The notes under the pieces were generated by a model. That model did not search any database. It was not told where the DNA came from and saw nothing but the letters and a program-made list of their open reading frames with translations. This document shows positions 1-64,000 of a DNA stretch of 64,000 nt, piece after piece. The position numbers and the translations under genes were made by a program. The stretch comes from Marsupella aquatica (lineage: Eukaryota; Plantae; Marchantiophyta). How positions within the stretch are numbered: the stretch's first letter is position 1; the number at the start of each line of letters is the position of its first letter. Location: assembly GCA_973895155.1 (NCBI GenBank), contig OZ316894.1, forward strand, positions 19,134,805 to 19,198,804. The letters are read 5' to 3'.

Positions 1-1939
1 CTAGACACTAACTACACCTGCTTTCAGGCTTTCAGGCTTTCAGGTGAAAGTTTGATGGGGGTACCTGGTCCATGGTGAAGGTATGGTTGGAGGGGGGTTA
101 GCAGCTGTGAATCACAAGCCCTCCATGTGTCTACAAACAAATTGCATGCCATCTCCAGTCAGTCTAGTCAAGTTAAGCCAACCAATAAATGAAATGGGGG
201 CAACCTAGCTACTTAGTAAAGTAGTCTTTTGACCAATTTTGGGGACAAAATGATGTTAAAAAACCTGGTCTGGGTGTTATAACTGTTTGTTGGGTGTATT
301 GCTTTGTGGCATGGATAAAGTATCTATTTTTCAAATCATCAACTTTCATCACATCAATCATCATTGATTTGGGTGAGAATTGGCATTAAATGGCTCAATT
401 GTGTAGCCTCATTTGTGTGCACTCCAGTAGTGGGGTGAGGATTTCTTTGTGCTGCAGGTAGGGGAAGATACAGAAGTTTGTGTTGCAAAGTCAAAATGTG
501 CAGGCTGAATTGATTATGTGTCTAGGGTACAGGATAACCATGGAATATAGGGAAGTGCTAGCAATGGTTCGATGCACTTAAGACTATCTTATCATTGACT
601 ATTTTTTGACAACACGCAGCGTCAAGTATTACTTTAATTATAGGTCAAATTATAATTGAATTTGTCTCAGAAAATCTAAATAATGTTATTGGAGCAAACT
701 TCACAGACTATTTAAATAGCAGCAAATGTTGGATACGTAGGGGCTTTTATGTTGACAATTTAGAGACCAACATTTGCTATAAATGTGTTTGGAAATACTT
801 TAATGAGTAACAATGTCTATATGATCCTTAATGTATTTTCAATGTTAAAATTTCCCCACTCTTAGCAAAAAATTGCTACTATTTTGTCTCATTAGTCAGT
901 GTCCGGTCTAATCCCAGGCCCCTATAGCCAGAATCTAACGGTCTGCCTTAAACCCAGGGAGATCTGAAGGTCAGGAAAATAATTGAATGGGGAATCTCTT
1001 GAGCGTCTTCTCCTTCGCACAGTGTACATTCGTCACTCTCTTGAAAAAGTAAAATCCTTAAAAAGTACGCTGGTTGGCCCCCCTTTTGCATGTGGGGTTA
1101 CTCTTTTGTCGTTGGCTATTCTTCCGCGAAGCTTCTACCTTGCTCCTTCTAACTTTTCAGCCCTGGTTGTGCCCCCTTTTGCATGAGGGGTCATGTCTCC
1201 CGTTGGACGCCTTTAACGTTTTGGCAAATTGATGAATACATATAAGTAACCTCTCCTCCCGTCCCTCCTCCAGTCCTCCTCCTCCTCCTCTCTGTCTGCG
1301 CTTGCCTCAAGCTCACGCTTCGTCCCTCCGTGACCGGACCCACATGGAGTATTCCCGGCCCACTGCACCCTCGACACGTCAAGCATTTCTCGCAATATGA
1401 GTCGTCCGTATTGGAGACACGGTGTCGAGTTCCGTCCGACGTGGCAGTGGTCGACCCGTGGTCAGGGCCTTGTAGAGTAATTAGTAAAGGGGTCCTGACC
1501 GAGATACGCCAATTCGTGCGCGTCGAATTCTGCCGAGCCTCGGCAAACCCCGAGGCTGTGCTCACCGGGCGACTGCCCTTAGCCGGGCAAGAGCAGCGCG
1601 GGCACGGCAGGACGGATTGATTTTCTGGGAGGTTGCGTGCGACTGACTGTTTGTTGCCGTTGCCCGTTGGAAAGCTCGAACTCTGGAGGAGTCGACGCCG
1701 TCGACGGTCTGACAGGCATGGTTGACGTTGGTGCGAGTTATTGTGGAAACTTCTAGATCCGATAATTTTTTTAAGGTTTTTTTTTTCTCAACCATGGTTG
1801 ACAATATTTTTAGGGGGACTAGAATCTGATAGGCCTTAGAAAGGTACACGGCCCAATCTTGTGAGTTAGGGACTTTGCTTCTGGGAAAAAGTGTGTGATC
1901 ATGACCAGAGCCAAAGCCCAAAGATTTTAGACCCCCCCC

Positions 1940-2425
1940 CCAATAGGGCATCTCAAACTTGAAGGGCTGCAAACAAAATCCCTTCCTGAAAATATGAGTT
2001 TTGGACTTTGATCACAAGTGATAAACCACTTATTTGCATCTTTTTGGCCAGGGTTTCCAATAGGGGGGATATCAAACCTGTTGGGCCACAAAAGAAATCC
2101 CCAGCCTGAAAATCTGAGTTTCATATTTTGGTCGTAAGTAATAAACCACTTCAATCCATGGAGTCAGAGCTGAAGGGCAGCAAAAACATCCCTTGCCCAA
2201 AAGTATGAGTTTTGGCCTTTGATCACAAGTGATAAACCACCTATTGCACAAAATAAATAAATCCCCAGCCTAAAAGAGTTTCCCAATTTGGTCAGAAGTG
2301 ATAAACCATTTATTTGCATCTATTTTCCCAGCTTTGCCAATAGGGAGTCTCAAACCTGAAGGGCAGCAAACAAATCTTGGGCCTGAAAGTATGAGTTTAG
2401 GGTTTTGGTCACAAGTGGCAAAGCA
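1940..2425. repeat. Degenerate tandem array of ~90-125 bp units
   Basis: The block (T)GAAGGGC(A/T)GCAAA...CC(T)GAAA.TATGAGTTT...TG(A/G)TCACAAGTGATAAACCA recurs about 5 times (cores near 2010, 2130, 2220, 2290, 2405). Confidence 0.75.
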
Positions 2426-5400
2426 AGTATGTTTGTGAGTCCACGACTTTATATCTGGGACAACCTGTGACCCGGACAAGAGCACAAACTGAGAGGTTTG
2501 AGACAACCTAATGTCACCCTTGAGTAAAAGTGAAGGTGCTACAAATATTCCTTGTCTAATTTTCCTCCATTAATTGTGACAACGAGATCTCTCTAAATTG
2601 AAGGATAACTGTCGGACTCTAGCTAATAGGTTGTGGCCAATCAAAAACAGAAAAGCTATGTAACCGATTTTGACCAAAAGTAGCTATGAATCTAGATGGA
2701 ATTTGATGAATTTTTGCCACTAACAAAGCAGCTGCCCTTCATCCTGCCCTTCGTAAGATTTGTTGTCTGGACTCTAAACTACTCTTTCGACGAAGGTGCC
2801 TTCCGAAAAGCGTTCCTGTGCTGTACAGTCCTGGGAACTCGAAAAAGTGCTGCCCCATTCCCCAAGAGGGGTCCCAATGATGATGAATACTAGTCATGAA
2901 AGGGAAGCCCCACCCCCACAATGAAATCTATTTTCCAGCTCTGCCTGTGGCTAAGGGACCTAACGAACCTTTCCCATTTTGTCTCCAAGAAATTTCAAAT
3001 TGATCCAAGAAGGTTGGTTGCTTTACAAAAAATACCCTGTTCACCTTAATTAGTGTTACTTACACTAACTCAAGCAGACTTTTTGGGCTCTACCCATTAA
3101 TTAGTGTTCCACACAAAAATTCTGTTATAACACTAGTTGTGCGTGCATGCATGGAATAGTATTACTGCGATCTTAAGAGTGGCAAATTAGTCATAAAAAC
3201 CAGTGAATTAGTGTTATTTTAGGATTCAAGATCACCCAACTTTTACTAGCACATTAGACAACAGTCAGAGAAAGATTCTCAAAAACCAACAAAAAAAATA
3301 GTCCTACTTTCGACTCAAGATCACATTTTACCAGGGAACACTAATTTTATTTGAAAGCTGATTCTTTAACTACAGTGCACTAATTTTTTTGAGTCCACAC
3401 AAAATCAGCTTCACACCATTGTATATTGCAATCTTGAAACCAAGCAATCACTCCTGACATGTACAGTCGTGGTCAAAGTATATCAAAACATGTAAGTGAA
3501 CAGCAACCTGTGTGTTCATATCATCATTGAAAAACTAGCATGCAAGCTAAAATAGATATGATGCATGGTGTGCCAAAAAAGCAAATGAACACATTGAAAA
3601 TACACTTCCATTTTGTACACACCATTTCATTATTATTATACATTTGTTACATGTACCCTGAATTGCTTTTGTAGTTAATGGTTTGGCTGCATGTTTACAA
3701 TAAGTTTAAGTCACAAAACTACTGTAGATGTCACAACACCATCACTAATGTTGTAGTATGAGAGAGTCCTAATAGACACGAATTGAAGGATCAGATGCTT
3801 TATAACTTGGTGGTTTGTGGTTGCCCACGATGATTCCAGTTCAGATCCCTGTATCATCAAAAAGGTGTCTTAGAGCAGAAATATTTGCCTAGTAGTTCCA
3901 AAGCTTGACCTTGCACTAATAGTCAGTCTAGTGGGTTGGCCATGCTTTTTGTATCTTCTGATCATATTATTGTAATGAAAAGTCAGGTAATTGAATTAAT
4001 TATAGGTGGAGTCAAAGTTTTCATGGGAGTTGGCCACAGGTGGTCTGAAGCCGCAACAGCCAGGAGGTCTGAAAAGGGTTGCAAGTTTTGAATGACACCA
4101 GGCTAGGGTCATGTTGCTCACCTATGGTAACTACAAAGTCGAGAACACCGCAGAAGTGGCCTACCATCACACATTTCTGTCTACATCCATTTTGACGTAA
4201 CTGAAGACTTCCATTACCCAAGAGTGGCTTCACCTTTGAGGCCCCCTAAGAAAAAGTTCATACCATAGGGATGATCAAGTTCATGCATTGATAAATAATT
4301 TTGCTTTAAATGGCAAATTTTGATGAATATCTAGAGAATATTCAAAACGCCTTGATGTAATGTAAATAAGGTATGATCGGATGAGATATAATCCGATCAT
4401 ATGATATCTGACTAGAGGCATAATCTACAAATACATGAAAATAATGGTTTGTCTCTATGGTACCCATTTAATCCATTCCATTCAGGTGCTAGATTATATG
4501 TACAGCACATTGCAGATGAATCAAAATGTGCCAAACCTTGGAGACAGAATCCCAAAGGCACAGGAAGACGGAATAACTGGAAAATCCAAGAGTATGAACA
4601 AGAGTCTCTACAACCTCCAACTAGATTTGATCTTTGTCTTTTTGGCTGCCTCCTTTTGATTGGGTCTTTAGTCTGTGGGGTTGTGTCTCCCAGTTGGGAG
4701 CCTCTCTTGGGTTTTGGCTGTAAGATATATCAATTTTCAAGTACTTTGTCACTAAAGTTTTTTGGAATTACAATACTGTCATTATTTTTGTAGTATTTAT
4801 AATCAGTATACTAAAACAAGATGAAGTCAAAAACAAGCTCACCAAGGAAACTACATACTAAAAAGGTGGCATTATTCTAAATACATATAAAAACTGGGCA
4901 TTATGATACAAACTGTTCTACATGATTTGATCCCAAGCCCCAAATTGAGATTTTTTGTTGCCTGCCTGATGAGAAGTTGGCTTTCCCCAGAATGCATTCG
5001 GCCACACACTAACTTTGAGGCATTTACTTGATGGGTCCTAAAATGAAAGGCATTACTTGATAGGATCATTGAAGTTTTGGGTTTGTTGATTCAAGGTAAA
5101 TCAACGGTCTGGATCATTCAGGGGTCTGTCTGATCGAGTAACACTTTGCTTCGGATGTACGGTTCTGCAGAAACAGCTGCAATTTGCATTCCACGCTACA
5201 TCCACACCGTCCACTTTATTTTGGTTCTGACACGTGGGCCCTTTCCGATACTTTCCATGCAGACCGAAACTCACTGTGCCATGTTTTATGATTTTTGTCG
5301 GGTACGGTCACAGAGACGGCGCCAAAGCAAATACGCGGGCTTACCGTATCGCAAACAAGTTCATCCTGGTTTGGAACCGAACCTGCAGCCCGAGTAGTCA

Positions 5401-5649
5401 GCCGGTCTGCCCAAAAGGTCGTGTCAGAGTTGTAACAGAACTCTTGTTTCACGGCGAGTTATGGACGTTGGGACAACGACGGGCCGTCTCCTACTCTCCT
5501 TGCTACAAGAACCACCCAGGACAGCTTTACAGGGGGTCAGGGACGGGCAGGCGGGGCAGCCACAGCTGATAAGAACAACGTTCCTGTCAAGGGTGTAACG
5601 GGAAGGGCTGGTTCCATGAGCCTCACACTGAGGGCGTAATTAAAGGTTC

Positions 5650-6640
5650 CTCACCTGGATCCTCCAACACTTTAGCCAAATTAGTGTAAGTTAGCGCTGA
5701 TTCAGATTTGGACGATAATTAGTGTTCCTAAGAAGATCTCCAACATTATGCTTTTGTATCGTCCTGCCGAGGGAGTAAGAGGAAAGCCTGGTTCCATGCG
5801 CATCACACTGAAGGGGGTATGTTGTCAGGATATTTGAGAGGACCTGAAATAGGGGAAGCCCCTGGGCAAACAAAAGAAGGATGGGAATGACACACCGTGC
5901 AAATACCTGCAGGAGAGGTCTGTCCCTAACCTAGTGCACATGAGTCTGAGTTTGGCCATGTCTCCATGATTTAGTCCTTCTTAGATCTCAACCTCTCATG
6001 CTTCTTGAAAGCTGGGAGGAGAATGGTGACCTTTGGGAGCAGAGAAAGTGATCAAAGGATGCAAGGCAACATGATCATAAGGCTTTTGATAATCAGCTGC
6101 GTGGAGTGCATTCCTGTGTTTTCTTATTGGCAATCTTAGCTGGTAATTTTGGTTAAATTCATTATCCCAAGGTTTGGCGTGCCAGAGGGGATAATGAGCA
6201 TTTTGGGACCAAATTTGTGACACATTTCCGTATTTATGAGAATGAGGTTTGGTAAATTCTAATCCAAGGTTTGGGCTGGCTACATATGCAAAGGGAATTT
6301 TCTTGACCAAATTTGCCACCCTTATTCCTTTGACCCTCGTAATCCAATGGTACTCCTTAAATCTATGGTGCAAATTAGATGTGTCAAAAACCCTCCTCCC
6401 GGAAACACCTCCCAATGTCCTACTTGCACCCACACCAAATAAACCCCTGGTGCACCAGGAGGGTGTATGAGAAATCGCAATTCCGAACTTGGAGGAGATT
6501 GACAAAGAGAACCACATGGTCAGCAGCATACTACTTTCCAAATTTAACCTTATGGCCCATCAAGGGGGTTTTTTTTCTTTGAAAAATACAAGCTCAAGCC
6601 ATTCGACTGGCTTGAGAGGAAACCCTCAGTTTTTATTCTT
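5650..6640 (-). mobile_element. Degenerate LINE (non-LTR retrotransposon) ORF2 C-terminal remnant
   Basis: Minus-strand fragments include a zf-RVT-like AGICTVCHSH..FVC (~5865-5912) and PLWHAKPW. Frames are broken and boundaries are approximate. Confidence 0.4.
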
Positions 6641-6868
6641 TTGATTTGAAGTTATAATTCTTACCAACTACCAAGCCCTATGGAGCATCCAACAGGATCA
6701 GGCAAGGGACTTCATCTGATAGTTGCTTTCGCCTACTGGCCAAATTGCAAATACTCTCGTCCACTGCAGCTCAAGCTTTAATAATGCGATGGAATGAATA
6801 GCGACGCTAGAAGAAAGCATCTTTATTATGGAAAGGGTCAGTAACTATGTTTCCATCAAAGAATAAGA

Positions 6869-9800
6869 TCAAGATTTGCGCTTGCCGTATAATTCCTCTC
6901 CAGTGAGCTGGGCCTCGTTGAGCATCTGGTCCCATATTTCCTTCAGCTTCGTCTGATGATTGCTTTGCACCCAAGACAGGAGCTCCGAATACAAAAAGTA
7001 CCTGTCTCTAGCCCACACATTTCTAAGCTTATAACGTGTATCGACTGCACTGCCAAGCCTATACATAAGATCGCTAACCCGTTTCAGCGCGTGTGATTCA
7101 GGCTTCAGAAGAATACTGGGATCATTTGTTATATAAGGACATAGAGATTCTAAAGAAGGTAAGACTTTTCCCTGCAACAATGCACTTGCAAAAACAGCAG
7201 TTCGATGCTTCCCTTTCTTCATGGGACTGCCATACAGTGGAAGATTCCACAAATGAGGTCCAAAGCTGGGAGTCACCCAGCACATGACCTCATCTCTCCA
7301 GGTGTCATACCACGGTGGTGGATCTACTAAAGGTTTTGAGAAAATGCAAAGAGCTGCTGCCTGTCTCACTAGCCATCTTGAATCCACGCCACTTACACCC
7401 CTCATGTAAGTCCTTGATGTGTTGACAAGCTCATTATATACTACAAACTCTGGTGCCTCTTTGGAAACAGAGGAGGAAGGGTGAAGAAAGACAGGCTCAT
7501 CTGAAGTGCAGACTCTGTATGCAAGAACTTTCTTTTGATGCCATACTTCTGGCATGGTCGCTCGCTCTTGAACACTGAGTCGTCGAGCAACTTTGTCAGC
7601 CCATCCCGCACAAATGGCCTGTCTAATGACATCTTCCTGCTTAGCATTAAGTTTCTTCTCCACTGGTGCACGCCAGGAGTCTTCACATGCAGAGAGAAGA
7701 ATTTCATTCAAAATCAGGATGCTGCCTTCTTGTTCGTCAGCCTCCAACTTACTCCTTGCGTCCGAATAGTTACTGACAACCAGGTCCCAAATTTGCTTTC
7801 GTAGTTTGGACATCTCATGCATTGTTTTTGCATGCAAAAAGTGGAATTGACAGAAGCCCTCCTGATCGTCGGCTTGTTCATATGCCCGCAAAGCATTAGC
7901 GACTGAAATTCCATCAGATGTCACATTCTTGAACTTTGCATGGGCTGCGTTTGCCTTGTTTCGCCTTAATTTTCTCTTGGCCTTTTCCTCGTCTGCCAAC
8001 TGCTTACTGTCTTCCACATTTACGGAGAGATCGAATTTACTGAAGTCCACTTCTTGGGGGTTAACCCGGGGTCTTTTGTTAGCCCTGCTGTCATCATCAT
8101 CCTCCATAGTTACTGCCTCTCTAAGGAAAGGATCTTCCACGCTAAGAGCAGCAGCCACTGCAATTGAATATGCTAAGGCTAGACTCACATCTGATCCCTC
8201 CGTCTTGGGATCAGATTCCTGTGCTTCCCTTACTGCTGCCAACAACATTCGTGAGTGTCTTGGGCTAATAGGATAGATAGCCATGGCTTGGCCCATGGGA
8301 GTTAACAAACCTGTCTGTGGGCTCAAGGCTGACAAAGATTTCAAGCATTTCTCAGCTTCAGTCACCGCAGCATGTTCTGGAGGTGACGGAAATGGAAAAT
8401 TGGCCACCTGAGGAAACCATGTCAATCGGTGAGGAGATTTTCAAACTTAAAGCATACGGCACCAAAAGCGATTCCTTTCTACGTATGACCCAAACAAATT
8501 CGGTGCCTACTTCTTCATTGCTTTGTATCAAGCTTGAAGCATTGCGGATAGATACTTACCTTGTCAATGCCCATGCACTTCATGACCAGTACCACGCCCT
8601 CAATTGTAGCCTTGTTGATCTCTGGAAGTGCAAACTGAGGGAAACTGTCATTGAAATGTGCTGACGAATATAGTCTGTAGCAGTGACCGGGACCGGTACG
8701 GCCTGCTCTTCCAGCTCTTTGGTCTGCAGAAGCTTTGCTGATCCATTGTACCTCGTACTTTGATATCCCACTAGATCGATCTATTTCTCTCTCTTTGGCA
8801 CGACCACAGTCAACAACGTACCTTACTCCAGGAATTGTGATGGATGTCTCTGCCACATTAGTGGCCACAACAATTAGACGCATTCCCTTTGGAACACCAG
8901 CAAACACTCTCAATTGAGCTGCAGCTGGAAGCAAAGCATACAATGGCAAGACATGTACTGGGCCCGGCCCTTTGGGAGTGTCAGGTTCCAGCTCCGGGTT
9001 CGTAGTCGGCTTCTGAGTCTTGGTGTCTGCTTTGTCACATGAATCCCGCACATCATCCTTCGAAGCATTGGAAAGACAATCCACCTGATCTCCTTCTGGT
9101 TTCTCAGAGAGAGCATGTACAGATCGGCGAAGCTTCTGAAGTGCATCCTCATCATTAGTAAGATCGTCCACCATTTCCAAGTCACTCTCATCCTCACTCT
9201 CAGATTCACCACCAACATAATCATCGCCACTGAAATCTGCCTCTTCATGAGGGAAGTTGGATTCATTCTTCTTTTGGTTGCTCATCGATTCGTGACCATC
9301 TACTGCGGCAGTTATCTTATCCATAGTAATATCTCCGAACTTGTCGACTGTATTTTCGTTGTCACCATGAGGATCCGGTTCAGAATAGTTCGTGTCGCTT
9401 TGAGAATGGCTAGTTCCAGTCCCAATTCTCCTTGGCCGAAAAGTCTTCCGTAGGTTGCGGCACAGATCTTCCACTTCCCTTTGTCCAGTGAGAAACACCA
9501 ACATCCCTCCAGGAGGAAGCTTGCGATGAATTGCACACACTTTCTTGTGTGCAGCCCCCACGTAATCCAAGAGCTCTGTCTTTCTACTGAAATGTATAGT
9601 GACTGGGAACTGTCTAGCCGGTACACGCAACACAGGAGGGGGTTTCGGAAACATTCGTGGATTTGCAGTGAAGTCTTCCACCCGCAGAGTTGCACTCATT
9701 ATCACCAGCTTTAGCGGTTTCACATCATTCATCTTCAATTTCTGCCCATCTTCAACAGTCAGTTTGTTCTGCAATGCACAATCTTGATCGTACAATTTCT

Positions 9801-11437
9801 GTTGTTCCACGCAAATTTAAATGAGTCTGGCAATCATTGCTCGTACACCTACAAAGTTTCCTAAGGTCAAATTGAGTGTGACAGGAGATGACACTAACTA
9901 GTCGAGCTCTCAACCCTTTCTCCTAGAAGTTTTCAACGAATTCACAGTCGACGACCCCGATTGATGAGAAGCCAGTATCTTTAAGTCCGGAGAGCAATGT
10001 GCGGCATGAACGACCTTTCCTGAAATCACTTCGACAGGAAGGCAGAGATAGCCATTCTCAATAATATATGCACAACGCTTATCACGTACTGCTGAACTTT
10101 TAATACGAGATCACCAGCAGTATGTATCATCGAAGACTGTGCAATACTCACTATCGCCATTCCCCTATCATAACCATCACAAATTGCTCTCGCTTTCTCA
10201 TGACCGTCATCAATTGCTATCTGTTTGTCATTAACAAAACAAACTGCAATCTCTCTTTGGTGAAGATCAGAAAGAGCCCAAAGTTTTCCGGACTTGTTAT
10301 ACACTTTTAATTCTCATCCAGGCTGTAGGTTCTGTGGCCAGAAGGCTGCCACGGGCGCTGCATAATGACCAGAGTTTTGGATATGGAATGGCAATCTGAA
10401 ACATATCCTCATGAAAAACAATCGTCGGACTTAACACCATACAGAAAACAGAGTTTACTGTCCAGTTTGAATACCTGACGAAGTGGGATGATCCGCGAAA
10501 GCATTCCGATAAGGATGTCTGTATTCAGGCTCCTCTCATGAGCTTCGTCCAGGACAACAACGGAATATTTCCTCAGCAGGAAGTCTGCCTGCAACAATAT
10601 CATCCATTACATAAATCTTCTTACACTGACTTTTTCAGTAGTTGTACTTGTAGGCACTTATTTGAGTGCGCATGAATACGTACAAACACAGCTGCGAAAC
10701 CCTTAGAAGCATTGCAATAGCCAGAAGATCTAACACAGGAGGCACCATACCTGTAGTTCTCTCAAAAGTATTCCGTCCGTCATGAATTTGATGCAGCTTT
10801 TCTCCCCAATTTTACGATCATGGCGGACTTGGAATCCTACTTCTTGACCTAAACTCACACTCAGCTCATGGGCGACCCTCCGTGCAGTTGCTAGAACGGC
10901 AACCCTCCTGGGTTGGGTCACACCTATGATTCCAGATCGCTCTGGACAATGAGGAGAACCATACCCTGCTTCATATAGAAACTGCAAAACGGCAGATTCA
11001 CTGGGTGAGAATGCTTCCGAGCTAAAGTTCATTACGAAGGGTGTGCGTCCCTCCGGATTTTCTCTCAGTAAGTTGTTATTCATACAAGGGCATTGGCACC
11101 CAACCTGTGGAACCTGGGTGGTCTTGCCACACCCAGTTTCTCCGCACACGATGACAATCGGATTCTCCTGAATTGCCTCCATAATTTCCTGTTCCATCAT
11201 CACAATTGGGAGACTTTCTCGACTCTTTTCCACGTCATCCGGTCTCCGAACATGCACCACATACTTCGGCTTTCTGACTGCAGGCGGCTGTTTGGAAACG
11301 CTCAAAGCCTCTCCCTGTTCCTTAAATTCGCTCTCTAGCTGGGCAACTTTCCCCTTTGCTTTCTTCTTCTTCCTTTGCTTGCGACGTCTCCTCCTTTCCA
11401 TGCCGTCAACACCCACAGAGCTCAGAGCGTTTTCCAT
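6869..11437 (-). CDS. DEAH13: DEAH-box ATP-dependent RNA helicase, DEAH13/DHX37 (Dhr1)-like, 40S ribosome biogenesis
   Basis: Exons inferred from GT-AG junctions: 11437-11105, 10981-10751, 10588-10475, 9798-8560, 8407-6869. Motifs: GETGCGKTT (I), TQPRRVA (Ia), MTDGILLRE, DEAHERS (II), MSAT (III), FLTGQREV, ATNVAETSITI (V), QRAGRAGRTGPGHCYRLYS (VI), followed by HA2/OB-fold-like C-terminus. The acidic insert in RecA2 is typical of Dhr1/DHX37. The start codon is uncertain and upstream exons may exist. Confidence 0.93.
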
Positions 11438-11939
11438 CACAGAAACGTACCCAACCAGCCACTCTCTGCGGCGTACCTCGAAATTAAGGTCACACTCTCC
11501 AACCTCTATTTGCCTGACTCGAATACTTCAGCCATCCAGCACCTTCGTGATACAATCTCATTTCTAAAGGCATTGAGAAACTCCGTAGACTCTTCCGAGA
11601 TGGAAGGCACGAATCCCACACAAGCTCACTCCATCGAAATTCATCGAGGAAAGGCAGGAATCTAGTTGATCCAAAACCTACAGCAACAGCAGGTGGGAAA
11701 TGATAGGTTGGACAATAAGATGCTCGACAAACTGAATTGCAATGAAATTTTGATTGATGGATCCACACATGAAAAGCTCGGGGGAGTCGAGAGGATAATA
11801 ATGCATTACTGTAGTAGTCACCTCAAGTCTTCGGAGTGTGCTTTGAATTATTAGATTAGGGTATAGAGCTGAGCTCAACTCTTTGGTGGGCCTTGTTCAT
11901 CTACCTCCTGTTATTCTGTAGCGTTTCTCTGTCGTCCCC

Positions 11940-14340
11940 TGCGCCATCAGAGCTCCGTCCATCCAGGATGAAGCGGTGGACTGGGGGTTTAGGGTTTAGC
12001 CAGGGTTCCGTCCATCCACCGTCTGTTTACTGTGAAACCGAGTGTGGCCTGTAAAATAACAGAGGGTGTGTACTCGCCACTGTAAAATAACCGAGGGTGT
12101 CCATTTGCTACTGTAAAACCGAGTGCTGTACTCTATATCAAGAGAGGGTGTCGTTTGCTACTGTAGAACCTACTGTTGTACTGTAAAATAACCCAGGGTG
12201 ACCGTTTGCAACTGTAAAACAGAGTGCTGCTCTGGAAAATAACAGAGGGTGTCCGCTTGCTACTGTAAAATGGCTGTGTACTGTGAAATAACTGAGGGTG
12301 TCCGTTTGCAACTGGAGGGTGTCCGCTTGCTACTGTACTGTAAAATCACTGAGGGAGTCTGTTTGCTACTGTAAAACCAAGTGCTGTACTGTAAAATAAC
12401 AGAGGGTGTCTGCTTGCTACTATAAAACGGCTGCTGTACTGTCAAATAACTGAGGGTGTCGGTTTGCTACTGTAAAACCAAGTGCTGTACTGCAATTAAC
12501 AGAGGGTGTCTTTGCACTGTAAAACCGAGTGCTGTACTGTAAAATAACAGAGGGTGTCGGTTGGCTACTGTAAAACCTAGTGCCGCACTGTCAAATAACA
12601 GAGGGTGTCTGTTTGCAACTGCGAAAATGAATGGTATACTGTAAACTATTAGAGTGTCTGCTTGCTATTTAAAACCATTTGCTGTACTGTGTAAAATAAC
12701 AGGGGGTTTCAACCGAGCCTGTTGTCAGTCTGTGACAGAGCTGCCAGGAGTGTTTATGGAGGGCTTTGCTTGCCAAAGTGAAAAATGTCCTGCCATTGTT
12801 CCCCTGCATTGCAAACCTGGCAACGGGCTTTGCTCGCCATAGCCAAAAATGTCCTCACATTATTCCCCTGCGTTGCAAACATGGCAGCCCGGCCCTGCCT
12901 TTCTCCCACTCTGCCCTCACACTCGATTGCCCCCTGCTCCAGACAGGGCTCCATCCATCTGGGATGAAGCCGTGGTTAGGGTTTGGTGCTGTCCGTCCAA
13001 TACCAGTTTGCTACTCTAGAGTGTGTCAACTGAAGTTGTTAGAGCACTAGGGTGTGTCAAAGCACAGCCATAACTCTCAGTTATGGCTCAAGACATAAGA
13101 CGCTTTTACAACCCGGACAAAATCACTATGGGTTACAGAAATACATATCCATAAGGGGGACATGTCCCAAAAAATAAAGCCTTAACACTTTGGTTACGGG
13201 AGAACTTTGACACACCTACTCCCACTGTTTTGCCAAACAGGGTGTCTGGGAGCATTTGTGGCAGGCTTGGCTCCACATTGCAAACAGGGCGCCCGACCCC
13301 ACCTTTTCCCAACTCCACCATGGCACTCTGTTTCCCCCTGCGCCACACTCTGTTTCCCCCTGCGCCAGCCCAAGCTCCGACCATCTGAGCTGAAGCGGTG
13401 GTTGGGGGTTTAGGGTTTAGCTAGGGTTTCATCCAGCCAGTGCCTATTTGGTTGCTATAAAACTGACAATTATACTATAGAATAACAAAGGATGCCAACT
13501 AAATCTGAACCATCTGTCAGTCTGGCAAACAGAGTAGTCTGGAGCATTTATGGTGGGCTTGGCTCACTAAGCCAAAATTGGCCTCCCCTGTTCCTTGCGT
13601 TGCAAACATGGCAAACCTGGCCCTGCCTTTTTCCCACTCTGCCCTAGCACTTGGTTGTCCCCTACACCAGCCATAGCTCTATCTGAACCAGTGGTTGGGG
13701 GTCATGGTTTAGCCAGAGTTCCGTCTACCTAGTGTCAGTTTGCTGCTGTAAAACTGAGTGCTACTATAATGTAACAAAGGGTGCCAACTGAACCTGTTAG
13801 AGCACTCCCCCTGGTTTGCCAACAGAGCTACTGAGAGAGTTGATGGCAGGCTTGAGTTGCCATGGCCAGAAATGGTCTCCCATTGTTCCCCTGCATTGCA
13901 AACACAGCAGCCTGGCCCTGCCATTTGCTCACCAGTCCCTGGCACTCTATGATGCCCTTCTCCAGCCAGAGCTCTTTCCATGAGGGCTAAAGTGGTGGTT
14001 GGGTTTATCCATCCAACGTCCAGTTGCTACTGTAAAACTGAACCTTTTGAAGCACTCCCACCAGCCTGCCAACACAGGGTGGTTGGGAGTGTCATGCCAG
14101 GCTTGGCTTGTCATAGCCAAAAATGGCCTCCCACCATGTCCCTGCATTGCAAGCATGGTGGCCCATTTTCCTAGTCTGCGTTGGCACTCTGTCATCCCCT
14201 ATGCCAGCCAGAGCTCCGTCCAACCGGGGCAATTCGGAGGTTGGGGATTTAGGTTTAGCCAGGGTTTGGTTTATCCTGCACCCATTTGCTGCTGTAAAAC
14301 TGAGTGCTGTACTACAGTGGTGTCATCTCGGTTTGCCCAG
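11940..14340. repeat. Higher-order satellite: ~250-300 bp units with an internally amplified ~50 bp subrepeat and telomere-like motifs
   Basis: The unit start GAGCTC(C/T).TC...G(C/T)GGT.G..GGGTTTAG(GGTTTAG) recurs at ~11950, 12945, 13372, 13675, 13968 and 14210. TTCCCCTGCATTGCAAAC is repeated in the units. From 12025 to 12720 the subunit TTGCTACTGTAAAAC.GAGTGCTGTACTGTAAAATAACAGAGGGTGTC is tandemly repeated more than 10 times. Confidence 0.9.
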
Positions 14341-14591
14341 AAATAAAATTATGAAAATGTTAGGCCTAAGTAACAAACTATTTTGTGGTCCTTGAGAAAC
14401 CTAGAAGTAATTTTGTTATGTAAATTTTGATAGTACTCTAAGGATCCTGGTTTAATCAAAAAACTCTGAGGTCAAAACAAAAAACATCTGAGACTTTCAA
14501 ATGTATTGTTTTATCGGATGTTGGAACATTATGGACAATAGTAGCCCTCATAACTCTACACTTGCTGAAGGCCTCTTTTTTGAGGGCATTA

Positions 14592-14943
14592 GAGCATCTC
14601 CAACCCAACTGGGTTTTGTTACTATACCTAACTGGGATTCATTGGAAGACTATCTGGATTTCAGGAAATGGGGTTTTTGGTTATTGGATCTATAGGTTTT
14701 TGGTTTTGGTTATATAGGAGAGATTATAGTTGACTCCTTACTAGGTTTGTTGCTGGGATTTCAAGATGGCAATCTAAGGATGCCATGTTGATACCTACTA
14801 TTTAGGGGAATTACCCTGTCAGGGTTGGGGCTGCTTTTCAGTTGGCCCCTAAAACCAAGTACAACAAACTAAATATAGGACTTTGTCAGACTGGGTATTT
14901 AATATACCCAAATAAGCAAAACCCGGTTGGATTGGAGGTGCTC
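14592..14943. mobile_element. Tourist-like (PIF/Harbinger) MITE
   Basis: ~27-bp TIRs: GAGCATCTCCAACCCAACTGGGTTTTG at the left, and the right end reads GAGCACCTCCAATCCAACCGGGTTTTG on the reverse strand. TTA target-site duplication at 14589-14591 and 14944-14946. Confidence 0.88.
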
Positions 14944-15471
14944 TTATAGCAGAGATGTCCAGTAAACAGTACTTTACCATACACCTAAAATTAGAAAAGG
15001 AAACTTATGAAGTGCATTAAATCACAGCTGCCCCTAAGTTCTTATTATAATGTGCACAGAATGGGCTTGAGCTCCACAAAAGGTGGTGAGTGCTTCACTT
15101 TTTATGTCACAAAATGAGGAGTAGTGAGGGAGTGAATGGGGCTTTTATGGGGGTAAGTGTGGTTTGAGTAATGTTCAGTAGGGTTTAAATGTTTCGATCG
15201 TTCACATTGTTTGCATTTTCATCTACTTGTTCACAGATGATGGTAGAACGCTTTCTGCTGGGTTTTACAATTCTCCTCGATTCTCCAGTGTCCATGCAAT
15301 TCGTTTTGTCGAGTGCCATTTTGTTCGATGGTCTTTCATCTGCTTCTGTAGGTTTTTGGATCGGCAACTCGATTCCTACGATTCGTCCTCGATGAATTTT
15401 CTCAGATGCACCATTGAGCTGAGCCTCTGGAGGATTCCTGCCCTCCATCTCGGAAGAAGTCTACAGAGTTC

Positions 15472-15549
15472 CTCAAAGCATTTCGAAGTGGTCAAATATT
15501 GCGAATGTGCTCAAAGCATTTCGAAGTGGTCAAATATTGCGAATGTGCT
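15472..15549. repeat. Perfect 38-bp tandem duplication upstream of RPC3
   Basis: CTCAAAGCATTTCGAAGTGGTCAAATATTGCGAATGTG at 15472-15509 and 15510-15547. Confidence 0.9.
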
Positions 15550-15799
15550 TGACTGCTGATTGCTGAAATTTGAGAGCAAGTCTTCCATGCAGGCAAATAG
15601 AGTTTGGAGGAACGTGGCAAATAGAGTCTTCCATGCAGGCAAATCGCCGTGATGGACAATGCGTTGAATTTCCAGGGGTTTTGGACGGGCGACAAGTTCG
15701 GCTTAGGAATTTAAATGAAGGTTTCAGGTAAATGGAGAAATCCTTCTTTTCGTGTTGAAAAGAAGCTTTTGCCAATCAATAAAAACCGTAGAGAGATCA

Positions 15800-15807
15800 A
15801 AACCCTA
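15800..15807 (+). promoter_or_regulatory. Candidate telo-box (AAACCCTA) ~60 bp upstream of the RPC3 ATG
   Basis: Exact motif match. Telo-boxes are enriched near the transcription start of plant growth and translation-machinery genes, but a single 8-mer is weak evidence. Confidence 0.35.
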
Positions 15808-15868
15808 GAGAGATTCGGAGAAATCCTTTCCATCGCTAATTTTGCCTGCAAAGTGGTATGGTTGAGCA

Positions 15869-17533
15869 ATGGCGATGCAGCATAGGTGTAAACTTGCCTG
15901 CCACCTGATCAGCACCCACTTCGGCGAATTGGTGGAGAAGGTTTGCAGTTGCTTGATCTACAAAGGTCCGCTAGCTCTTCCGGAAATCGCTCGATATACA
16001 GAACTGAATCCCGGTCAGCTCCGCAACTGCCTCCTTGTTCTGGTTCAACATAATTGTGTTCAGGGCTACAAAGTCGAGCACGAAGCCATCGGACAGGCTG
16101 GTCCGAAGGTATCCACCTCTTACATTGCTATTGTCAACAACATTCTTCACAGGGTGCGATTTCCCAAGTTTCTTGTAACTGTTCGTGATGAAATTGGAGA
16201 CGAGACTGAGTCTTTATTAGAAGGTCTGCTGGAGCATGGGAGGCTGACTTTGGAGCAAGTAATACAAAGGGCTGCTGCACGACAGGGCAAAGCGGAAGCA
16301 GAGGTGGAAACACTCCAGAAGCAAACCTTTGCAGCTCTTGTGCGCTCACACTATATCGAACGCTGTCCTTCATCGGAGCCCAATGTGGCTCCCAAGTCTA
16401 TTGAGCCACCCAAAAAGGTACCACGGGGAACATCAAAGGCTAAAAGCATCAAGGAGGCAGTAAAGCTTCTTGAAAGTGAAGAACGGAGGATTCTCAATGC
16501 TGCGTCTGTACTCGACACAGAGCGGTTTCGGATGCCATCTTCTCTGGAAGAAGTGGGAGAAACAAACTCTGACGAACCCATGACAGAGCCTGTGGGTGCA
16601 GCGGGGCAGAAAAGAAAGCGAGATGCATTGGACATGGATGCAAAGACTATGGCCCTTATTGATGAGAAAGAGGTGTTGTGGCGTGCTAATTACGACGAGC
16701 TCATTCGCAAACTGAGACACCAGGCTTGTGTAGCTCAAGTCAAAGCAAGGATAGATTCTACAGCAGGTGTAGTGCTGGAGGCAATGCTGGAAAGTACGAG
16801 TCAGGAAACTAGGTACAGGCAGCAAACTTCTGTTTCCCTTTCCATGCCCGTAATCATGGAGGCAGTGACAAGAACTCCAGAGGGTCGCACTATGACAATG
16901 GAACGCATTCGTGGGGCTCTGCATCAGATGTCCTCGGAATCCACAGGTTTCTTGAGCAAGTTTGGTGATGGTGGGAGCAGCTATGTCATCAATATCCACA
17001 AAATCGTTGAACTTGCACGACGAAATGAGGTTGAGGGTATAGTGCTACAACGATTTGGACGCGAATGTTGTCGTATTTACAGACTTCTTATGATGAAGGG
17101 TCAAATGGAACAAAAGCAGATTGCAGGAATGGCCATGGTGCAGCTTAAAAGTGCCAGGGAGCTACTGTACAGGTTATTGAAGGAGCAGTATGTTATAGTT
17201 CAGGAGGTTGCAAAGACAGCGGAGCATTCTGCACAAAAATCATTTTACTTGTGGAATATAAACTGGCAAACTGTACAAGACCTAGTGCTAGACGACATGT
17301 ATCATGCTGCAGCAAACTTGGGGCAACGCCTTGCACAGGAGCTGGAACAAGAACAAGAGGTATTGGAACTTCTAAAACAAATCCAAGCTGCCAAGGCAGC
17401 TGGGGCAGAGAGTCATGTTACTCTGACTCAACGCCAACATGAGCAAGTGAAGCGGATCCGAGGTGTAGCTTCTGTGCTTGAATCTTCTTTGCTGCACCTT
17501 GACGATGCCATCCTGTTGTTTCATGATTTCTAG
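15869..17533 (+). CDS. RPC3: DNA-directed RNA polymerase III subunit RPC3 (RPC82/POLR3C family), intronless
   Basis: 554-aa uninterrupted ORF with N-terminal HFGELVEKVCSCL..KG.L...LRNCLLVLVQHNCV winged helix, RVRFPKF, LLEHGRLT, WRANYD, RFGRECCRIYRLL and KSFYLWNIN, all characteristic of RPC3. Confidence 0.92.
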   Translation: MAMQHRCKLACHLISTHFGELVEKVCSCLIYKGPLALPEIARYTELNPGQLRNCLLVLVQHNCVQGYKVEHEAIGQAGPKVSTSYIAIVNNILHRVRFPKFLVTVRDEIGDETESLLEGLLEHGRLTLEQVIQRAAARQGKAEAEVETLQKQTFAALVRSHYIERCPSSEPNVAPKSIEPPKKVPRGTSKAKSIKEAVKLLESEERRILNAASVLDTERFRMPSSLEEVGETNSDEPMTEPVGAAGQKRKRDALDMDAKTMALIDEKEVLWRANYDELIRKLRHQACVAQVKARIDSTAGVVLEAMLESTSQETRYRQQTSVSLSMPVIMEAVTRTPEGRTMTMERIRGALHQMSSESTGFLSKFGDGGSSYVINIHKIVELARRNEVEGIVLQRFGRECCRIYRLLMMKGQMEQKQIAGMAMVQLKSARELLYRLLKEQYVIVQEVAKTAEHSAQKSFYLWNINWQTVQDLVLDDMYHAAANLGQRLAQELEQEQEVLELLKQIQAAKAAGAESHVTLTQRQHEQVKRIRGVASVLESSLLHLDDAILLFHDF

Positions 17534-19590
17534 TGATTTCCGGTCATGAAGATTGATCCGTTAAATCAGAGGACGCGGGGCTTAGTTCGAGTCAAACTGC
17601 TCCACTCCCGCTTGCTGAATGTCTCTCACAGTTCTCGGAAGAAATATGTACACTTCTCAATGGACAGATGCATGCTGCTTGACGAATTCTTCCCTGGCTG
17701 AATTTGGGCTGTTAGGGAGAAACGTTTACAAATTCGATTCTGAAGAATGTTTACAAAGATCATGACAAATAGACAGTAAAATTGGAGGGTCATAGCTTTC
17801 GTGTAGCTGTCTTCCACATTTTTTGCAAAGCTCCACAATCGGAAAACCAAATTGGTTCAGCTATAACTTTAGGAACTTTGTTGCTTTATAGCGATGTACT
17901 CAAGACTTGAACAAGATTTAAAGACAGTTCCAACGTTTCCCAGCAAGGTTTACCTTCTGTAATACTGGGTGCTCATGGAATTCTGGGAGACAAGAAGTGA
18001 TAATCTAGAAGTGGGATTTTTGGAGTGGAATTGTGATGTATATATCTCTTACGAGCTATGTGTGTTGGCCTCGTGCAGTTTTGGCCTCTTTGTTTACCTA
18101 AGAGTTCTCAAGTGATCCTCATAAGTATATAATTCTTGTACAACCTTCGAGTAAACTTATGTTCTGTCCACAACAATCGTCATAATAAGTATCTTATCCA
18201 ATCCTTTCATTGTCGGTTTCTTGCGATACCTGCCTCCTTTCTGATTTGTCTACTGATAGAGGTATTGTGATTCAATTCATTCTTATCTTGAGATATTCAC
18301 AACGCGATTGAGAGTGCCTGCTTCCACTCAAGTCTGGATGTGGTCCTCCATCGCCACGATTATAATCGGATGTTTTGTCCTTAGTTAACTCTTGTCATTC
18401 TGCTATGACTCAGTCTGCCCGAAGCTAAGCATCCGGTTTCTTTCCTCACCTTGTCATTATCTATTAGGCTATCTTACAGTTGCGGTACAATGCTTGTTAC
18501 TTCATCTTCCGATGAGCACGTGGTGTGTTTCTCGTTGATCTCTGGAGATGGGTCAAGCTTTAACTCCCAGCATGATTAAATCCTATGGTGCGCGTTCTTC
18601 CTAACGGGGGCAGATGCGGAAGGAACTCGTGCCAAGGGTTCGGCCATCCCTCAGGGAAATTCCCCATGATGTGTCAAGGCCAAAATTGATTTGTTGTTGC
18701 ACAAGACACTTGTAGGCCAAATAACGGGCCCTGTTCAGATGGGACAACTAGCAATTCAATTCGAATTCTTGAAATCCAATTCCGAAATGAAAGAGTCAAC
18801 GTGGGGATCGACTTAGAGAGGCAAGGAGATTATTGAAAAGGCAAACGACAAAAGGAACTTGGCTTCACTGGCTGAAAACTGATATAGAAAAAGCACTGCA
18901 TCATCGTTTATGATACTGTACTAAGTATCCCACAAAACATCGAGTACATAGGTGGGAGGTGCCTTGGACAATGATGAGAAGGTAAGTAGGAAACTCCATT
19001 AGGGGGATGGGTGGAGAAGCAATTCAAATTGAATATTCCATCCCAAATAGCCATCCCAAATCACCTTTTCTTTTAGTTAAATGAAATATTGATGACTTTC
19101 AAGAAAAAGAAGGCGTGCGAGGTCGGCTGCCTGCTTCCTCATCCAAATCATGTTCCACACCTCGTGAAGAAGCGCTGCCAGCCACCACAGTAGGTGACGT
19201 CCGCACAGCCGCTTCAAAAATCGATGGCACGAGCTCTCTATGCTTAAGTATATGGGCCATAACGAGATGATCCTTCAAACGAAATGATCTTCTTCCAGTG
19301 TCAGTAGTTAGTCGCTGGTTATTGATTTTCGCACTTTTCTAATCTTCAAATTATTGATCGAATGTGCATCGGACCTAATCACACTCAGTTCGTTTGGTGA
19401 GTTGGGACGTGATTGGCAATAATGTGGTTGCGACACTGATAGGCCCAGTCTAAAGGATTGGCTGCACTGAGCGAACGCAGCGCATCCGAGAGCTGAGTGG
19501 AACAGATCTGACTTGTTTGGTAAGAGCTGCGAATCCAAACTACTTTCGGAAGGGCATCGATCGGGCAAGGCCATAGGGAGGAGAGGTGAT

Positions 19591-22359
19591 ATGGCTCTGC
19601 GGCCGCAGATAATTTTGTTTGGGGACTCGATCACCCAGAAGTCATTCAGCACCGATGGATGGGGGGCGCATTTAGCCGCTCAATACGCGCGTAAGGTAAT
19701 TCGTCGCAACTCAACGAACCATATATGCGCAATGTGTTAATTTTGTTCAGTCGTTAGCTGCTCAACATTTGAGAGAGAGGGCATCTTCATGAACTCTGTC
19801 GAAAGAGATCTATTGCGGTCTAGGCACAAATTTTTGGAGACACTCTTCTGCACCAATTGTTCGAGGATTTTGATTTTGCCCTCAAGAAAACTAACGCCAA
19901 CCGAAGAGTTCTGTTGCCCTTCAGGCAATAATTTCTGGAGGCACTCTTCTGAATTGGTTCGAAGATTCTTACTTTGCCCTCAAGAAAACTAATGTCAACC
20001 GCAGGGATCTGTTTCGGTCTAGGCACAAATTTCTGGATACACTCTACTGCACCAGTGATTTGAAGATTCTGATTTTGCCCTCAAGAAAACTCACGTCAAT
20101 AGGAAAACTGTACCTGCACCAAATCACACTGTCCTAAATTTCCATTGGTCGGGATGTCCTTCCCACTCGTCAGTCTCTAATATGGGGCAGCATGAGCCAA
20201 AAGGAAGCCCTCCTTTTGTTTGCAAGCAGCTGAATGTATGAGTGTTTGAATACCATTGGCCACAGTAGCATTTTGATTAAGACTTCGTTCGCCTTGTTTT
20301 CTATCTCTCTGCTTTCCTACTTAGTTCCCGATACTTTTGTGCCACGTCTACTGTCCTTCAGCTTTTTTTACCTATTTTGTTCCTTAGTATCGTCGGGAGG
20401 TCCATTATGCAGCTCATAGTGAGACTGGCTATTCAAGTACCATCGGGGCATCCACGAGTCAAGTTGCAGTCCAATTTGTGGAGTTTCCTAAGTCTGTATC
20501 CTGGGACGTCACGGGTTTAGTGTCCAAAAGGGATCACAAAGACCACATCGAACAAAATATATGGTCACAGCTGTGAAGATGCCTGTGTGGTGAATGATGA
20601 TGTGCAGGTTGATGTGGTGCTTCGAGGATATAGTGGATACAACACACGTTGGGCTACCTATCTTTTGAATAAAATTTTCCCCATTGTACGTTTGCATTTC
20701 CTCTATTTAGTTAACAGGGAGAAGGTCTTGTACGCTTACTAGCATCCAGCATCTTGAAAACCTCTATCATAAGATCAATGGAATGCATGTTTTGTGTGCG
20801 AAGCAACTCCATCTTGAACACCGTTTCTCATCTTGAAAACCTCAGTTACCTCCACCCCCAAAAAAACATAGGTTACTGTTACTCACGAAAAGACTAAACT
20901 TCAACTATTCTGTCGTAACATCCCTGCAGCCTTCCGCAAATCCTCCTCTATTGGTGACTGTGTTCTTCGGTGCAAATGATGCTGCACTGCCAGATAGAGT
21001 CTCCAAGGATGCACATGTTCCACTTACTGAATACATTGAAAATCTCCATCGAATTGTTTCTCATTTGAAGGTAAAGAGCCGAAGATCAATGGAACGCTTA
21101 TTTTGTGTGGGAAGACTTCTCTATCAGTTTTTCTGGTACTACATTGGGCCCTCGATGCCCATGAAAGATCGGGGTTAATTGGTAATTTAGGCTGGTATTT
21201 GTTCTGAATGAAAAAGTACGCTTTATCTTGAATGAAACAATGGAGCATCCATGATCGTAATGTCGTGAAGATGTGCTTGCGGTTTATGTCGGGTTTGTTA
21301 TTTGTGTTTCCAAGAGCCAAACACTTCTAAGAGTAGTCGCAAGGCTTATCTTTTGTTAGAGTATCTTGAAGGGATAACATATTAACCTTCCAGGGAGAGG
21401 GACCTAAAGTCAAGCATTCCGAATTTTATTGATTGTTTCTTTCTGTGGACTGCAGAAGCAGTCAAGCTCCACTCATATTGTTCTCATCACCCCTCCACCA
21501 GTGGACATCAAAGGGCGTCAAGTGTATGCAAGGTAGAGAATTCAATATTGTGCTCTATTTGTATGTTACTTCAAACTGCATTTATGGGTCGTAAGCGTAC
21601 TCATCATGAACTTTTGCTCAGGTCTCGTTATGGAGATAAAGCCGACCCACTTCCCGAGCGCACAAATGAAGCAACGAGACTCTATGCAGAGGCTTGTGTG
21701 AACGTCGCAAAGGACACGGGTGCAAGTGTATTGAATATTTGGTCCATATTCCAGCAAACCGTTAATTGGGAAGAGATATTCCTCTGGTATGTGCCTGCCT
21801 GGCTGTCTCGTGAGAAATAAGAAGCTCCTGCACATGTCAGCCAAATTCTTTTTCTAAAATACAGCATATCTGGAATTTTGTGCTCGCCTGTGCTCGAAGG
21901 CGCAAACTTAAAGTCACATTCTACTGCATTCCTTTTCCTCTGCAAAATATGACATATTGAACCCGGTTGCAGTGTTGATATGTTCGTGTGAAGGCTCTTG
22001 CACAACTTTCTTGCCGTGCATGAATCTACTTACTTGAATGAAAACTGTGATGTAAGGGATCGAGCAACAAAATAATCTTGATGATGTAACGAAGTATTGT
22101 CCCAGAGTCCGAGTAGAAAAGAACATCATAACTGCGAAGGGCTGCTAGGCTTATGCAAGTCCTTTATTGATCCATGTATTTGTTGTGCAGTGACGGGCTC
22201 CACCTGACTCCTGAGGGGAATGTAAGGTTATTTGAGGAGCTTCGAAATCTTCTTGAAGGACTGGGTTTACAGTGGGACAAACTTCCCTGGGACTTCCCGG
22301 AACCCATAGATGTTGATAAGGAAAACCCTGCCAAAAGTTTTGAAGCCTTTCTGAACTAG
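19591..22359 (+). CDS. SGNH/GDSL esterase, isoamyl acetate-hydrolysing esterase IAH1-like (244 aa)
   Basis: Exons 19591-19695, 20608-20685, 20930-21070, 21456-21532, 21622-21786 and 22191-22359 (all GT-AG, total 735 nt, frame preserved). SGNH blocks: FGDSITQ (Ser), RGYSGYNTRW (Gly), FFGANDA (Asn), DGLH (Asp/His). Confidence 0.93.
19800..20100. repeat. Three ~95-110 bp tandem copies in intron 1 of the esterase gene
   Basis: AGGCA(C)AA..T.TGGA..CACTCT.CTG...GA.GATT.T.A.TTTGCCCTCAAGAAAACT.A.G.CAA occurs three times. Confidence 0.8.
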
Positions 22360-23514
22360 GACTCATCAAAATAATGTCTCAGGGACATGAAAGCTTATCC
22401 AGCTTCGCTTTAATGTTTTGTCTCAAATGCTCCAAAGCAGCAAACAATTAGACAAAACCCATTAAATTTCCTTCAGAGAAAAGGATTCTGGGGGAGCTTT
22501 TGCAAAATGTTCAAAGTCAATCGATGAAGTCAGTCTGTCAAGTTTTGAAGTCCATTGGAGAAGCCCTGCTTCTTTGGAAGAATTATAACCGATTAAAAGA
22601 ATGAGATTCAGTACTATATCTAGTAAAACTGCATCGTTCCCTGTTAGTACCTGACCTCGCCCACCAACTATGCAATCTGCTTTGTTCTCATTCAACACGT
22701 ATAGCAACGACCCCGATATGACCAGTTTTTATGGTCAAAGGTGAAGTTGATAGTCACCTTGATAATTGCTGATTGCAACAAAGAACACGAATTGTTCATG
22801 GTCCATTGAACTTGTATTGGGTCAATTGTGGACCTTTTACCTTCGGCTGTGATGAGACTCGAGTGTAGACACTAGAAAATGACACACGTTTGTTAGACAT
22901 CGCCAAGAAGTTCCAGGTGGGAGGCCCGACGCAGGACCTGGTGAAATGCTCTTGATTTCCTTCTTACTTTGATCACGACCCATATAACGTTTCTGATGAG
23001 CTCTCTTCCTTCCATCTGCTCCTCTCCGACACTTGCCAGTTGCCTACATGTTGAGATAATAGTTGTTGGTAATTATTTTTCTTCTCGCACAGCCAACTTG
23101 GGTTCATATGGCAAGGTAAATTACGAAAGCAATTCATAAAATAGCTAACCTTATCCTGAATCCAGTATAGTGAAAATCTAACTCCTTGCTTTTCCTCCCT
23201 GGGTTTCTAGATTGAGCTTTTGCCAGGGGCACATCTCCAACTGGAAATTGCTTTAATGCCTGTGGTCTCGGGACCCTCCATGTGAGGAACAACCCTGGAT
23301 ATGATTCCTAGCCCAGGTGATGTTGGTCCTTCAATACATTGTTTTGTTTTTTTAAGGGGAAACTGCCTTGCAGAGCAAGGTTCCAATAAAATGTTGTACA
23401 CACGTCTTCCAGAGGCTTTCCAAAGTTGGTTTACTAGAAGAAACCATATTGTCAATGCACTTTGTACAAAGCAATTATTGTTTTCCACATCACGTGTCTG
23501 TTTGGCACATTCCA

Positions 23515-23599
23515 TAAAATAAAATACGACTCATGCCAGATTTGTGAAAGTAAAATAAAATACGAATCATGCCAGATTTGTGAAAGTAAAATAAAATAC
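23515..23599. repeat. 36-bp tandem duplication (2.4 copies)
   Basis: TAAAATAAAATACGA(C/A)TCATGCCAGATTTGTGAAAG at 23515 and 23551, partial copy at 23587. Confidence 0.85.
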
Positions 23600-25194
23600 T
23601 GTTTTCGTAAGCTTGCTTGTGTGTACATTTACATGGTGGAGTTCATAAGTGGGGAAGGAAATGGGGAGCAGCAAGTGTCAAGCAGACCGTATAACCTGCA
23701 TACCAAAACATAAAATGAGGCGTGCCTCTTTTTCTTTCTTCGTTGTTTGTTCTTGTTTTTAGGGGGAGGGGGAAGCGTGCCTCTTATTCTTTGGTATTTA
23801 AATGTCACGGGTCTTTCTTCCTTACACTTCTGGAGAAAGGAGAGTTGTTGTAGAATTATGATGGACAATTTGAACTTCACCTAGCACAGTTTTAATTTAC
23901 TTTTTCTGTGACTTCCTGTGGACAGTTTTCAGAACAGCAACCCTGACTAACTATTATCATTTTGCCTTGAAAGCATTGTTCACTGACAAATAAAACTCCT
24001 TAACAAAGAACAGATCACACACAAAACAGGGGACCACCCGGCCCAGCCATTGAGGGGACCAAGTGGGAACACTCAACATAACGGCTAGTCATACAAAATT
24101 GATCATGCCCGTCATATGGGCCTGCTTCAATATCATACAATAAGGGGGCTTTACAAGATCTCAGAGGTCGGTCTGTTTTTCTAAGTCCAAATGTGGCAAC
24201 GGCCTATACTTCACTGTAAATGAACTTGGGGGCACCATCTGGCAAAGCCATTCCTGATTATAATCACCTGCTAGTAGGCACTTTTTTGCTGATGTTTTTG
24301 TTTTATCAATACTTAGGCCACCTCTAAAGAACCGCTTGGGTCCATTTCTATTCAGGATCTTGCTTTTATTTTCTCCAGACCTGACACATCTTGCCTCCAG
24401 CATTTCAAGTCTAGTATATGCAATAAATCTCATGTTTGCAATCTAAATTTGCAATGGGTGAACAGTGACAATATGTGGATCTGAGTTCTGGTAAAGCCCC
24501 CTTAAGTAGACACGACTTTATAAACAGAAAGCCTTGCTCTTCTGCACAACTCACGATCAATCTTCTTTAATACTAACCCGAGTACCTGATCTTTCAACAA
24601 TAATAGAGGTGAGGATAAAAAAGTGCCTCTTTGACAACATAGAGCCATAAGGTCACAGAGCTATATATGTGGACTTCAACTCCAATGCGGCTCAGATTGA
24701 TCCCGCCTCTCAAGTTCAAGCTCAAAGTCTCCACATTGCTGCTGTTCTCCCGGCTCTTCTACAAAGATTGAGATTTTTCTTCAGTCAAAATTGTTTGCAT
24801 CATAAAGTTAACATGTTGACCCTTGATGACATCAGCTGACCAAAGCTTCTTCAAGTAGTTGAAGAAGAGCTGGCCATTTCACCATAGCCTCCACAACAGC
24901 TGACCTTTTCAGAAGCGGCCTCACTAATCCAATGGCTCCCTCCACAGGGCGGGCCCAGGCAGCTGCATTCCATCCACTCTCTTCACAGGCGCCCTATTTT
25001 CAAAGCGGCACAATTTCCACATAGTTACTCCCCTCCCCTCCCCTTCCCCCTCCCCCATCCCTTTTTTTCAACCCCACCCAAAATTCAATTACCACCCTCT
25101 AAGTCACAGTTTACAGGCTTCAGTCTATACCGTAGCCCTTTAAAGTAGTTCTGCATTGCACTTCAATAGTAAGATCTTGTTGCCTCAACCCTGG

Positions 25195-25375
25195 ACAGAA
25201 ATATATATCAATGTGCCCAAGGGCAAAAAACGCCGAACCGGGAGACATGATCCCAATGGCAAGGCAACCCAATGAAGGGAAGGAACGAGGGGAAAGGGCC
25301 CCAAGAAAAACAAGTCAAGGGGACCCCAAGCAAAACCCAACAAAGAAGCCAGAGCCGAAAACAGGATTGTCATGC
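25195..25375. repeat. Dispersed repeat, probably a retroposon 3' tail on the minus strand; homolog at ~37525-37690
   Basis: TATATCAATGTGCCCAAGGGCAAAAAACGCCGAACCGGGAGACATGATCCCAATGGCAAGGCAACCCAATGAAGG aligns by eye with TATATCACACCGCCACAAAGCAAAAGGCGCTTAACCCTGAGATACAATCCCAAAGGCAGGAGACCCAATAAAGG at 37528. Confidence 0.55.
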
Positions 25376-26146
25376 CGAGGGACAGTGCCGCTTGTGCACA
25401 TCGGCATGTCCCTCGCATGCCCGCTAGGTATGGTTAGGGCTAGTGTACTACTTGAGTTAGTGTCATGTTCTTGTAGCGTGTCTGGGCTGTTCTTGAAGCA
25501 AAAGGGGTTTGTTAGTGTGACGCCTGGACCCGGTCCTACTTAGGGCATGTTTTTCTTTGTCGTTCTTCAGTTCTTCTTGAATCGTTGTGAGACAGTTTTT
25601 CAGAGGCTGCTCGTTGGTTCCGTACACGGAATTCACACAGTGATTCGTTAGATGCTCCCGGCCGATCTTGGCATCTCGCCGGTTTTCGATTCGATTTCAG
25701 TACGTTTGTTTCTATCACGCCTTTTATTCAAGAAGAACTCTGTCGCCGGGTTAGCGGTGAAGGGAAGAAGATCGAAGACGCTGTGCTTCTCAATTGCTCG
25801 AGACAGTTGACGCTTTTCCGCTGATGCCGGTGCAATTTCTATGGAAAAACGTTGAGCGATGGGGTGGAAGTTATGGCTTTTGTGTATACACTTAAGTATA
25901 TACACTTAAGTCAAACAGGCCCCCCCCCTCACTTTTTTCCTTCCACTTTGCTTTCAGGGTTTTCCATTTCCCGGCCACGGCTGCCATCCTGCATCGGCTG
26001 CCGCGCGACAACTTCCGCATTGCCTCGGCCACCGTGCGACTGCTTCTCGACTACATAGGGCCTCGCGCCCATTTTCTTTTCGCCCTTTGCTGCCATTTTT
26101 GCCTTTGCCTCGCCCATTTTCCTTCCTTCTTTTCCTTACCGTTATC

Positions 26147-26563
26147 AGCAATTAAAGCACTTAGATGAAGGGGGAGCGAGTGTGCAAGGAGAGGGCACGA
26201 GGCCCTATGCTGCAATTTAAGGAGGGGAGGGGAGCGAGTGTGCCAGGATAGGGCACGAGCCCCTATGCTGCATTAAAGGGGGAGGGGGAGTACCTACGAC
26301 TCCCTTCTCGGGAGTCCTCCTGCAGGGCACGAAGCCCAGATAGCAGCATTAAAGAGGGGGGAGACAGAGCCGAGGCAGCGCAAGGAGTGGGCACAAGGCC
26401 CTATGAAGAATTAAAGGGGAGAGGGGGAGTTCACGTCGACTCCCCTCGGGAGTCCTGCCAGGCACAAGGCACCCAGCACATTTAAGAGGGGAGGGGGAGC
26501 TCGTAGCCCCACCTCTTCAGGAGCTCATAAGGAGGGGGGTGCGAAGCCCTATGCACAGGGCTC
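26147..26563 (+). repeat. Six-unit repeat/variable-spacer array in the retroelement 5' leader
   Basis: Each 55-80 bp unit is TTAA(A)-G-rich(GGGGAGGGGGA)-variable middle-GG(G)CAC(G/A)A(A/G)GCCC-TATGC-like. The hairpin motif occurs at ~26193, 26251, 26325, 26389, 26461 and 26537. Confidence 0.85.
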
Positions 26564-29500
26564 ATTTCTTTTTCTTCGCCTCACTCTTCCCGTTTTCTTT
26601 TCGCCTTTTTCGGCTTGTCTCGCTTTTTCGCCGCGCGACGATCGACCTGTTTCCATCTCTCGGGTCCACATCGGGCTGATGTGTATACACTTCAGATTCT
26701 GTGTCCCACTTGGCCCGGTTTTCTTTTCCCGCTGACGCGCACCTCTTTGGTTTCCCTTTTCCTGCCAGTTTTTGGGTCCACATAGGGGCCCGATGTATAC
26801 ACTTAAGGGGGGGGGCCACTTCTAGTTTCTTTTCCCGGATTTCTTTATTGCCGCCAACATTAAGCCTTTCCCGAGTTTTTAAGGGGTTTTCCTTTGCCGA
26901 CGATTTTTCTTTGTGACGGTTTTTCTGTGTGTTTACACATTTGACACATTGCTACCTTGTACCGTTTGTCTCCTTTGTGGGTTTTATTTCCTAGCCTTGG
27001 GGCTGCCATTCCTTTTTCTTGTCAATTTCTTTCCCATTGGCACCCCGGGTGAGCATGCAGCATGTCAGCCGACGAGCCGAGAGGTAGCAGCTCATCGCCA
27101 CCGACACCCCGGTACCACTTACAGAGTGATCCATGACCGTTGGTGCCAATTTCATTGGAGTCTCGGCAATTTCGACGACGTCAGCAGACAGCAGCAGCAC
27201 CCACACCACGCAACCCTTCTGCTACATTTGGCGGTCGCTTCACCTCTACCCCGAAGCTTGCTATCACTTCTTTGCCTTTTTCTCCTTCTGCATCAGTGAT
27301 TGTTCCAGCTTCACCGACATACAGCATGGATGCCAGTCACTCATCTGGCCGCATTGAGCGCTTCAGCAGGCGGCCAGGCACTGTCTCTTTGCGTGAGTTC
27401 AAATCCACTTTCTACATTGTCGTTTACGAATTGGAGTTGAAGTATGGCAGCAATTTCACAAATGCTTTTGCATTTAAGCAGCTAGCCAGGTATGTGCACC
27501 ACGAGGCTTTGGATGTGTATGAGTAGCATTCTCAACGGCTGCTTGCTGTCACACAATTGCCTAACCCTGCCTATGCCACTGCAATTGCGGCTGCCTCACA
27601 ACTGGCATTACAGAATGCCATTGCAGCCCATGTTGCTGCTCCTGCCACTTCCCCTCCTACTCTAGTTCCCACCACTGCACCAGTTACTCCCACTGTCTTG
27701 GCACAGGCTACATCAGGCATTTCTCCCACCATTGATTCCCCTGCCTTTGCTGATCCAGTGGCTGAGTTTTTCCAGGTTCTTGAATTGGAATTCCCAATCA
27801 AGAGTGCTGACAAAATCATGCAGTTGGCCACCTTTGTGAGGCAGCGCGATGAAACATTGAAGATGCTATATCGCCGGCTTCTCAAGCTGAAGGAAGACAC
27901 CCAGAGCATCACTGACCTGGAAGCTGCTCATCGCTATCTTCGCGCATTGGAGGGCACACCAGCTCTCCATTCGCAAGTGTTGCAGCAAGTATTCTCAGAG
28001 TTTGGAGACAGCTACACCCTGCTCAATGTCTATGATACTGCTGAGAAACTTGAGTTGGCCCATGCACATTATGAGGCCAGTATTGCGCGTCCACCGCGAT
28101 CCAGGTACCAGGCTGCTGCCCCTACACTGCCCACCCCTTCTTGTGTGCCACAGTATGGTTCCAAGACCAAGCCAGCACATGCTGCTTTCATGCTGCCATC
28201 TTGCAACTACTGTGGTAACCCCAATCACAAGGCTAATGAATGTGATATTGTTGCTGAGGACCTGTCTTGTGATTTTTGCGGGAAAGTGGGCCACTTGGAG
28301 GCAGTTTGTTTTGCCAAATTCCCCGAGAGGAAGCAGCTACGACAGCAGGCCACTCATCCTACTCCTGCTTCCACTCCCCCACCAGCTAGGAAGGCTCCTA
28401 CTACATCAATTGCTCCTCCTTCCAGTGGCAAAGCATCCAATGCTAACAAATTGCCCAAGCAGCCACAGAAGCAACCAGCTCAGAAGGAGGCTCACAACGC
28501 ACAGGCAACTCAACTCCAGTCTCTGACTCATGAGGTTGAGTCCTTACATGCCCAACTTGCCAACATCAAAGGCAAGTCCACTACCTCTGCTGGTCCTTCT
28601 CAACCGGCTGGTCACGTGCAACCCATCCCTGGCCCAGGCACCACTGACAGTTCAGCACCTCTACCCCGCTCTTTCTATGGCTTGCCATTTGATGCTCATA
28701 TGGGTGAGTGTGTGCTGTCCTCTGCTACACAGCCTGGCCTTGTCGCAGAATTTTCAGATTCATTCTGCCCTTCCTATTTTGCTTACCAGCAGGCCAGTGC
28801 TGCCTCCCGTATTGCTCCCACACGCCGCATTGTACAGGCTGATGGTCTTGCTGCTGGTCCTATGACTAGAGCCGGGGGAGCTCGGGCTGTCATGCCCCAA
28901 TCTTTTCAGCCACTCACACTTGCTGAAGAGCGCACCTTGTTGGCGAGGGGGGAGGGAGCTGCAGCTACATCCATTCCACCACCAAGTGCTGTTGACATTT
29001 CACAGGGAGCTGTTTTTCCTAAGCTGCTTGAGCATTTCACCTCCGGTATGGCACAAAGGATTCTTACCACTCCACTTTTCAGTTGCCATGATTTACAGCT
29101 GGATGCTAGAGCTGTCATCAGAGCGCTAGAGGGCTCACTGCATTCTTCATCAGCCCCTATGACACCGGTTTTGGAGGTCCAATCTCATGTAAATACTGGA
29201 CCTTCTTCTTCTCCATTGCATGCTTCCACTGGTTTGGCTATCCCAGTACCGATTTCCAGTGGTAGAGATGACAGTATTGCTGCAGATTGTGTGACCAGAG
29301 CTACACTTGATTCTGGTCATGCTGCTCCATCTTTCCTGGCTATGCTGTTGAGTGAGAAGACTGTGGACACTAACTCCCTTCACAAGGTACCTCATCATTT
29401 GCCAAAGGTGGTGCCTAGTGACAGGACTTTAGTTTCCACCACCATTGCCATTGTTGACAACAGGAATTCAGCAGTCAAGTTGGAGGGTCACACTCCTCAG

Positions 29501-30178
29501 GAGGTCATGCTAGACACAGGCGCTCAACCAGTAATCTTGGGCATTCAGTTTGCCAAGGAGATGGGACTACTGACTGATCATTTACAGCAATCCAGGTGGC
29601 ACATTCGGACTACTAGTGGCACTGTGGAGGATGTGTTGGGTGAGAGTTCTACTTTACTCACTCTCACTTTTAATGGAGGTACAGATCAAGAATTGCATTT
29701 CCCAGTCCGATGTTTGGTTACCAATGCCACTACGTATGATGTGCTCATTGGCCAGGAGGCTTTGTTCCCACCAAGTTTTACCATTGACAACTGGCATGAG
29801 CATGCATACTACAGAGTTGATTGGCATACGGATGACTCACACTTGGGCTACATTCCACTTGATTTACATGGTGCCCATACCCCTATGGCTCACCACTGTG
29901 TGTTGAAAGCAGTGCACACAGCTACCTATGTCAACCACCCATTGCAGGATTGGATTGAGGAGGATGATGATGAGGTGGCTGCTGCACATGCTGCTACACG
30001 TATAGCAGCACTTTCCAGCAACGTGGATCATCAACCAGAGGTGGTACAACGGCTCCAAGCAGCCCATGGACCTTTAGTGGCTGCATTGCGCAAATTTGAG
30101 GACCTTGGGCAGCACAATGGACAACCAATAGCCCCAATCTTGAGCGCACCAGTTACATGGACTCCTCCTTCAGATGGC

Positions 30179-31120
30179 CTTACATTGCTTGAGCTTTTTG
30201 GTGGCATTTCTACAGGCCTGGAAGCTCTCCTACAGTCTGGCATGGTGGTGAAGCAGTACATCTATGTGGATATTGATCCAGGTGCAAGGCAAGTGTCTGA
30301 ATCTCGTCTGCTGGAATTTTCAGAGCGATTTCCCCAGCAGTTTCCACATAGTGTATGGAAGTCTGCATTTTCTTTCTTCCCTCCAGATATCCAGCTTGTC
30401 CAGCACCGGCACTTAACCCTTCTTGGCTCCCTTGATTTGATCATAGCTGGTTGGGAATGCCAAGGGTTTTCAGCTGCTGGTCACGGTGCTGGACTGCATG
30501 ATTCTCGTTCTGGCCTTTTCACAGCATTGGTTCAGATTCTCACCTGGGCTCAATCCCTTTATCCTGCTGTTGGTTATATCATTGAGAATACTCCATCTCA
30601 GTTTGACCAGCGTCCACAGGTCAAAGAGGATTTCAGTGTGGTCCAGCACTACTTGGGACCACCCCTTCTCATTGATGCAGTGCACTGTGGTTCTTATGCA
30701 CATCGTCTTCGTAACTTTTGGACTAACCTTGCACCACCTTCCTTGTTGGAGTTGGCTCTTCACCACACATCCAGGGACACTAACCTTACAGTGGACCAGA
30801 TTTTGGATCCTGACAGTTCTTGCCAACCAGTTACACGGCAAGAGCCAGCACCTTGGTATCCAGCCAATACCATTGGACAACCCCGTGCTGCTTGGCCTAC
30901 ATTTGTGTCCTTTCCAGGTGCACATGCTTTTCAGGGTGATGGTCCTGGTCTGGTTTATCGACATTCTACCAGTACATGGGATGAACCTAGTCCTGAGGAG
31001 AGAGAACGGGCTATGGGCTTCCAACCCGGTACTACAGGTCACACCAAAATCACCAGGCTGGCCAGGAATGCTTTACTTGGCAGGGTAATGGATCTCAATG
31101 CTCTCACTTGGCTTCTGGTC
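30179..31120 (+). other. DNMT3-like C5 cytosine DNA methyltransferase domain embedded between protease and RT
   Basis: Motif I LELFGGISTG (DNMT3A LSLFDGIATG); II YIYVDID; IV DLIIAGWECQGFS (Cys codon 30458); GLHDSRSGLF; VI YIIENT; VIII IDA...AHRLRNFWTNL (DNMT3A IDA...AHRARYFWGNL); IX EERERAMGF; X TRLARNALLGR (DNMT3A SRLARQRLLGR). Motifs are in canonical, non-permuted order. Confidence 0.93.
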
Positions 31121-34100
31121 ACTTGCATCCTTTTTCAGATGTACATTCCTCCAGTATTAGGAGCTCCAGCCTTACCACTCCACAGTGCTGCTGCATGGCA
31201 TCCAGACCAGGTGCACTTACCTCTGTCCAACACTCACCACTTCAGTCCAAGTGTTGGGGGGGAGGAGGTCCCTTGTAATGCGGCTGACATTATTTCTGAG
31301 TTTCATGGTGTGGACCACTTCAGATCAGCAGGTACAACAGGCCTTGGAGAGGCCTCATCACCTTATCAGCAGCATGCTAGCAGCTTGGACAGTGGAGAGG
31401 CTGGCACTTCTGGCTCTTCAAGCACAAGTACATCAGGTCCTGTTCCTAGTGTTGCCAACTACACATTTATCATGGGCAACCACCTAAGTAAAAGACAGAA
31501 GGACCAGCTGTTGAATTTGCTCCTCAAGCATGAGAACGTGTTTGCTTTCTCTATGAAGGACTTGGGTAAGTGCAAGACTATGCAGTTCTCCATTGAGTTG
31601 GCTGATGAAACACCTATCTTCAGGCGGAGACACCGTTTGAGTAAGCATGAGTGGCAGCTGGTGGATGAGAGGTGCCAAGAGCTTTATGAAGCTGGTCTTA
31701 TTCAGCCATCTACATCAGATTTTGCGGCAGCTACAGTGATGCCAGCAAAGAAGGATTCCAGTGGATTGTGGACAGAGAAGCGCATGTGTGGGGACTACAG
31801 GCCATTGAACCTGGTCACAGCCCAGGACAGGTACCCCATGCCGCGGCCAGAGGAGCTATTTGACAGCATTGGAGACTCAGACATCTTCACTCTTGTGGAT
31901 CTAAGGCAAGGCTTCAACCAGATTTTGCTGCTTGCAAAGGACCGCAAGAAAATAGCTTTCCATGGTAGTAACCAACTATGGGAGTGGTTGGTGATGCCAT
32001 TTGGCTTGAAGAATGCGCCCATATTCTTTCAAAGAGTCATGGACCAGGTTCTTCAAGGTGCTGAGTTTCTGAAATGCTACATTGATGATGTGTTGGTCCA
32101 CAGCAAAGGATTTGACCAGCATCTACTTGACCTTGAGGAGCTATTCATAAGGCTTAAGAAGGTGAACCTAAAGATACACCCCAAGAAGTGTGAATTTGCT
32201 GTCAGATCAGTAGTATATCTTGGGCATCGCATTCTTCCAAATGGAACCATGGCTCACTGGGCCAAGGTGGTATCCATCTTGGAAATGCCCACTCCTACCG
32301 ATGTTCACACTTTGAGGAGTTTTATTGGGTTGTGCAATTACTACCGGATCTACATCAAAGATTTCAGTACCATTGCACACCCATTGTATGCTTTGTTGAA
32401 AAAGAATGTGACTTGGACATGGAGTACAGATGTTGAGGCAGCATTTGCCACTTTGAAGGAGAAGCTATCAGAATACCCGGTGCTGAGAAGACCTGATTTC
32501 AACAAGGTCTTTGTGCTACACACAGATTGGAGTGCCCTTGGGATTGGTGCCATTCTAGGCCAGCATGGTGAGGAAGGTAAAGAGTACGTCATTGCCTATG
32601 CATCCAGGAGCAACAATCAGGCAGAGAGTCATTATTCTTCTTATGAGGGTGAATGCCTTGCTGTTGTGTGGGCTGTCATATATTACAGGCCCTACCTCTA
32701 TGGGACCAGGTTTGTTCTCTACACCGACCACCAGCCCTTGAAGTGGTTGATGACCAACGACAAGCTTACTGGCAAGCTTGCTCGTTGGGCACTCATACTC
32801 CAAGAGTATGATTTTGAGGTAATTCATAGGCTTGGTGTGACACATCAAAATGCTGACACTATGTCCCGCAGCCCTTTGATTGCCTCTGATGATCCCTCAG
32901 ATGCACGGCAGGATTTTGACCAGGTTTCCATCCTGCCTACATTTCATGCATCTACCTATCTTGCTTTGCTGCCATGCTACATTGTTGACCAACCTGTGGT
33001 GGACATATGGGAGGACAGCGACACTCTGAGATTTCTGCAGGATGGGGAGTAACCCACCCATGTTACTGCTGCCCAGAGAGACCGAATTCAACAAAGGTCC
33101 AAGCGCTACTTGTGGAAGGGAGATCATCTTGTGCGCTGCTTGCCAGACAGGGAAGTGGTGGTTCCACCCATTCATGAGAGGGTTGGCCTTATCCGTAAGG
33201 TACATTCTGAGCTTGGTCATTTTGGTGTTAAGAGGACTTATAGCCTCTTGGTCCCCCATTATCATTGGAGAGGCATGCATGGCCAGGTTCGAGATGTTAT
33301 TGCCCGGTGTGAGCAGTGTGATAGGGTAAGGACTTCTTTCGCATCTCGGCAACCCACACTTCATCCACTCCCTATTCAGGGCATGTTTTATCGTTGGTCA
33401 TGTGATTTGGCTGGAGAATTACCCCTCACATCTCGGGGTAATCTCTACATCATGATCATGATAGAGCATTTCTCCAAGTGGATAGAACTTGTGGCATTGC
33501 CGGATAAGACCTCCCGTAGCACCAGCCAGACATTCTTGCAACAAGTTCTCAGCCGCTTTGGAGCTTGTGCAGAATGTCTCACTGACCAGGGCTCAGAGTT
33601 TAGAGGAGAGTTCCAGGAGCTGCTTGATCAGGCTCTCATTGATCATCGCCGGACATCACAAGATCACCCACAGGCAGATGGCTTGGCAGAGCGCATGGTT
33701 CAGACATGCAAGAAGGGCCTTCGGAAGATCTGCCTCACCAAAAACAAGGAGGATTGGGACCTGGCCTTACCCTACATTGCCATGGGGTATAGGATGTCCA
33801 GACATGCATCACTGTCTAACTTTTCTCCCTACTTCTTGTTGTTTGGTCGTCACCCAGTTCCACCTTCTGCTATTGCTTCTCACATGCTTCAGGTGGTGGA
33901 CTTGGATTCAACTGTGACTTGGTCTGATGTGATCTCTGAGAGGGCTGCCCTATTCAGGAGGGTTATGCCCATGGCCATGGAGAATTTGGCCATTGCACAG
34001 CACAGGGACACACTGCGTTATGCACACACACGAGGGGGCACTTTTCAGCCCAAGGTCAGGAAGTTTGAAGTGGGAGATTTTGTGTACTTGCAGTGGCAAG

Positions 34101-34297
34101 CTAACGACACCCTGGACACCTCTACCAGTCGCACTATTCTCAAGGTCAAAGCTATTCGACCGTCTGGAGTGCTAGAGTTACAAGGGGCAGATGGGCGCAC
34201 AATTGCTGACAATGCCAAGAATTGCACCCCTTGTCATCTGCCTAACTTGGATCCCACCATTGTGACTTCTACTTGGATTCCACCTGTGGACTACCCT

Positions 34298-34432
34298 TGC
34301 AAAGTGTGTTTGCGAATTGATGATGCTGACCAGATGCTGCTGTGTGACAATTGCAATGGAGGGTACCATCTTTTCTGCCTTCGGCCTGAACTTACCCAGG
34401 TGCCAGAAGGGTTATGGTTTTGCCCTTCTTGT
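34298..34432 (+). other. PHD finger (C4HC3) at the integrase C-terminus
   Basis: CKVC-x11-CDNC-x4-H-x2-C-x14-CPSC with the typical LLCD, P.L..VP.G.W.C signature. Confidence 0.93.
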
Positions 34433-37400
34433 GCTCCACATGCTATCTGACTTTTCTTCAGCCCTCCTTTTGGCTGTGGTCTGGGGGGGATACAGAGGTT
34501 TACACCTCCACTACGTACATACCACCTCAGTTGCTTTTTCTTGGCACTTGTGAATGTGATTGGACTTTTTCTATGCATGTTGGTTGCTAGCAGCTTGCAC
34601 ATATGCATTGCCGGTGACTTGTATGTTTTTGATACACTATGGCTACGATACTATATGTCACGACAGGATGGCACCAAGGCAATAAGGCGAACCTACAAGC
34701 GAGAAACCAGACAAAAATGATCAGAGGCCAAAAGTGGTGGACACGTGTCAGGACGGGAGTGGGGCCGGCCGCATGTGCGGCCACCAAACCCGGAGGAGGC
34801 CCGGGGGCACGAGGTCACTCCCGGCGAGTGACCTCCCAACGGTGAGGCCCACCCGCCAGCATTAAAGCCCCCTGCCCTGCGGGAAGCCCTCCAAGAAAGG
34901 GGGGTGCACACGCGCGGTCCCGCACCCAAACCCCCCGCGCCTCCTCCCGTCACCCTCCGCCTCCGCCTTGCCTCCGCCTCGGATGGAGTTGAGTAGTCTT
35001 CAAAAAGGAACCTTGGTATAGAGTTGCTTGTTAAGATTTTACAAGAGTGCACACATCATGTCCTTGGTATTTTCAGCTTGTTGACTTTACTTGTAACCAC
35101 TCACATAAAAGTTTTAAAGAAAGACTACGCTCAACTATTACTAGTATTTTGCACAACATTCTCAGGAAGCAGTTGTCAAATATCGTACAACCCATGATTT
35201 GCACCAACCCCGAGTTGATTACAGTTGACTTGAAGCTCACAGTGGTCATTTAGAGACTTCAAGTCCTACAGATCTTAATTAATTGAACTCTGATAAACTG
35301 GAATTAAGCTTGAGATTAACTTTTCTCATATAATGTACTTTTTCCTCCGTGGTCCTTGTGTATTTTTCTTTTGATTTCCTTTGTTTTACCCTTTTATTGG
35401 GTTTATTGCCTTTGGGATTATGTCACCCGGGTATGGCTCCTTAGTTCTTCAATTGGCACAAGCACCAGGCTCAATATCAATTCATTGCCCATATGTTACA
35501 TCATAAGTAAACATGATTTTGTTGTGCCAAAGGACTTGTATCAGAGCAATCCACACATATTTCCCTTCTGTCAACCAGGAAGTTCAGGCCAGAAGGAAAG
35601 TATATTAAAGCCTGTTCAACAATTCAATGGCCTTTCAAAGTCTGAGACACGCAGGCTATTGTTTCAGCGCCTCCACCCCCCCTGAGATTGCCAGATCTAG
35701 CAAGTCCTGGAAATTCAGGGCTACAGTCCAAACTAAGGCAACAATTGAGAAACCTTGCCCCAAGGACTAGCTCAAGCATGCCCTAGGCAAAGGCTGGGAG
35801 GGGGGAGGAGAACACTCTGCCAGACTTCTTAAGGAAACATGACATGTAGTAAGCACTCGTTGTAATGCAGGTCCACAAGTCTTGATCTATAAGCACATGT
35901 GCAGCAAGAATAAAATACTGCTTGATATCTTTGAAAATGGAAATGACAGTCAGAAGTCAAATGAGAAGACCAAAGAGCGAACAGATCCTTGGGTCCCAGA
36001 AGGGTTGTCAACCCTTACTTTGGCTGAAAGTTTTAATGACCTAGAGTCTAGCACATGTTTTCACCACCAAGTCTTGGATGAGTTATTTTCACTAGCCTGA
36101 CCACCCATTCTTTGAACATAAATTGCGGGAAAAAGCACAACGTGAAAAAAAAAGATTCATTTGCTTGTTGGCAGTAAGGTCTACTCTAGACAGTAGGCCA
36201 TGACCTCACTCCTGTTTGGAAATTTCTGTTATAGATATCCCACATGTTGACTAGTTGTTAGAGCATCTTTGTGCTTTAGTATATAGTCTATTGTGTTAGG
36301 TGCAGGCTCCCAGAAAGACACTCCAAGAGGACACTTATCCATCTTATGCACTATGTTACAAGTGCGCAGGATATCATTTATTCTTTTCTCCATATATTTG
36401 TGTGCTGCATTACCCTATAAGTGCATTGTAAATTGCTTCTGCACTTCCTGATATGTGTACATGTAATTTCATGCACAATTTCATGCACTTATATAATTTT
36501 CTGCTGCAATTATCAATAAATGCATCTTATGTATATGCAGATAAATGCATGTGTAATCTTATAATCTAAATGAGGGTACATGCTTATTGAGGGTCTACTC
36601 ATGCAAAGAGTATTTTTTGTTGCCTTTGCAGCTTAGTTAGGAAATTAGGTGACAACGTGGTTGGCTTGCACTTACCTGCATAATACACTTATAGATGCTG
36701 CACTTATGCATGTTAGATTGTAGTTACACGCAACGAGGAACAATCATAGGACTTCCCTCGTCTACAACACAACACGTACAAACATAGGAAAACGAGCCCA
36801 GAGAAAACACCAGGAATCATCGCTCTACTTTTGGGATATTGTTCACAAAAATTAATGGCTCAATTACTGATTTGCTTGTCCCCTCGGTTGCATGCATACT
36901 CAAATCTTTCTCGATGATCAGCTGTACTACCATAGAGTACAAGCTGACTGACTTTAGTCAAGAAAAAGTAAATCAAGGTCCCAACCAGAGTCAACCCAGG
37001 CCCACACCAAGCAAAATCGGAGGCAATTAGCAAATGGAATGATTTGAGTATCTTGACTTGGTGATGTAACACAAAAGCTACTTTATTTTACTACTTGATG
37101 AAGGCTTTTAGGAGGGTACCTGCTACATAGGTGCCATAATACCATTAGGGGTGGTCGAAGGTGGTCCATAGGAACCAATATTGTTTTATACATATAGAAA
37201 GTAGCTAAGATGGTGACTCCTTCCTTGCCCTAGGAAGTAGTTCTCTATTACATGCTTGACAGATTTGAATGAACCTTCATATTTTCCGTGATCAAAGGAG
37301 GACTATTAGATCTAGCTAAAGTTTACGACTTCAGTAAGGATTTAGGCCGAAGAATTGAAAATATCTCAAAACTTTTCTTTGTACATTTTGGAAGAGGCTT

Positions 37401-39561
37401 TTCAAGGTAAAAAAATGCAGAGATCGTTATGGCCACAAACTAAGTGCATCCAACTTTCATTCCTAAATGTTTAGAATAGTATTCCATAAAAAAATTCAGG
37501 GAAATGTCTAGAGCAACCTGCATGACTGTATATCACACCGCCACAAAGCAAAAGGCGCTTAACCCTGAGATACAATCCCAAAGGCAGGAGACCCAATAAA
37601 GGAGAGGCAACAAGGGAAATCCCCAGGGAGATCAACAAGCCAAAAAGCCGGAGAGTACTCAGCAGAAGTCTCCTCACCACAAGAACCACAAATGAAAAAG
37701 TAGAGGCAGGAATACCCTAGTTTCTATTATGTCTTCATAAAACATCAGATTTTTTGGGGTAAGGATTGAACTTGAGTAGTACTATATGTTTTCTTTCTTT
37801 AAAGGGAAAACTGCCTTAGAGTAAGCTATACAAGTGGTTTGCAGGCAGGGAAAAGCCCTGGCTTATACTTTTGTAACTTCATATTATTCCTACAACTACC
37901 CACAAGCATCTAAAGTATGGGGCAAAACACATGTGACCCACCTTGGCATAGAACCCATATTATATGCCAAAGCAAATCTAGAACAAAATTGTGGGCGGGG
38001 TTTGAAGTTGAGACCTGCTGGTCAAAGGTCACCCCTGGCCACCTGAGCTGGCCACTAGGCACCACTCATGTGGTTAGTACTGCATATCTTTCTTTTATTG
38101 TCTTATGGAAAATTTAGTGTTAAGTGCTTTTATTGTTAGTAAGAGCATTTTATGTGAGGACACTTTCCAAGACAAACAATAGAGGTCGTTGCAAGCATTT
38201 TGTAGCCAGAATGTGATTGTGATAATTTAGTATTTGGGTTACACTAAATCAGCCCCATCAAATCACAAGGCCACCTCACATGATTTGATGGGGCAGGGGT
38301 CATCAACAAGACAATTCTGGATCCCAAACAAGTATTTGAGTGTTGAATTGAATGCTCTTCCAGACTCCTCATCCTCCTCCTATGACATTATAAGGTCTGA
38401 TATATATATATATGTCTTTGAGACCCAAAGGCTTCTGCTACTAAAAGTTCTACACGCCACTCTAATAGACCAAAAAGCGAGAAATCTTGATGTCTACTGA
38501 TAGAATTACTACATTTCCAGATCTAAAACCAAGGGAGAACCAAAAAAAGGAGAGAACTGAGTATTCAGGTTTTGGATGGGGTTGTAGATGTGCAGGGCGT
38601 CCCAAACCCGGGGGCTGGGTTCTTAACGCCAGGCGGCGTTAACCACAGGTTCTGGGAAATCCTGTAACTCATATATGTTTTGTCATTCTGGATCTGGTAT
38701 GTCATGGGCTTTTCTGACATTTTGATGTATCACTCAAGACAAATGAAAGGACAAAGGTTACTTTCTGGTTTTGGAAGCAGCATAGACAGAGACTAAATCA
38801 GTGGCAATGTTGTCGGACACCAGAAGGCTTGATTTCTGTGCCCTGGAAAATATGTGGAGCCTCCACTTGGCGACTATTGCTCATCCTCAAATGTCTACAG
38901 TAGACCATTATCTATCTTTTCAATTTTGAAAGACAATTTTTAATAAGAGGAAAGTGCTCGGGAGTTTCACCCGTGCAACTGCCTAGATTAAGTGCACACG
39001 AATAAAGTGACAACTGCTTTGTGGAGATTTTCGAAACCAACTAAACCTACTGTTACAGTAGCACTTTAACTACACCCTTCACCCCAACTAGTGTTAGTAT
39101 CGAATTAATGTGAGTGGGAAATTAGCGCTAATAAGATATGAGGGCAATAGGGGTTTTTACACTAGTTGAATCATGCTAGCGCCAAGAATTTCCATGCTGA
39201 ACCTGAAGCAGCCACCTTCTTTCCATGTAAATGAACCAATTGCGTAAAATTCATGATTACTGATATTGAGTTACCACTAATCCATCAATGTGACCAATAT
39301 TTCAGTGAAATTAGTGTAACACTAATTGCAGTGAACAGTTCTCTTTTCTAGACAAAAAGTTAACAGCTGGAAGGCATGATTGTGTATTTCACTTACTAGC
39401 CTGGATGCCTGAGCTTTGCTCTTAAACAGATAGTGATAACCAACAAGATTACCAACCATGTCCGTTTTCAATTTCAATTCATCCCAACTGGCCTGTGCCC
39501 TCAAAGTCACCATCTAGAGGCTTCTCAGAATGTTGGTTGATATTGCACTAGATAGATTGAC

Positions 39562-39866
39562 CTGGGGGCCTCACTCTAAAGGGGCTCTCATATCAGACTC
39601 AACTTTTTTTTGCTATTAAACACCCTAAAAAAAAAAAAATAATAATAATTTTAAAGCTATGTTTCTACCCCTATATTTCTGGAATATTCTAAAAATATTT
39701 CCAAATTTTTTTCTAAAACCATATCTTTTCTTTTAATTCTCAAAATTGCATTTTAAAACCTTAATGTTCTTCTACAGAAATTTCAAGGTATTCTTCTTAA
39801 CTCAATAAACAAACACTATACTTATTTTGGCGTGTTGGGTAGAAAGGAATAAGTGAGGACCCGGAA
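39562..39866. mobile_element. Diverged copy of the CTCGGGGG-TIR MITE family
   Basis: Ends CTGGGGGCCTCACT...AAGTGAGGACCCGGAA. Internal blocks ACCCCTATA...GGAATATTCT and TCTCAAAATTG...TGTTCTTCTACA match the copy at 57024. Flanks AGATTGAC/GGATTGAC give a 7/8 TSD. Confidence 0.75.
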
Positions 39867-40250
39867 GGATTGACTGAATCAAATGAGAAGAATGAGGCTG
39901 TCAGCAATTTGACAGGCTGGGTTTCTTGGGCAAGGTTTCCATCGTTAGAAAAAGTAGATGAAACAAGCAAAAAATCCTTACTGAAATATTGGGGCTTCGC
40001 AAGAACTTGTAGAGAGGGACTCATTTTTTGCCCATGTCTAAGATGCAATTGTAACCAATCAAAGGTTGGAATACGCCCAACTTCACTTTACATGAACTTG
40101 GGAGCACACTCTGGCAAACCCGTTACCTATCCTAGTCACCTCCTTGTGTGACCCTTGTGGGTCCCTGTTTTGGTGATGTCACCATGCTTTTTTTTTATCA
40201 AAACCTTAGACAACCTCTTGCGGTGATATAAAGAATGAACGTTGTTAGGT

Positions 40251-40372
40251 TTTACTCTATTGAATTTGTTTGGCCCTCATGAATAAACAGTTGGTACTCT
40301 TTTACTTGGTCTTTACTCTATTGAATTTGTTTGGCCCTCATGAATAAACAGTTGGTACTCTTTTACTTGGTC
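40251..40372. repeat. Perfect 61-bp tandem duplication
   Basis: TTTACTCTATTGAATTTGTTTGGCCCTCATGAATAAACAGTTGGTACTCTTTTACTTGGTC at 40251 and 40312. Confidence 0.9.
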
Positions 40373-42329
40373 CAATTCTGTTAAGGATCTCGCATGTAAT
40401 TTCTCCAGACCTTACAAATTTTGGCTCAGGCATTGTAAATGGAGTGTATGCTACTGGCTACTTGATTGCAATGGGTGTACAGGTATGATTTGTGTCTTAG
40501 AGTTCTTGTAACCCCTATAGTGAACTTAAGAGCAATCACTGCTACATCGCAAAATTGATATGGAATACAATGAGTTTCAATATGGAAACTCAATTTTGTT
40601 GGTTAATTAAGTCTGAGGGTTATTATACATTTCTATTATTTACATGTATTGTTTGAGTGGGCTTTAAAAGTAGATGTTTGGACCACCATGTTAGATCAAG
40701 GCCACACTGAGATCTTCTGTTTTCATGAGGAAGAGGGAAATTAACCCAAATGAGGGGTTCAAGAAACAACGCCAAAGAGGGAAATCCCCCGGGAAATCCT
40801 TCAAAATTGAGACATAGAGGGGAGCTTGTTGAATGATGGTATAAATAAGTTATTATTTCATAGTGGAGATTGGTAGGACTTGGTAGGAATTTAAAGAAAG
40901 GAAAGAAAGTTGGTCCCAACTTCCCCCAATCCATGTTAGGAAAGATATTGCACAGCACATCATCTCAAAAAATTTGTGTACAGTAAGAAATTGACATCGG
41001 TACATAGTGATTACGTTCACCCAGTCTGGGCTACATCCACGGCCAAGAAGAGAATCACTATCAATGCACAAACAAGTACATCTGCCATGATAACCTGACA
41101 AGCTCACAAGTTGCTTGATGACATTCCTCTTCTCTCCCTCTCAATCTCTACTCTTGAATTGAAACTGATATCTAAATATGAGCACAATGAAGTGCTCTCA
41201 CAAGGGTATACCCTAACTTCTCCACTGATCTAACCCCAAAAACCGTCCACCATGGTTGAGCTGCTCCGTAGCTAGTTCACCTAACCAGGTGCTAGAGTTA
41301 TGTACCAACAACCCAGGGTTTGATCAAACCCAGAGACCAAACAATGATTCCTTGGGTGATTTTTTTGGGGTGTCTTGCATGCGGTTGCAATGATTGTGGG
41401 AAGAAGCAATTGATGTCACATTTGCAAGAAAATTGTTGCTTTTGCAAATGGATTGGATGAACCATCATAAGAGGAAAATATCAAGTTTCTCTTGGCATCT
41501 CAAAGGCAGTGAGGGCAATGAGCCTATTTGATCTCACTATTGCCAATTTCATCCCCATCATCCCCGCCCTCATCCAGCCATTTGGCTTTGACTAGTGAAT
41601 ATTGAGTAAACAACTGCTACTCAAAGATATATAGTATGCACAGTGCGCCGTCTAATAAACACAAAAGTAGTTGACATAAAAGATAAGTGGTTCAAGTTTC
41701 TAGAGGTTATGTGCACATGATTACACAAAAGAGTTCAAATCAAATAAAGCATGATCACAGAGCATCTAAAATTGTACAACAGAATCACATAAAGTTTTAA
41801 CTTATAAACCTACTTAACAAGTAGGAAAAAAGAACTTTGGAATCTTTTTTAATATTTGATGTGATTACATTTGGACGGCAAAACTCCATTAAAACTGATT
41901 TTTTAATCTTTGTCATTGAGGGACGGGCACATACCAATGATGTTTTTCTAGCAATTCTTGGCTTGTTAGAAAGCTCCAAAACACTGGAAAATATTTTGCT
42001 TAATTAATGGGTATTCCATTCAACCAACTACATTTTTACATTCCAAGAAGGCTCAGATGGGAAACCGACCTTGATCAATAGAAAACCTGTCATGGCCTGA
42101 GTGGCCCAGGTTTGACATACCCCCCTTACAGCCATGGGTTATCATATACACATAAAAGAGTGACCTGTGTCTCTTGTATTTGCTAGGTGGGGCATAATTG
42201 TCCTGGTTGTCAATGAATGCGGTCTGGGTTTGGACTTGCCCGAAAAAGAGAGGCTTTAGAGTTTGTCAACCGACAACTCATCACCCAGACCGTCCCAGCT
42301 GCCTGATCTTGAATTCCCAGCCCTTCCTG

Positions 42330-42545
42330 GCCCGGCCATGACCTCCTGTCCGTGGCCCCAGCTGGCTCACAACCTGCCCCGACCTGGCCCGACCCCAGCT
42401 GTCCCAGGCCCGACCCCAGCTGTCCCAGCCCCAACCCCGGCCTGTCCCAGCCTATCCCGGCCCGCTCCTGGCCTATCCCGGCCCGATCCCGGCCTGTCCC
42501 GGCCTGTCCCGGCCTGTCCCGGCCCCGCACCCGGCCCGGCCTGGG
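42330..42545. repeat. GC-rich ~10-bp minisatellite, likely subterminal repeats of a DNA-transposon remnant
   Basis: Reiterated GGCCTGTCCC / GGCCCGACCC / AGCTGTCCCA units. Confidence 0.75.
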
Positions 42546-43899
42546 GAATAACAGGGAATATCCAAATTTTGGGCCGATTTCCGCCCAGCAAGTGAGGAGT
42601 TTACGTGCCCAGCAACTCGGCAAGTTGCCCGTCACTATAAACCTGGGATACGGTGCACTGAGATAGAACTGCCGATGTTGGGTATGACCTGGACACATAA
42701 GATACAAAGCATGTAAAATAAGTAATCACCGTACATGATTAGAGTTACTTAAAGCCCTTCCTCGTGGGCATTGTCACATGTTGGAATTCCTTGGGGCTGA
42801 AAGCTTTTGTGCTTTCATTTGAGGCAGTGCCCCTATGGAAGGGCTTTACCTTACAATAAACCAACCCTTCCAGCCCAGATGACCAGTTTCATCAAGAAAA
42901 AGCAGGCCTGCTCGGGGGACATGCGATCTAACAGAATACCCCTTCAAAACAAACTAAGTATTTAATTGTCCAGCTGAAATTAAAACTTTGACACTATTCA
43001 CTGAATTATCTCTGAATTAGCATCTGTTCATATTTAACCCTAGCAACCCTTATTTGATAGTGGGGCTAGATTTACTACAAAATAGCAATAACAATATATG
43101 GTGGATATTATTACTAATGCTATCTGGGTTGCAATTCCATGATGGAGAGTAAATCCCATTCGTCAAGTCCTATGGTTATTGCACTATCCCAATATTCCGT
43201 CATGTTCTCTCTTGCTCAAGATCTTGCTATTGCAAACATGCACAATGTGTATGGTAGTCCGTGTAATGTGTCTCTCTTCATGATTCTGAGTACTTTAGTT
43301 TTGTTACCCTCCAAATAGTGTTTTGCACACATGAAAATAACATTACCCTATTTATTTGATGCACACATTATAAGTGTTAGTCCAAGAGTAACATTGTTAA
43401 TTTTAATTAAAGTTAACAGAAAAAGGAGTCACATAAATTATATTACAAAAACCAATTAGGGTTAACAATATAGGAGACGACAGGACTGCCCCTGCCGGGA
43501 CTTGTCCTCTAGTGTGGAGTAAATTGTTCAGACATGCAGTGTCTTTTTAAGCTATAATGCAAATAATGTCATAAGAATTTTGATTTCTTCTAGATTTAGC
43601 ATTTTAGCCTGGTAAACATAATAAACATTTTGTCTATGAAGCCTAGATGGCTGGCAAAGCTTAGATGGACTTGCTCATAATAATTAAACTCAAACACTAT
43701 CTACAATTTTGACTAACATGTGAATTGTAAAGAGTCTTAACAGTCTTCTTCCTATTTGCAGCTGGTTTCAATTACATTACTGGACTGGTCTCCTTGGTAA
43801 TTTGATGTGTTTACGACCTTGAACCTGAAAGACGTCAAGACATCATGCCATTACTCAGGATCACCATGACATCTTGACTACTTTCTCCCCAAGGTAGTC

Positions 43900-44470
43900 A
43901 AAGTCGTCAACTGCGATCCGCAGCTGGTTCCTTTTTCCTTTCGGTGTATGAGCGATGATTGCTTTAATCATGTAGTCCATGGGGATGGGCAGGGACAATG
44001 TCTTGATCCATCTGGGATTTTTCTCATTTTATATCAAAATACAATAATATGCATGCAAAATTGTTTCCAATTTTACAAAAGTAATGCAAAAGTTTGGAAA
44101 CTGAAGTCCTGATGTACCTGATAGTTTGACATAATGCAAGGATGGACCCCAGAAATACCTTGTTTGTCCTTAGATGCACTGTTAAATCCATACTTTTCAG
44201 GTCAGCAGTAAGGGTTGCAAGGGGTGTGGGAGTAGTCCATCCATGCATAACTTTCAAAAGTTAGATCTCATTTTTCAGTTCAAAAACAGCAGTAAATCAA
44301 TTTTTATATCCAAAGGCTTAAATGTCAAAGGTAGCTTCTCAGAAACCTATGGAATCAAAAAGTATGGGAAAGTATGGACAGAATGATTGAGTATATAATC
44401 TGTAGAACTTCAGAACCCGAGGTATATGCTTGATGGGCCCCTACAAAACTTTTGTTACAATCAGGCACCT
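43900..44470 (-). mobile_element. Possible highly degraded hAT (DUF659-like) transposase remnant
   Basis: Minus-strand VMHGWT...LKSMDLT resembles the hAT I(M)SDGW...FLKSID segment. The frame is disrupted. Confidence 0.25.
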
Positions 44471-45479
44471 CACAAAAATGGTTTTACAAGCTAGGCTGCC
44501 CTAAGTAGGTCCCATACACACCCGCATACACATGGTTCTTGTGTGGTACCTCACTTAATGATCAACGATACATTTCCCACCGCACTTCATCGCGCGTCGC
44601 ATCATAGTCCATCGCCTGTACGTCTATGATTGAAGGTATAATTCACATGAATATAGAGTTTTAGGGGATCCATCCCTACATGATAGCAGGTCTAGTTCTT
44701 GTAGGCTAGCAAAATTTACCCCCGTCAATGATTGACTCTGTGTTGTCTTTGTTTTACACTTACACAATTTTTGAAAGTTGCAACAAGGGCAAACAATTAG
44801 AAGTAAAAGATCCTTGGTCCATTCCATGCTTAGACAAATTTGGGGTCTAAATGTAAGAAGACAACATCTATGTTGTCTTTGTTCCACACTTTGGATAATT
44901 TTTTAAGCATTGCAATAAGGCCCAATGGCCAAAAGTAGATGATTCATTCCATACTTAAACAAAAGAACAAAGAGACACGCTCAAAACATCTTGCCAATCC
45001 TTTGCATAGCAACCTAATGATAAACAGTATGGTCAAAATCCAAACCTAAAGTCATGACCATATTGTATTCACTTGGGAACTTGTAGCTTGCACAATGGCT
45101 GCCACTACTCCATGGTTCCCCCCACGTTATAGTTTTTCATTCAAGACGGTTGACTCTATATTCCATGGTAGTTCTTATTGATGATAATATCAAGTTATAA
45201 CTCCTATATAGGAACTGTTACAAGAACATCTGACACAAAAGTGTCAAGAGTGGCCTAGTTTCCAACAAAAGTCTCATAAATTTGGTTTGATAGGGGTCTC
45301 ATCAAGCATATACCTCTCACAACCCTATAAATTCTTCAGGAAAACTAAAGATATTAGACTACTTGGAAAGATCTCTCCAATACTCTTCTAATTAGCCCAA
45401 GAATAGACTATTCCAGTAGATATCAGGCCAGATCAATAGGTCAGAAAGTGGTCAATGAGTGAAGGTTGTAAACGGTGTC

Positions 45480-45945
45480 AGAGTCCATGGGGTTGCATGA
45501 TTCACTTGCTTTGGTCCATGATTGAGAGCATTAAAAAACAGTAGTTAACACAATTGTTTCTAATATATCTGAATTATTCTTAAAATACTCATTCTCAATC
45601 CACTTTCACAAAAAAATTCTACTATAAGTTTGAGAGCATTAAAAAACAGTAGTTTGAAATCATTGTTTCTAGTTTAGTAATATATTTGGATTATTCCTAA
45701 AATAGGCACTCTAAATTTTTTCCCACTTTCACAAAAATTATCGACTGTCAGTTTGGTGGGAGTGTGATCAATAATTTATTTTACAGTCCATGGGTTGCAT
45801 GCTTCACCTGCTTTTGTCCATGGGACCATAAAAAAAAGGTTTGAATTCAGTGTTTCTATTTTAGTAATATATTTGGATCGCTCCCCAAAGACGCCATTCT
45901 AAACTCGTTCCCACTTTTACAAAAACTACGTGCTGTAAGTCTGGT
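45480..45945. repeat. Three diverged ~110-160 bp direct repeats upstream of the VQ gene
   Basis: TGTTTCTA...TAATATAT.TG.AT...CCACTTT.ACAAAAA occurs three times; GTCCATGGG.TTGCATG.TTCAC.TGCTTT.GTCCATG occurs twice. Confidence 0.75.
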
Positions 45946-46071
45946 CAATTTTTGTCCGTTTTTGTCATTGGGAGTCAAAAGCACAATTTAATAATATATT
46001 TTCCGCCGATCGCCCCTACGAAGACCCCGCTTAGTCTTCCATAGGGAAGGAAGACTTGGCCCTCGCCGCGT
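45943..46071. promoter_or_regulatory. Candidate W-boxes and a CGCG box upstream of the VQ gene
   Basis: Reverse W-boxes GGTCAA (45943) and AGTCAA (45973), and CCGCGT (46066). VQ proteins are known WRKY partners, but these short motifs occur by chance. Confidence 0.25.
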
Positions 46072-46822
46072 CGAGCGACAACACCATAACCAGGCTCTTC
46101 ACTCACTGCAATAAAAGCGCACCTCGCGGGCCAGTCTCCCTAAATCATTCGCGGAGGCGAGCAATCCGCACTGCACTGCACACTGCAGCACTTGATCTGA
46201 GGCTGTGAGATTGGGAGCGCGAGGTAGATTATTAGAGACACGAAATCATTTGGGTTTGAGTGATTGCAAAGCCTTTCACTCACTCGCTCACTCACTACTT
46301 GCGCTGAAGACAACTTACAGTAAAACATTCGCACGAAAAGGTGTGGTGCACGATTCAGGTCCGGCGGGATTTCTGCCTGCCTGTCAGCAGCTGGGCACGA
46401 AGGAAGGAAGGAAGGAAGTCTTCAAGGTGGAGTCGAGAGGGAGAGGGGAGAGGGTGACGAAACGTACTGCAGCAGTCAGTGAGGTCGAGAGGATTCGTAC
46501 GAGAACACTGGAAACCAAACCTCGGTGGATAGGCGTGGAAGGAGGAGGAGGAGGAAGAGCTGAGGAGAGTGGAAAGCTCATCACTCGTACGGCGGGTGGA
46601 GAGGAAGACAGTGACCTCGATCTGTGGGCTGAACCAGTACATCAGCGGTGAAGTCAACCAGAGAGAGTTTCAGTGCATCGATTAGGGCGGGTTTTCAGAG
46701 CTCGAGAAGGTTTTAACAGAAGATTCAATCGAAGTTGGATTTTTGAAGTTAAGCTAGCGAAGTGGGTTGTGCCCATACGAGCGAGCGAGCGAGCTAGCAA
46801 GCAAGGAAGCAGGCAAGGTGGG

Positions 46823-46854
46823 GAAGTGAAGTGAAGTGAAGTGAAGTGAAGTGA
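46823..46854. repeat. (GAAGT)n pentanucleotide microsatellite just upstream of the VQ ATG
   Basis: About 6 perfect GAAGT units. Confidence 0.9.
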
Positions 46855-46887
46855 TTTGAAGGCGGGCCTGTCCTTCAGAAATCGAAG

Positions 46888-47643
46888 ATGAGTAGCAACG
46901 GAAGCAACATGAGCAAGGGAAGCAGGCAGACCAAGAGGCCTGCACCGTTGAAGATGGTGAAGGAGGAGGTGAGGCAATATCGACCTCCCGTGATCATCCA
47001 CACCTATTCGCCCAAGATTATCCACGTAGATCCAGCGGAGTTCTCGACGCTCGTTCAAAGTCTTACCGGTCTGACCGGACGAGGGCACAAGCGAAAACCT
47101 GAGGCCTCTCCAAGAGTCATCGAGCCGAAGGCGGACGAGTTTAACTGTCCATCGCCGACTCCCAGTACTGATTCTGGAATCCTTGCTGCCTTTGAAGGAA
47201 CGCATGGATTGCTATCACCTCGTGGACCTCTCGCAAGCTTCGAACCGTTTTATCATCAGTCAGGAGGGTTTGACGGCTCTTGCGCCTCACAGCAAGCTGC
47301 CGCTGACAAGGCCAGTACTATGTTCTCCAACGCCGTCCTCGCAGCTGCGAAAGCTACCGCGGTCACTGGAGGGGCTCAGTACTCGCCATTGTTCTCCTCC
47401 GGGTTTCCCAGTTCTCTGCCACACCTCTTCTCACCGCTGCCTTCGCCCAATTTATTGTCTCCCAGCTTCATGGCAGATTTGCCCGTCCTCTCCCCGGGCT
47501 CATACCAGTCTTTCGATTCCTTCGGTTCGCATCCGTTCGTGCCGTCTCCAGGCTATGGCAAATACACGAGCACGGGGATGGTGCCGTCCCCCGGAAGCAG
47601 CAATGCGTTCAAGGAGATGGCTTTGATGATATCTAGGCAATAG
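46888..47643 (+). CDS. VQ motif-containing protein (MKS1-like), intronless, 251 aa
   Basis: PVIIHTYSPKIIHVDPAEFSTLVQSLTG matches FxxxVQxLTG. The upstream RPAPL motif and multiple Ser-Pro (LLSP, FSP) MAPK-type sites fit this family. Confidence 0.92.
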   Translation: MSSNGSNMSKGSRQTKRPAPLKMVKEEVRQYRPPVIIHTYSPKIIHVDPAEFSTLVQSLTGLTGRGHKRKPEASPRVIEPKADEFNCPSPTPSTDSGILAAFEGTHGLLSPRGPLASFEPFYHQSGGFDGSCASQQAAADKASTMFSNAVLAAAKATAVTGGAQYSPLFSSGFPSSLPHLFSPLPSPNLLSPSFMADLPVLSPGSYQSFDSFGSHPFVPSPGYGKYTSTGMVPSPGSSNAFKEMALMISRQ

Positions 47644-47836
47644 TTCGCGACGACTCGGAGCTTTTTCTCTTCTCCAAGGAGGCTCTGCCTCTTGGGACGG
47701 TAAACTTCACGGTGCCCGCCTCCCTGGCTTTCTCTTTCGAATGACAAAAGGAGGTCACGGCTCGAATGAACGAGCAAGCGCAAGGGAGACGAGGAGAAAC
47801 ACACCAACAATACAGGGATGAGTGGACTTTTAGACA

Positions 47837-47994
47837 GGCATGATCCAACAATATCCACACGGCATGATTCACATCCACCCGGCATGATTCACATCCCAAC
47901 GGCATGATTCTTACACCTACGCAGGCATGATTGAACTCCCAGTCGGGCAAGATTTCGACCAGGCGGGCATGATTCGACCCCAAAACGGCATGAC
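47837..47994. repeat. Seven GGCATGA(TT) motifs at ~20-40 bp spacing downstream of the VQ stop
   Basis: Motif at 47837, 47861, 47881, 47901, 47924, 47966 and 47987, with partly variable spacers. Confidence 0.8.
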
Positions 47995-50900
47995 ATAATT
48001 TGTCGAGAACTTTGTTTAAGCAGAGTCTGTGTGGTGAGCAGTTCGCTTTCCGACAAGGACAAGTGCGGCGCGATATCGCCGTTTGACTTCCCCTGCCATT
48101 GATTTTGGGGACAGTACTACTGTGGCTTTCCCAGTAGCGAGATGGACCTCACATGACGGGGAAGCACGCAGCTAGCGAAGCATACCCGTCCCTCGTGTCT
48201 CTCGAGATTGGCAATTCACGCTGCAGATACATATCCTGCTGCATCGATCCGATTCCAGCTTCTCGGGCAACGCTTCTGAGCTTGCCAGCTCTCTACTATT
48301 TACCGCCTTCGAGTCTCGTAACAGTCACCAATTCAAGGTTGAGAGCGATGACCGGGCATTATGCGAAAATGACCAGAATGATTTGCTCGGCGGTGATTGA
48401 CTGAGAGCATGCGGACGTCAAGCCTTATATTTGCGGCTTGTGGCTGAAGATCGACATAGTCGTCATCCTTCAATGACGGAGCAATGTTGTGGCCCGACCA
48501 GTACAGGGTTTCCTACATTACGAGCTGGATTTGCCGTAGGGAAACTTTATTATCTGATTGTACAATCTCATTGTGTTTCTCGGAATGTTTTAATTGATAA
48601 TTGAACCTTTGGTGTATAGTTCGTACATGTGGATACCTTCCTTGTTCGAGGAATGTGCTACATCACAATCATCGAACTCGGTGTACAGTTCATACATGTA
48701 TATACCTTCCTTTCTCAGGGAACATTAAACCAAGTCATTTCGCTCGTGAGATTGCTTCTACTACACATGTGTCACTTGTGGGGATTGATTTTGGACGAAT
48801 TCATCTATGTGCTTCAGTCTCCAATGGTAGCAGTCTCATCTGCTAGCTTGTGACGAAGAGTTTTGTTATCAATCTGTACCGGAAGAGCACTGAGTAGTTC
48901 CTTCGTCTGGAATTTATTGGATCACGCACTGTAAATAAGAACTGTGTAAAATTTCTACTGTTGCGCGAGGTGCATTCTAAATGGTCGCTCTAGTCGTGCA
49001 TAATTCTATTGCTCTTTCCGTGGCTTCATGAGACCTTCGCTTTGTCTCAGGATCCTAAGACATCGTGACTGCCTCGACGAGGTTTCGTTGTCATGCAGTG
49101 TGGGCAAGTGGTTTAGATTGAAATGGCTGTCTGTGAGTATGTTAGATTAAAGATCGCTAAATCCGATTGGTATGGTTTGTCGAGGAACAATATAATTAAG
49201 CGTCTGCAAGTCTTTGGATTGCAATGGCGAGACCTGTCGATGTCCACACAGGCGTCTTCACCATTGCTGGAGTTTTCTTCGTTGGCCTTGTTTGCCCTCT
49301 GGATTGTCTGGGGTGCGATCCAGCCTCTGTAGTACTCGGCTCCGATTCTTACAACGATCACCTTACGAAGAAATTGAACTTCGTGAAACCCGTAACTTCG
49401 TGAAACCCGTCGACTTTGTGAAACCCGTTGATCATTATTTTTGGCAGGAACTTCTACCAGTAACCGTGGATTATCATCGCAAACTCAAACGTTGGGGCAT
49501 ACAAAAGTCTCTACTCCAGAAATTCTCCAGCGGCACCTTCCTCGTCACTTTCCCGCCAGGTAAGTTACGTACAGTACTGCGCAATTCCTGGCCCTCGAAT
49601 GCTTCCAGAATCCAGAGACTACCGTTTGAATTCATTGGCATCTGGTGGTGAAAGCTCGACTGGAGAAGGTTTGGTTTGGAACCTTGTCGGCGACGATTTC
49701 CGCGCACAGAATTCAGTAAACACGTATATCGAACAAGGGGGTCATGTGCGTCTTGATGAGGAAGCTAAGTACTGCACGTTTTCAACGAATGATTTAAGAT
49801 TAAATTTCATTCAACATCCAGCCAGAGACGACATTGGAACTGAACGTCCTCCCCGGAAACCATGTCCTTTGTCAAAACAAGATGGACTCACGAAACGTAT
49901 TGATTAGCTGTTAGGCCGGCCGTGGAGGATCTCGTTCAGAAGACTAAGAAAGGGTTTTATAGTCGCGATGGCGTTTCTCGAGTTGCGACTGATAACACGA
50001 GTCCTTGCGTTCAATTTGATCAAGCGACTGAAACCCTCAGAGGAATTCTCACGCTCTTAATGTGATTCACTTCGATTTGTCACTTGACGAATAGGACAAC
50101 AGTAGTTCATCATGTGAGGACATAAATTTCCTGGACTTATCATTGCGCAGGAATGCAGTCACTCGTCCAGAGGTGATCTGTGGACGGCTATATCAATCAA
50201 CTGTTTATCCATTCTCTGATTCCACCGTATTCATACAGACATTTCCACCCCCATATCGAACAGTTGCTGATTCGAGCACGGATAGTCTCCGAGGCTACAG
50301 TTCCCGTGAACTGTTTGGGTCGAGTAGGTATTTCGTCGATGAATTCTATCAAACCAGCAGATTGCAAATCTTCTCTCTCTGGGCACACTTTTGTGTCAAA
50401 GTAGTACGCAAGTGTGAGTTGTAAGCAAGTGTGAGTTGAGAGCTGATTTCGAAATCCATGGAGCACATTGGAGGTCCGTCCATTATAGAGAACGAGCTCG
50501 CGTCTCACGTAGAGGCCAAGATTGCAAGGAACCGAACTTCATACACACTACCGGCTTTTATATCCTGTCTCTGATCTTTGGAATTTCGATCTAGAGTACC
50601 ACATAGAAACCCATTTCGCTGGGAACGAAAGAGCACGTTATCAATGTATCACAGTTTTCTCACTGAAATCACAAACTGTTTGATTGGGATGTTCGCGCCT
50701 CGTTCAACAAATTAGACTCTTACATTGACGTCGCATAACTATGCGTTCCAGTCAAGTGTAAGTTGTTGCGAATTTCAATCTGTTTGCCAGGACGGCTTTA
50801 TTATTAGATCGTATCGCCACAAAGATTTGGAACGGACTTCGTGTGTGCCATGCGACAGTACTGTTCTGTTGTGTGCGCGCTACCAGAGGGCAACCGTGGA

Positions 50901-51099
50901 AAGCGGAATCTGGCAGAGTCAGCAACTTGCATAGCTTTCGTGTCCTTGCATGACCCAACTCGCACATCTAGCTGTGGGCTACGCGTAGCTGTGGGCTATA
51001 TATAAAGTAACCCATGGGCTGAAGCAAGCTATAGGGTGTAATCCGGTAATACCTACAGTAGGAGGTTACAGCCCATGGCCCGAGCAGCCCATGCTTTAT

Positions 51100-51305
51100 T
51101 TAGTGTAAACCCTCTTTGTGAACCTTGAAAAATAATTCCATAACCCCTTAACTGCCCACGCTTTACTCAAAGTAAACCCTTCTTGTGAATCTTAAAAATT
51201 GATCCTTATGAGGAGTTATGGCCACGGTCTGTGCCCAGCATCACAGGCCATAACCTGAGCATTACCCAGAGTAAACCCTCCTTGTGAGTCCTCAAAAATT
51301 ATGCT
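51100..51305. repeat. Three dispersed GTAAACCCT...TTGTGA...AAAAAT units, probable MITE/TE remnant
   Basis: Copies at ~51105, 51172 and 51271, with a nearby GCTGTGGGCTA duplication at 50971-50998. Confidence 0.55.
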
Positions 51306-52029
51306 TACCAGGAGTCGCAGAGTGCCAGTATCAAACAGGCTTAAATTAGGGAATCTTGGGGCGAGGCCGGGGGTGATGGTGGGCGACTCACACCATCATT
51401 ATTGTAATCTACATTAAAGACAGTTCTCTCAAAGAGAAATGCTTGGGCTATATCATCCTGTTCAGTGGACTTTCTTCAACTTTGCACTTATGGATGTCTC
51501 GACAGTGTAATGACATTCATGGCCTCATGGGTGTCACTATCCCCTGTGACAGTCGAGAAGCTGTCTCCTGGTATAACTATAACATTTATTCTCTGGAAAC
51601 AGCTATATAATCCATAAGAGTACACATTAGCATTTTATGCCCTTACCCACAAGTCTACAATACTCTTACAGATGCTTGTGCACTTGCACTTATATATCTG
51701 CCACTCAGCAGAGACCTCGTTGCACTAAAAATGTGCAGTAGTACAAACTGGTCAGGAAAAAGAGGACAGAATGGTACGCCTTGCAATAAGCCAGGATTTG
51801 CTCTTCTATTGTGCACTTAGGAAGAGGCGACTCAAAAGGCATCCTGATCAAGAACTCTGGTATATAATTATCCAGACGCCTTTGACATTCACTCACTTAC
51901 GTATGATTCTGATTTCTGACGTTGGTCAATGGGGCTCGACTCATGAAGGACCAGACTACTGTAGGTCTGTACCTTAATATATAGTCAGTCTTAAAGTCTA
52001 TCATTACTCATAGTCATACTCCAGGAAGG

Positions 52030-52140
52030 AGTCCAGGGTTGTTCCTGGTGACGGGGGCACCTCTGAGGATCCACAAGAAAGTGTTCAGTCCAGGGTTGTT
52101 CCAGATGACGAGGGCAGCTCTGAGGATCCCATAAGACAGT
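52030..52140. repeat. ~57-bp tandem duplication
   Basis: AGTCCAGGGTTGTTCC(T/A)G(G/A)TGACG(G/A)GGGCA(C/G)CTCTGAGGATCC occurs twice. Confidence 0.8.
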
Positions 52141-54609
52141 GTGTCAGCAGTTACGAGTCAGTAAAATTCGAACGACGCCTACAAGCCTTGAATACTATTT
52201 TCCTAGAGTGCCCATAACTGGCCAGGCTACGCAAGGGCATTTGAAAGCAGTAAAATCTCAATGTGTATAAGATTTGAGTTTGACTTCGGTATGAATAAAG
52301 GAGATGGAGAACCAGAACTAGAGGGAATGAAATTGTTACCAGGGCATTATGGCCAAAAATAGTCCCGCAGAACTTGGGCTGTCGGTCTGGTGTTTTGGGG
52401 CATTGTAGCCCACAATGCCCTGGGAACGGGAGTTACTATGTGCAAAATCTATGCCTCATCCAAGTATGTGTGCAGGTTCTCTCTACGGTGGTCCCGCATG
52501 CTCCCTTCCACCTCGGTCTGCTATTCGTCAGTCAACGGTGCTCGCATGATTACCAACAGACCTACACGAGGTCCTTTGGAGGCAAGTCTTAAGGTCTACC
52601 CTTGCCGACTGACCCGTGATGATAACAGTCCAGCCTGATTTGCTGACTTGCTTCCGCAGAACCAGCACGCTTGAAGCAACAGAAAGCTAAATCGTCATCG
52701 ATTGAAGTACTTGTATTTACGTCCGAGAGTTTTCACACGGTCTCCTGAACTACGTATGTGGAATTGTAGGCAGTCAGAGCACACCAAGACGGACTTTGCA
52801 TTTCACAGAATTCATGAAATTCCTAAGACTGGTGGGAGTCTTCTCATACATCGGATCGGACTTGACAGACAACTTGCAAGTGCAATTGATCAGAATCCTG
52901 CGCAGACATTCCCACTATGATTGCAACGCAGTGAGTGTATGTCAAAGTCGTGGACAGGTACATTGTTCTACGCATAAAATTACGGTATCATTCCGTCGAC
53001 ATTTAACGGTCCCTTTGAAAAATTGAAAGAAAGTAGTGTACTGCATGACGAAAGTGTTCTGGCTTCCTAGATGAAATCATGTTAATTGCATACTCTCACA
53101 TGAAAATCGTTGTGTCGGTCGGGATTGAACTAGGCCTCGAACTAGGCATGCTATCCGCAATCGTCATAGATCGCACCGGGAGAAGTGCGCAAATTAGGAA
53201 GTCAGCAAGTCAATAGACGCAATTCCCCCAGGTCGTCGAGTCGGAAACTGACCCTTGCAGGCACAGACAGCCAGCCAGCCCCCTCTTTCTGTCCCTCCTT
53301 CCAGCCTCCTTCCCCTTCCTGATCAGCTGCGCCGGACAAACGGAAATTGCTCACGCCAGAAGTCATGCGGAGCCTGCTTTCTCGTCACTTCATCCATCCA
53401 GCCAGGGTTTTTTGTTTCACGCCAGAAGTCTGCTGCCATCTTGGAACTTGATCCAGGGATTTTGGACTTCGGGGAAGCGCAGCCTTTGGCTCTTATAAGG
53501 TGGTCTGATGCATTTATCACACGTTTTACGGCTGCTGCTGGCAGCTGCAACACGGCCAATCTGCAAGCTCTAGGAAATGGGTGTTGTTGTCGATCGACAG
53601 AAAGTGCCAGTTACTGTTCCAGTTCCGTCATTTCTACGAAGCAAAAAGGCACACGGCCTTTCTTAAATTCTAATTAACAATTCGTGAACGTGTGCCTTTG
53701 GAGGTGGCAGGAAGGTTCAAGCTGAGGATCAGGGTGGGGAGGCAATAGGTGGAGAACCGTGTGCCTCTGCAAAGCTGAATTGAATAAAATAAGACTTAAT
53801 GCTAGTACTAACTGGGGAAAGTTTATTCTTTATACTTCTTTACAGAGGGAAACCTCAACCCTTTTGATCTCCGTGTTTGGTGAAGGCTATGGTCCACCAA
53901 CTGCAATCAATTAAAGGGACCCATGGCAAAAGCAAGTAGGGCACCAAGAAAATATAACCAAGGACCAAACTCGAAAACCTTGCAGAAACCAGTTGGGCGC
54001 AACCCCCTAAGCCAGACAGAGAACCGCCCTGGACTCCAATAGTTGCCATTCCTTGGATGTAAATAGAGACAAAGATAAAAGGAACTTAGTTTGCGAACAA
54101 AAAAAACATTCTAAGTATGCTATTTCCTTTCCATTTTTGCCCCATCCCAGTAAGTATGTCTCCCCTCATTTTGGTCCCTCCTCATTTTCAATTATGTCCT
54201 TGATTAGTCACTGTCATTTTTGTCCTTTATTGAGAGTTACGGGCTAGAGGTTTCATTCTAGTAACACGAAAGCGCTAGAAAGTAACTTTGTGTCATGCTT
54301 GATTAGCCCAATCACCCCTTCCTTGAACATAAATAGATATGAAGACAACAAAAAAAATCTTACAAAAATTGGATTCTATGCTATTTCCTGTTCATCTTTG
54401 CCGCATCCTTCCTTTTCGTTCATCCTCATTTCAGTTTTGTCTTTATTAAGACTCAATGTCACTTTTGTTCATCTTTGCTCCCTTTATTGTACATCCTCAT
54501 TTTCAATTTTGTCCTTATTTAAAATCATTGTCAGTTTTGTCCTTATTGAGGGTTAAAGTCTAGAGGCTTCAAGTCTCTAGACTCTAGACCTTCAAAGTAC
54601 AGTAGCTTT

Positions 54610-57000
54610 TGAATTATTATTATTATTATTGAAAAAGGGGGGGCGCATGGTCCGTCAATAACATGCAAGGGGACAAACACCACCCAAGAAAGAAAGAAAC
54701 GGGCCCGACACCCAGGGGCTGGACAACCCTGCAAACCACAAAACCCTAGTCAGGCCAGGGGATCCGACACAACCACCATACACTATCCTCACTAGAGTCA
54801 CGAGAGTCATTCTTGCTACATTGAGTGGCTCTCCCACTAGTAGAATGCTGTCTACTCCTACTCCTACTCCACTCAGTATGGTATTGCCTACTCTAGTATA
54901 ACTCTTATCCATGACTGCAGTTGGTAGTCAATTTGTGCTTAGGGTTCCTGAGATTGGTCCACCTATCCTTGTGCATCCAGCCCTGGTCATCCTGACTGTT
55001 ACAAACCCATGTGAACTCTCCCAACCAAGTATTGCTGAGTTTCAATCATCCGTGTCAAGAGAAATAGGGTTCTCAATTGTCTTCCATTGTTGAAGCACCC
55101 TATGGAGTTGATTCCTTTTCCTTTCAGACAGGCTGATGTCCAACATAGTGTTGAGATGGATCTCAGTCTGTCTTAGCACAACCCATCCGCGGAGTCTCCC
55201 CAAGAACTGGGAATCTCAGTAATCATGGGTTTGCATCTTAATAGCAGTTTTCAAGATGTTGTAAAATGATCCTTGAGTGACTGACATTGTATCTAACCCA
55301 TTGAGCAGAGTGCACACCTCCCTCCACCTAGCAATAACAATGTTGCAGCTAAAGAACATGTGTTCAATGTTTTCAACTTGTACCTTACACCAATTGCACA
55401 TGCCGTCTAACACCCCCCAATGTTGAGCCCTGCCATTAGAAGGAGATGTGCCCAAGCCTGAGTGTTCTCCCACCCTCGGGGGTTTCACTTCCACAAAAAT
55501 GGCATATCACGTGCGACGAAGGATAGGGTCGTTTTATTGGTTCTAAGGGAAGACTTAAGAATTTTTGTAGAAGAACAATAGGGTCTTTTAAATTCAATTT
55601 TGAGACTTATAAGAACATTAGGGCCTTTTTAATCCAATTTTGAGAATATTCCAAGAATATTCCAACTTTATAGGGGTTAAAAACTAAAAAAAATTCTTAC
55701 ATTTTAGGGGGTCTGAGGCCTAAAAACATCGCAGGCGATGGGGAGGTCCCCATATAGTGAGACCCCCGAGCTCCCACCAGTTGAGGGGGACATCTCCGCT
55801 TTCTTGGATTCTTGATGGTGTGCGTCTCCATCTCCTCAAGATCCTCTCTGCTGCTGTTTCCCGTTGTCACCTTAGTCAAGGCCTGCCCTTGTAAATTTTG
55901 GTTTGATTACTTGAGTGTGATGACTGTTCGTCAGCAGAGCTTGCAGGGATGTCCTGGAAGCCCGATTCCTTGATGGGGGAGCTTGGGATTGATTTCTTGG
56001 TGTTGTGCAACATTGTTGGCGCTCTCTGAAATCTCAAGAGGTATGGATGGGATTGGAGCAATCTCTCCTTCTTCAAGTTCTGCTATCTCAGATAATGTTG
56101 TGAATGAGTTGTTCCCGTCCAGGCTTTTTATTCTTGTCCCAACATTCTCTTTTCCCCTTTGCTTGGGTGTGAGCTGTCACCTCAGTAAACCCATCCTTGT
56201 CAGTTAGGCCTTGTGTTTCCCCTTTGCCCTGTTGTGCATGTATGTGTGTTTTTGGCAGTCCTGCTGTGCAGCCTGTTGACTTAATTGGGTTTTTTACGAC
56301 AGTATTAATTTGGCAATGTGGCCACGTTGCTTACAAGCAAAGCAAGCATCTAGGAGAGTGCAATATATAACATCCACAAAAAAACTCCGATATTGGGGAT
56401 AGTCCGTTCCATGTATTCCACCAGGTTCACATTTAGATTGCATAGTACACAACCACATACTAATATGTGAAAATTTGCTTCTAGCAAAGTCGGTCTGTGC
56501 ATATATAGAGCACCTGACCAATTTTAGCTAGCATCTGGTTGACATAATACTCAAATGCAGAATTAGGAGCAAGAGATCAACCGAGACCGGGCCGGGCTCT
56601 GGCAGATCACATTGCTTAATTTAGCATCAAAATCAGGTGTTCACAACATAGCAATTATTTACCATTTTCCTGCCCATGTTCAGTTATGGTTCAAGCTGCA
56701 TAATAGAGTTTAATTTGTTCTTCAAGTGTGGACACAATGATCAGAATAGTGTATCTAGCCAGAACTTTGATCTGCTCAATGAATATTCTCATTCTTCTGC
56801 CAATCACATCATGGGCCCATTCTTCAAAATAATCTCTGAATGGATTGAAATCTTAACGAGACCATTGCTCAACCGTCCTCACTGTCTGCACAAGCAACCA
56901 GGCAAGTAACCAAACACTTTGGTAAGTAACCCATAGGATCTAGGCCTTCCAATACTAGCATCCCAACTCAAGCTCAACAGACATTGGTAACTAGGTCAGC
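54610..57000 (-). mobile_element. Degenerate LINE: ORF1 remnant joined to ORF2 zf-RVT C-terminus and 3' UTR, interrupted by a MITE
   Basis: ORF1-type knuckle DACFACKQRGHIA (~56310-56352). zf-RVT GMCNWCKVQVENIEHMFFSC..VIARW (~55325-55405). The (TAA)n-like tail appears as ATTATTATT at ~54614-54630 on the + strand. Confidence 0.7.
55475..55770. mobile_element. MITE, 296 bp, 15-bp TIRs, 8-bp TSD
   Basis: TIRs CTCGGGGGTTTCACT / AGTGAGACCCCCGAG. Perfect TSD CTCCCACC at 55467-55474 and 55771-55778. Confidence 0.95.
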
Positions 57001-57023
57001 GAATAGAACCTCCCGGGCCCGCA

Positions 57024-57320
57024 CTCGGGGGTCTCACTATATGGGGACCTCCCCATCACCTGCGACGTTTTTAGGCCTCGGACCCCCTAAAATGTAAGAA
57101 TTTTTTTTTAGTTTTTAACCCCTATAAAGTTGGAATATTCTTGGAATATTCTCAAAATTGGATTAAAAAGACCCTAATGTTCTTATCAGTCTCAAAATTG
57201 AATTTAAAAGACCCTATTGTTCTTCTACAAAAATTCTTAAGTCTTTCCTTAGAACCAATAAAATGACCCTATCCTTCGTCGCACGTGATATACCATTTTT
57301 GTGGAAGTGAAACCCCCGAG
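57024..57320. mobile_element. MITE, 297 bp, near-identical inverted copy of 55475-55770, 8-bp TSD
   Basis: TIRs CTCGGGGGTCTCACT / AGTGAAACCCCCGAG. Perfect TSD GGCCCGCA at 57016-57023 and 57321-57328. Confidence 0.95.
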
Positions 57321-58844
57321 GGCCCGCATGGCCTTGCCATAAGCGAAAGCCAAAGCCAACACCCACTTTCGTCCAAAACAGCCCCTCTTGTGGTGTTGCC
57401 CATGATTCCCCACTTTCTATCCGTAACTAGCTAATCGCCCTGCCCCTTGGACATGCTCATGGCCCAAAAAGCTTACTAGCTTGTCCCAAAGCTTGTTGTA
57501 AAATGTTGGGACCAGGTTGGCCCCAACTCTAGTAACCAACTCCAAGGTTCCCACTCAACTGATAGTCTGGGGGCCATGCAAACGTACTTGGAACTTGATC
57601 TCCATGCCTACCCAATGCAAGTTCCCATGGGAGACATACTGAACGCGACTTGGCTGCTGTTACGATAGAATTTGACAAGCGAGCGAGATAGCCCCTACAA
57701 ACCCCAAGAATCTATGGCACCCGCATACCTTGATGAGCTCAAGAGGATGTAGTTCTCCTCAAGATCTTTCCAAGACTTCTTGTTGAGAAGTTCTCACCAT
57801 TTTTGTTTGACGTTTCCTCTTGGTGTCGCGATCATCGTGGCTGATGACTTGGGCTTGCCCTTGGCCCTCAGGGAGACACCACTCCCCTCATATTTTATTT
57901 TGGAGACCTGACACCCCTGGAACTACTTTGGTGACCCCCATATTTTGGCCCCCACCTGGACTCCAACCCGCATGCATGGGCATGCAAATAACTTGCCATG
58001 CCCATAACTTTCTAGCTAGACGTCTGTAGGCAGAGTGCCTTAAGTAGTCTGTGTGATTGCGCCAACCCAGTGCTCATGCATAGGTCCTTAGAACCTGTCG
58101 TCACTTGGGGGTCCAGGGCGATCACACCTGGGCCGCGCCATATCTCATGTGCCAAGCATCCGTTGGTGCATGAAGTAAACTTTGTTAGCCTTGGGCCCAA
58201 GAGGAGCTCTCACTCAAGCCCTCACAACTCAAAGTCCCTCCAGGGGTCCAAATGGTCCACCCTAAGCCCGGCCCTTTCACATGATTTGACTAGATAGTCT
58301 AAATCCTTAGTGTGCGTCACCAGCTGAGCGCCTTGCCCTTGCTAGTGCAATGCCTTATTGCCCACTAGTCTCATCATACTTAGTCCCCATCGAATGGCCA
58401 TTTTGTGGGCTTGGACCATACTTAGAGGAGCTCAGCGTCGGAGTCAGCGACACCAGAGCTTTAAAATATTAATTAAGGTAGTCGAGTTCCATGACTTTGT
58501 GGTTGAATGTTTCTTCTAGGTTAAGTACATCTTGCCTCTTTGCCATGGGTTCCCTTGGGCTCTGCAAGAAAGTTTTACATGCATTAAATTCCTCCCTTGC
58601 ATAGCTAGATGCTTTCTCCATGGAACGTTGTGTCTGGGGTATGCAACTCCCCTTTTTATACGGCAAGTTATTAATTCCTTATAATGGTCATATATCCAAT
58701 TGACCATCTTAGATTTTATTTTAGTCTTCTAAAGTCTTGTACCTCTCAACTTAAGGAATCAAAAATGTAACTTAAAAAGAAAACCAAACATGTTTTAATG
58801 TACTAAAAGTTGATCAAAACCAAATTATATGGGTTTTTTTAATA

Positions 58845-59077
58845 CATGGGTCTACAGCCAAACTAGCCAGCTTTTCAGGATTTTTATTAAAATTTTAAAA
58901 ATCTTTTAATAAAAATTCCAGCATGTGTAAGAATATTTTTAATTTCATATGGAAAAGGAAGAAAACCAAACCTTTTACATGACTTGAAAATTTTTAAAAA
59001 TGGAAAACCCAGGTTTTTTGAAATTTTATTATTTTGTATAGCCAACTTTTTAGTCCGTATAAAAATGTAGACCCCTG
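58845..59077. mobile_element. Possible small hAT-like MITE remnant
   Basis: Ends CATGGGTCTACA and TGTAGACCCCTG are an 11/12 inverted match around an AT-rich core. No TSD is visible. Confidence 0.35.
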
Positions 59078-60719
59078 CCGATTATACAAGAGTTGCGTAC
59101 CTGGGCGTTGTGTCAATTACATCAGCTTTCTTTTTTTCTTGGGAAGAACCAGATGAATTCCATTCAAATAGCCAACATAAAAAAAGGAGGGCTCACAAAG
59201 GCACCAACCCATGGGACCAGAGTTTGACGTGCTAACACCGTTGAGGCCAGAACCAAGGAAGAAGTTGGGTCCCCAAAACGGAACTCTAAACAATGAATTT
59301 AGATACTACAGCTGGAGCAAGCATCAAACTCCTATTCAAGACCGACCAATTATCAGGTTCCAGTGGGGTTTATGTCAGTGGGTCCATGATAGATCAATGA
59401 CTCTATCATTCTGTGGTAAGTGTAATCACATAGAATGTATGTGATTATGCTTAAAAACACCAAAGTTTGTTCCCGGTAGGATTAAGGAAAGCGATTTATT
59501 CCAATTTTATGTGATTTGAAATCCTAAAGCGATTTCTTCAGTGTTTTGGTAACACAGAATCCTGAAATGATTTTTATCATGTCACAAATCCTACAATGAA
59601 TTTCCTTAGGCTCTCCTTCTCAATAGATAAATATGTTTTCTCTTCTCTCCAACTTCCTTATACACCAATGGTGATCGGTTTTATGTTGTAAGAGTCAATA
59701 CATGCAATTCCCTCATTTACTATATTTCAAATACTTGCCTTATTCATTCATTCAATTCAATTCAATTCTCCATCTCTAATTCATACATCAAAAACTTGAA
59801 TACTTAGATGGGTGCATGAAATGCTTGAATTCAATCTAGATGATGGTGCAATTCTCCTTCATCAGATTCTCTCTCCTAAACCCAATTTGGCATGAGGGAA
59901 AGACCCACAAATTGGTCACAAATCAATTCAGAATAAAAGACATAAGTATTTTGCTTGGGAGTTCAAGTATAGGCTCCCTCATAACCTGGGAGAAACCAAA
60001 GGGTTTTCTTCTAAGGTGAGTCAGAAACATATAATTCATATCCAAAAGGAATTCTAGACTCTAAGAGACAAGGTAAGGTTAAGATCCTTACAAATCTAAA
60101 TCTAAACCCCTAAAGTCACAAGTGGTGTCACTCTAAATCTAATCCTAAGTAGTTAAAACAAAGCTCAAACAGGAAAGTAACAAGAGGTAAAACGATTTAT
60201 GAGTCAAGTACCAAAATATCCTGAAGAATTGGTTTGAGATATTTTCAACTTCTTTGTTTTAGTCGGCTCCAAAATTCTTCATGTAGCCCTTGCCAATAGC
60301 TTCCAACAAGCCTAAAAGCTCATTCATCTGACATCAGGCCAATTCACAATGGTCATTCAAAGTTGCCGCAGAAAACACAAAGTGATTCTTCAATTCCAAA
60401 ACGATATTTTGCTGAAAGCAATTGTTCTGTCAAAACTCAAACTTCTTCAACTTCTTGGACCAGAACTTTCTCTCGAACTTTCTTTTAAAGGTCACAACAT
60501 GTTCAGGGATGGCTGATTTCTTTGAATTAGCTCCACATGATGTTAAAAAGTTTATCAAGTTTACCACATATCTCCATATTGCCATTCCACAGTATTAGTC
60601 AATCTGTAGTGTGACTTCCAAACCTGAGCATGGAAGAACATTCACGATGGTCGTGGAGGAACTGGTGGGACTTGAAGGGTTTCTTCATGGATCACCCAGG
60701 CAATGGCCAGCCCAAGTAT

Positions 60720-62800
60720 TGTAGTTGAAGGACATCTTGTTGTGGGCTTCAACTAGCGCGGTCTTGCCGCCCAAATATGTATTTTGAGTCGTGCCCTATC
60801 TCTACGTAAATATATTTTGAGCTTATGCCAAGATTTCTGTATGCATGACTCCTTGTGGATGAGGCTTTGTGCATGAACATGCATTCCTGCCTTCCATATC
60901 TTCCAGCATACTAAAGCCCTGAGCGTATTCCAAAGGTACATTGGGATGTCCCATTCCTCTAGTAGAGACCTCGGGGGGTTACTATATGAAGGGTCATACA
61001 TCACATGCGACGGTTTGGGTCATTTATGACCCCCCTAAATCACTTTCTATAAAGTTGTATGACACCAATCATGTGATGACACGTATGCATTTTGCAATTA
61101 AACAACCCTATGTTTCCGTTGAAGACTTAATAAGTCTTCCGCCAAAACTAATTAAATGGCCCTATACTTTGTCGCACGTGATATGCCACTTCCATGGAAG
61201 TGACCCCCCCCCCCCCCGAGGTAGAGACTGACCGACGAAGACGTGTGCTGGTTGTAGCTGGATGAAGTTCCCTCTAGAGAATGCACAGAGTTGTAGCACA
61301 TAATGCACTCACTTCTAGATGACCTGTGACTGATTGCAGTTCCAGATATCTTCCTGTTAGTTAGTGCTGCATCTGGTACACCAGGTGGTAGGATCAGTTG
61401 GGTGGTAGCCGTGGAAATTGCCAATGCTATGTTGCAGGTATCCTCTAGATCAATTGCCACAAGTAACAAATTTTGCTGGCCGCACAAAAAGGTAGCCATG
61501 TGTCAGCCTAGAGAGTTTGTCGGTTGGGTTGCCAATTTAATCTGATTGCACATTTGTGTACCACTTTGTGTAATAAAGTTCCTATGAGTGGTCCTTGGAT
61601 TGAGCACAAATGGGTGGTGTTAGTGTCAAGAAAAGAAAGTCCATCTTTCCATTCATGTTACAGGCAAGGGGCAAGCAATCCAGTGGGCCATCCAACTAGG
61701 CCACCCAACTCTTTCCATGAGAGTGGGAGTCTGACTGATTGTCCTTACCATTACCCTCGCCATTACCCTGTGCAGCAGGAGGTCGGCCGGTGGGGCAGCG
61801 GTCTCTGATTTGCATAGGAGTTCATTCTCCACCCTGAAAGTACGCCTGGGAGTTGAGGTGTCATTAAACCTTTGCCATTGGGTTGTGATGAAATTACTCG
61901 TACCTGGTATTCCCAGATGCACTGGGTCCCACTTGGCAAGACAACTTCTATGAAAACAGGAATTAGCTCCCTAGGTTTGCAGTGAAGTTTGGACACACTT
62001 ATGAGACTGGCGATGAGCTTGCGGTATGCATAGGAACAATTGCCTGAGTGGTAGTATGTCCTTTGGCCCATCCTCCCACTCGATGAGCTGTCCTCCCCCA
62101 TGTAGAACGTCCTTCATGGTAAGCAAGCCAACTTTCCTGATCTTCCTTTGTGTATTGCTTCAGCCCTGGCTTTGGCACTTAGCAAGGTTAGCCTAGACGT
62201 GATTTAGATTCGGTTTCCACAATGGAAGGTCTCTCCATCCCCAACATGCCCTAGGGGAGTAGGTCACAGACTTGTTTTCAGCACATTCCAGCTAGTGCAA
62301 AAATTGGTCCACACCTGAGTGGGATCTGTTCTGCGGGAGCGTGTGGCATTGCGAAAAAATCCAGGAAAAGTCCTTGTCTCCCCATTTCTACAAGGATAGT
62401 TATTTGATTTCGTGTTGAAGAGTTTGACATAGGGGGTGTTCCCCTTCAGCCAACATGCCCAAACTTTGAGGTTCCCAGCCAGTGCCCAATATTGTGCTGC
62501 CAAAGAAATAAGCCCAAAGCTAGCCCTTGAACTTTTTTGGTTTGGTGATTGTCTTACATCAGCTTTCTCCTTAGTGATTAGACTTTGCTCTTGAATCTCC
62601 GAGTCAGTGGCCCACTTGCTTTCTCCAACTCTTCCTGCTCCACTCATTTCTTTTTGTTTCCGTCTATTCTCCTCATCATGCGTTGTCTCTCTGGTTTCTC
62701 TACTTTGAGGAGCCATAATGCTCAATTTGTGCCCTTCACCTGAAGCCCTTGAAGAAATCAACCCAGCCTAAAAATCAGACATGCCACAGCGGAAACCTAT
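60720..62800 (-). mobile_element. Degenerate LINE ORF2 C-terminal region
   Basis: Minus-strand fragments in LINE order: FGLISLAAQYWALAG (post-RT GGLG-like segment), SECIMC (zf-RVT), then LWNTLRALVCWKIWK. Interrupted by a MITE at 60970. Confidence 0.65.
60970..61220. mobile_element. Related MITE (subfamily of the CTCGGGGG family), 8-bp TSD
   Basis: Ends CTCGGGGGGTTACTATATG...GTCGCACGTGATAT...TGGAAGTGACCC...CCCGAG. Perfect TSD GTAGAGAC at 60962-60969 and 61221-61228. Confidence 0.9.
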
Positions 62801-64000
62801 GGGTTTGCCATCGCCAGCGTGCCCAAGCACCTCCTAGCCCTCCTGAAACATCTCCGGCCAATAATAGTGTTCTTGCCACAATTCTTCAGCTTTCAAATTA
62901 TTAGTAAGATACCATTGCACTTGTGCAGCCAATAACTGGTTGGACTTTTAAGAATTATTTATGGAATAGGTTACTATCCAGTATAATCTCGTAGTCCCAT
63001 GAGTACTGGTTATACTGCTAGCTGTACTTGTTCAGCCAATAACAATATACAGCCTACCATGGAAAAATGCAGGGTGTATAAGTGTATTCCATTGGTAAAT
63101 GCAGGTGGGCTGTGTAGTCCCCTAATATTAGGACATTTTCTTTGTGAATGCACCATTAGTAACTGCAGGTCAACATGACTAAATGACAAATACATACGGG
63201 CATTTTCATCTATAAAGGTGCACATTAAATACTCAAACACATATGCTAGAACTATTGATAAGTGCAGTGGACAACTACACATGGTAGTTTCATGAACTTA
63301 TCCAGTTGAATTGTGAAGTATGAGCATCCCGGGTATGAAGAGCCCATGTGTATGACCTGGCAAGACACTTGGGACAATGCATAAGTGATTTCATATGCAC
63401 ATATCTGAAATTGCAACATGCACAAATCAAGAAGTGAATAAATGACACCCATACACTTATGTCATAGTGCATAGTGAGTGTGGAGGTTTGGGGTGTAGTC
63501 TTGTGAGAGTGCGTGTTAAATTTACATCAAGTTAATGCACTGAGCACACCATAACATAAACCAATGCACTATGTTTATGATACACAAACCAAGTCATTTG
63601 AATGTCAAGTTAATGCGACCCTTACACCAAAACATAAACCAATACCATTCACCAATGCACTGTAATAATGATACACAAACCCCGTGATTTAAATTCCGTG
63701 ATTTAAATTCCATGTGTCTTGATTTATGTTATGGGTGATTTGAAATACATGTGTCTTGGTTTATGGTCTCAATATATGTATTTAAGGGGCTCTCTAGGGG
63801 GCCTCTTAGGCGCCATAGACTGACTGTGTACAGTTAAGAATTATTTATGAATAAATAATTACTTTCATTCTGTACCGGATCGTGTGCCCACTCAATAAGT
63901 GACCGCGTGCATTCTTTAGCTATGAGCGTCGAGCAAGGATTCCCTAGGAAAGCTGCAGGAAAGGAGGAACAGGAAAGGAGGAAGGAATCAATCAAATCAG

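Follow-up and report, generated by a model that had tools for sequence, protein, structure and literature searches.

What is the repeat array at positions 26147–26563 of the window (the whole 64,000-nt stretch of Marsupella aquatica DNA analysed here), and does it do anything for the retroelement that carries it? A preliminary description had suggested a structured RNA, a G-quadruplex array, a guide source acting with the element's own methyltransferase or a modular promoter. Our verdict is that the array is real and mostly ordinary. It is likely to be a degenerate tandem repeat in the leader of a decayed Gypsy-Dnmt3 element, one that arose through successive rounds of local duplication. Any role that it has is likely no more than that of a loosely constrained spacer or cis-region, as opposed to a guide or a fixed RNA fold.

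The assignment of the array to the leader of a methyltransferase-carrying retroelement is borne out by the mapped termini, target duplication and protein domains. The carrier is 9.3 kb long (25368–34665), has TG...CA ends and is bounded on both sides by the 4-bp target duplication GGAT. Its coding order is gag–protease–Dnmt3-like–RT–RNase H–integrase–PHD (Pfam: protease, C5 methylase, RT, RNase H, integrase and PHD), and we class it as Gypsy-Dnmt3 because a Dnmt3-like domain lies inside a Gypsy Pol with RT, RNase H and a DDE integrase. The features of the carrier are:

25364–25367, + strand: left target-site duplication GGAT, identical to the 4 nt after the right end
25368–25700, + strand: 5′ terminal repeat A, starting TGTCATG, right limit approximate, aligned with relative L005
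27062–34450, + strand: single-frame gag–protease–DNMT–RT–RNase H–integrase–PHD coding region, interrupted in frame by stops at 27134, 27524 and 33050
30185–31110, + strand: Dnmt3-like C5 methyltransferase domain (PF00145), between protease and RT
34483–34489, + strand: G-run resembling a polypurine tract, directly 5′ of repeat B, aligned with relative L010
34490–34665, + strand: 3′ terminal repeat B, single copy, ending CACGACA, set by the mapped termini and duplication
34666–34669, + strand: right target-site duplication GGAT, matching the left copy

This copy, with its three in-frame stops, is broken and decayed; the putative start codon at 27062 is placed by likeness to relatives. The alignment of repeat A to the L005 5′ end begins at the first base of A (score 35; shuffles ≤33.5), and A is ∼290–320 nt long in relatives. 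The polypurine-like G-run aligns with L010 (score 48; shuffles ≤34), and many relatives have a GGATACA motif at this position. An ordinary LTR pair was rejected, as the 5′ and 3′ ends of the element share no direct repeat. No second copy of A or B was found 3′ of the element, which has the layout A–coding–B only, with intact ends. It is inserted into another repeat (25210–25363 and 34670–35055), with related pieces at 4519–4740, 35336–35437 and 37529–37720 and a strong hairpin (34811–34835) in the right-hand part of the host repeat.

In the PDB the methylase has 15 matches, every one of them DNMT3A (best E 2e-5). The commonest variants among the best 80 of 256 related loci retain both the catalytic Cys and the ENT motif. 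The putative motif IV reads WEC rather than the usual PC, both in the window and in the commonest variants of the 80 loci; algal-like homologues have WPC, PPC, PEC or WEC. The integrase–PHD region is 86% identical to a Calypogeia fissa protein and 51–56% identical to Klebsormidium nitens proteins.

These relatives come from a scan of metagenome contigs that gave 256 loci, from which the best 80 were kept (51–72% protein identity; many represent one insertion present in several assemblies). Their elements start with TGTCATG and end with CA(C/T)GACA. Eleven relatives have both a 5′ end and a PHD finger; with two that lack a 3′ end left out, a perfect 4-bp target duplication is found in six of nine (two of them sharing one site), two match at three of four positions and one is mismatched. 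Self-alignment of 21 long loci identified the layout A–coding–B–A–B in L010, L033, L063 and L073. Among the 41 loci whose sequence continues for 800 nt or more beyond the PHD finger, pattern matching placed a B–A junction in 17, scored 18 as B only (two of which are B–A–B by self-alignment) and left six without a B end; B-only ends are common (16–18 of 41). The junction consists of both element ends joined by 2 nt and resembles a circle junction. L033 (5535–15204, B–A–B) and L047 (536–9666, B only) have a common insertion site and target duplication, and their contrast reflects either recombination between B copies, analogous to solo-LTR formation, or assembly collapse. We infer that the window copy lost its A–B segment through recombination between B copies, as supported by the insertion site that L033 and L047 share. 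The carrier thus combines integrase-type TG...CA ends and a 4-bp target duplication with DIRS-like split repeats, and we regard it as more interesting than the array itself.

The array lies between repeat A (25368) and gag (27062), at nt 780–1195 of the leader. The six units described previously are present (26152–26554):

26152–26216, + strand: unit 1, middle type a, interrupted head
26217–26272, + strand: unit 2, middle type a
26273–26348, + strand: unit 3, middle type b, 7-bp stem at 26298–26316
26349–26410, + strand: unit 4, middle type a, the copy of unit 2 in a duplicated dimer
26411–26481, + strand: unit 5, middle type b, stem at 26438–26454, broken tail hairpin
26482–26554, + strand: unit 6, middle type c, terminal 6-bp fold-back hairpin at 26545–26562

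The period is 58, the units are 56–76 nt long and mean column identity is 58%. At up to three mismatches, the 17-mer of the tail has five matches in the 64-kb window, all within 26054–26553, against 0.34 expected by chance and at most two in 100 shuffles. The units are less uniform than first thought. The head is not constant, with 14 nt separating TTAA from the G-tract in unit 1; four of six units have an intact GGGC...GCCC hairpin, unit 6 has one with a G-U pair and that of unit 5 is broken; and after the hairpin only three of the six continue with TATGC (four with TATG). The three stems reported in the middles are indeed in the sequence (26298–26316, 26438–26454 and 26497–26526). A coding role was rejected, as units of 56, 76, 62 and 71 nt do not keep the reading frame and only short ORFs cross the array; a search for tRNA genes found none.

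The variable middles are neither unique nor independent of one another. Middles 1 and 2 are homologous, as are 3 and 5 (p = 0.002 each), with 1 and 4 weakly so (p = 0.028); no homology is seen in the remaining 12 of the 15 pairs. Classed by middle type, the units read a-a-b-a-b-c. Units 2–3 align over their full length with units 4–5 (score 107; shuffles ≤36.5; 82% ungapped identity), making the latter a duplicated dimer, and the earlier statement that the layout is not explained by slippage is wrong or at least unsupported. The recurrence of units 2–3 as 4–5 means that duplication explains the middles; the order is that expected after monomer duplication followed by dimer duplication.

This removes the basis for the proposal that the middles guide the element's own methyltransferase in a CRISPR-like manner. 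That proposal drew on the constant–variable–constant appearance of the units, the antisense repeat upstream and the Dnmt3-like domain encoded by the element. CRISPR-like arrays have unique, unrelated spacers between near-identical, evenly spaced repeats, but here the middles fall into two duplicated classes and the repeats vary in length and sequence, with the tail of unit 5 broken. The middles have no match elsewhere in the 64-kb window or in the 80 distant loci, and the array is missing from relatives that encode the same DNMT. A likeness between unit 3 and flanking DNA at 34800–34870, which share CAGCATTAAAG, is not above shuffles. We consider a guide array highly improbable; the dimer duplication largely refutes it, and a targeting role with the self-encoded methyltransferase is unsupported.

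Two antisense copies of the tail were described in the leader and both are present. A second family of leader repeats surrounds them:

25877–25910, strand not assigned: copies of a second leader motif, GTGTATACACTTAAG, with further copies at 26676–26695 and 26793–26807
26054–26070, − strand: antisense tail copy, complementary to unit 1 at 16/17 positions, with a pyrimidine block after it
26781–26792, − strand: shorter antisense tail copy, 11/12 to unit 2, within a second repeat pair (26653–26695 and 26765–26807)

The upstream copy is beyond chance; a match as close occurs in 1 of 200 shuffles of the remaining leader. It is also closer than in any of the relatives compared, with one mismatch in a centre-versus-rest test compared with two to four in 18 relatives, while a distant inverted 16-mer pair is found in nine of 18 relative leaders, low-complexity pairs not being filtered. 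All seven window matches of GTGTATACACTTAAG lie within 25877–26807, in both orientations (0.12 expected), and a pyrimidine block is repeated on either side of the array (26068–26113 and 26589–26634; score 41.5; 1 of 200 shuffles). The second motif and the repeated block together suggest that two-way local copying is habitual in this leader. MITE-like ends around 25880–26820 were rejected, the motifs common to both being not collinear.

The composition of the array is odd for its family. It is 57–69% purine between flanks of 22–39%, its CpG o/e is 0.40 compared with 0.92–1.06 in the flanks and 0.84–1.37 in the corresponding leader centres of relatives, and its G4Hunter peaks reach 1.5–1.6 where the family comparison gives ≤1.4. 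Could the array then have been captured from another element, or have arisen where it stands by inversion of pyrimidine-rich leader repeats? The sharp purine edges, the low CpG, the direct pyrimidine repeats at the flanks and the fold-back hairpin at the right edge are all consistent with such an event, and the copies of the motif on the native strand would then be the antisense ones. At the edges of the array neither a target duplication nor terminal repeats could be found, however, and the distance from the 5′ end of the element to the gag marker, 1959 nt, is close to the 1210–1939 nt of most relatives. There is also no other copy in the 64-kb window or the 80 loci, and we judge capture or inversion to be very unlikely. 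Absence of the array from distant relatives does not imply a foreign origin, as this zone cannot be aligned even between close members of the family.

A more serious alternative is an RNA module conserved in structure, in which the antisense copy pairs with a unit tail and switches the leader between folds, affecting dimerization, packaging or translation. The beyond-chance antisense copy speaks for it, being predicted to pair with unit 4 (0.87–0.99) or, in the centroid, with unit 1, but the predicted partner shifts with the window that is folded. The 26040–26800 region folds with z −3.1 (0 of 20 shuffles), a value that is probably inflated because the purine block faces pyrimidine flanks, an arrangement that shuffling would destroy; scans of this leader with 180-nt pieces give only z −2.3 to +1.6. 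For the array alone z is −2.1 (2 of 100 shuffles as good), and for single units it is −1.6 to +0.5. The 7-bp stem is identical in units 3 and 5, with all 14 stem bases unchanged while the loop was shortened (chance 0.07). Folded in context, only two of the five tail hairpins and one of the three stems in the middles are predicted to form. For the GAGCTC stem in unit 6 the probability is 0.00; this stem, though present as sequence, lies outside the predicted fold.

Covariation argues against conservation of these stems. Run on the array's own six to seven units, which are paralogous and give low power, the consensus fold of six units has four pairs and no compensatory change. Over seven copies, none of the four tail pairs shows one, and the covariation score was reached by 434 of 500 shuffles. 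The Rfam search gave six matches, all far below the gathering score. Folding in relatives points the other way, their leader centres folding better than coding sequence (p = 0.0015, from non-independent windows). Weighing these results, we find the structured-RNA reading of the preliminary description unsupported and an RNA module of this kind unlikely.

The suggestion of a G-quadruplex array fares no better: the canonical motif (four G3+ runs with loops of up to 7 or 12 nt) is absent from 25301–27100. Of 29 such G4Hunter regions across the window, the leader accounts for four, with peaks of 1.5–1.6. For plant LTR elements, G4 motifs have reportedly been published already (PMC3902901).

A DNA-level role is also conceivable, with the array serving as a modular promoter or enhancer 3′ of repeat A whose units would each supply a TATA-like TTAAA together with a GA-rich tract and a GGGC..GCCC box, in either orientation. 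The motifs do occur in both orientations, and GGGTCCAC at 26662 and 26775 is taken by us to resemble a TCP-type site and counted in favour. CpG is abundant in the leader outside the array (25368–27060; o/e ∼1) and in the leader centres of relatives, whereas coding sequence is CpG-poor (0.23–0.37), in an element that encodes a cytosine methyltransferase of its own. Repeat arrays in LTR cis-regions have been described as well (PMC4728375). Against this, the array begins ∼450 nt past repeat A, the relatives' counterpart of A carries a TATA-like box and the relatives retain no such motif in the zone. A promoter or enhancer function seems to us rather unlikely.

A further comparison is with the same leader zone in relatives. 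The preliminary description had proposed looking for the array in other copies of the DNMT element, and it is absent from all 80 distant loci at 51–72% protein identity: blastn of 24500–27600 matched gag only, the exact tail pattern occurs in 0 of 80 and a unit profile reached a best E of 2.9. Viral contigs gave 14 single pattern matches, about the chance level by a rough estimate, and no DNMT relatives. A 5′ end could be assigned in 22 loci, and tandem repeats were found in 22 of these 22 leaders (TRF, score 40). With four near-duplicates dropped, 18 leaders remained. The fraction of the leader centre covered by repeated 12-mers is 0.54 in the window and 0.20–0.59 in 17 of the 18 relatives, the exception being L063 (0.03), compared with 0.00–0.17 in the first 550 nt of the leader. 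In three diverged pairs of relatives, the leader centre is 42–71% identical with many gaps, while coding sequence is ∼92% and repeat A ∼82–93% identical; a fourth, near-identical pair is 96–100% identical throughout. The leader zone of relatives is thus repeat-rich, fold-prone and hypervariable, and its sequence is unrelated to that of the array. For a 300-nt piece of the leader centre, z is −1.7 in the window; the relatives span −0.7 to −8.9, and 10 of the 18 fold more strongly than the window piece. For 180-nt windows of the relatives, median z is −1.7 in leader centres and −0.5 in coding sequence (Mann–Whitney on 48 and 54 windows that are not independent of one another), and this better folding may reflect selection on structure.

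Two further observations concern these leaders. At nt ∼500–520, immediately ahead of the variable zone, 16 of 17 relative leaders retain an AG/GT-like site; a short way 5′ of gag, TTTTGTAG is present in many. A conserved AG that would partner the AG/GT-like site before gag was not found in relatives; the variable zone could be a 5′ UTR intron.

Because relatives are equally repetitive at the same spot with unrelated sequence, an ordinary fast-changing zone is likely. The reading that we prefer, and hold to be probable, is that the array is the lineage-specific fill of a leader repeat zone with fast turnover, having at most a loosely constrained role in cis. The array has three properties of hypervariable internal repeat zones of Ty3/gypsy elements, namely a non-coding internal location, tandem duplication and a position that is common while the sequence is family-specific. 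Its history can be pictured in a few steps. A head–middle–tail monomer would have been copied first, one copy would then have gained a hairpin middle and the a-b dimer would have been duplicated afterwards. The short inverted copies may have arisen by template switching, most likely during reverse transcription. By analogy with Sireviruses, the zone may tune transcription and attract host small RNAs, with its exact sequence presumably not under selection. Counting against this lineage-specific-fill reading are the closeness and predicted pairing of the antisense copy, the unchanged stems of units 3 and 5, the odd composition of the array and the better folding of relatives' leader centres than of their coding sequence.

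A bolder extension is that split-repeat Gypsy-Dnmt3 elements keep a self-complementary repeat zone in mid-leader in which the fold is what counts, the sequence being exchanged from one lineage to the next. Here the antisense copy would pair alternately with several tails, either as an RNA switch between packaging and translation or as a hairpin source of small RNAs working with the element's own methyltransferase. We regard this as quite unlikely.

Comparable repeat zones are known in other elements. Tat-lineage Ty3/gypsy elements such as Ogre and Retand have hypervariable, family-specific tandem repeats in their UTRs (PMC7004042, PMC11963269), and for the Ogre arrays an origin during reverse transcription has been hypothesized (PMC7004042). 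As far as these sources describe them, they are similar to the window array in being short, non-coding and internal to a Gypsy element, with family-specific sequence and variable unit length and number; the portions of both papers available to us credit them to recombination or faulty strand transfer, with no established role. They are described as lying mostly between pol and the 3′ LTR, whereas the window array is in the 5′ leader, upstream of gag, and so is not a Tat/Ogre/Retand 3′ UTR array in the strict sense. Compared with those arrays as described, it is more degenerate and has antisense copies, and its carrier is not Tat by structure, having a Dnmt3-like domain, a PHD finger and split repeats.

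A second parallel comes from Sirevirus LTRs, whose palindrome region is reported to retain its position and fold but not its sequence (PMC4728375). From the available account, that region too consists of GC-rich, hairpin-prone repeats near the 5′ end, constant in position and differing in sequence among families and members. It differs in belonging to Ty1/copia elements, in lying within the LTR upstream of the start site and in being a demonstrated siRNA hotspot, whereas the zone in the window is internal to the leader.

For the carrier, the closest described system is KnitGypsy-Dnmt3 of Klebsormidium nitens, which has DIRS-like repeats in the order A–coding–B–A–B together with Gypsy domains (PMC5890265). 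On that description, both have a Dnmt3-like domain in a Gypsy Pol, and the A–coding–B–A–B layout recurs in relatives of the carrier. The carrier differs in its land-plant host, its A–coding–B only layout and its three stops. It also has a PHD finger, a term with 0 occurrences in the main text of PMC5890265, and that article, in the parts accessible to us, does not describe a leader array. PHD-bearing Gypsy elements are known in Chlamydomonas according to a preprint (bioRxiv 10.1101/2022.06.16.496473), and a preprint from 2026 refers to Gypsy-DNMT3 of 'streptophytes' (10.64898/2026.05.21.726589). A partial, title-level literature search found nothing on land-plant Gypsy-Dnmt3 elements or their leaders.

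The rest of the window contains two divergent genes with long uninterrupted ORFs, encoding a DHX37-like DEAH helicase (6869–11440, − strand) and RPC82 (15869–17533, + strand), the latter 93% identical to the protein of Calypogeia fissa, 78% to that of Marchantia paleacea and 59% to that of Sphagnum fallax. Together with the 86% integrase–PHD identity to C. fissa, these values make a leafy-liverwort host likely. Between them lie a 51/101-nt tandem array (12049–12707), a dispersed repeat of 250–400 nt containing GGGTTTAGGG and an inverted similarity (11497–11628 and 15420–15609). A 251-aa ORF for a VQ-motif protein occupies 46888–47643 (+ strand). Inverted repeats of ∼300 nt (92–98%) that are 1.3 kb apart at 55473–57322, with a related end at 61122–61210, likely represent a non-autonomous DNA transposon.

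Taken singly, the array matters little, as fast-changing repeat zones in retrotransposon UTRs are already known. What the locus adds is that the carrier family, with its Dnmt3-like domain and PHD finger, integrase, 4-bp duplication and DIRS-like split repeats, extends to liverworts, and that the leader centre in this family is repeat-rich, CpG-rich and fold-prone across lineages in spite of having no common sequence. If the zone is functional, it would provide a testable case of position and fold being kept without sequence, in an element that carries its own methyltransferase.

Follow-up and report, generated by a model that had tools for sequence, protein, structure and literature searches.

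The window analysed here, a stretch of 64,000 nucleotides of contig OZ316894.1 of Marsupella aquatica, raised the question of what kind of retroelement carries a DNMT3-like DNA methyltransferase inside its Pol polyprotein in a land plant, and how such an element would copy and insert itself. We consider it fairly probable that the window contains a disrupted copy, in a liverwort, of a Ty3/Gypsy-type element; its methyltransferase likely methylates DNA newly made by the element, which is predicted to prime itself as Tf1 does and to integrate at a palindrome within the LTR. The land-plant host named in the preliminary description was borne out by one gene of the window, RPC3 at 15872-17530, which shared 93% identity with that of Calypogeia fissa, 78% with that of Marchantia paleacea and 59% with that of Sphagnum fallax; a leafy liverwort is the likely host.

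The gag-pol frame occupied 27326..34450 of the forward strand, on which all the features described below are located, and comprised 2374 codons including two copy-specific stops. It encoded, in this order, Gag, CCHC knuckles, protease, C5 methyltransferase, reverse transcriptase (RT), RNase H, integrase and a PHD finger. The Gag CCHC zinc knuckles (28181..28330) gave a weak Pfam zf-CCHC match below the cut-off and were 53-80% conserved in relatives, and the aspartic protease (29474..29764, LDTGA at 29510) matched two Pfam models, both just under the cut-off. RT and RNase H (31613..32812, YIDD at 32078) were identified by RVT_1 and RT_RNaseH, and the integrase with its HHCC zinc finger and D,D,E core (33167..33880) by Integrase_H2C2 and rve. 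No tyrosine recombinase was matched in the Pfam search of the element, rve and H2C2 being found instead. The RT-RNase H region matched Ty3 best (E 2e-66), which together with the order of protease, RT, RNase H and integrase agreed with the assignment to Gypsy in the preliminary description; the outgroup of the RT tree consisted of three Gypsy RTs. The Pfam domain order likewise upheld the in-frame fusion of the methyltransferase between protease and RT. The PHD finger (34298..34432, Pfam PHD E 7e-12), whose nearest solved structures were those of WSTF, CHD4, ATXR5, KDM5 PHD1 and BAZ2, formed the integrase C-terminus. In chromoviruses this place is held by a chromodomain, which is also the C-terminal chromatin reader of the Tf1 and Tcn1 integrases; here it was held by the PHD finger.

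The frame was interrupted at 27524-26 and 33050-52, and its integrase portion from 33053 to 34450 was open. Relatives had a sense codon at the first site in 36 of 44 alignments, the other eight carrying a stop of their own there, and at the second in all 43, by which programmed read-through of both stops was ruled out.

The methyltransferase domain (30179..31120) was an open frame with the catalytic Cys at 30458 and, in the profile check suggested earlier, matched Pfam DNA_methylase PF00145 with 25.9 bits (cut-off 22, E 8e-6). Its motifs ran in unpermuted order from LELFGG (30188), VDID (30266), PDIQ (30383), AGWECQ (30446) and IENT (30581) to AHRLRNFW (30698), ERERAMGF (30998) and LLGRVMD (31073), to which we take the motif numbers of C5 methyltransferases to apply. 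Among 39 sequence matches in the PDB, the best 29 were DNMT3A/B/C and the other 10 M.HhaI. With an AF2 model of the domain (pLDDT 84.9), Foldseek gave DNMT3A/B/C in 36/36 matches listed, with a best E of 6e-17. The closest solved relatives of the domain are DNMT3s, and its description as DNMT3-like and unpermuted was supported by the motif order and by these matches. The domain shares fold and motif order with host DNMT3s such as bryophyte PpDNMT3b (PMC6453930) and human DNMT3A, and would belong with them to the de novo class. Unlike DNMT3A, to which only about 21% identity was found in the structural alignment, its motif IV reads WEC where PC is usual. The difference is one that varies within the family, EC having occurred in 52 and PC in 32 of 94 homologues, and decay was ruled out. 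The catalytic motifs were intact, with the catalytic Cys, the Glu of motif VI and Arg193 of motif VIII invariant in 22/22 and 25/25 aligned proteins. Searches of the ESM Atlas gave generic DNA_methylase clusters only, and those of viral contigs distant phage methylases only (30 loci); the DNMT tree comprised element and phage sequences.

Relatives of the element were found in Sphagnum, Marchantia (an 18-member cluster; open-frame methyltransferase domains of the Mp_4g09160 type), Closterium and chlorophytes. The searches gave 94 homologous polyproteins, 261 representatives at E<=1e-30 and 254 confirmed metagenome loci. No named Klebsormidium protein was among the matches of the homologue searches; the tree included Closterium, a streptophyte alga. 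The position of the domain differed among the 232 proteins examined, being before RT in 40 and between RNase H and integrase in 91, and in many relatives, including those of Marchantia, the annotated protein stopped after the methyltransferase. Purifying selection acts on the domain. The dN/dS was 0.09-0.10 in the two cleanest pairs (L001 versus L003 and L004), and 0.12 for methyltransferase and RT alike in the pair L003-L004, far from the value near 1 that the preliminary description had named as a refuting outcome; the Gag-protease linker showed 0.67-0.90 in three L003 pairs. Higher values of 0.23-0.38 in other pairs were as expected of decayed copies. The 80 loci had been chosen by patterns that included motifs IV and IX, so that conservation at these motifs is a circular result and the sample could contain no copy without the domain. 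The dS between the window copy and its relatives was saturated, and their divergence is undatable from it.

The element itself was larger than the interval first described. While 27326..34450 held as a single reading frame, the element extended over 25368-34665, with TG...CA termini and a 4-bp target site duplication (TSD), GGAT, at 25364..25367 and 34666..34669. Neither an LTR pair, by LTR search, nor tRNA genes were found in the 64-kb window. Of the hallmarks of Ty3/Gypsy elements, the domain order, DDE integrase, TG...CA ends, 4-bp TSD, primer-binding site and polypurine tract (PPT) were present, and two complete terminal direct LTRs were not, the window copy having no pair and its relatives split repeats. 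The window copy had the layout A-internal-B. Repeat A (25368..25727) starts with TGTCATG, an end motif common to relatives, and represents the promoter part, R and U5 of a split LTR, its right edge being placed by alignment to relatives with a duplicated A. Repeat B (34490..34665) represents the part of the LTR with the start of U3 and finishes with CACGACA, the right end of the element. Each was present once, the 3' repeat being missing. Because of this loss and the two stops, the window copy is predicted to be dead and unable to move. The preliminary description had passed over the stops and the missing repeat that leave this copy broken, and over the lack of an ordinary LTR pair in the family.

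The end structures were examined in one moss subfamily together with the window copy. Full-length relatives read A-internal-PPT-B-nn-A-B. Of the distinct insertions whose right end was intact, 24 in all, 12 had this long form and 12 the short form; four others, cut or ambiguous, were left out. In the long forms, the spacer between B and A was 2 nt in 12/12 and always AC, GT, GC or AT, the set that CHG decay would be expected to leave of a GACAGCTGTC palindrome. The edge between PPT and B was ATACATG in 12/12, and the join between A and B was exact in only 4/12, with seven varying in length and one having a G. The integrase ends fell within the LTR, at a palindromic CA-nn-TG site. The ends were CG-rich. 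In relatives with both ends, the 4-bp TSD was exact in 7/10, had one mismatch in 1/10 and failed in 2/10; that of the window copy was exact. The mirror form with extra repeats on the 5' side was found in 0/28 left ends versus extra repeats in 12/24 right ends (Fisher p 1e-5). A solo A-B piece was present in locus L042, indicating that the repeats recombine after insertion. An origin of the long form by tandem insertion of such a piece was ruled out, because the complete unit is flanked by the TSD and its spacer never departs from 2 nt. Short and long forms did not differ in identity to the window copy as a measure of age (62.8 vs 64.3%, p 0.37).

The signals for priming were likewise unusual. 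The predicted transcript start and self-primer (25569..25582) was a 14-nt perfect complement of 25726-25739, whereas the longest such complement in 2000 shuffles was 12 nt; in relatives the predicted start lay about 32 nt downstream of TATAAAA. The primer-binding site (25728..25739) could pair with the 5' end predicted for the element itself and had no tRNA-type TGG. All 14 pairs of the duplex were found in 12 of 28 left ends, and the window duplex differed by two double changes which were compensatory and kept the pairing. The 192-nt leader was not unusually stable overall (z -1.5), the duplex being its only informative part. These sequence features make a self-priming duplex of the Tf1 type likely. 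The PPT (34483..34489) was a G run abutting repeat B, an edge (G run followed by ATACA) also seen in relatives. From the positions of duplex and PPT, the linear cDNA is predicted to end at the imprecise join between A and B.

We infer the following cycle from these signals. The RNA would start in A, and its first 11-12 bases, paired with the site that follows A, would serve as primer for minus-strand DNA; the plus strand would start from the PPT, giving a linear product [B-nn-A]-internal-[B-nn-A]. The DDE integrase would pass over the linear ends and nick the GACA-nn-TGTC palindrome that lies upstream of the internal region, in each strand after the CA. This would leave two ends with the shape of retroviral ends after 3' processing. 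The former linear ends would be fused by end-joining, either before integration as a 2-LTR circle or afterwards, to give A-internal-B-nn-A-B, the only form with R at both ends and hence presumably able to replicate. The short form A-internal-B may come from a 1-LTR circle, from cleavage at the two sites together or from B-B recombination at a later time, and would be a dead end. Integrases can cut palindromic LTR-LTR junctions (PMC1180852, PMC4372172). Random opening of a symmetric 2-LTR circle would be expected to yield the mirror form as well, so one of the two sites must be preferred. In the weakest step, the methyltransferase may be packaged with Pol and put CG methylation on the cDNA, and the PHD finger may steer the insertion or the enzyme to chromatin with unmethylated H3K4. 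The CpG observed/expected ratio of the coding region was 0.24, versus 0.47-0.88 in four host gene stretches, but this loss is not specific to self-methylation, since four Gypsy stretches without DNMT gave 0.58, 0.49, 0.51 and 0.10.

The same repeats might be produced by copying as in DIRS or Ngaro elements, in which RNA from the first A to the second B would template the whole A-B-A-B arrangement, the internal B-A join would only rebuild the ends and short forms would result from later recombination alone. The layout is indeed the split-repeat layout of DIRS (PMC5890265), the constant 3' position of the extra repeats would be explained, and the solo piece in L042 demonstrates recombination after insertion. 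We nevertheless consider such copying quite improbable, because the PPT abuts the first B and the self-complementary primer site the first A, both being LTR-type signals that would leave the second B uncopied. Moreover, the second A and B join exactly at the two predicted linear ends, imprecisely in 8/12 with the other edges fixed, and a DDE integrase and 4-bp TSDs were found in the element, with no tyrosine recombinase match in Pfam.

As for the methyltransferase, it could be kept for a job other than marking the whole cDNA, such as acting on host chromatin at or after insertion, binding DNA without catalysis or guarding one of the two att sites. The inactivity of the Klebsormidium domain in yeast (PMC5890265), the CG-rich ends, the varying position of the domain and the many annotated proteins that end after it speak for such a role, which we regard as unlikely: the catalytic residues are conserved in both architectures, against a purely non-catalytic role, and the fusion to Pol places the enzyme where cDNA is made. 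That a decaying element captured a host DNMT3 fragment once, without function, might be read from the two stops and the missing 3' repeat of the window copy. Its probability is negligible given 94 homologous polyproteins, 261 representatives, 254 metagenome loci, dN/dS near 0.1 and an intronless in-frame fusion, and the preliminary description was right in not treating the domain as a single capture.

We lean slightly toward the wider reading that a Ty3/Gypsy lineage found throughout green plants moved its integrase site from the linear cDNA ends to a palindrome inside the LTR, with a DDE integrase routinely using substrates of the circle-junction type, and that the element, which also has a DNMT3 writer and a PHD reader, may choose by methylation which of two identical sites is cut. 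For retroviral integrases, integration at internal end-to-end junctions is held to be a side route; if this reading is true, the family would offer genomic copies in which it is the usual route, and short natural substrates would suffice to test the question. The reading would also explain why LTR finders that require two whole LTRs likely miss the family. The open-access literature yielded neither a land-plant description nor a split-LTR Gypsy mechanism. Methylase-coding transposons have been stated in print to be lacking in land plants such as tracheophytes (PMC6338049); the range found here contradicts this at least for bryophytes. It also includes a multi-copy family in Marchantia, a model liverwort for which methylation mutants are available.

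The presence in land plants extends a kind of element already published. As the preliminary description had noted, retrotransposons carrying DNMTs have precedents, KnitGypsy-Dnmt3 of Klebsormidium nitens, which has a Dnmt3-type domain in Gypsy Pol and belongs to the same architecture class, and SymbioDIRS-Dnmt3 of Symbiodinium (de Mendoza et al. 2018, PMC5890265). According to that paper, the KnitGypsy domain gave no methylation in yeast, an outcome that its authors call inconclusive, while DIRS-borne Dnmt3 domains methylate CG there; the same inference of packaging, release by the protease and cDNA methylation is drawn. The present family shares with KnitGypsy-Dnmt3 an unpermuted, intronless domain under purifying selection (Ka/Ks < 0.2 in Klebsormidium) and, in the 12 distinct long-form relatives, DIRS-like A-coding-B-A-B repeats on Gypsy domains, the window copy having A and B once. 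The proposed integration would, if true, account for these puzzling DIRS ends on a Gypsy body. Unlike KnitGypsy-Dnmt3 as described there, the family has liverwort and moss hosts, a PHD finger (a word absent from the main text of that paper), TSDs, an internal att palindrome, a PPT and predicted self-priming.

Tf1, Tj1 and Tcn1 likewise have the Gypsy domain order and a primer site that pairs with their own 5' end and not with a tRNA (PMC4600332, PMC6317226). As described, they have two whole TG...CA LTRs and no methyltransferase, whereas here a PHD reader is present and an internal att site divides the LTR. With DIRS, PAT and Ngaro the family shares the A-coding-B-A-B layout, and with SymbioDIRS-Dnmt3 the Dnmt3 domain in Pol (PMC5890265). 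Those elements use a tyrosine recombinase, unlike the DDE integrase, TG...CA ends and 4-bp TSDs found here. A likely circular intermediate, as in the TOC1 model, would be a further likeness to the present family. The inferred cutting of a palindromic end-to-end junction by a DDE integrase resembles the cleavage of retroviral 2-LTR circles (PMC1180852, PMC4372172), with the difference that the retroviral junction is described as one of real linear ends used on a side route, whereas the palindrome here is encoded inside the LTR and would serve the main route.

One frame of 2374 codons at 27326-34450 (+) contained Pfam matches in the order zf-CCHC, aspartyl protease, DNA_methylase, RVT_1, RNase H, integrase H2C2, rve and PHD, the zf-CCHC and protease matches both being below the cut-offs. 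The in-frame fusion between protease and RT claimed in the preliminary description was thus confirmed. The in-frame stops at 27524-26 and 33050-52 were peculiar to the window copy, because relatives carried a sense codon at the first position in 36 of 44 alignments and at the second in 43 of 43. The nearest match of the RT-RNase H region was Ty3. The DNA_methylase score (25.9 bits) exceeded the cut-off of 22, and the methyltransferase motifs were in unpermuted order. Among 39 PDB sequence matches, the 29 to DNMT3A/B/C all ranked over the 10 to M.HhaI, and all 36 Foldseek matches listed for a structure model of the domain (22-sequence alignment; pLDDT 84.9) were DNMT3 entries, in agreement with the DNMT3-like, unpermuted enzyme proposed earlier. 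The PHD finger was nearest to those of WSTF, CHD4, ATXR5, KDM5 PHD1 and BAZ2, several of which are readers of unmethylated H3K4; if it likewise reads the unmethylated form, the finger would imitate the ADD domain that animal DNMT3 carries.

The Cys, Glu and Arg193 residues were invariant in protein alignments sampled independently of motif patterns. Conservation of motifs IV and IX in the metagenome loci was circular, as these loci were picked by patterns in the same motifs. The dN/dS of the domain was 0.09-0.10 for locus L001 against L003 and L004, 0.12 for L003-L004, the same as in RT, and 0.23-0.38 in the remaining pairs, those involving the window being saturated. The Gag-protease linker gave 0.67-0.90. 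CpG o/e was 0.24 in pol versus 1.02 in repeat A, with 0.10-0.58 in unrelated Gypsy stretches, a weak control for the pol value. Since the enzyme is fused to Pol, its catalytic residues are kept and CpG o/e is low in pol, we slightly favor the reading that it methylates new cDNA in cis.

The methyltransferase domain as query recovered 94 long proteins and 261 representatives (E<=1e-30), the named sources of domain-bearing proteins being Marchantia polymorpha, Closterium, Monoraphidium, Chlamydomonas eustigma and Haematococcus. A metagenome scan gave 254 confirmed loci, chosen by domain motifs, of which the best 80 were retained (identity 58-75%); all retained loci on sufficiently long contigs had the domain order of the window. 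The domain was thus carried by other copies as well. Among 232 proteins, it lay before RT in 40 and in the RNase H-integrase gap in 91, probably 41 more, with 60 unplaceable; it has shifted its position within Pol. The second architecture, RT-RH-DNMT-IN-PHD, occurred in chlorophytes (Monoraphidium, Chlamydomonas eustigma and Haematococcus), as seen in P0080, P0081 and P0094 and in unnamed proteins. In quick DNMT and RT trees (75 and 46 rows, including 24 and 28 sampled second-type rows; built without host DNMT3 and without named RT references), the window clustered with Sphagnum-type copies (100%), separate from Marchantia; in the DNMT tree, a branch with 98% support had the second-architecture rows on one of its sides. 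The Marchantia P0007 protein cluster (Mp_4g09160, Mp_Vg00370 and others; 18 members on autosomes and the V chromosome) was annotated as hypothetical or CCHC proteins terminating after the methyltransferase, according to protein records only; if true, a Gag-PR-DNMT frame apart from RT would provide Gag-level enzyme amounts.

The RPC3 of the window showed 93% identity to Calypogeia fissa, 78% to Marchantia paleacea and 59% to Sphagnum fallax, so that a single gene bore out the claimed land-plant genome and made a leafy liverwort the likely host. Genes flanking the relatives belonged to 90% clusters with Sphagnum proteins in four of the five looked up, the fifth being absent from the collection. 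In contrast to the host RPC3 (59% to Sphagnum, 71-78% to Marchantia), the element at 30134-32239 showed 72% (DNMT) and 86% (RT) identity to the Sphagnum-flanked L003, and only 37-43% (DNMT) to Marchantia copies. Such closeness could come from horizontal transfer or from parallel lineages of ancient origin; dS is saturated.

In the accessible text of de Mendoza et al. 2018 (PMC5890265), the KnitGypsy-Dnmt3 element of Klebsormidium has DIRS-like repeats and a Ka/Ks < 0.2, and gave no activity when assayed in yeast; the authors propose cDNA methylation. In the parts available, Morozov et al. 2019 (PMC6338049) state that land plants such as tracheophytes lack such elements; 'streptophytes' is the only range given in a 2026 preprint (10.64898/2026.05.21.726589) and by Sarre et al. 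2025 (PMC12344493); and PMC10952607, PMC11982613 and PMC6453930 deal with host enzymes. No description of bryophyte copies or of a Gypsy element with internal att, the putative integrase attachment site, was found in the open-access literature; Repbase, Dfam, subscription papers and the figures of the 2018 paper may hold part. The methyltransferase fusion is real, widespread and under selection, and extends the published kind to land plants.

The window also held host genes for a DHX37-like helicase (6869-11527, -), a single-frame RPC3 (15866-17533, +) and a VQ-motif protein (46855-47643, +). The DHX37-RPC3 gap contained degenerate arrays of ~50-nt and ~300-nt repeats with plant telomere-like TTTAGGG motifs (11980-14310). 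Inverted arms of 42 nt (81%) at 25238-25279 and 35390-35430, similar to 37548-37643, lay either side of the methyltransferase element, which likely landed within a small, older repeat element. Two stretches of its 1.6-kb leader, 26171-26500 and 25875-26807, contained GC-rich repeats of 58-70 nt and four TGTATACACTTAAG-like motif copies. The 1.85-kb element at 55473-57322 is a young non-autonomous DNA transposon; its inverted arms measure ~320 nt, of which 221 nt match at 98% and 98 nt at 92%, and an arm related to them lies at 61122-61210.

No LTR pair was found in the window. Self-comparison of relatives revealed the layout A-internal-B-A-B, where A (left end/R/U5) and B (U3 start) are parts of a split LTR. 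Whole elements started with TGTCATG and finished with CACGACA, and the 4-bp TSD was exact in seven, had one mismatch in one and did not match in two of the ten relatives showing both ends. The window copy likewise had GGAT before its TGTCATG start at 25368 and after its CACGACA end at 34665. Right ends of distinct insertions, after repeat assemblies were merged by eye and four cut or ambiguous ends excluded, were long (B-nn-A-B, nn being a 2-nt spacer) in 12 and short (B alone, as in the window) in 12, with no difference in decay between the forms. The mirror form, with extra repeats at the left end, was seen in 0 of 28 left ends. The internal B/A join read CA, two bases (AC, GT, GC or AT) and TG in 12 of 12, spacer variants that would fit CHG-site decay of a GACAGCTGTC palindrome. 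A G-run PPT adjoined B1, the B copy bordering the internal region, which started with ATACATG in 12/12, while the A2/B2 join of the extra 3' copies was exact in four, had a G in one and differed in length in seven (n=12). A solo A-B piece in the related locus L042 (14799-15265, -), with TG...CA ends and a 4-bp flank with one mismatch, was analogous to a solo LTR, indicating that recombination between repeats does occur.

There was no tRNA-type primer site directly after A1, the corresponding copy of A; instead, 14 bases at this place paired with a stretch inside A, ~32 nt past TATAAAA. Among 28 left ends, 12 had 14/14 pairs, 13 had 12-13 pairs at best (two of these duplexes sitting elsewhere in A) and three had 10. 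The window duplex was perfect, exceeded the longest from 2000 shuffles, and differed from relatives by two double changes with pairing kept, both in the single window row. The predicted self-priming resembles the arrangement of Tf1/Tj1 (PMC4600332) and is likewise predicted for Tcn1 (PMC6317226), according to the accessible text of both sources.

If B-nn-A is taken as one LTR, all steps to linear cDNA would be standard, with a self-primed minus strand and a PPT-primed plus strand giving (B-nn-A)-internal-(B-nn-A). This cDNA would then begin where B begins and finish where A finishes, with neither TG nor CA at its termini, and joining of the two would correspond to the imprecise A2/B2 junction; the integrase ends would be located inside the LTR. 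Nicks after CA on both palindrome strands would leave two CA ends, each 3'-recessed with an overhang of 2 nt; processed retroviral ends have this shape. The long form would result if the site adjoining the internal region were opened and the old ends were joined. The short form could arise from a 1-LTR circle, from cutting of both sites or from subsequent B-B recombination, and should be a dead end because it is without 3' R. As the mirror form was absent from the left ends, the two sites would not be equivalent; our guesses at the reason are that one of them is completed earlier or that its methylation state matters. The end anatomy is a more surprising result than the fusion, and points to an integration route without description found in the literature searched. 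The accessible text of PMC1180852 and PMC4372172 reports that foamy virus and HIV integrases cleave palindromic 2-LTR junctions, a precedent for the nicking proposed here.

Follow-up and report, generated by a model that had tools for sequence, protein, structure and literature searches.

A DNMT3 domain placed inside the Pol of a Gypsy element, together with DIRS-like repeats combined with Gypsy domains, was described as KnitGypsy-Dnmt3 in Klebsormidium nitens (PMC5890265, as far as the accessible text goes). Chromoviruses (MAGGY, Tcn1, Tf1/Sushi) carry a histone reader on the integrase C-terminus, and a self-priming site is described for Tf1/Sushi and predicted for Tcn1 (accessible parts of PMC6317226 and PMC3350952); the targeting of MAGGY is taken as cited in the available text of 10.1101/2021.11.30.470311. 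A PHD finger within a Gypsy Gag-Pol occurs in Gypsy-7a_cRei of Chlamydomonas reinhardtii, whose intergenic insertions stand 2.6 times above chance and for which targeting was proposed (10.1101/2022.06.16.496473, accessible text). The EpiLTRs/DAM-LTRs join a reader domain and a DNA methyltransferase in one LTR element; their authors treat Gypsy-DNMT3 as a separate acquisition, and a PHD is not discussed in the part of the preprint that is available (10.64898/2026.05.21.726589).

The element described here shares a feature with each of these systems. It lies in a window of 64,000 nucleotides (the whole stretch of DNA that was analysed) from Marsupella aquatica, and by the published description, in its accessible text, it probably belongs to the KnitGypsy-Dnmt3 lineage. 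The K. nitens protein P0120 falls in the integrase clade of the window copy with an SH-aLRT of 98, in a quick tree that does not contain the published KnitGypsy sequences, and a second K. nitens protein, P0008, joins an integrase to a PHD. The explanation favoured here, which is given a slightly better than even chance, combines an H3-tail-reading PHD on the integrase of a dead Gypsy-DNMT3 copy, a DNMT3 that works separately, self-priming of reverse transcription, and integration through an internal junction.

Structure and State of the Element

The element is of Gypsy type, 9.3 kb long, and encodes Gag, protease, DNMT3, reverse transcriptase (RT), RNase H, integrase and PHD in this order (Table 1). 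The best PDB match of its RT is the Ty3 RT (E 1e-64), and RT-RNase H is closest to Ty3. The Pfam scan covered 9 of the 16 open reading frames of the window, seven short ones being left out. Neither SH3_Tf2-1 nor Integrase_p58_C of Pfam matches the window integrase, and no Pfam Chromo match was obtained at the integrase C-terminus of the window element; a canonical chromovirus was rejected as a candidate, the integrase C-terminus being without a chromodomain. No relatives of the RT were found in phage records, and the search of the window for tRNA genes found none.

The window copy is dead, since its gag-pol frame contains two premature stops that relatives read through, the first in 15 of 20 and the second in 75 of 75. 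The idea of a programmed stop before the integrase was rejected on the same count of 75 relatives. CpG is depleted inside the element (0.25, compared with 0.52-0.88 elsewhere) and CHG is not; as host methylation explains this depletion equally well, it is not counted for DNMT activity.

Within the 5′ leader, positions 25835-26768 are covered by related contigs much more sparsely than the rest of the element and contain short repeats at 26171-26424; this segment may be subfamily-specific. Elsewhere in the window, positions 55473-57322 hold an element whose terminal inverted repeats are 221 nt long and 98% complementary, and an end related to it is found near 61122-61210. Degenerate tandem arrays, built from units of roughly 50 nt and of 70-120 nt, are located at 12049-12707 and 1953-2431.

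Table 1. Features located in the window, with the basis of each assignment.
Feature	Position	Strand	Basis
DHX37-like helicase, host gene	6869-11527	-	Pfam; very long uninterrupted frame
RPC82, host gene	15866-17533	+	Pfam; very long uninterrupted frame
Target-site duplication (TSD), left copy, 4 bp	25364-25367	+	Same 4 bp as 34666-34669
Repeat A, left end, TG start	25368-25727	+	Contig joints 34665 to 25368 and 25727 to 34490; start motif common to related loci
Putative self-primer (predicted transcript 5′ end)	25570-25582	+	Perfect 13-nt complement of 25726-25738
Putative self-priming primer-binding site, adjoins A	25728-25738	+	Complementarity to a stretch within A
Single gag-pol frame	27326-34450	+	Broken by premature stops 27524-27526 and 33050-33052
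Two Gag CCHC zinc knuckles	28202-28309	+	Seen in the sequence; no Pfam score
Aspartic protease	29474-29764	+	Pfam gag-asp_proteas, E 7e-06, slightly under the curated cut-off
DNMT3-like C5 cytosine methyltransferase	30167-31171	+	Pfam, motifs, PDB matches; catalytic Cys codon 30458-30460
Reverse transcriptase core	31772-32233	+	Pfam RVT_1; YIDD at 32078-32089
RNase H	32420-32809	+	Pfam RT_RNaseH
Integrase zinc finger and DDE core	33167-33697	+	Pfam Integrase_H2C2 and rve; DDE motifs located
PHD finger C4HC3, integrase C-terminus	34298-34432	+	Pfam, PDB matches, ligand positions
Polypurine tract G7, abuts B	34483-34489	+	Like arrangement in related loci
Repeat B, right end, CA finish	34490-34665	+	Related loci and contig joints; no A-B after B in the window copy
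TSD, right copy, 4 bp	34666-34669	+	Matches the left copy
VQ-motif protein, host gene	46855-47643	+	Pfam; very long uninterrupted frame

The PHD Finger and Its Predicted Ligand

The first-pass annotation had described an intact C4HC3 PHD at the extreme C-terminus of the integrase, and the analysis bears this out; its phrase "instead of a chromodomain" would further imply that one domain replaced the other. All eight zinc ligands are present with canonical spacing, as is the terminal Trp, and the finger, which scores E 6.7e-12 against Pfam PHD, shares its frame with Integrase_H2C2 and rve. Its span is exact: the codon of the first Cys starts at 34298, that of the last occupies 34430-34432, and the His is at 34367; only five residues (Ala-Pro-His-Ala-Ile) follow before the stop at 34448-34450. 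The PDB search gave 89 matches to solved structures at E<=0.001, led by WSTF, CHD4, ATXR5, Lid/KDM5 PHD1 and BAZ2B. The WSTF PHD, the best single match, is a poor histone binder, which counts against a histone ligand.

The MLLCD motif and the GYH are found as had been claimed, with Gly standing where K4me3 readers carry Trp. This Trp of the K4me3 cage, which precedes the zinc His by two residues, is present in 1 of 140 relatives, and the window PHD is, judged by its residues, of the class without a K4me3 cage. The Asp said to lie just before Cys1 sits three residues upstream, not adjacent. Of the 133 parsable fingers, 67 have an acidic residue at -3 from Cys1, 21 have one at -4 and 1 has one at -2; in all, 79 have one somewhere from -2 to -4, with no single one conserved.

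The best-conserved non-ligand positions of the 140 fingers are those of the A1 and R2 pocket. Asp follows Cys3 in 130 and Leu precedes it in 110; Pro, Gly and Trp of the P-x-G-x-W stretch are conserved in 133, 116 and 123, and Val or Ile precedes that Pro in 121. The window PHD has both the Asp after Cys3 and the P-x-G-x-W of PHD readers of unmethylated H3. We take these conserved positions, in a tentative register, to be equivalent to D312, L310, V330 and W335 of KDM5A. In KDM5A PHD1, these four residues bind R2, T3 and A1 of H3 (10.1101/715474, accessible text). ING, BPTF and TAF3 fingers are absent from the top 60 PDB matches of the family profile. The window PHD also has an Asp five residues before Cys3, which is presumably the "acidic wall" Asp. 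An acidic wall was reported to be exclusive with the cage Trp and to mark readers of a helical K4-unmethylated tail (PMC5415848, in the part available). In the family, only 50 of the 133 fingers have it, or 84 if the neighbouring position is counted, and since the acidic residues that would cap K4 vary in this way, K4me0 and K4me1 cannot be distinguished as ligands.

The earlier suggestion that the finger shows the features of an unmodified-H3 reader therefore holds for the missing cage Trp and the retained A1/R2 pocket, and fails for the cited Asp, which is poorly conserved. On these residues, the PHD is likely not a K4me3 reader and likely a reader of unmethylated or low-methylated H3. From the chromodomain integrases and the PHD-bearing Gypsy-7a, we infer by analogy that it may tether integration, and a steering of insertions to H3K4-unmethylated chromatin, as first proposed, is plausible. 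The 53 right-hand flanks of related loci (GC 0.32) yielded no target-site motif.

The variability of the K4-contacting acidic residues leaves room for another ligand, such as H3K4me1, DNA, or a protein of the host or of the element itself, in which case the finger would serve tethering or particle assembly without avoiding promoters. KDM5A PHD1 accepts K4me1 too (10.1101/715474, accessible text), and a weak PTM/DIR17 Tudor-like domain was matched in 3 of the 19 relatives scanned, every time below the curated cut-off. Conservation of the A1/R2 pocket, in turn, would fit binding of the H3 N-terminus, and a different ligand is considered improbable. The Tudor-like domain stands behind the PHD or replaces it in P0157, P0191 and P0201.

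Distribution and Conservation in the Family

That PHD-bearing retroelements were already known in algae, as had been remarked at the outset, is confirmed by the printed record, which includes cnidarian ones as well. REM1 is reportedly grouped with Gypsy-7a_cRei as a PHD-bearing Gypsy. For the window element, the nearest named integrase is that of the liverwort Calypogeia fissa (86%), and the named hosts of the family are Calypogeia, Marchantia, Klebsormidium, Closterium, Haematococcus, Monoraphidium, Chlamydomonas eustigma and Chromochloris. Of the 319 integrase relatives, the best 120 comprise 82 with the PHD and 35 that end too early; the 3 long-enough integrases without a match look frameshifted inside the finger. 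The PHD is carried by 140 of 215 proteins from liverwort, Klebsormidium and chlorophytes.

The pairing of PHD and DNMT, to which the first-pass annotation had attached its main interest, extends through the lineage. The DNMT has 95 relatives (1012-3222 aa), 68 of which include an integrase, and 58 of these 68 also include the PHD; the remaining 10 consist of two with degenerate fingers, four that end early and four that form a clade having DNMT without PHD. At the DNA level, a DNMT is present in 29 of 30 related loci that span protease to RT. The metagenome loci used are the best 80 of 586, with 67-81% integrase identity; they were partly selected by a PHD peptide pattern, so the presence of the PHD in 80/80 of them is not independent evidence. 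In this old family, which reaches from green algae to liverworts, PHD and DNMT go together as a rule.

The PHD is under purifying selection, with a pN of 0.157 over 68 loci, similar to that of the integrase tail; pN is given and not dN/dS because synonymous sites are saturated for the PHD, the integrase tail and the RT. In the runs of two organisms (organisms A and B), common variants number 2 in the 135-nt PHD, both silent, compared with 18 in the 176 nt of repeat B. In 44 thinned relatives, PHD distances follow integrase distances (rho 0.36, reached in 0/2000 permutations) and follow DNMT distances more weakly (rho 0.24, 22/2000 permutations). A host fragment caught by chance in the window copy alone has nothing in its favour except the dead state of this copy; with a PHD that is present in so many relatives, conserved and co-inherited with the integrase, this reading retains a negligible probability. 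Family-wide presence and conservation refute it.

Some relatives carry further domains. P0107 of Chromochloris has an integrase-PHD followed by a weak match to an adenine methyltransferase (E 0.0027, below the cut-off), which suggests that the PHD rides with other methyltransferases too, and P0150 has a G-patch between DNMT and integrase.

The DNMT3 Domain and the Reader-Writer Question

The methyltransferase of the window copy is intronless and located inside the Gypsy Pol. It matches Pfam DNA_methylase at E 8.4e-06, and all of its 29 PDB matches are DNMT3A/B/C. By sequence, the motif set of an active C5 methyltransferase is complete (I, IV with Cys, VI with Glu-Asn, VIII with Arg-x-Arg). Over the 95 relatives, the Cys is kept in 93, Glu-Asn in 95, and the two Arg of Arg-x-Arg in 94 and 95; in motif IV, the Cys is preceded by Glu in 60, including the window copy, and by Pro in 32.

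In the window, the DNMT lies about 3.1 kb upstream of the PHD, between protease and RT, at a distance of about 1,040 residues that includes RT, RNase H and integrase, and a premature TAA parts it from the integrase frame. Its place differs within the family: the window clade has it in the gap between protease and RT, and most other relatives in the gap between RNase H and integrase. Full RT-RH-DNMT-INT-PHD proteins make up 41 of the 95 relatives, and in another 22 the DNMT is terminal in a separate Gag/protease-DNMT protein. The PHD always ends the integrase, wherever the DNMT sits. Proteins such as P0127, P0142, P0146 and P0173 (Marchantia) are Gag-protease-DNMT proteins that end 5-164 residues past the DNMT, and some annotated Marchantia DNMT-like genes may be the first open reading frame of a Gypsy-DNMT3 element.

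Since the DNMT has changed its place in the polyprotein and the PHD has kept to the end of the integrase, an ADD-like reader-writer unit, the central proposal of the first-pass annotation, is unsupported. A rival account would make PHD and DNMT3 one unit comparable to ADD-DNMT3, in which the finger, by reading H3K4me0, would activate the methyltransferase or place it where the element inserts. It draws on the co-occurrence of the two domains in 58/68 relatives and of the DNMT in 29/30 loci, on the position of the DNMT directly before the integrase in most other relatives, which makes a DNMT-integrase-PHD product possible, and on the chance that both proteins share one pre-integration complex. 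Against it stand the three domains between DNMT and PHD in the window clade, the 22 proteins that stop after the DNMT, the clade of 4 relatives that keeps DNMT without PHD, and the finger itself, a canonical C4HC3 PHD with no ADD among the 60 PDB matches listed. The Gypsy protease would, moreover, normally separate the DNMT from the integrase-PHD by cleavage. A single reading and writing unit is thus given only a small probability. Methylation of the element's own cDNA would be the simpler role for the DNMT; de Mendoza et al. propose such own-cDNA methylation for DIRS, and the K. nitens DNMT gave no methylation in yeast, a result that the authors deem inconclusive (PMC5890265, accessible text).

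Permuted Ends and the Proposed Integration Route

No pair of LTRs turned up when the window was searched for repeats, and the ends of the element were defined from related loci and related contigs aligned to it. Related loci end in two forms, a long one, A...ORFs...B-A-B, and a short one, A...ORFs...B. After removal of 12 duplicates, 29 loci end in B-A-B and 27 in B alone; a further 5 have another form or are cut. The two contig joints given in Table 1, the first of which passes through two extra bases, fix the limits of A and B and establish the long form in the family of the host. The window copy is of the short kind, A...B; its tips are TG...CA, and a perfect 4-bp TSD flanks it. Among the 16 loci with both ends, at least 3 of the 4 TSD bases agree in 12, one left end being uncertain, and the other 4 have no TSD at the located ends.

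The two kinds of junction differ in precision. All 30 de-duplicated loci have a spacer of exactly 2 nt from B to A, while the 31 joints from A to B comprise 13 blunt ones, 8 with 2-nt microhomology and ten other, differing forms. In the same 30 loci the spacer reads AC in 11, GT in 8, GC in 6 and AT in 5; this set is a reverse-complement pair plus two palindromic hybrids, and template switching at a near-palindrome might yield it.

The putative self-priming site is backed by several counts. None of 20000 shuffles of A reaches a complement of 13 nt, an equivalent complement of at least 11 of 13 is found in 13 of 16 related loci, and the helix shows two compensatory changes between the window and the loci, the A repeats otherwise not aligning. 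Folding gives the priming region a z-score of only -1.72, with a region start chosen by hand. The layout departs from the canonical LTR in that the polypurine tract comes before B, whereas the TG starts A. As the priming site and the polypurine tract bound B-NN-A, this segment would be the LTR of reverse transcription, and as the integrated copy has A at its start and B at its finish, the attachment sites would be internal, in the form of an abutted CA-NN-TG.

On the proposed route, the RNA would prime itself in the manner of Tf1, and reverse transcription would give a cDNA with B-NN-A at each end. Within the left copy, the integrase would cut the internal CA-NN-TG with a 2-nt stagger and so generate ordinary processed ends. 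The true cDNA tips would then be joined to each other by end joining, leaving the ragged A-to-B joint of the long form, and in the short form, as in the window copy, they would have collapsed by way of the B repeats. This shortening may belong to the insertion itself or to a recombination that followed it. The PHD would meanwhile grip an unmethylated or low-methylated H3 tail and keep integration tethered to nucleosomes that lie outside H3K4me3 promoters, and the DNMT3 domain would act separately, on the element's own cDNA. A related version, with a self-priming clade that spans the green lineage, attachment sites within the LTR, a PHD that picks H3K4-unmethylated nucleosomes and a co-packaged DNMT3 that pre-methylates the cDNA, is held at a little less than an even chance. 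Cleavage of a junction has an in vitro precedent in HIV-1 integrase, which cuts the palindromic LTR-LTR junction (PMC1905944, in the accessible portion). A simple two-LTR circle predicts the mirror form A-B-NN-A...B as well, and this form was seen in 0 of the 16 loci with a left end. The left junction becomes double-stranded first in reverse transcription and could thereby bias the outcome against the mirror form, although this is an ad hoc addition.

A rebuild of the DIRS/PAT kind would need no explanation for the missing mirror form. Here the B-A junction would be copied into a circle, the A-to-B joint would be inherited, and the short A...B form would come solely from later recombination between two B copies that lie 300 bp from each other, with the TSD retained; the repeat order is also that of split-repeat DIRS, as noted for KnitGypsy-Dnmt3 (PMC5890265, accessible text). 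This account is at odds with a polypurine tract that abuts B and a covarying self-priming site that abuts A, which make B-NN-A an ordinary LTR, with the contrast between ragged A-to-B and exact B-to-A junctions, and with three A-to-B joints whose one or two extra bases resemble those after the internal A. The element also encodes a DDE integrase and no tyrosine recombinase. Such a rebuild is accordingly regarded as unlikely. A tyrosine-recombinase element of the DIRS/PAT type proper was rejected, a DDE integrase and a 4-bp TSD being present.

Comparison with Known Systems

Integrase readers, LTR elements with a reader and a methyltransferase, and the DIRS-like repeats of KnitGypsy-Dnmt3 are already in print. 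Searches of the accessible literature turned up no text that joins the PHD to the Gypsy-DNMT3 family or describes a priming or junction mechanism for Gypsy-DNMT3 ends; subscription journals, Repbase, theses, figures and preprint supplements may hold either. The PHD alone is a modest addition to the known integrase readers, the algal PHDs and the DNMT3 lineage. The family is wide (chlorophytes, Klebsormidium, Closterium and liverworts), and searches that expect two full LTRs would miss its repeats. Its anatomy points to an integrase acting at an internal junction, by which the question of the circle junction as a substrate becomes testable; if true, it would be a natural case of junction cleavage as the normal route of integration.

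In the accessible main text and supplements of the KnitGypsy-Dnmt3 report, a PHD is absent, although Fig. 4c might show one; the report concerns one alga, with no land plants and no chlorophytes, and gives, in the text available, no TSD, priming site or end mechanism (PMC5890265). Gypsy-7a_cRei differs by the absence of a methyltransferase from its domain legend, in the text available, and by a near-complete LTR pair (10.1101/2022.06.16.496473). The EpiLTRs/DAM-LTRs differ by their chromodomain and by adenine and DNMT4-related methyltransferases (10.64898/2026.05.21.726589, accessible text). At the level of the finger, KDM5A PHD1 and the BAZ2A-B PHD resemble the window finger in the A1/R2 pocket, in the lack of the cage Trp and presumably in the acidic wall (10.1101/715474 and PMC5415848, available parts), while the Asp before Cys1 is shifted in the window family and varies within it. 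Compared with the chromoviruses, finally, the window element has a PHD and no chromodomain, a DNMT3, and split, permuted repeats in place of two full LTRs.
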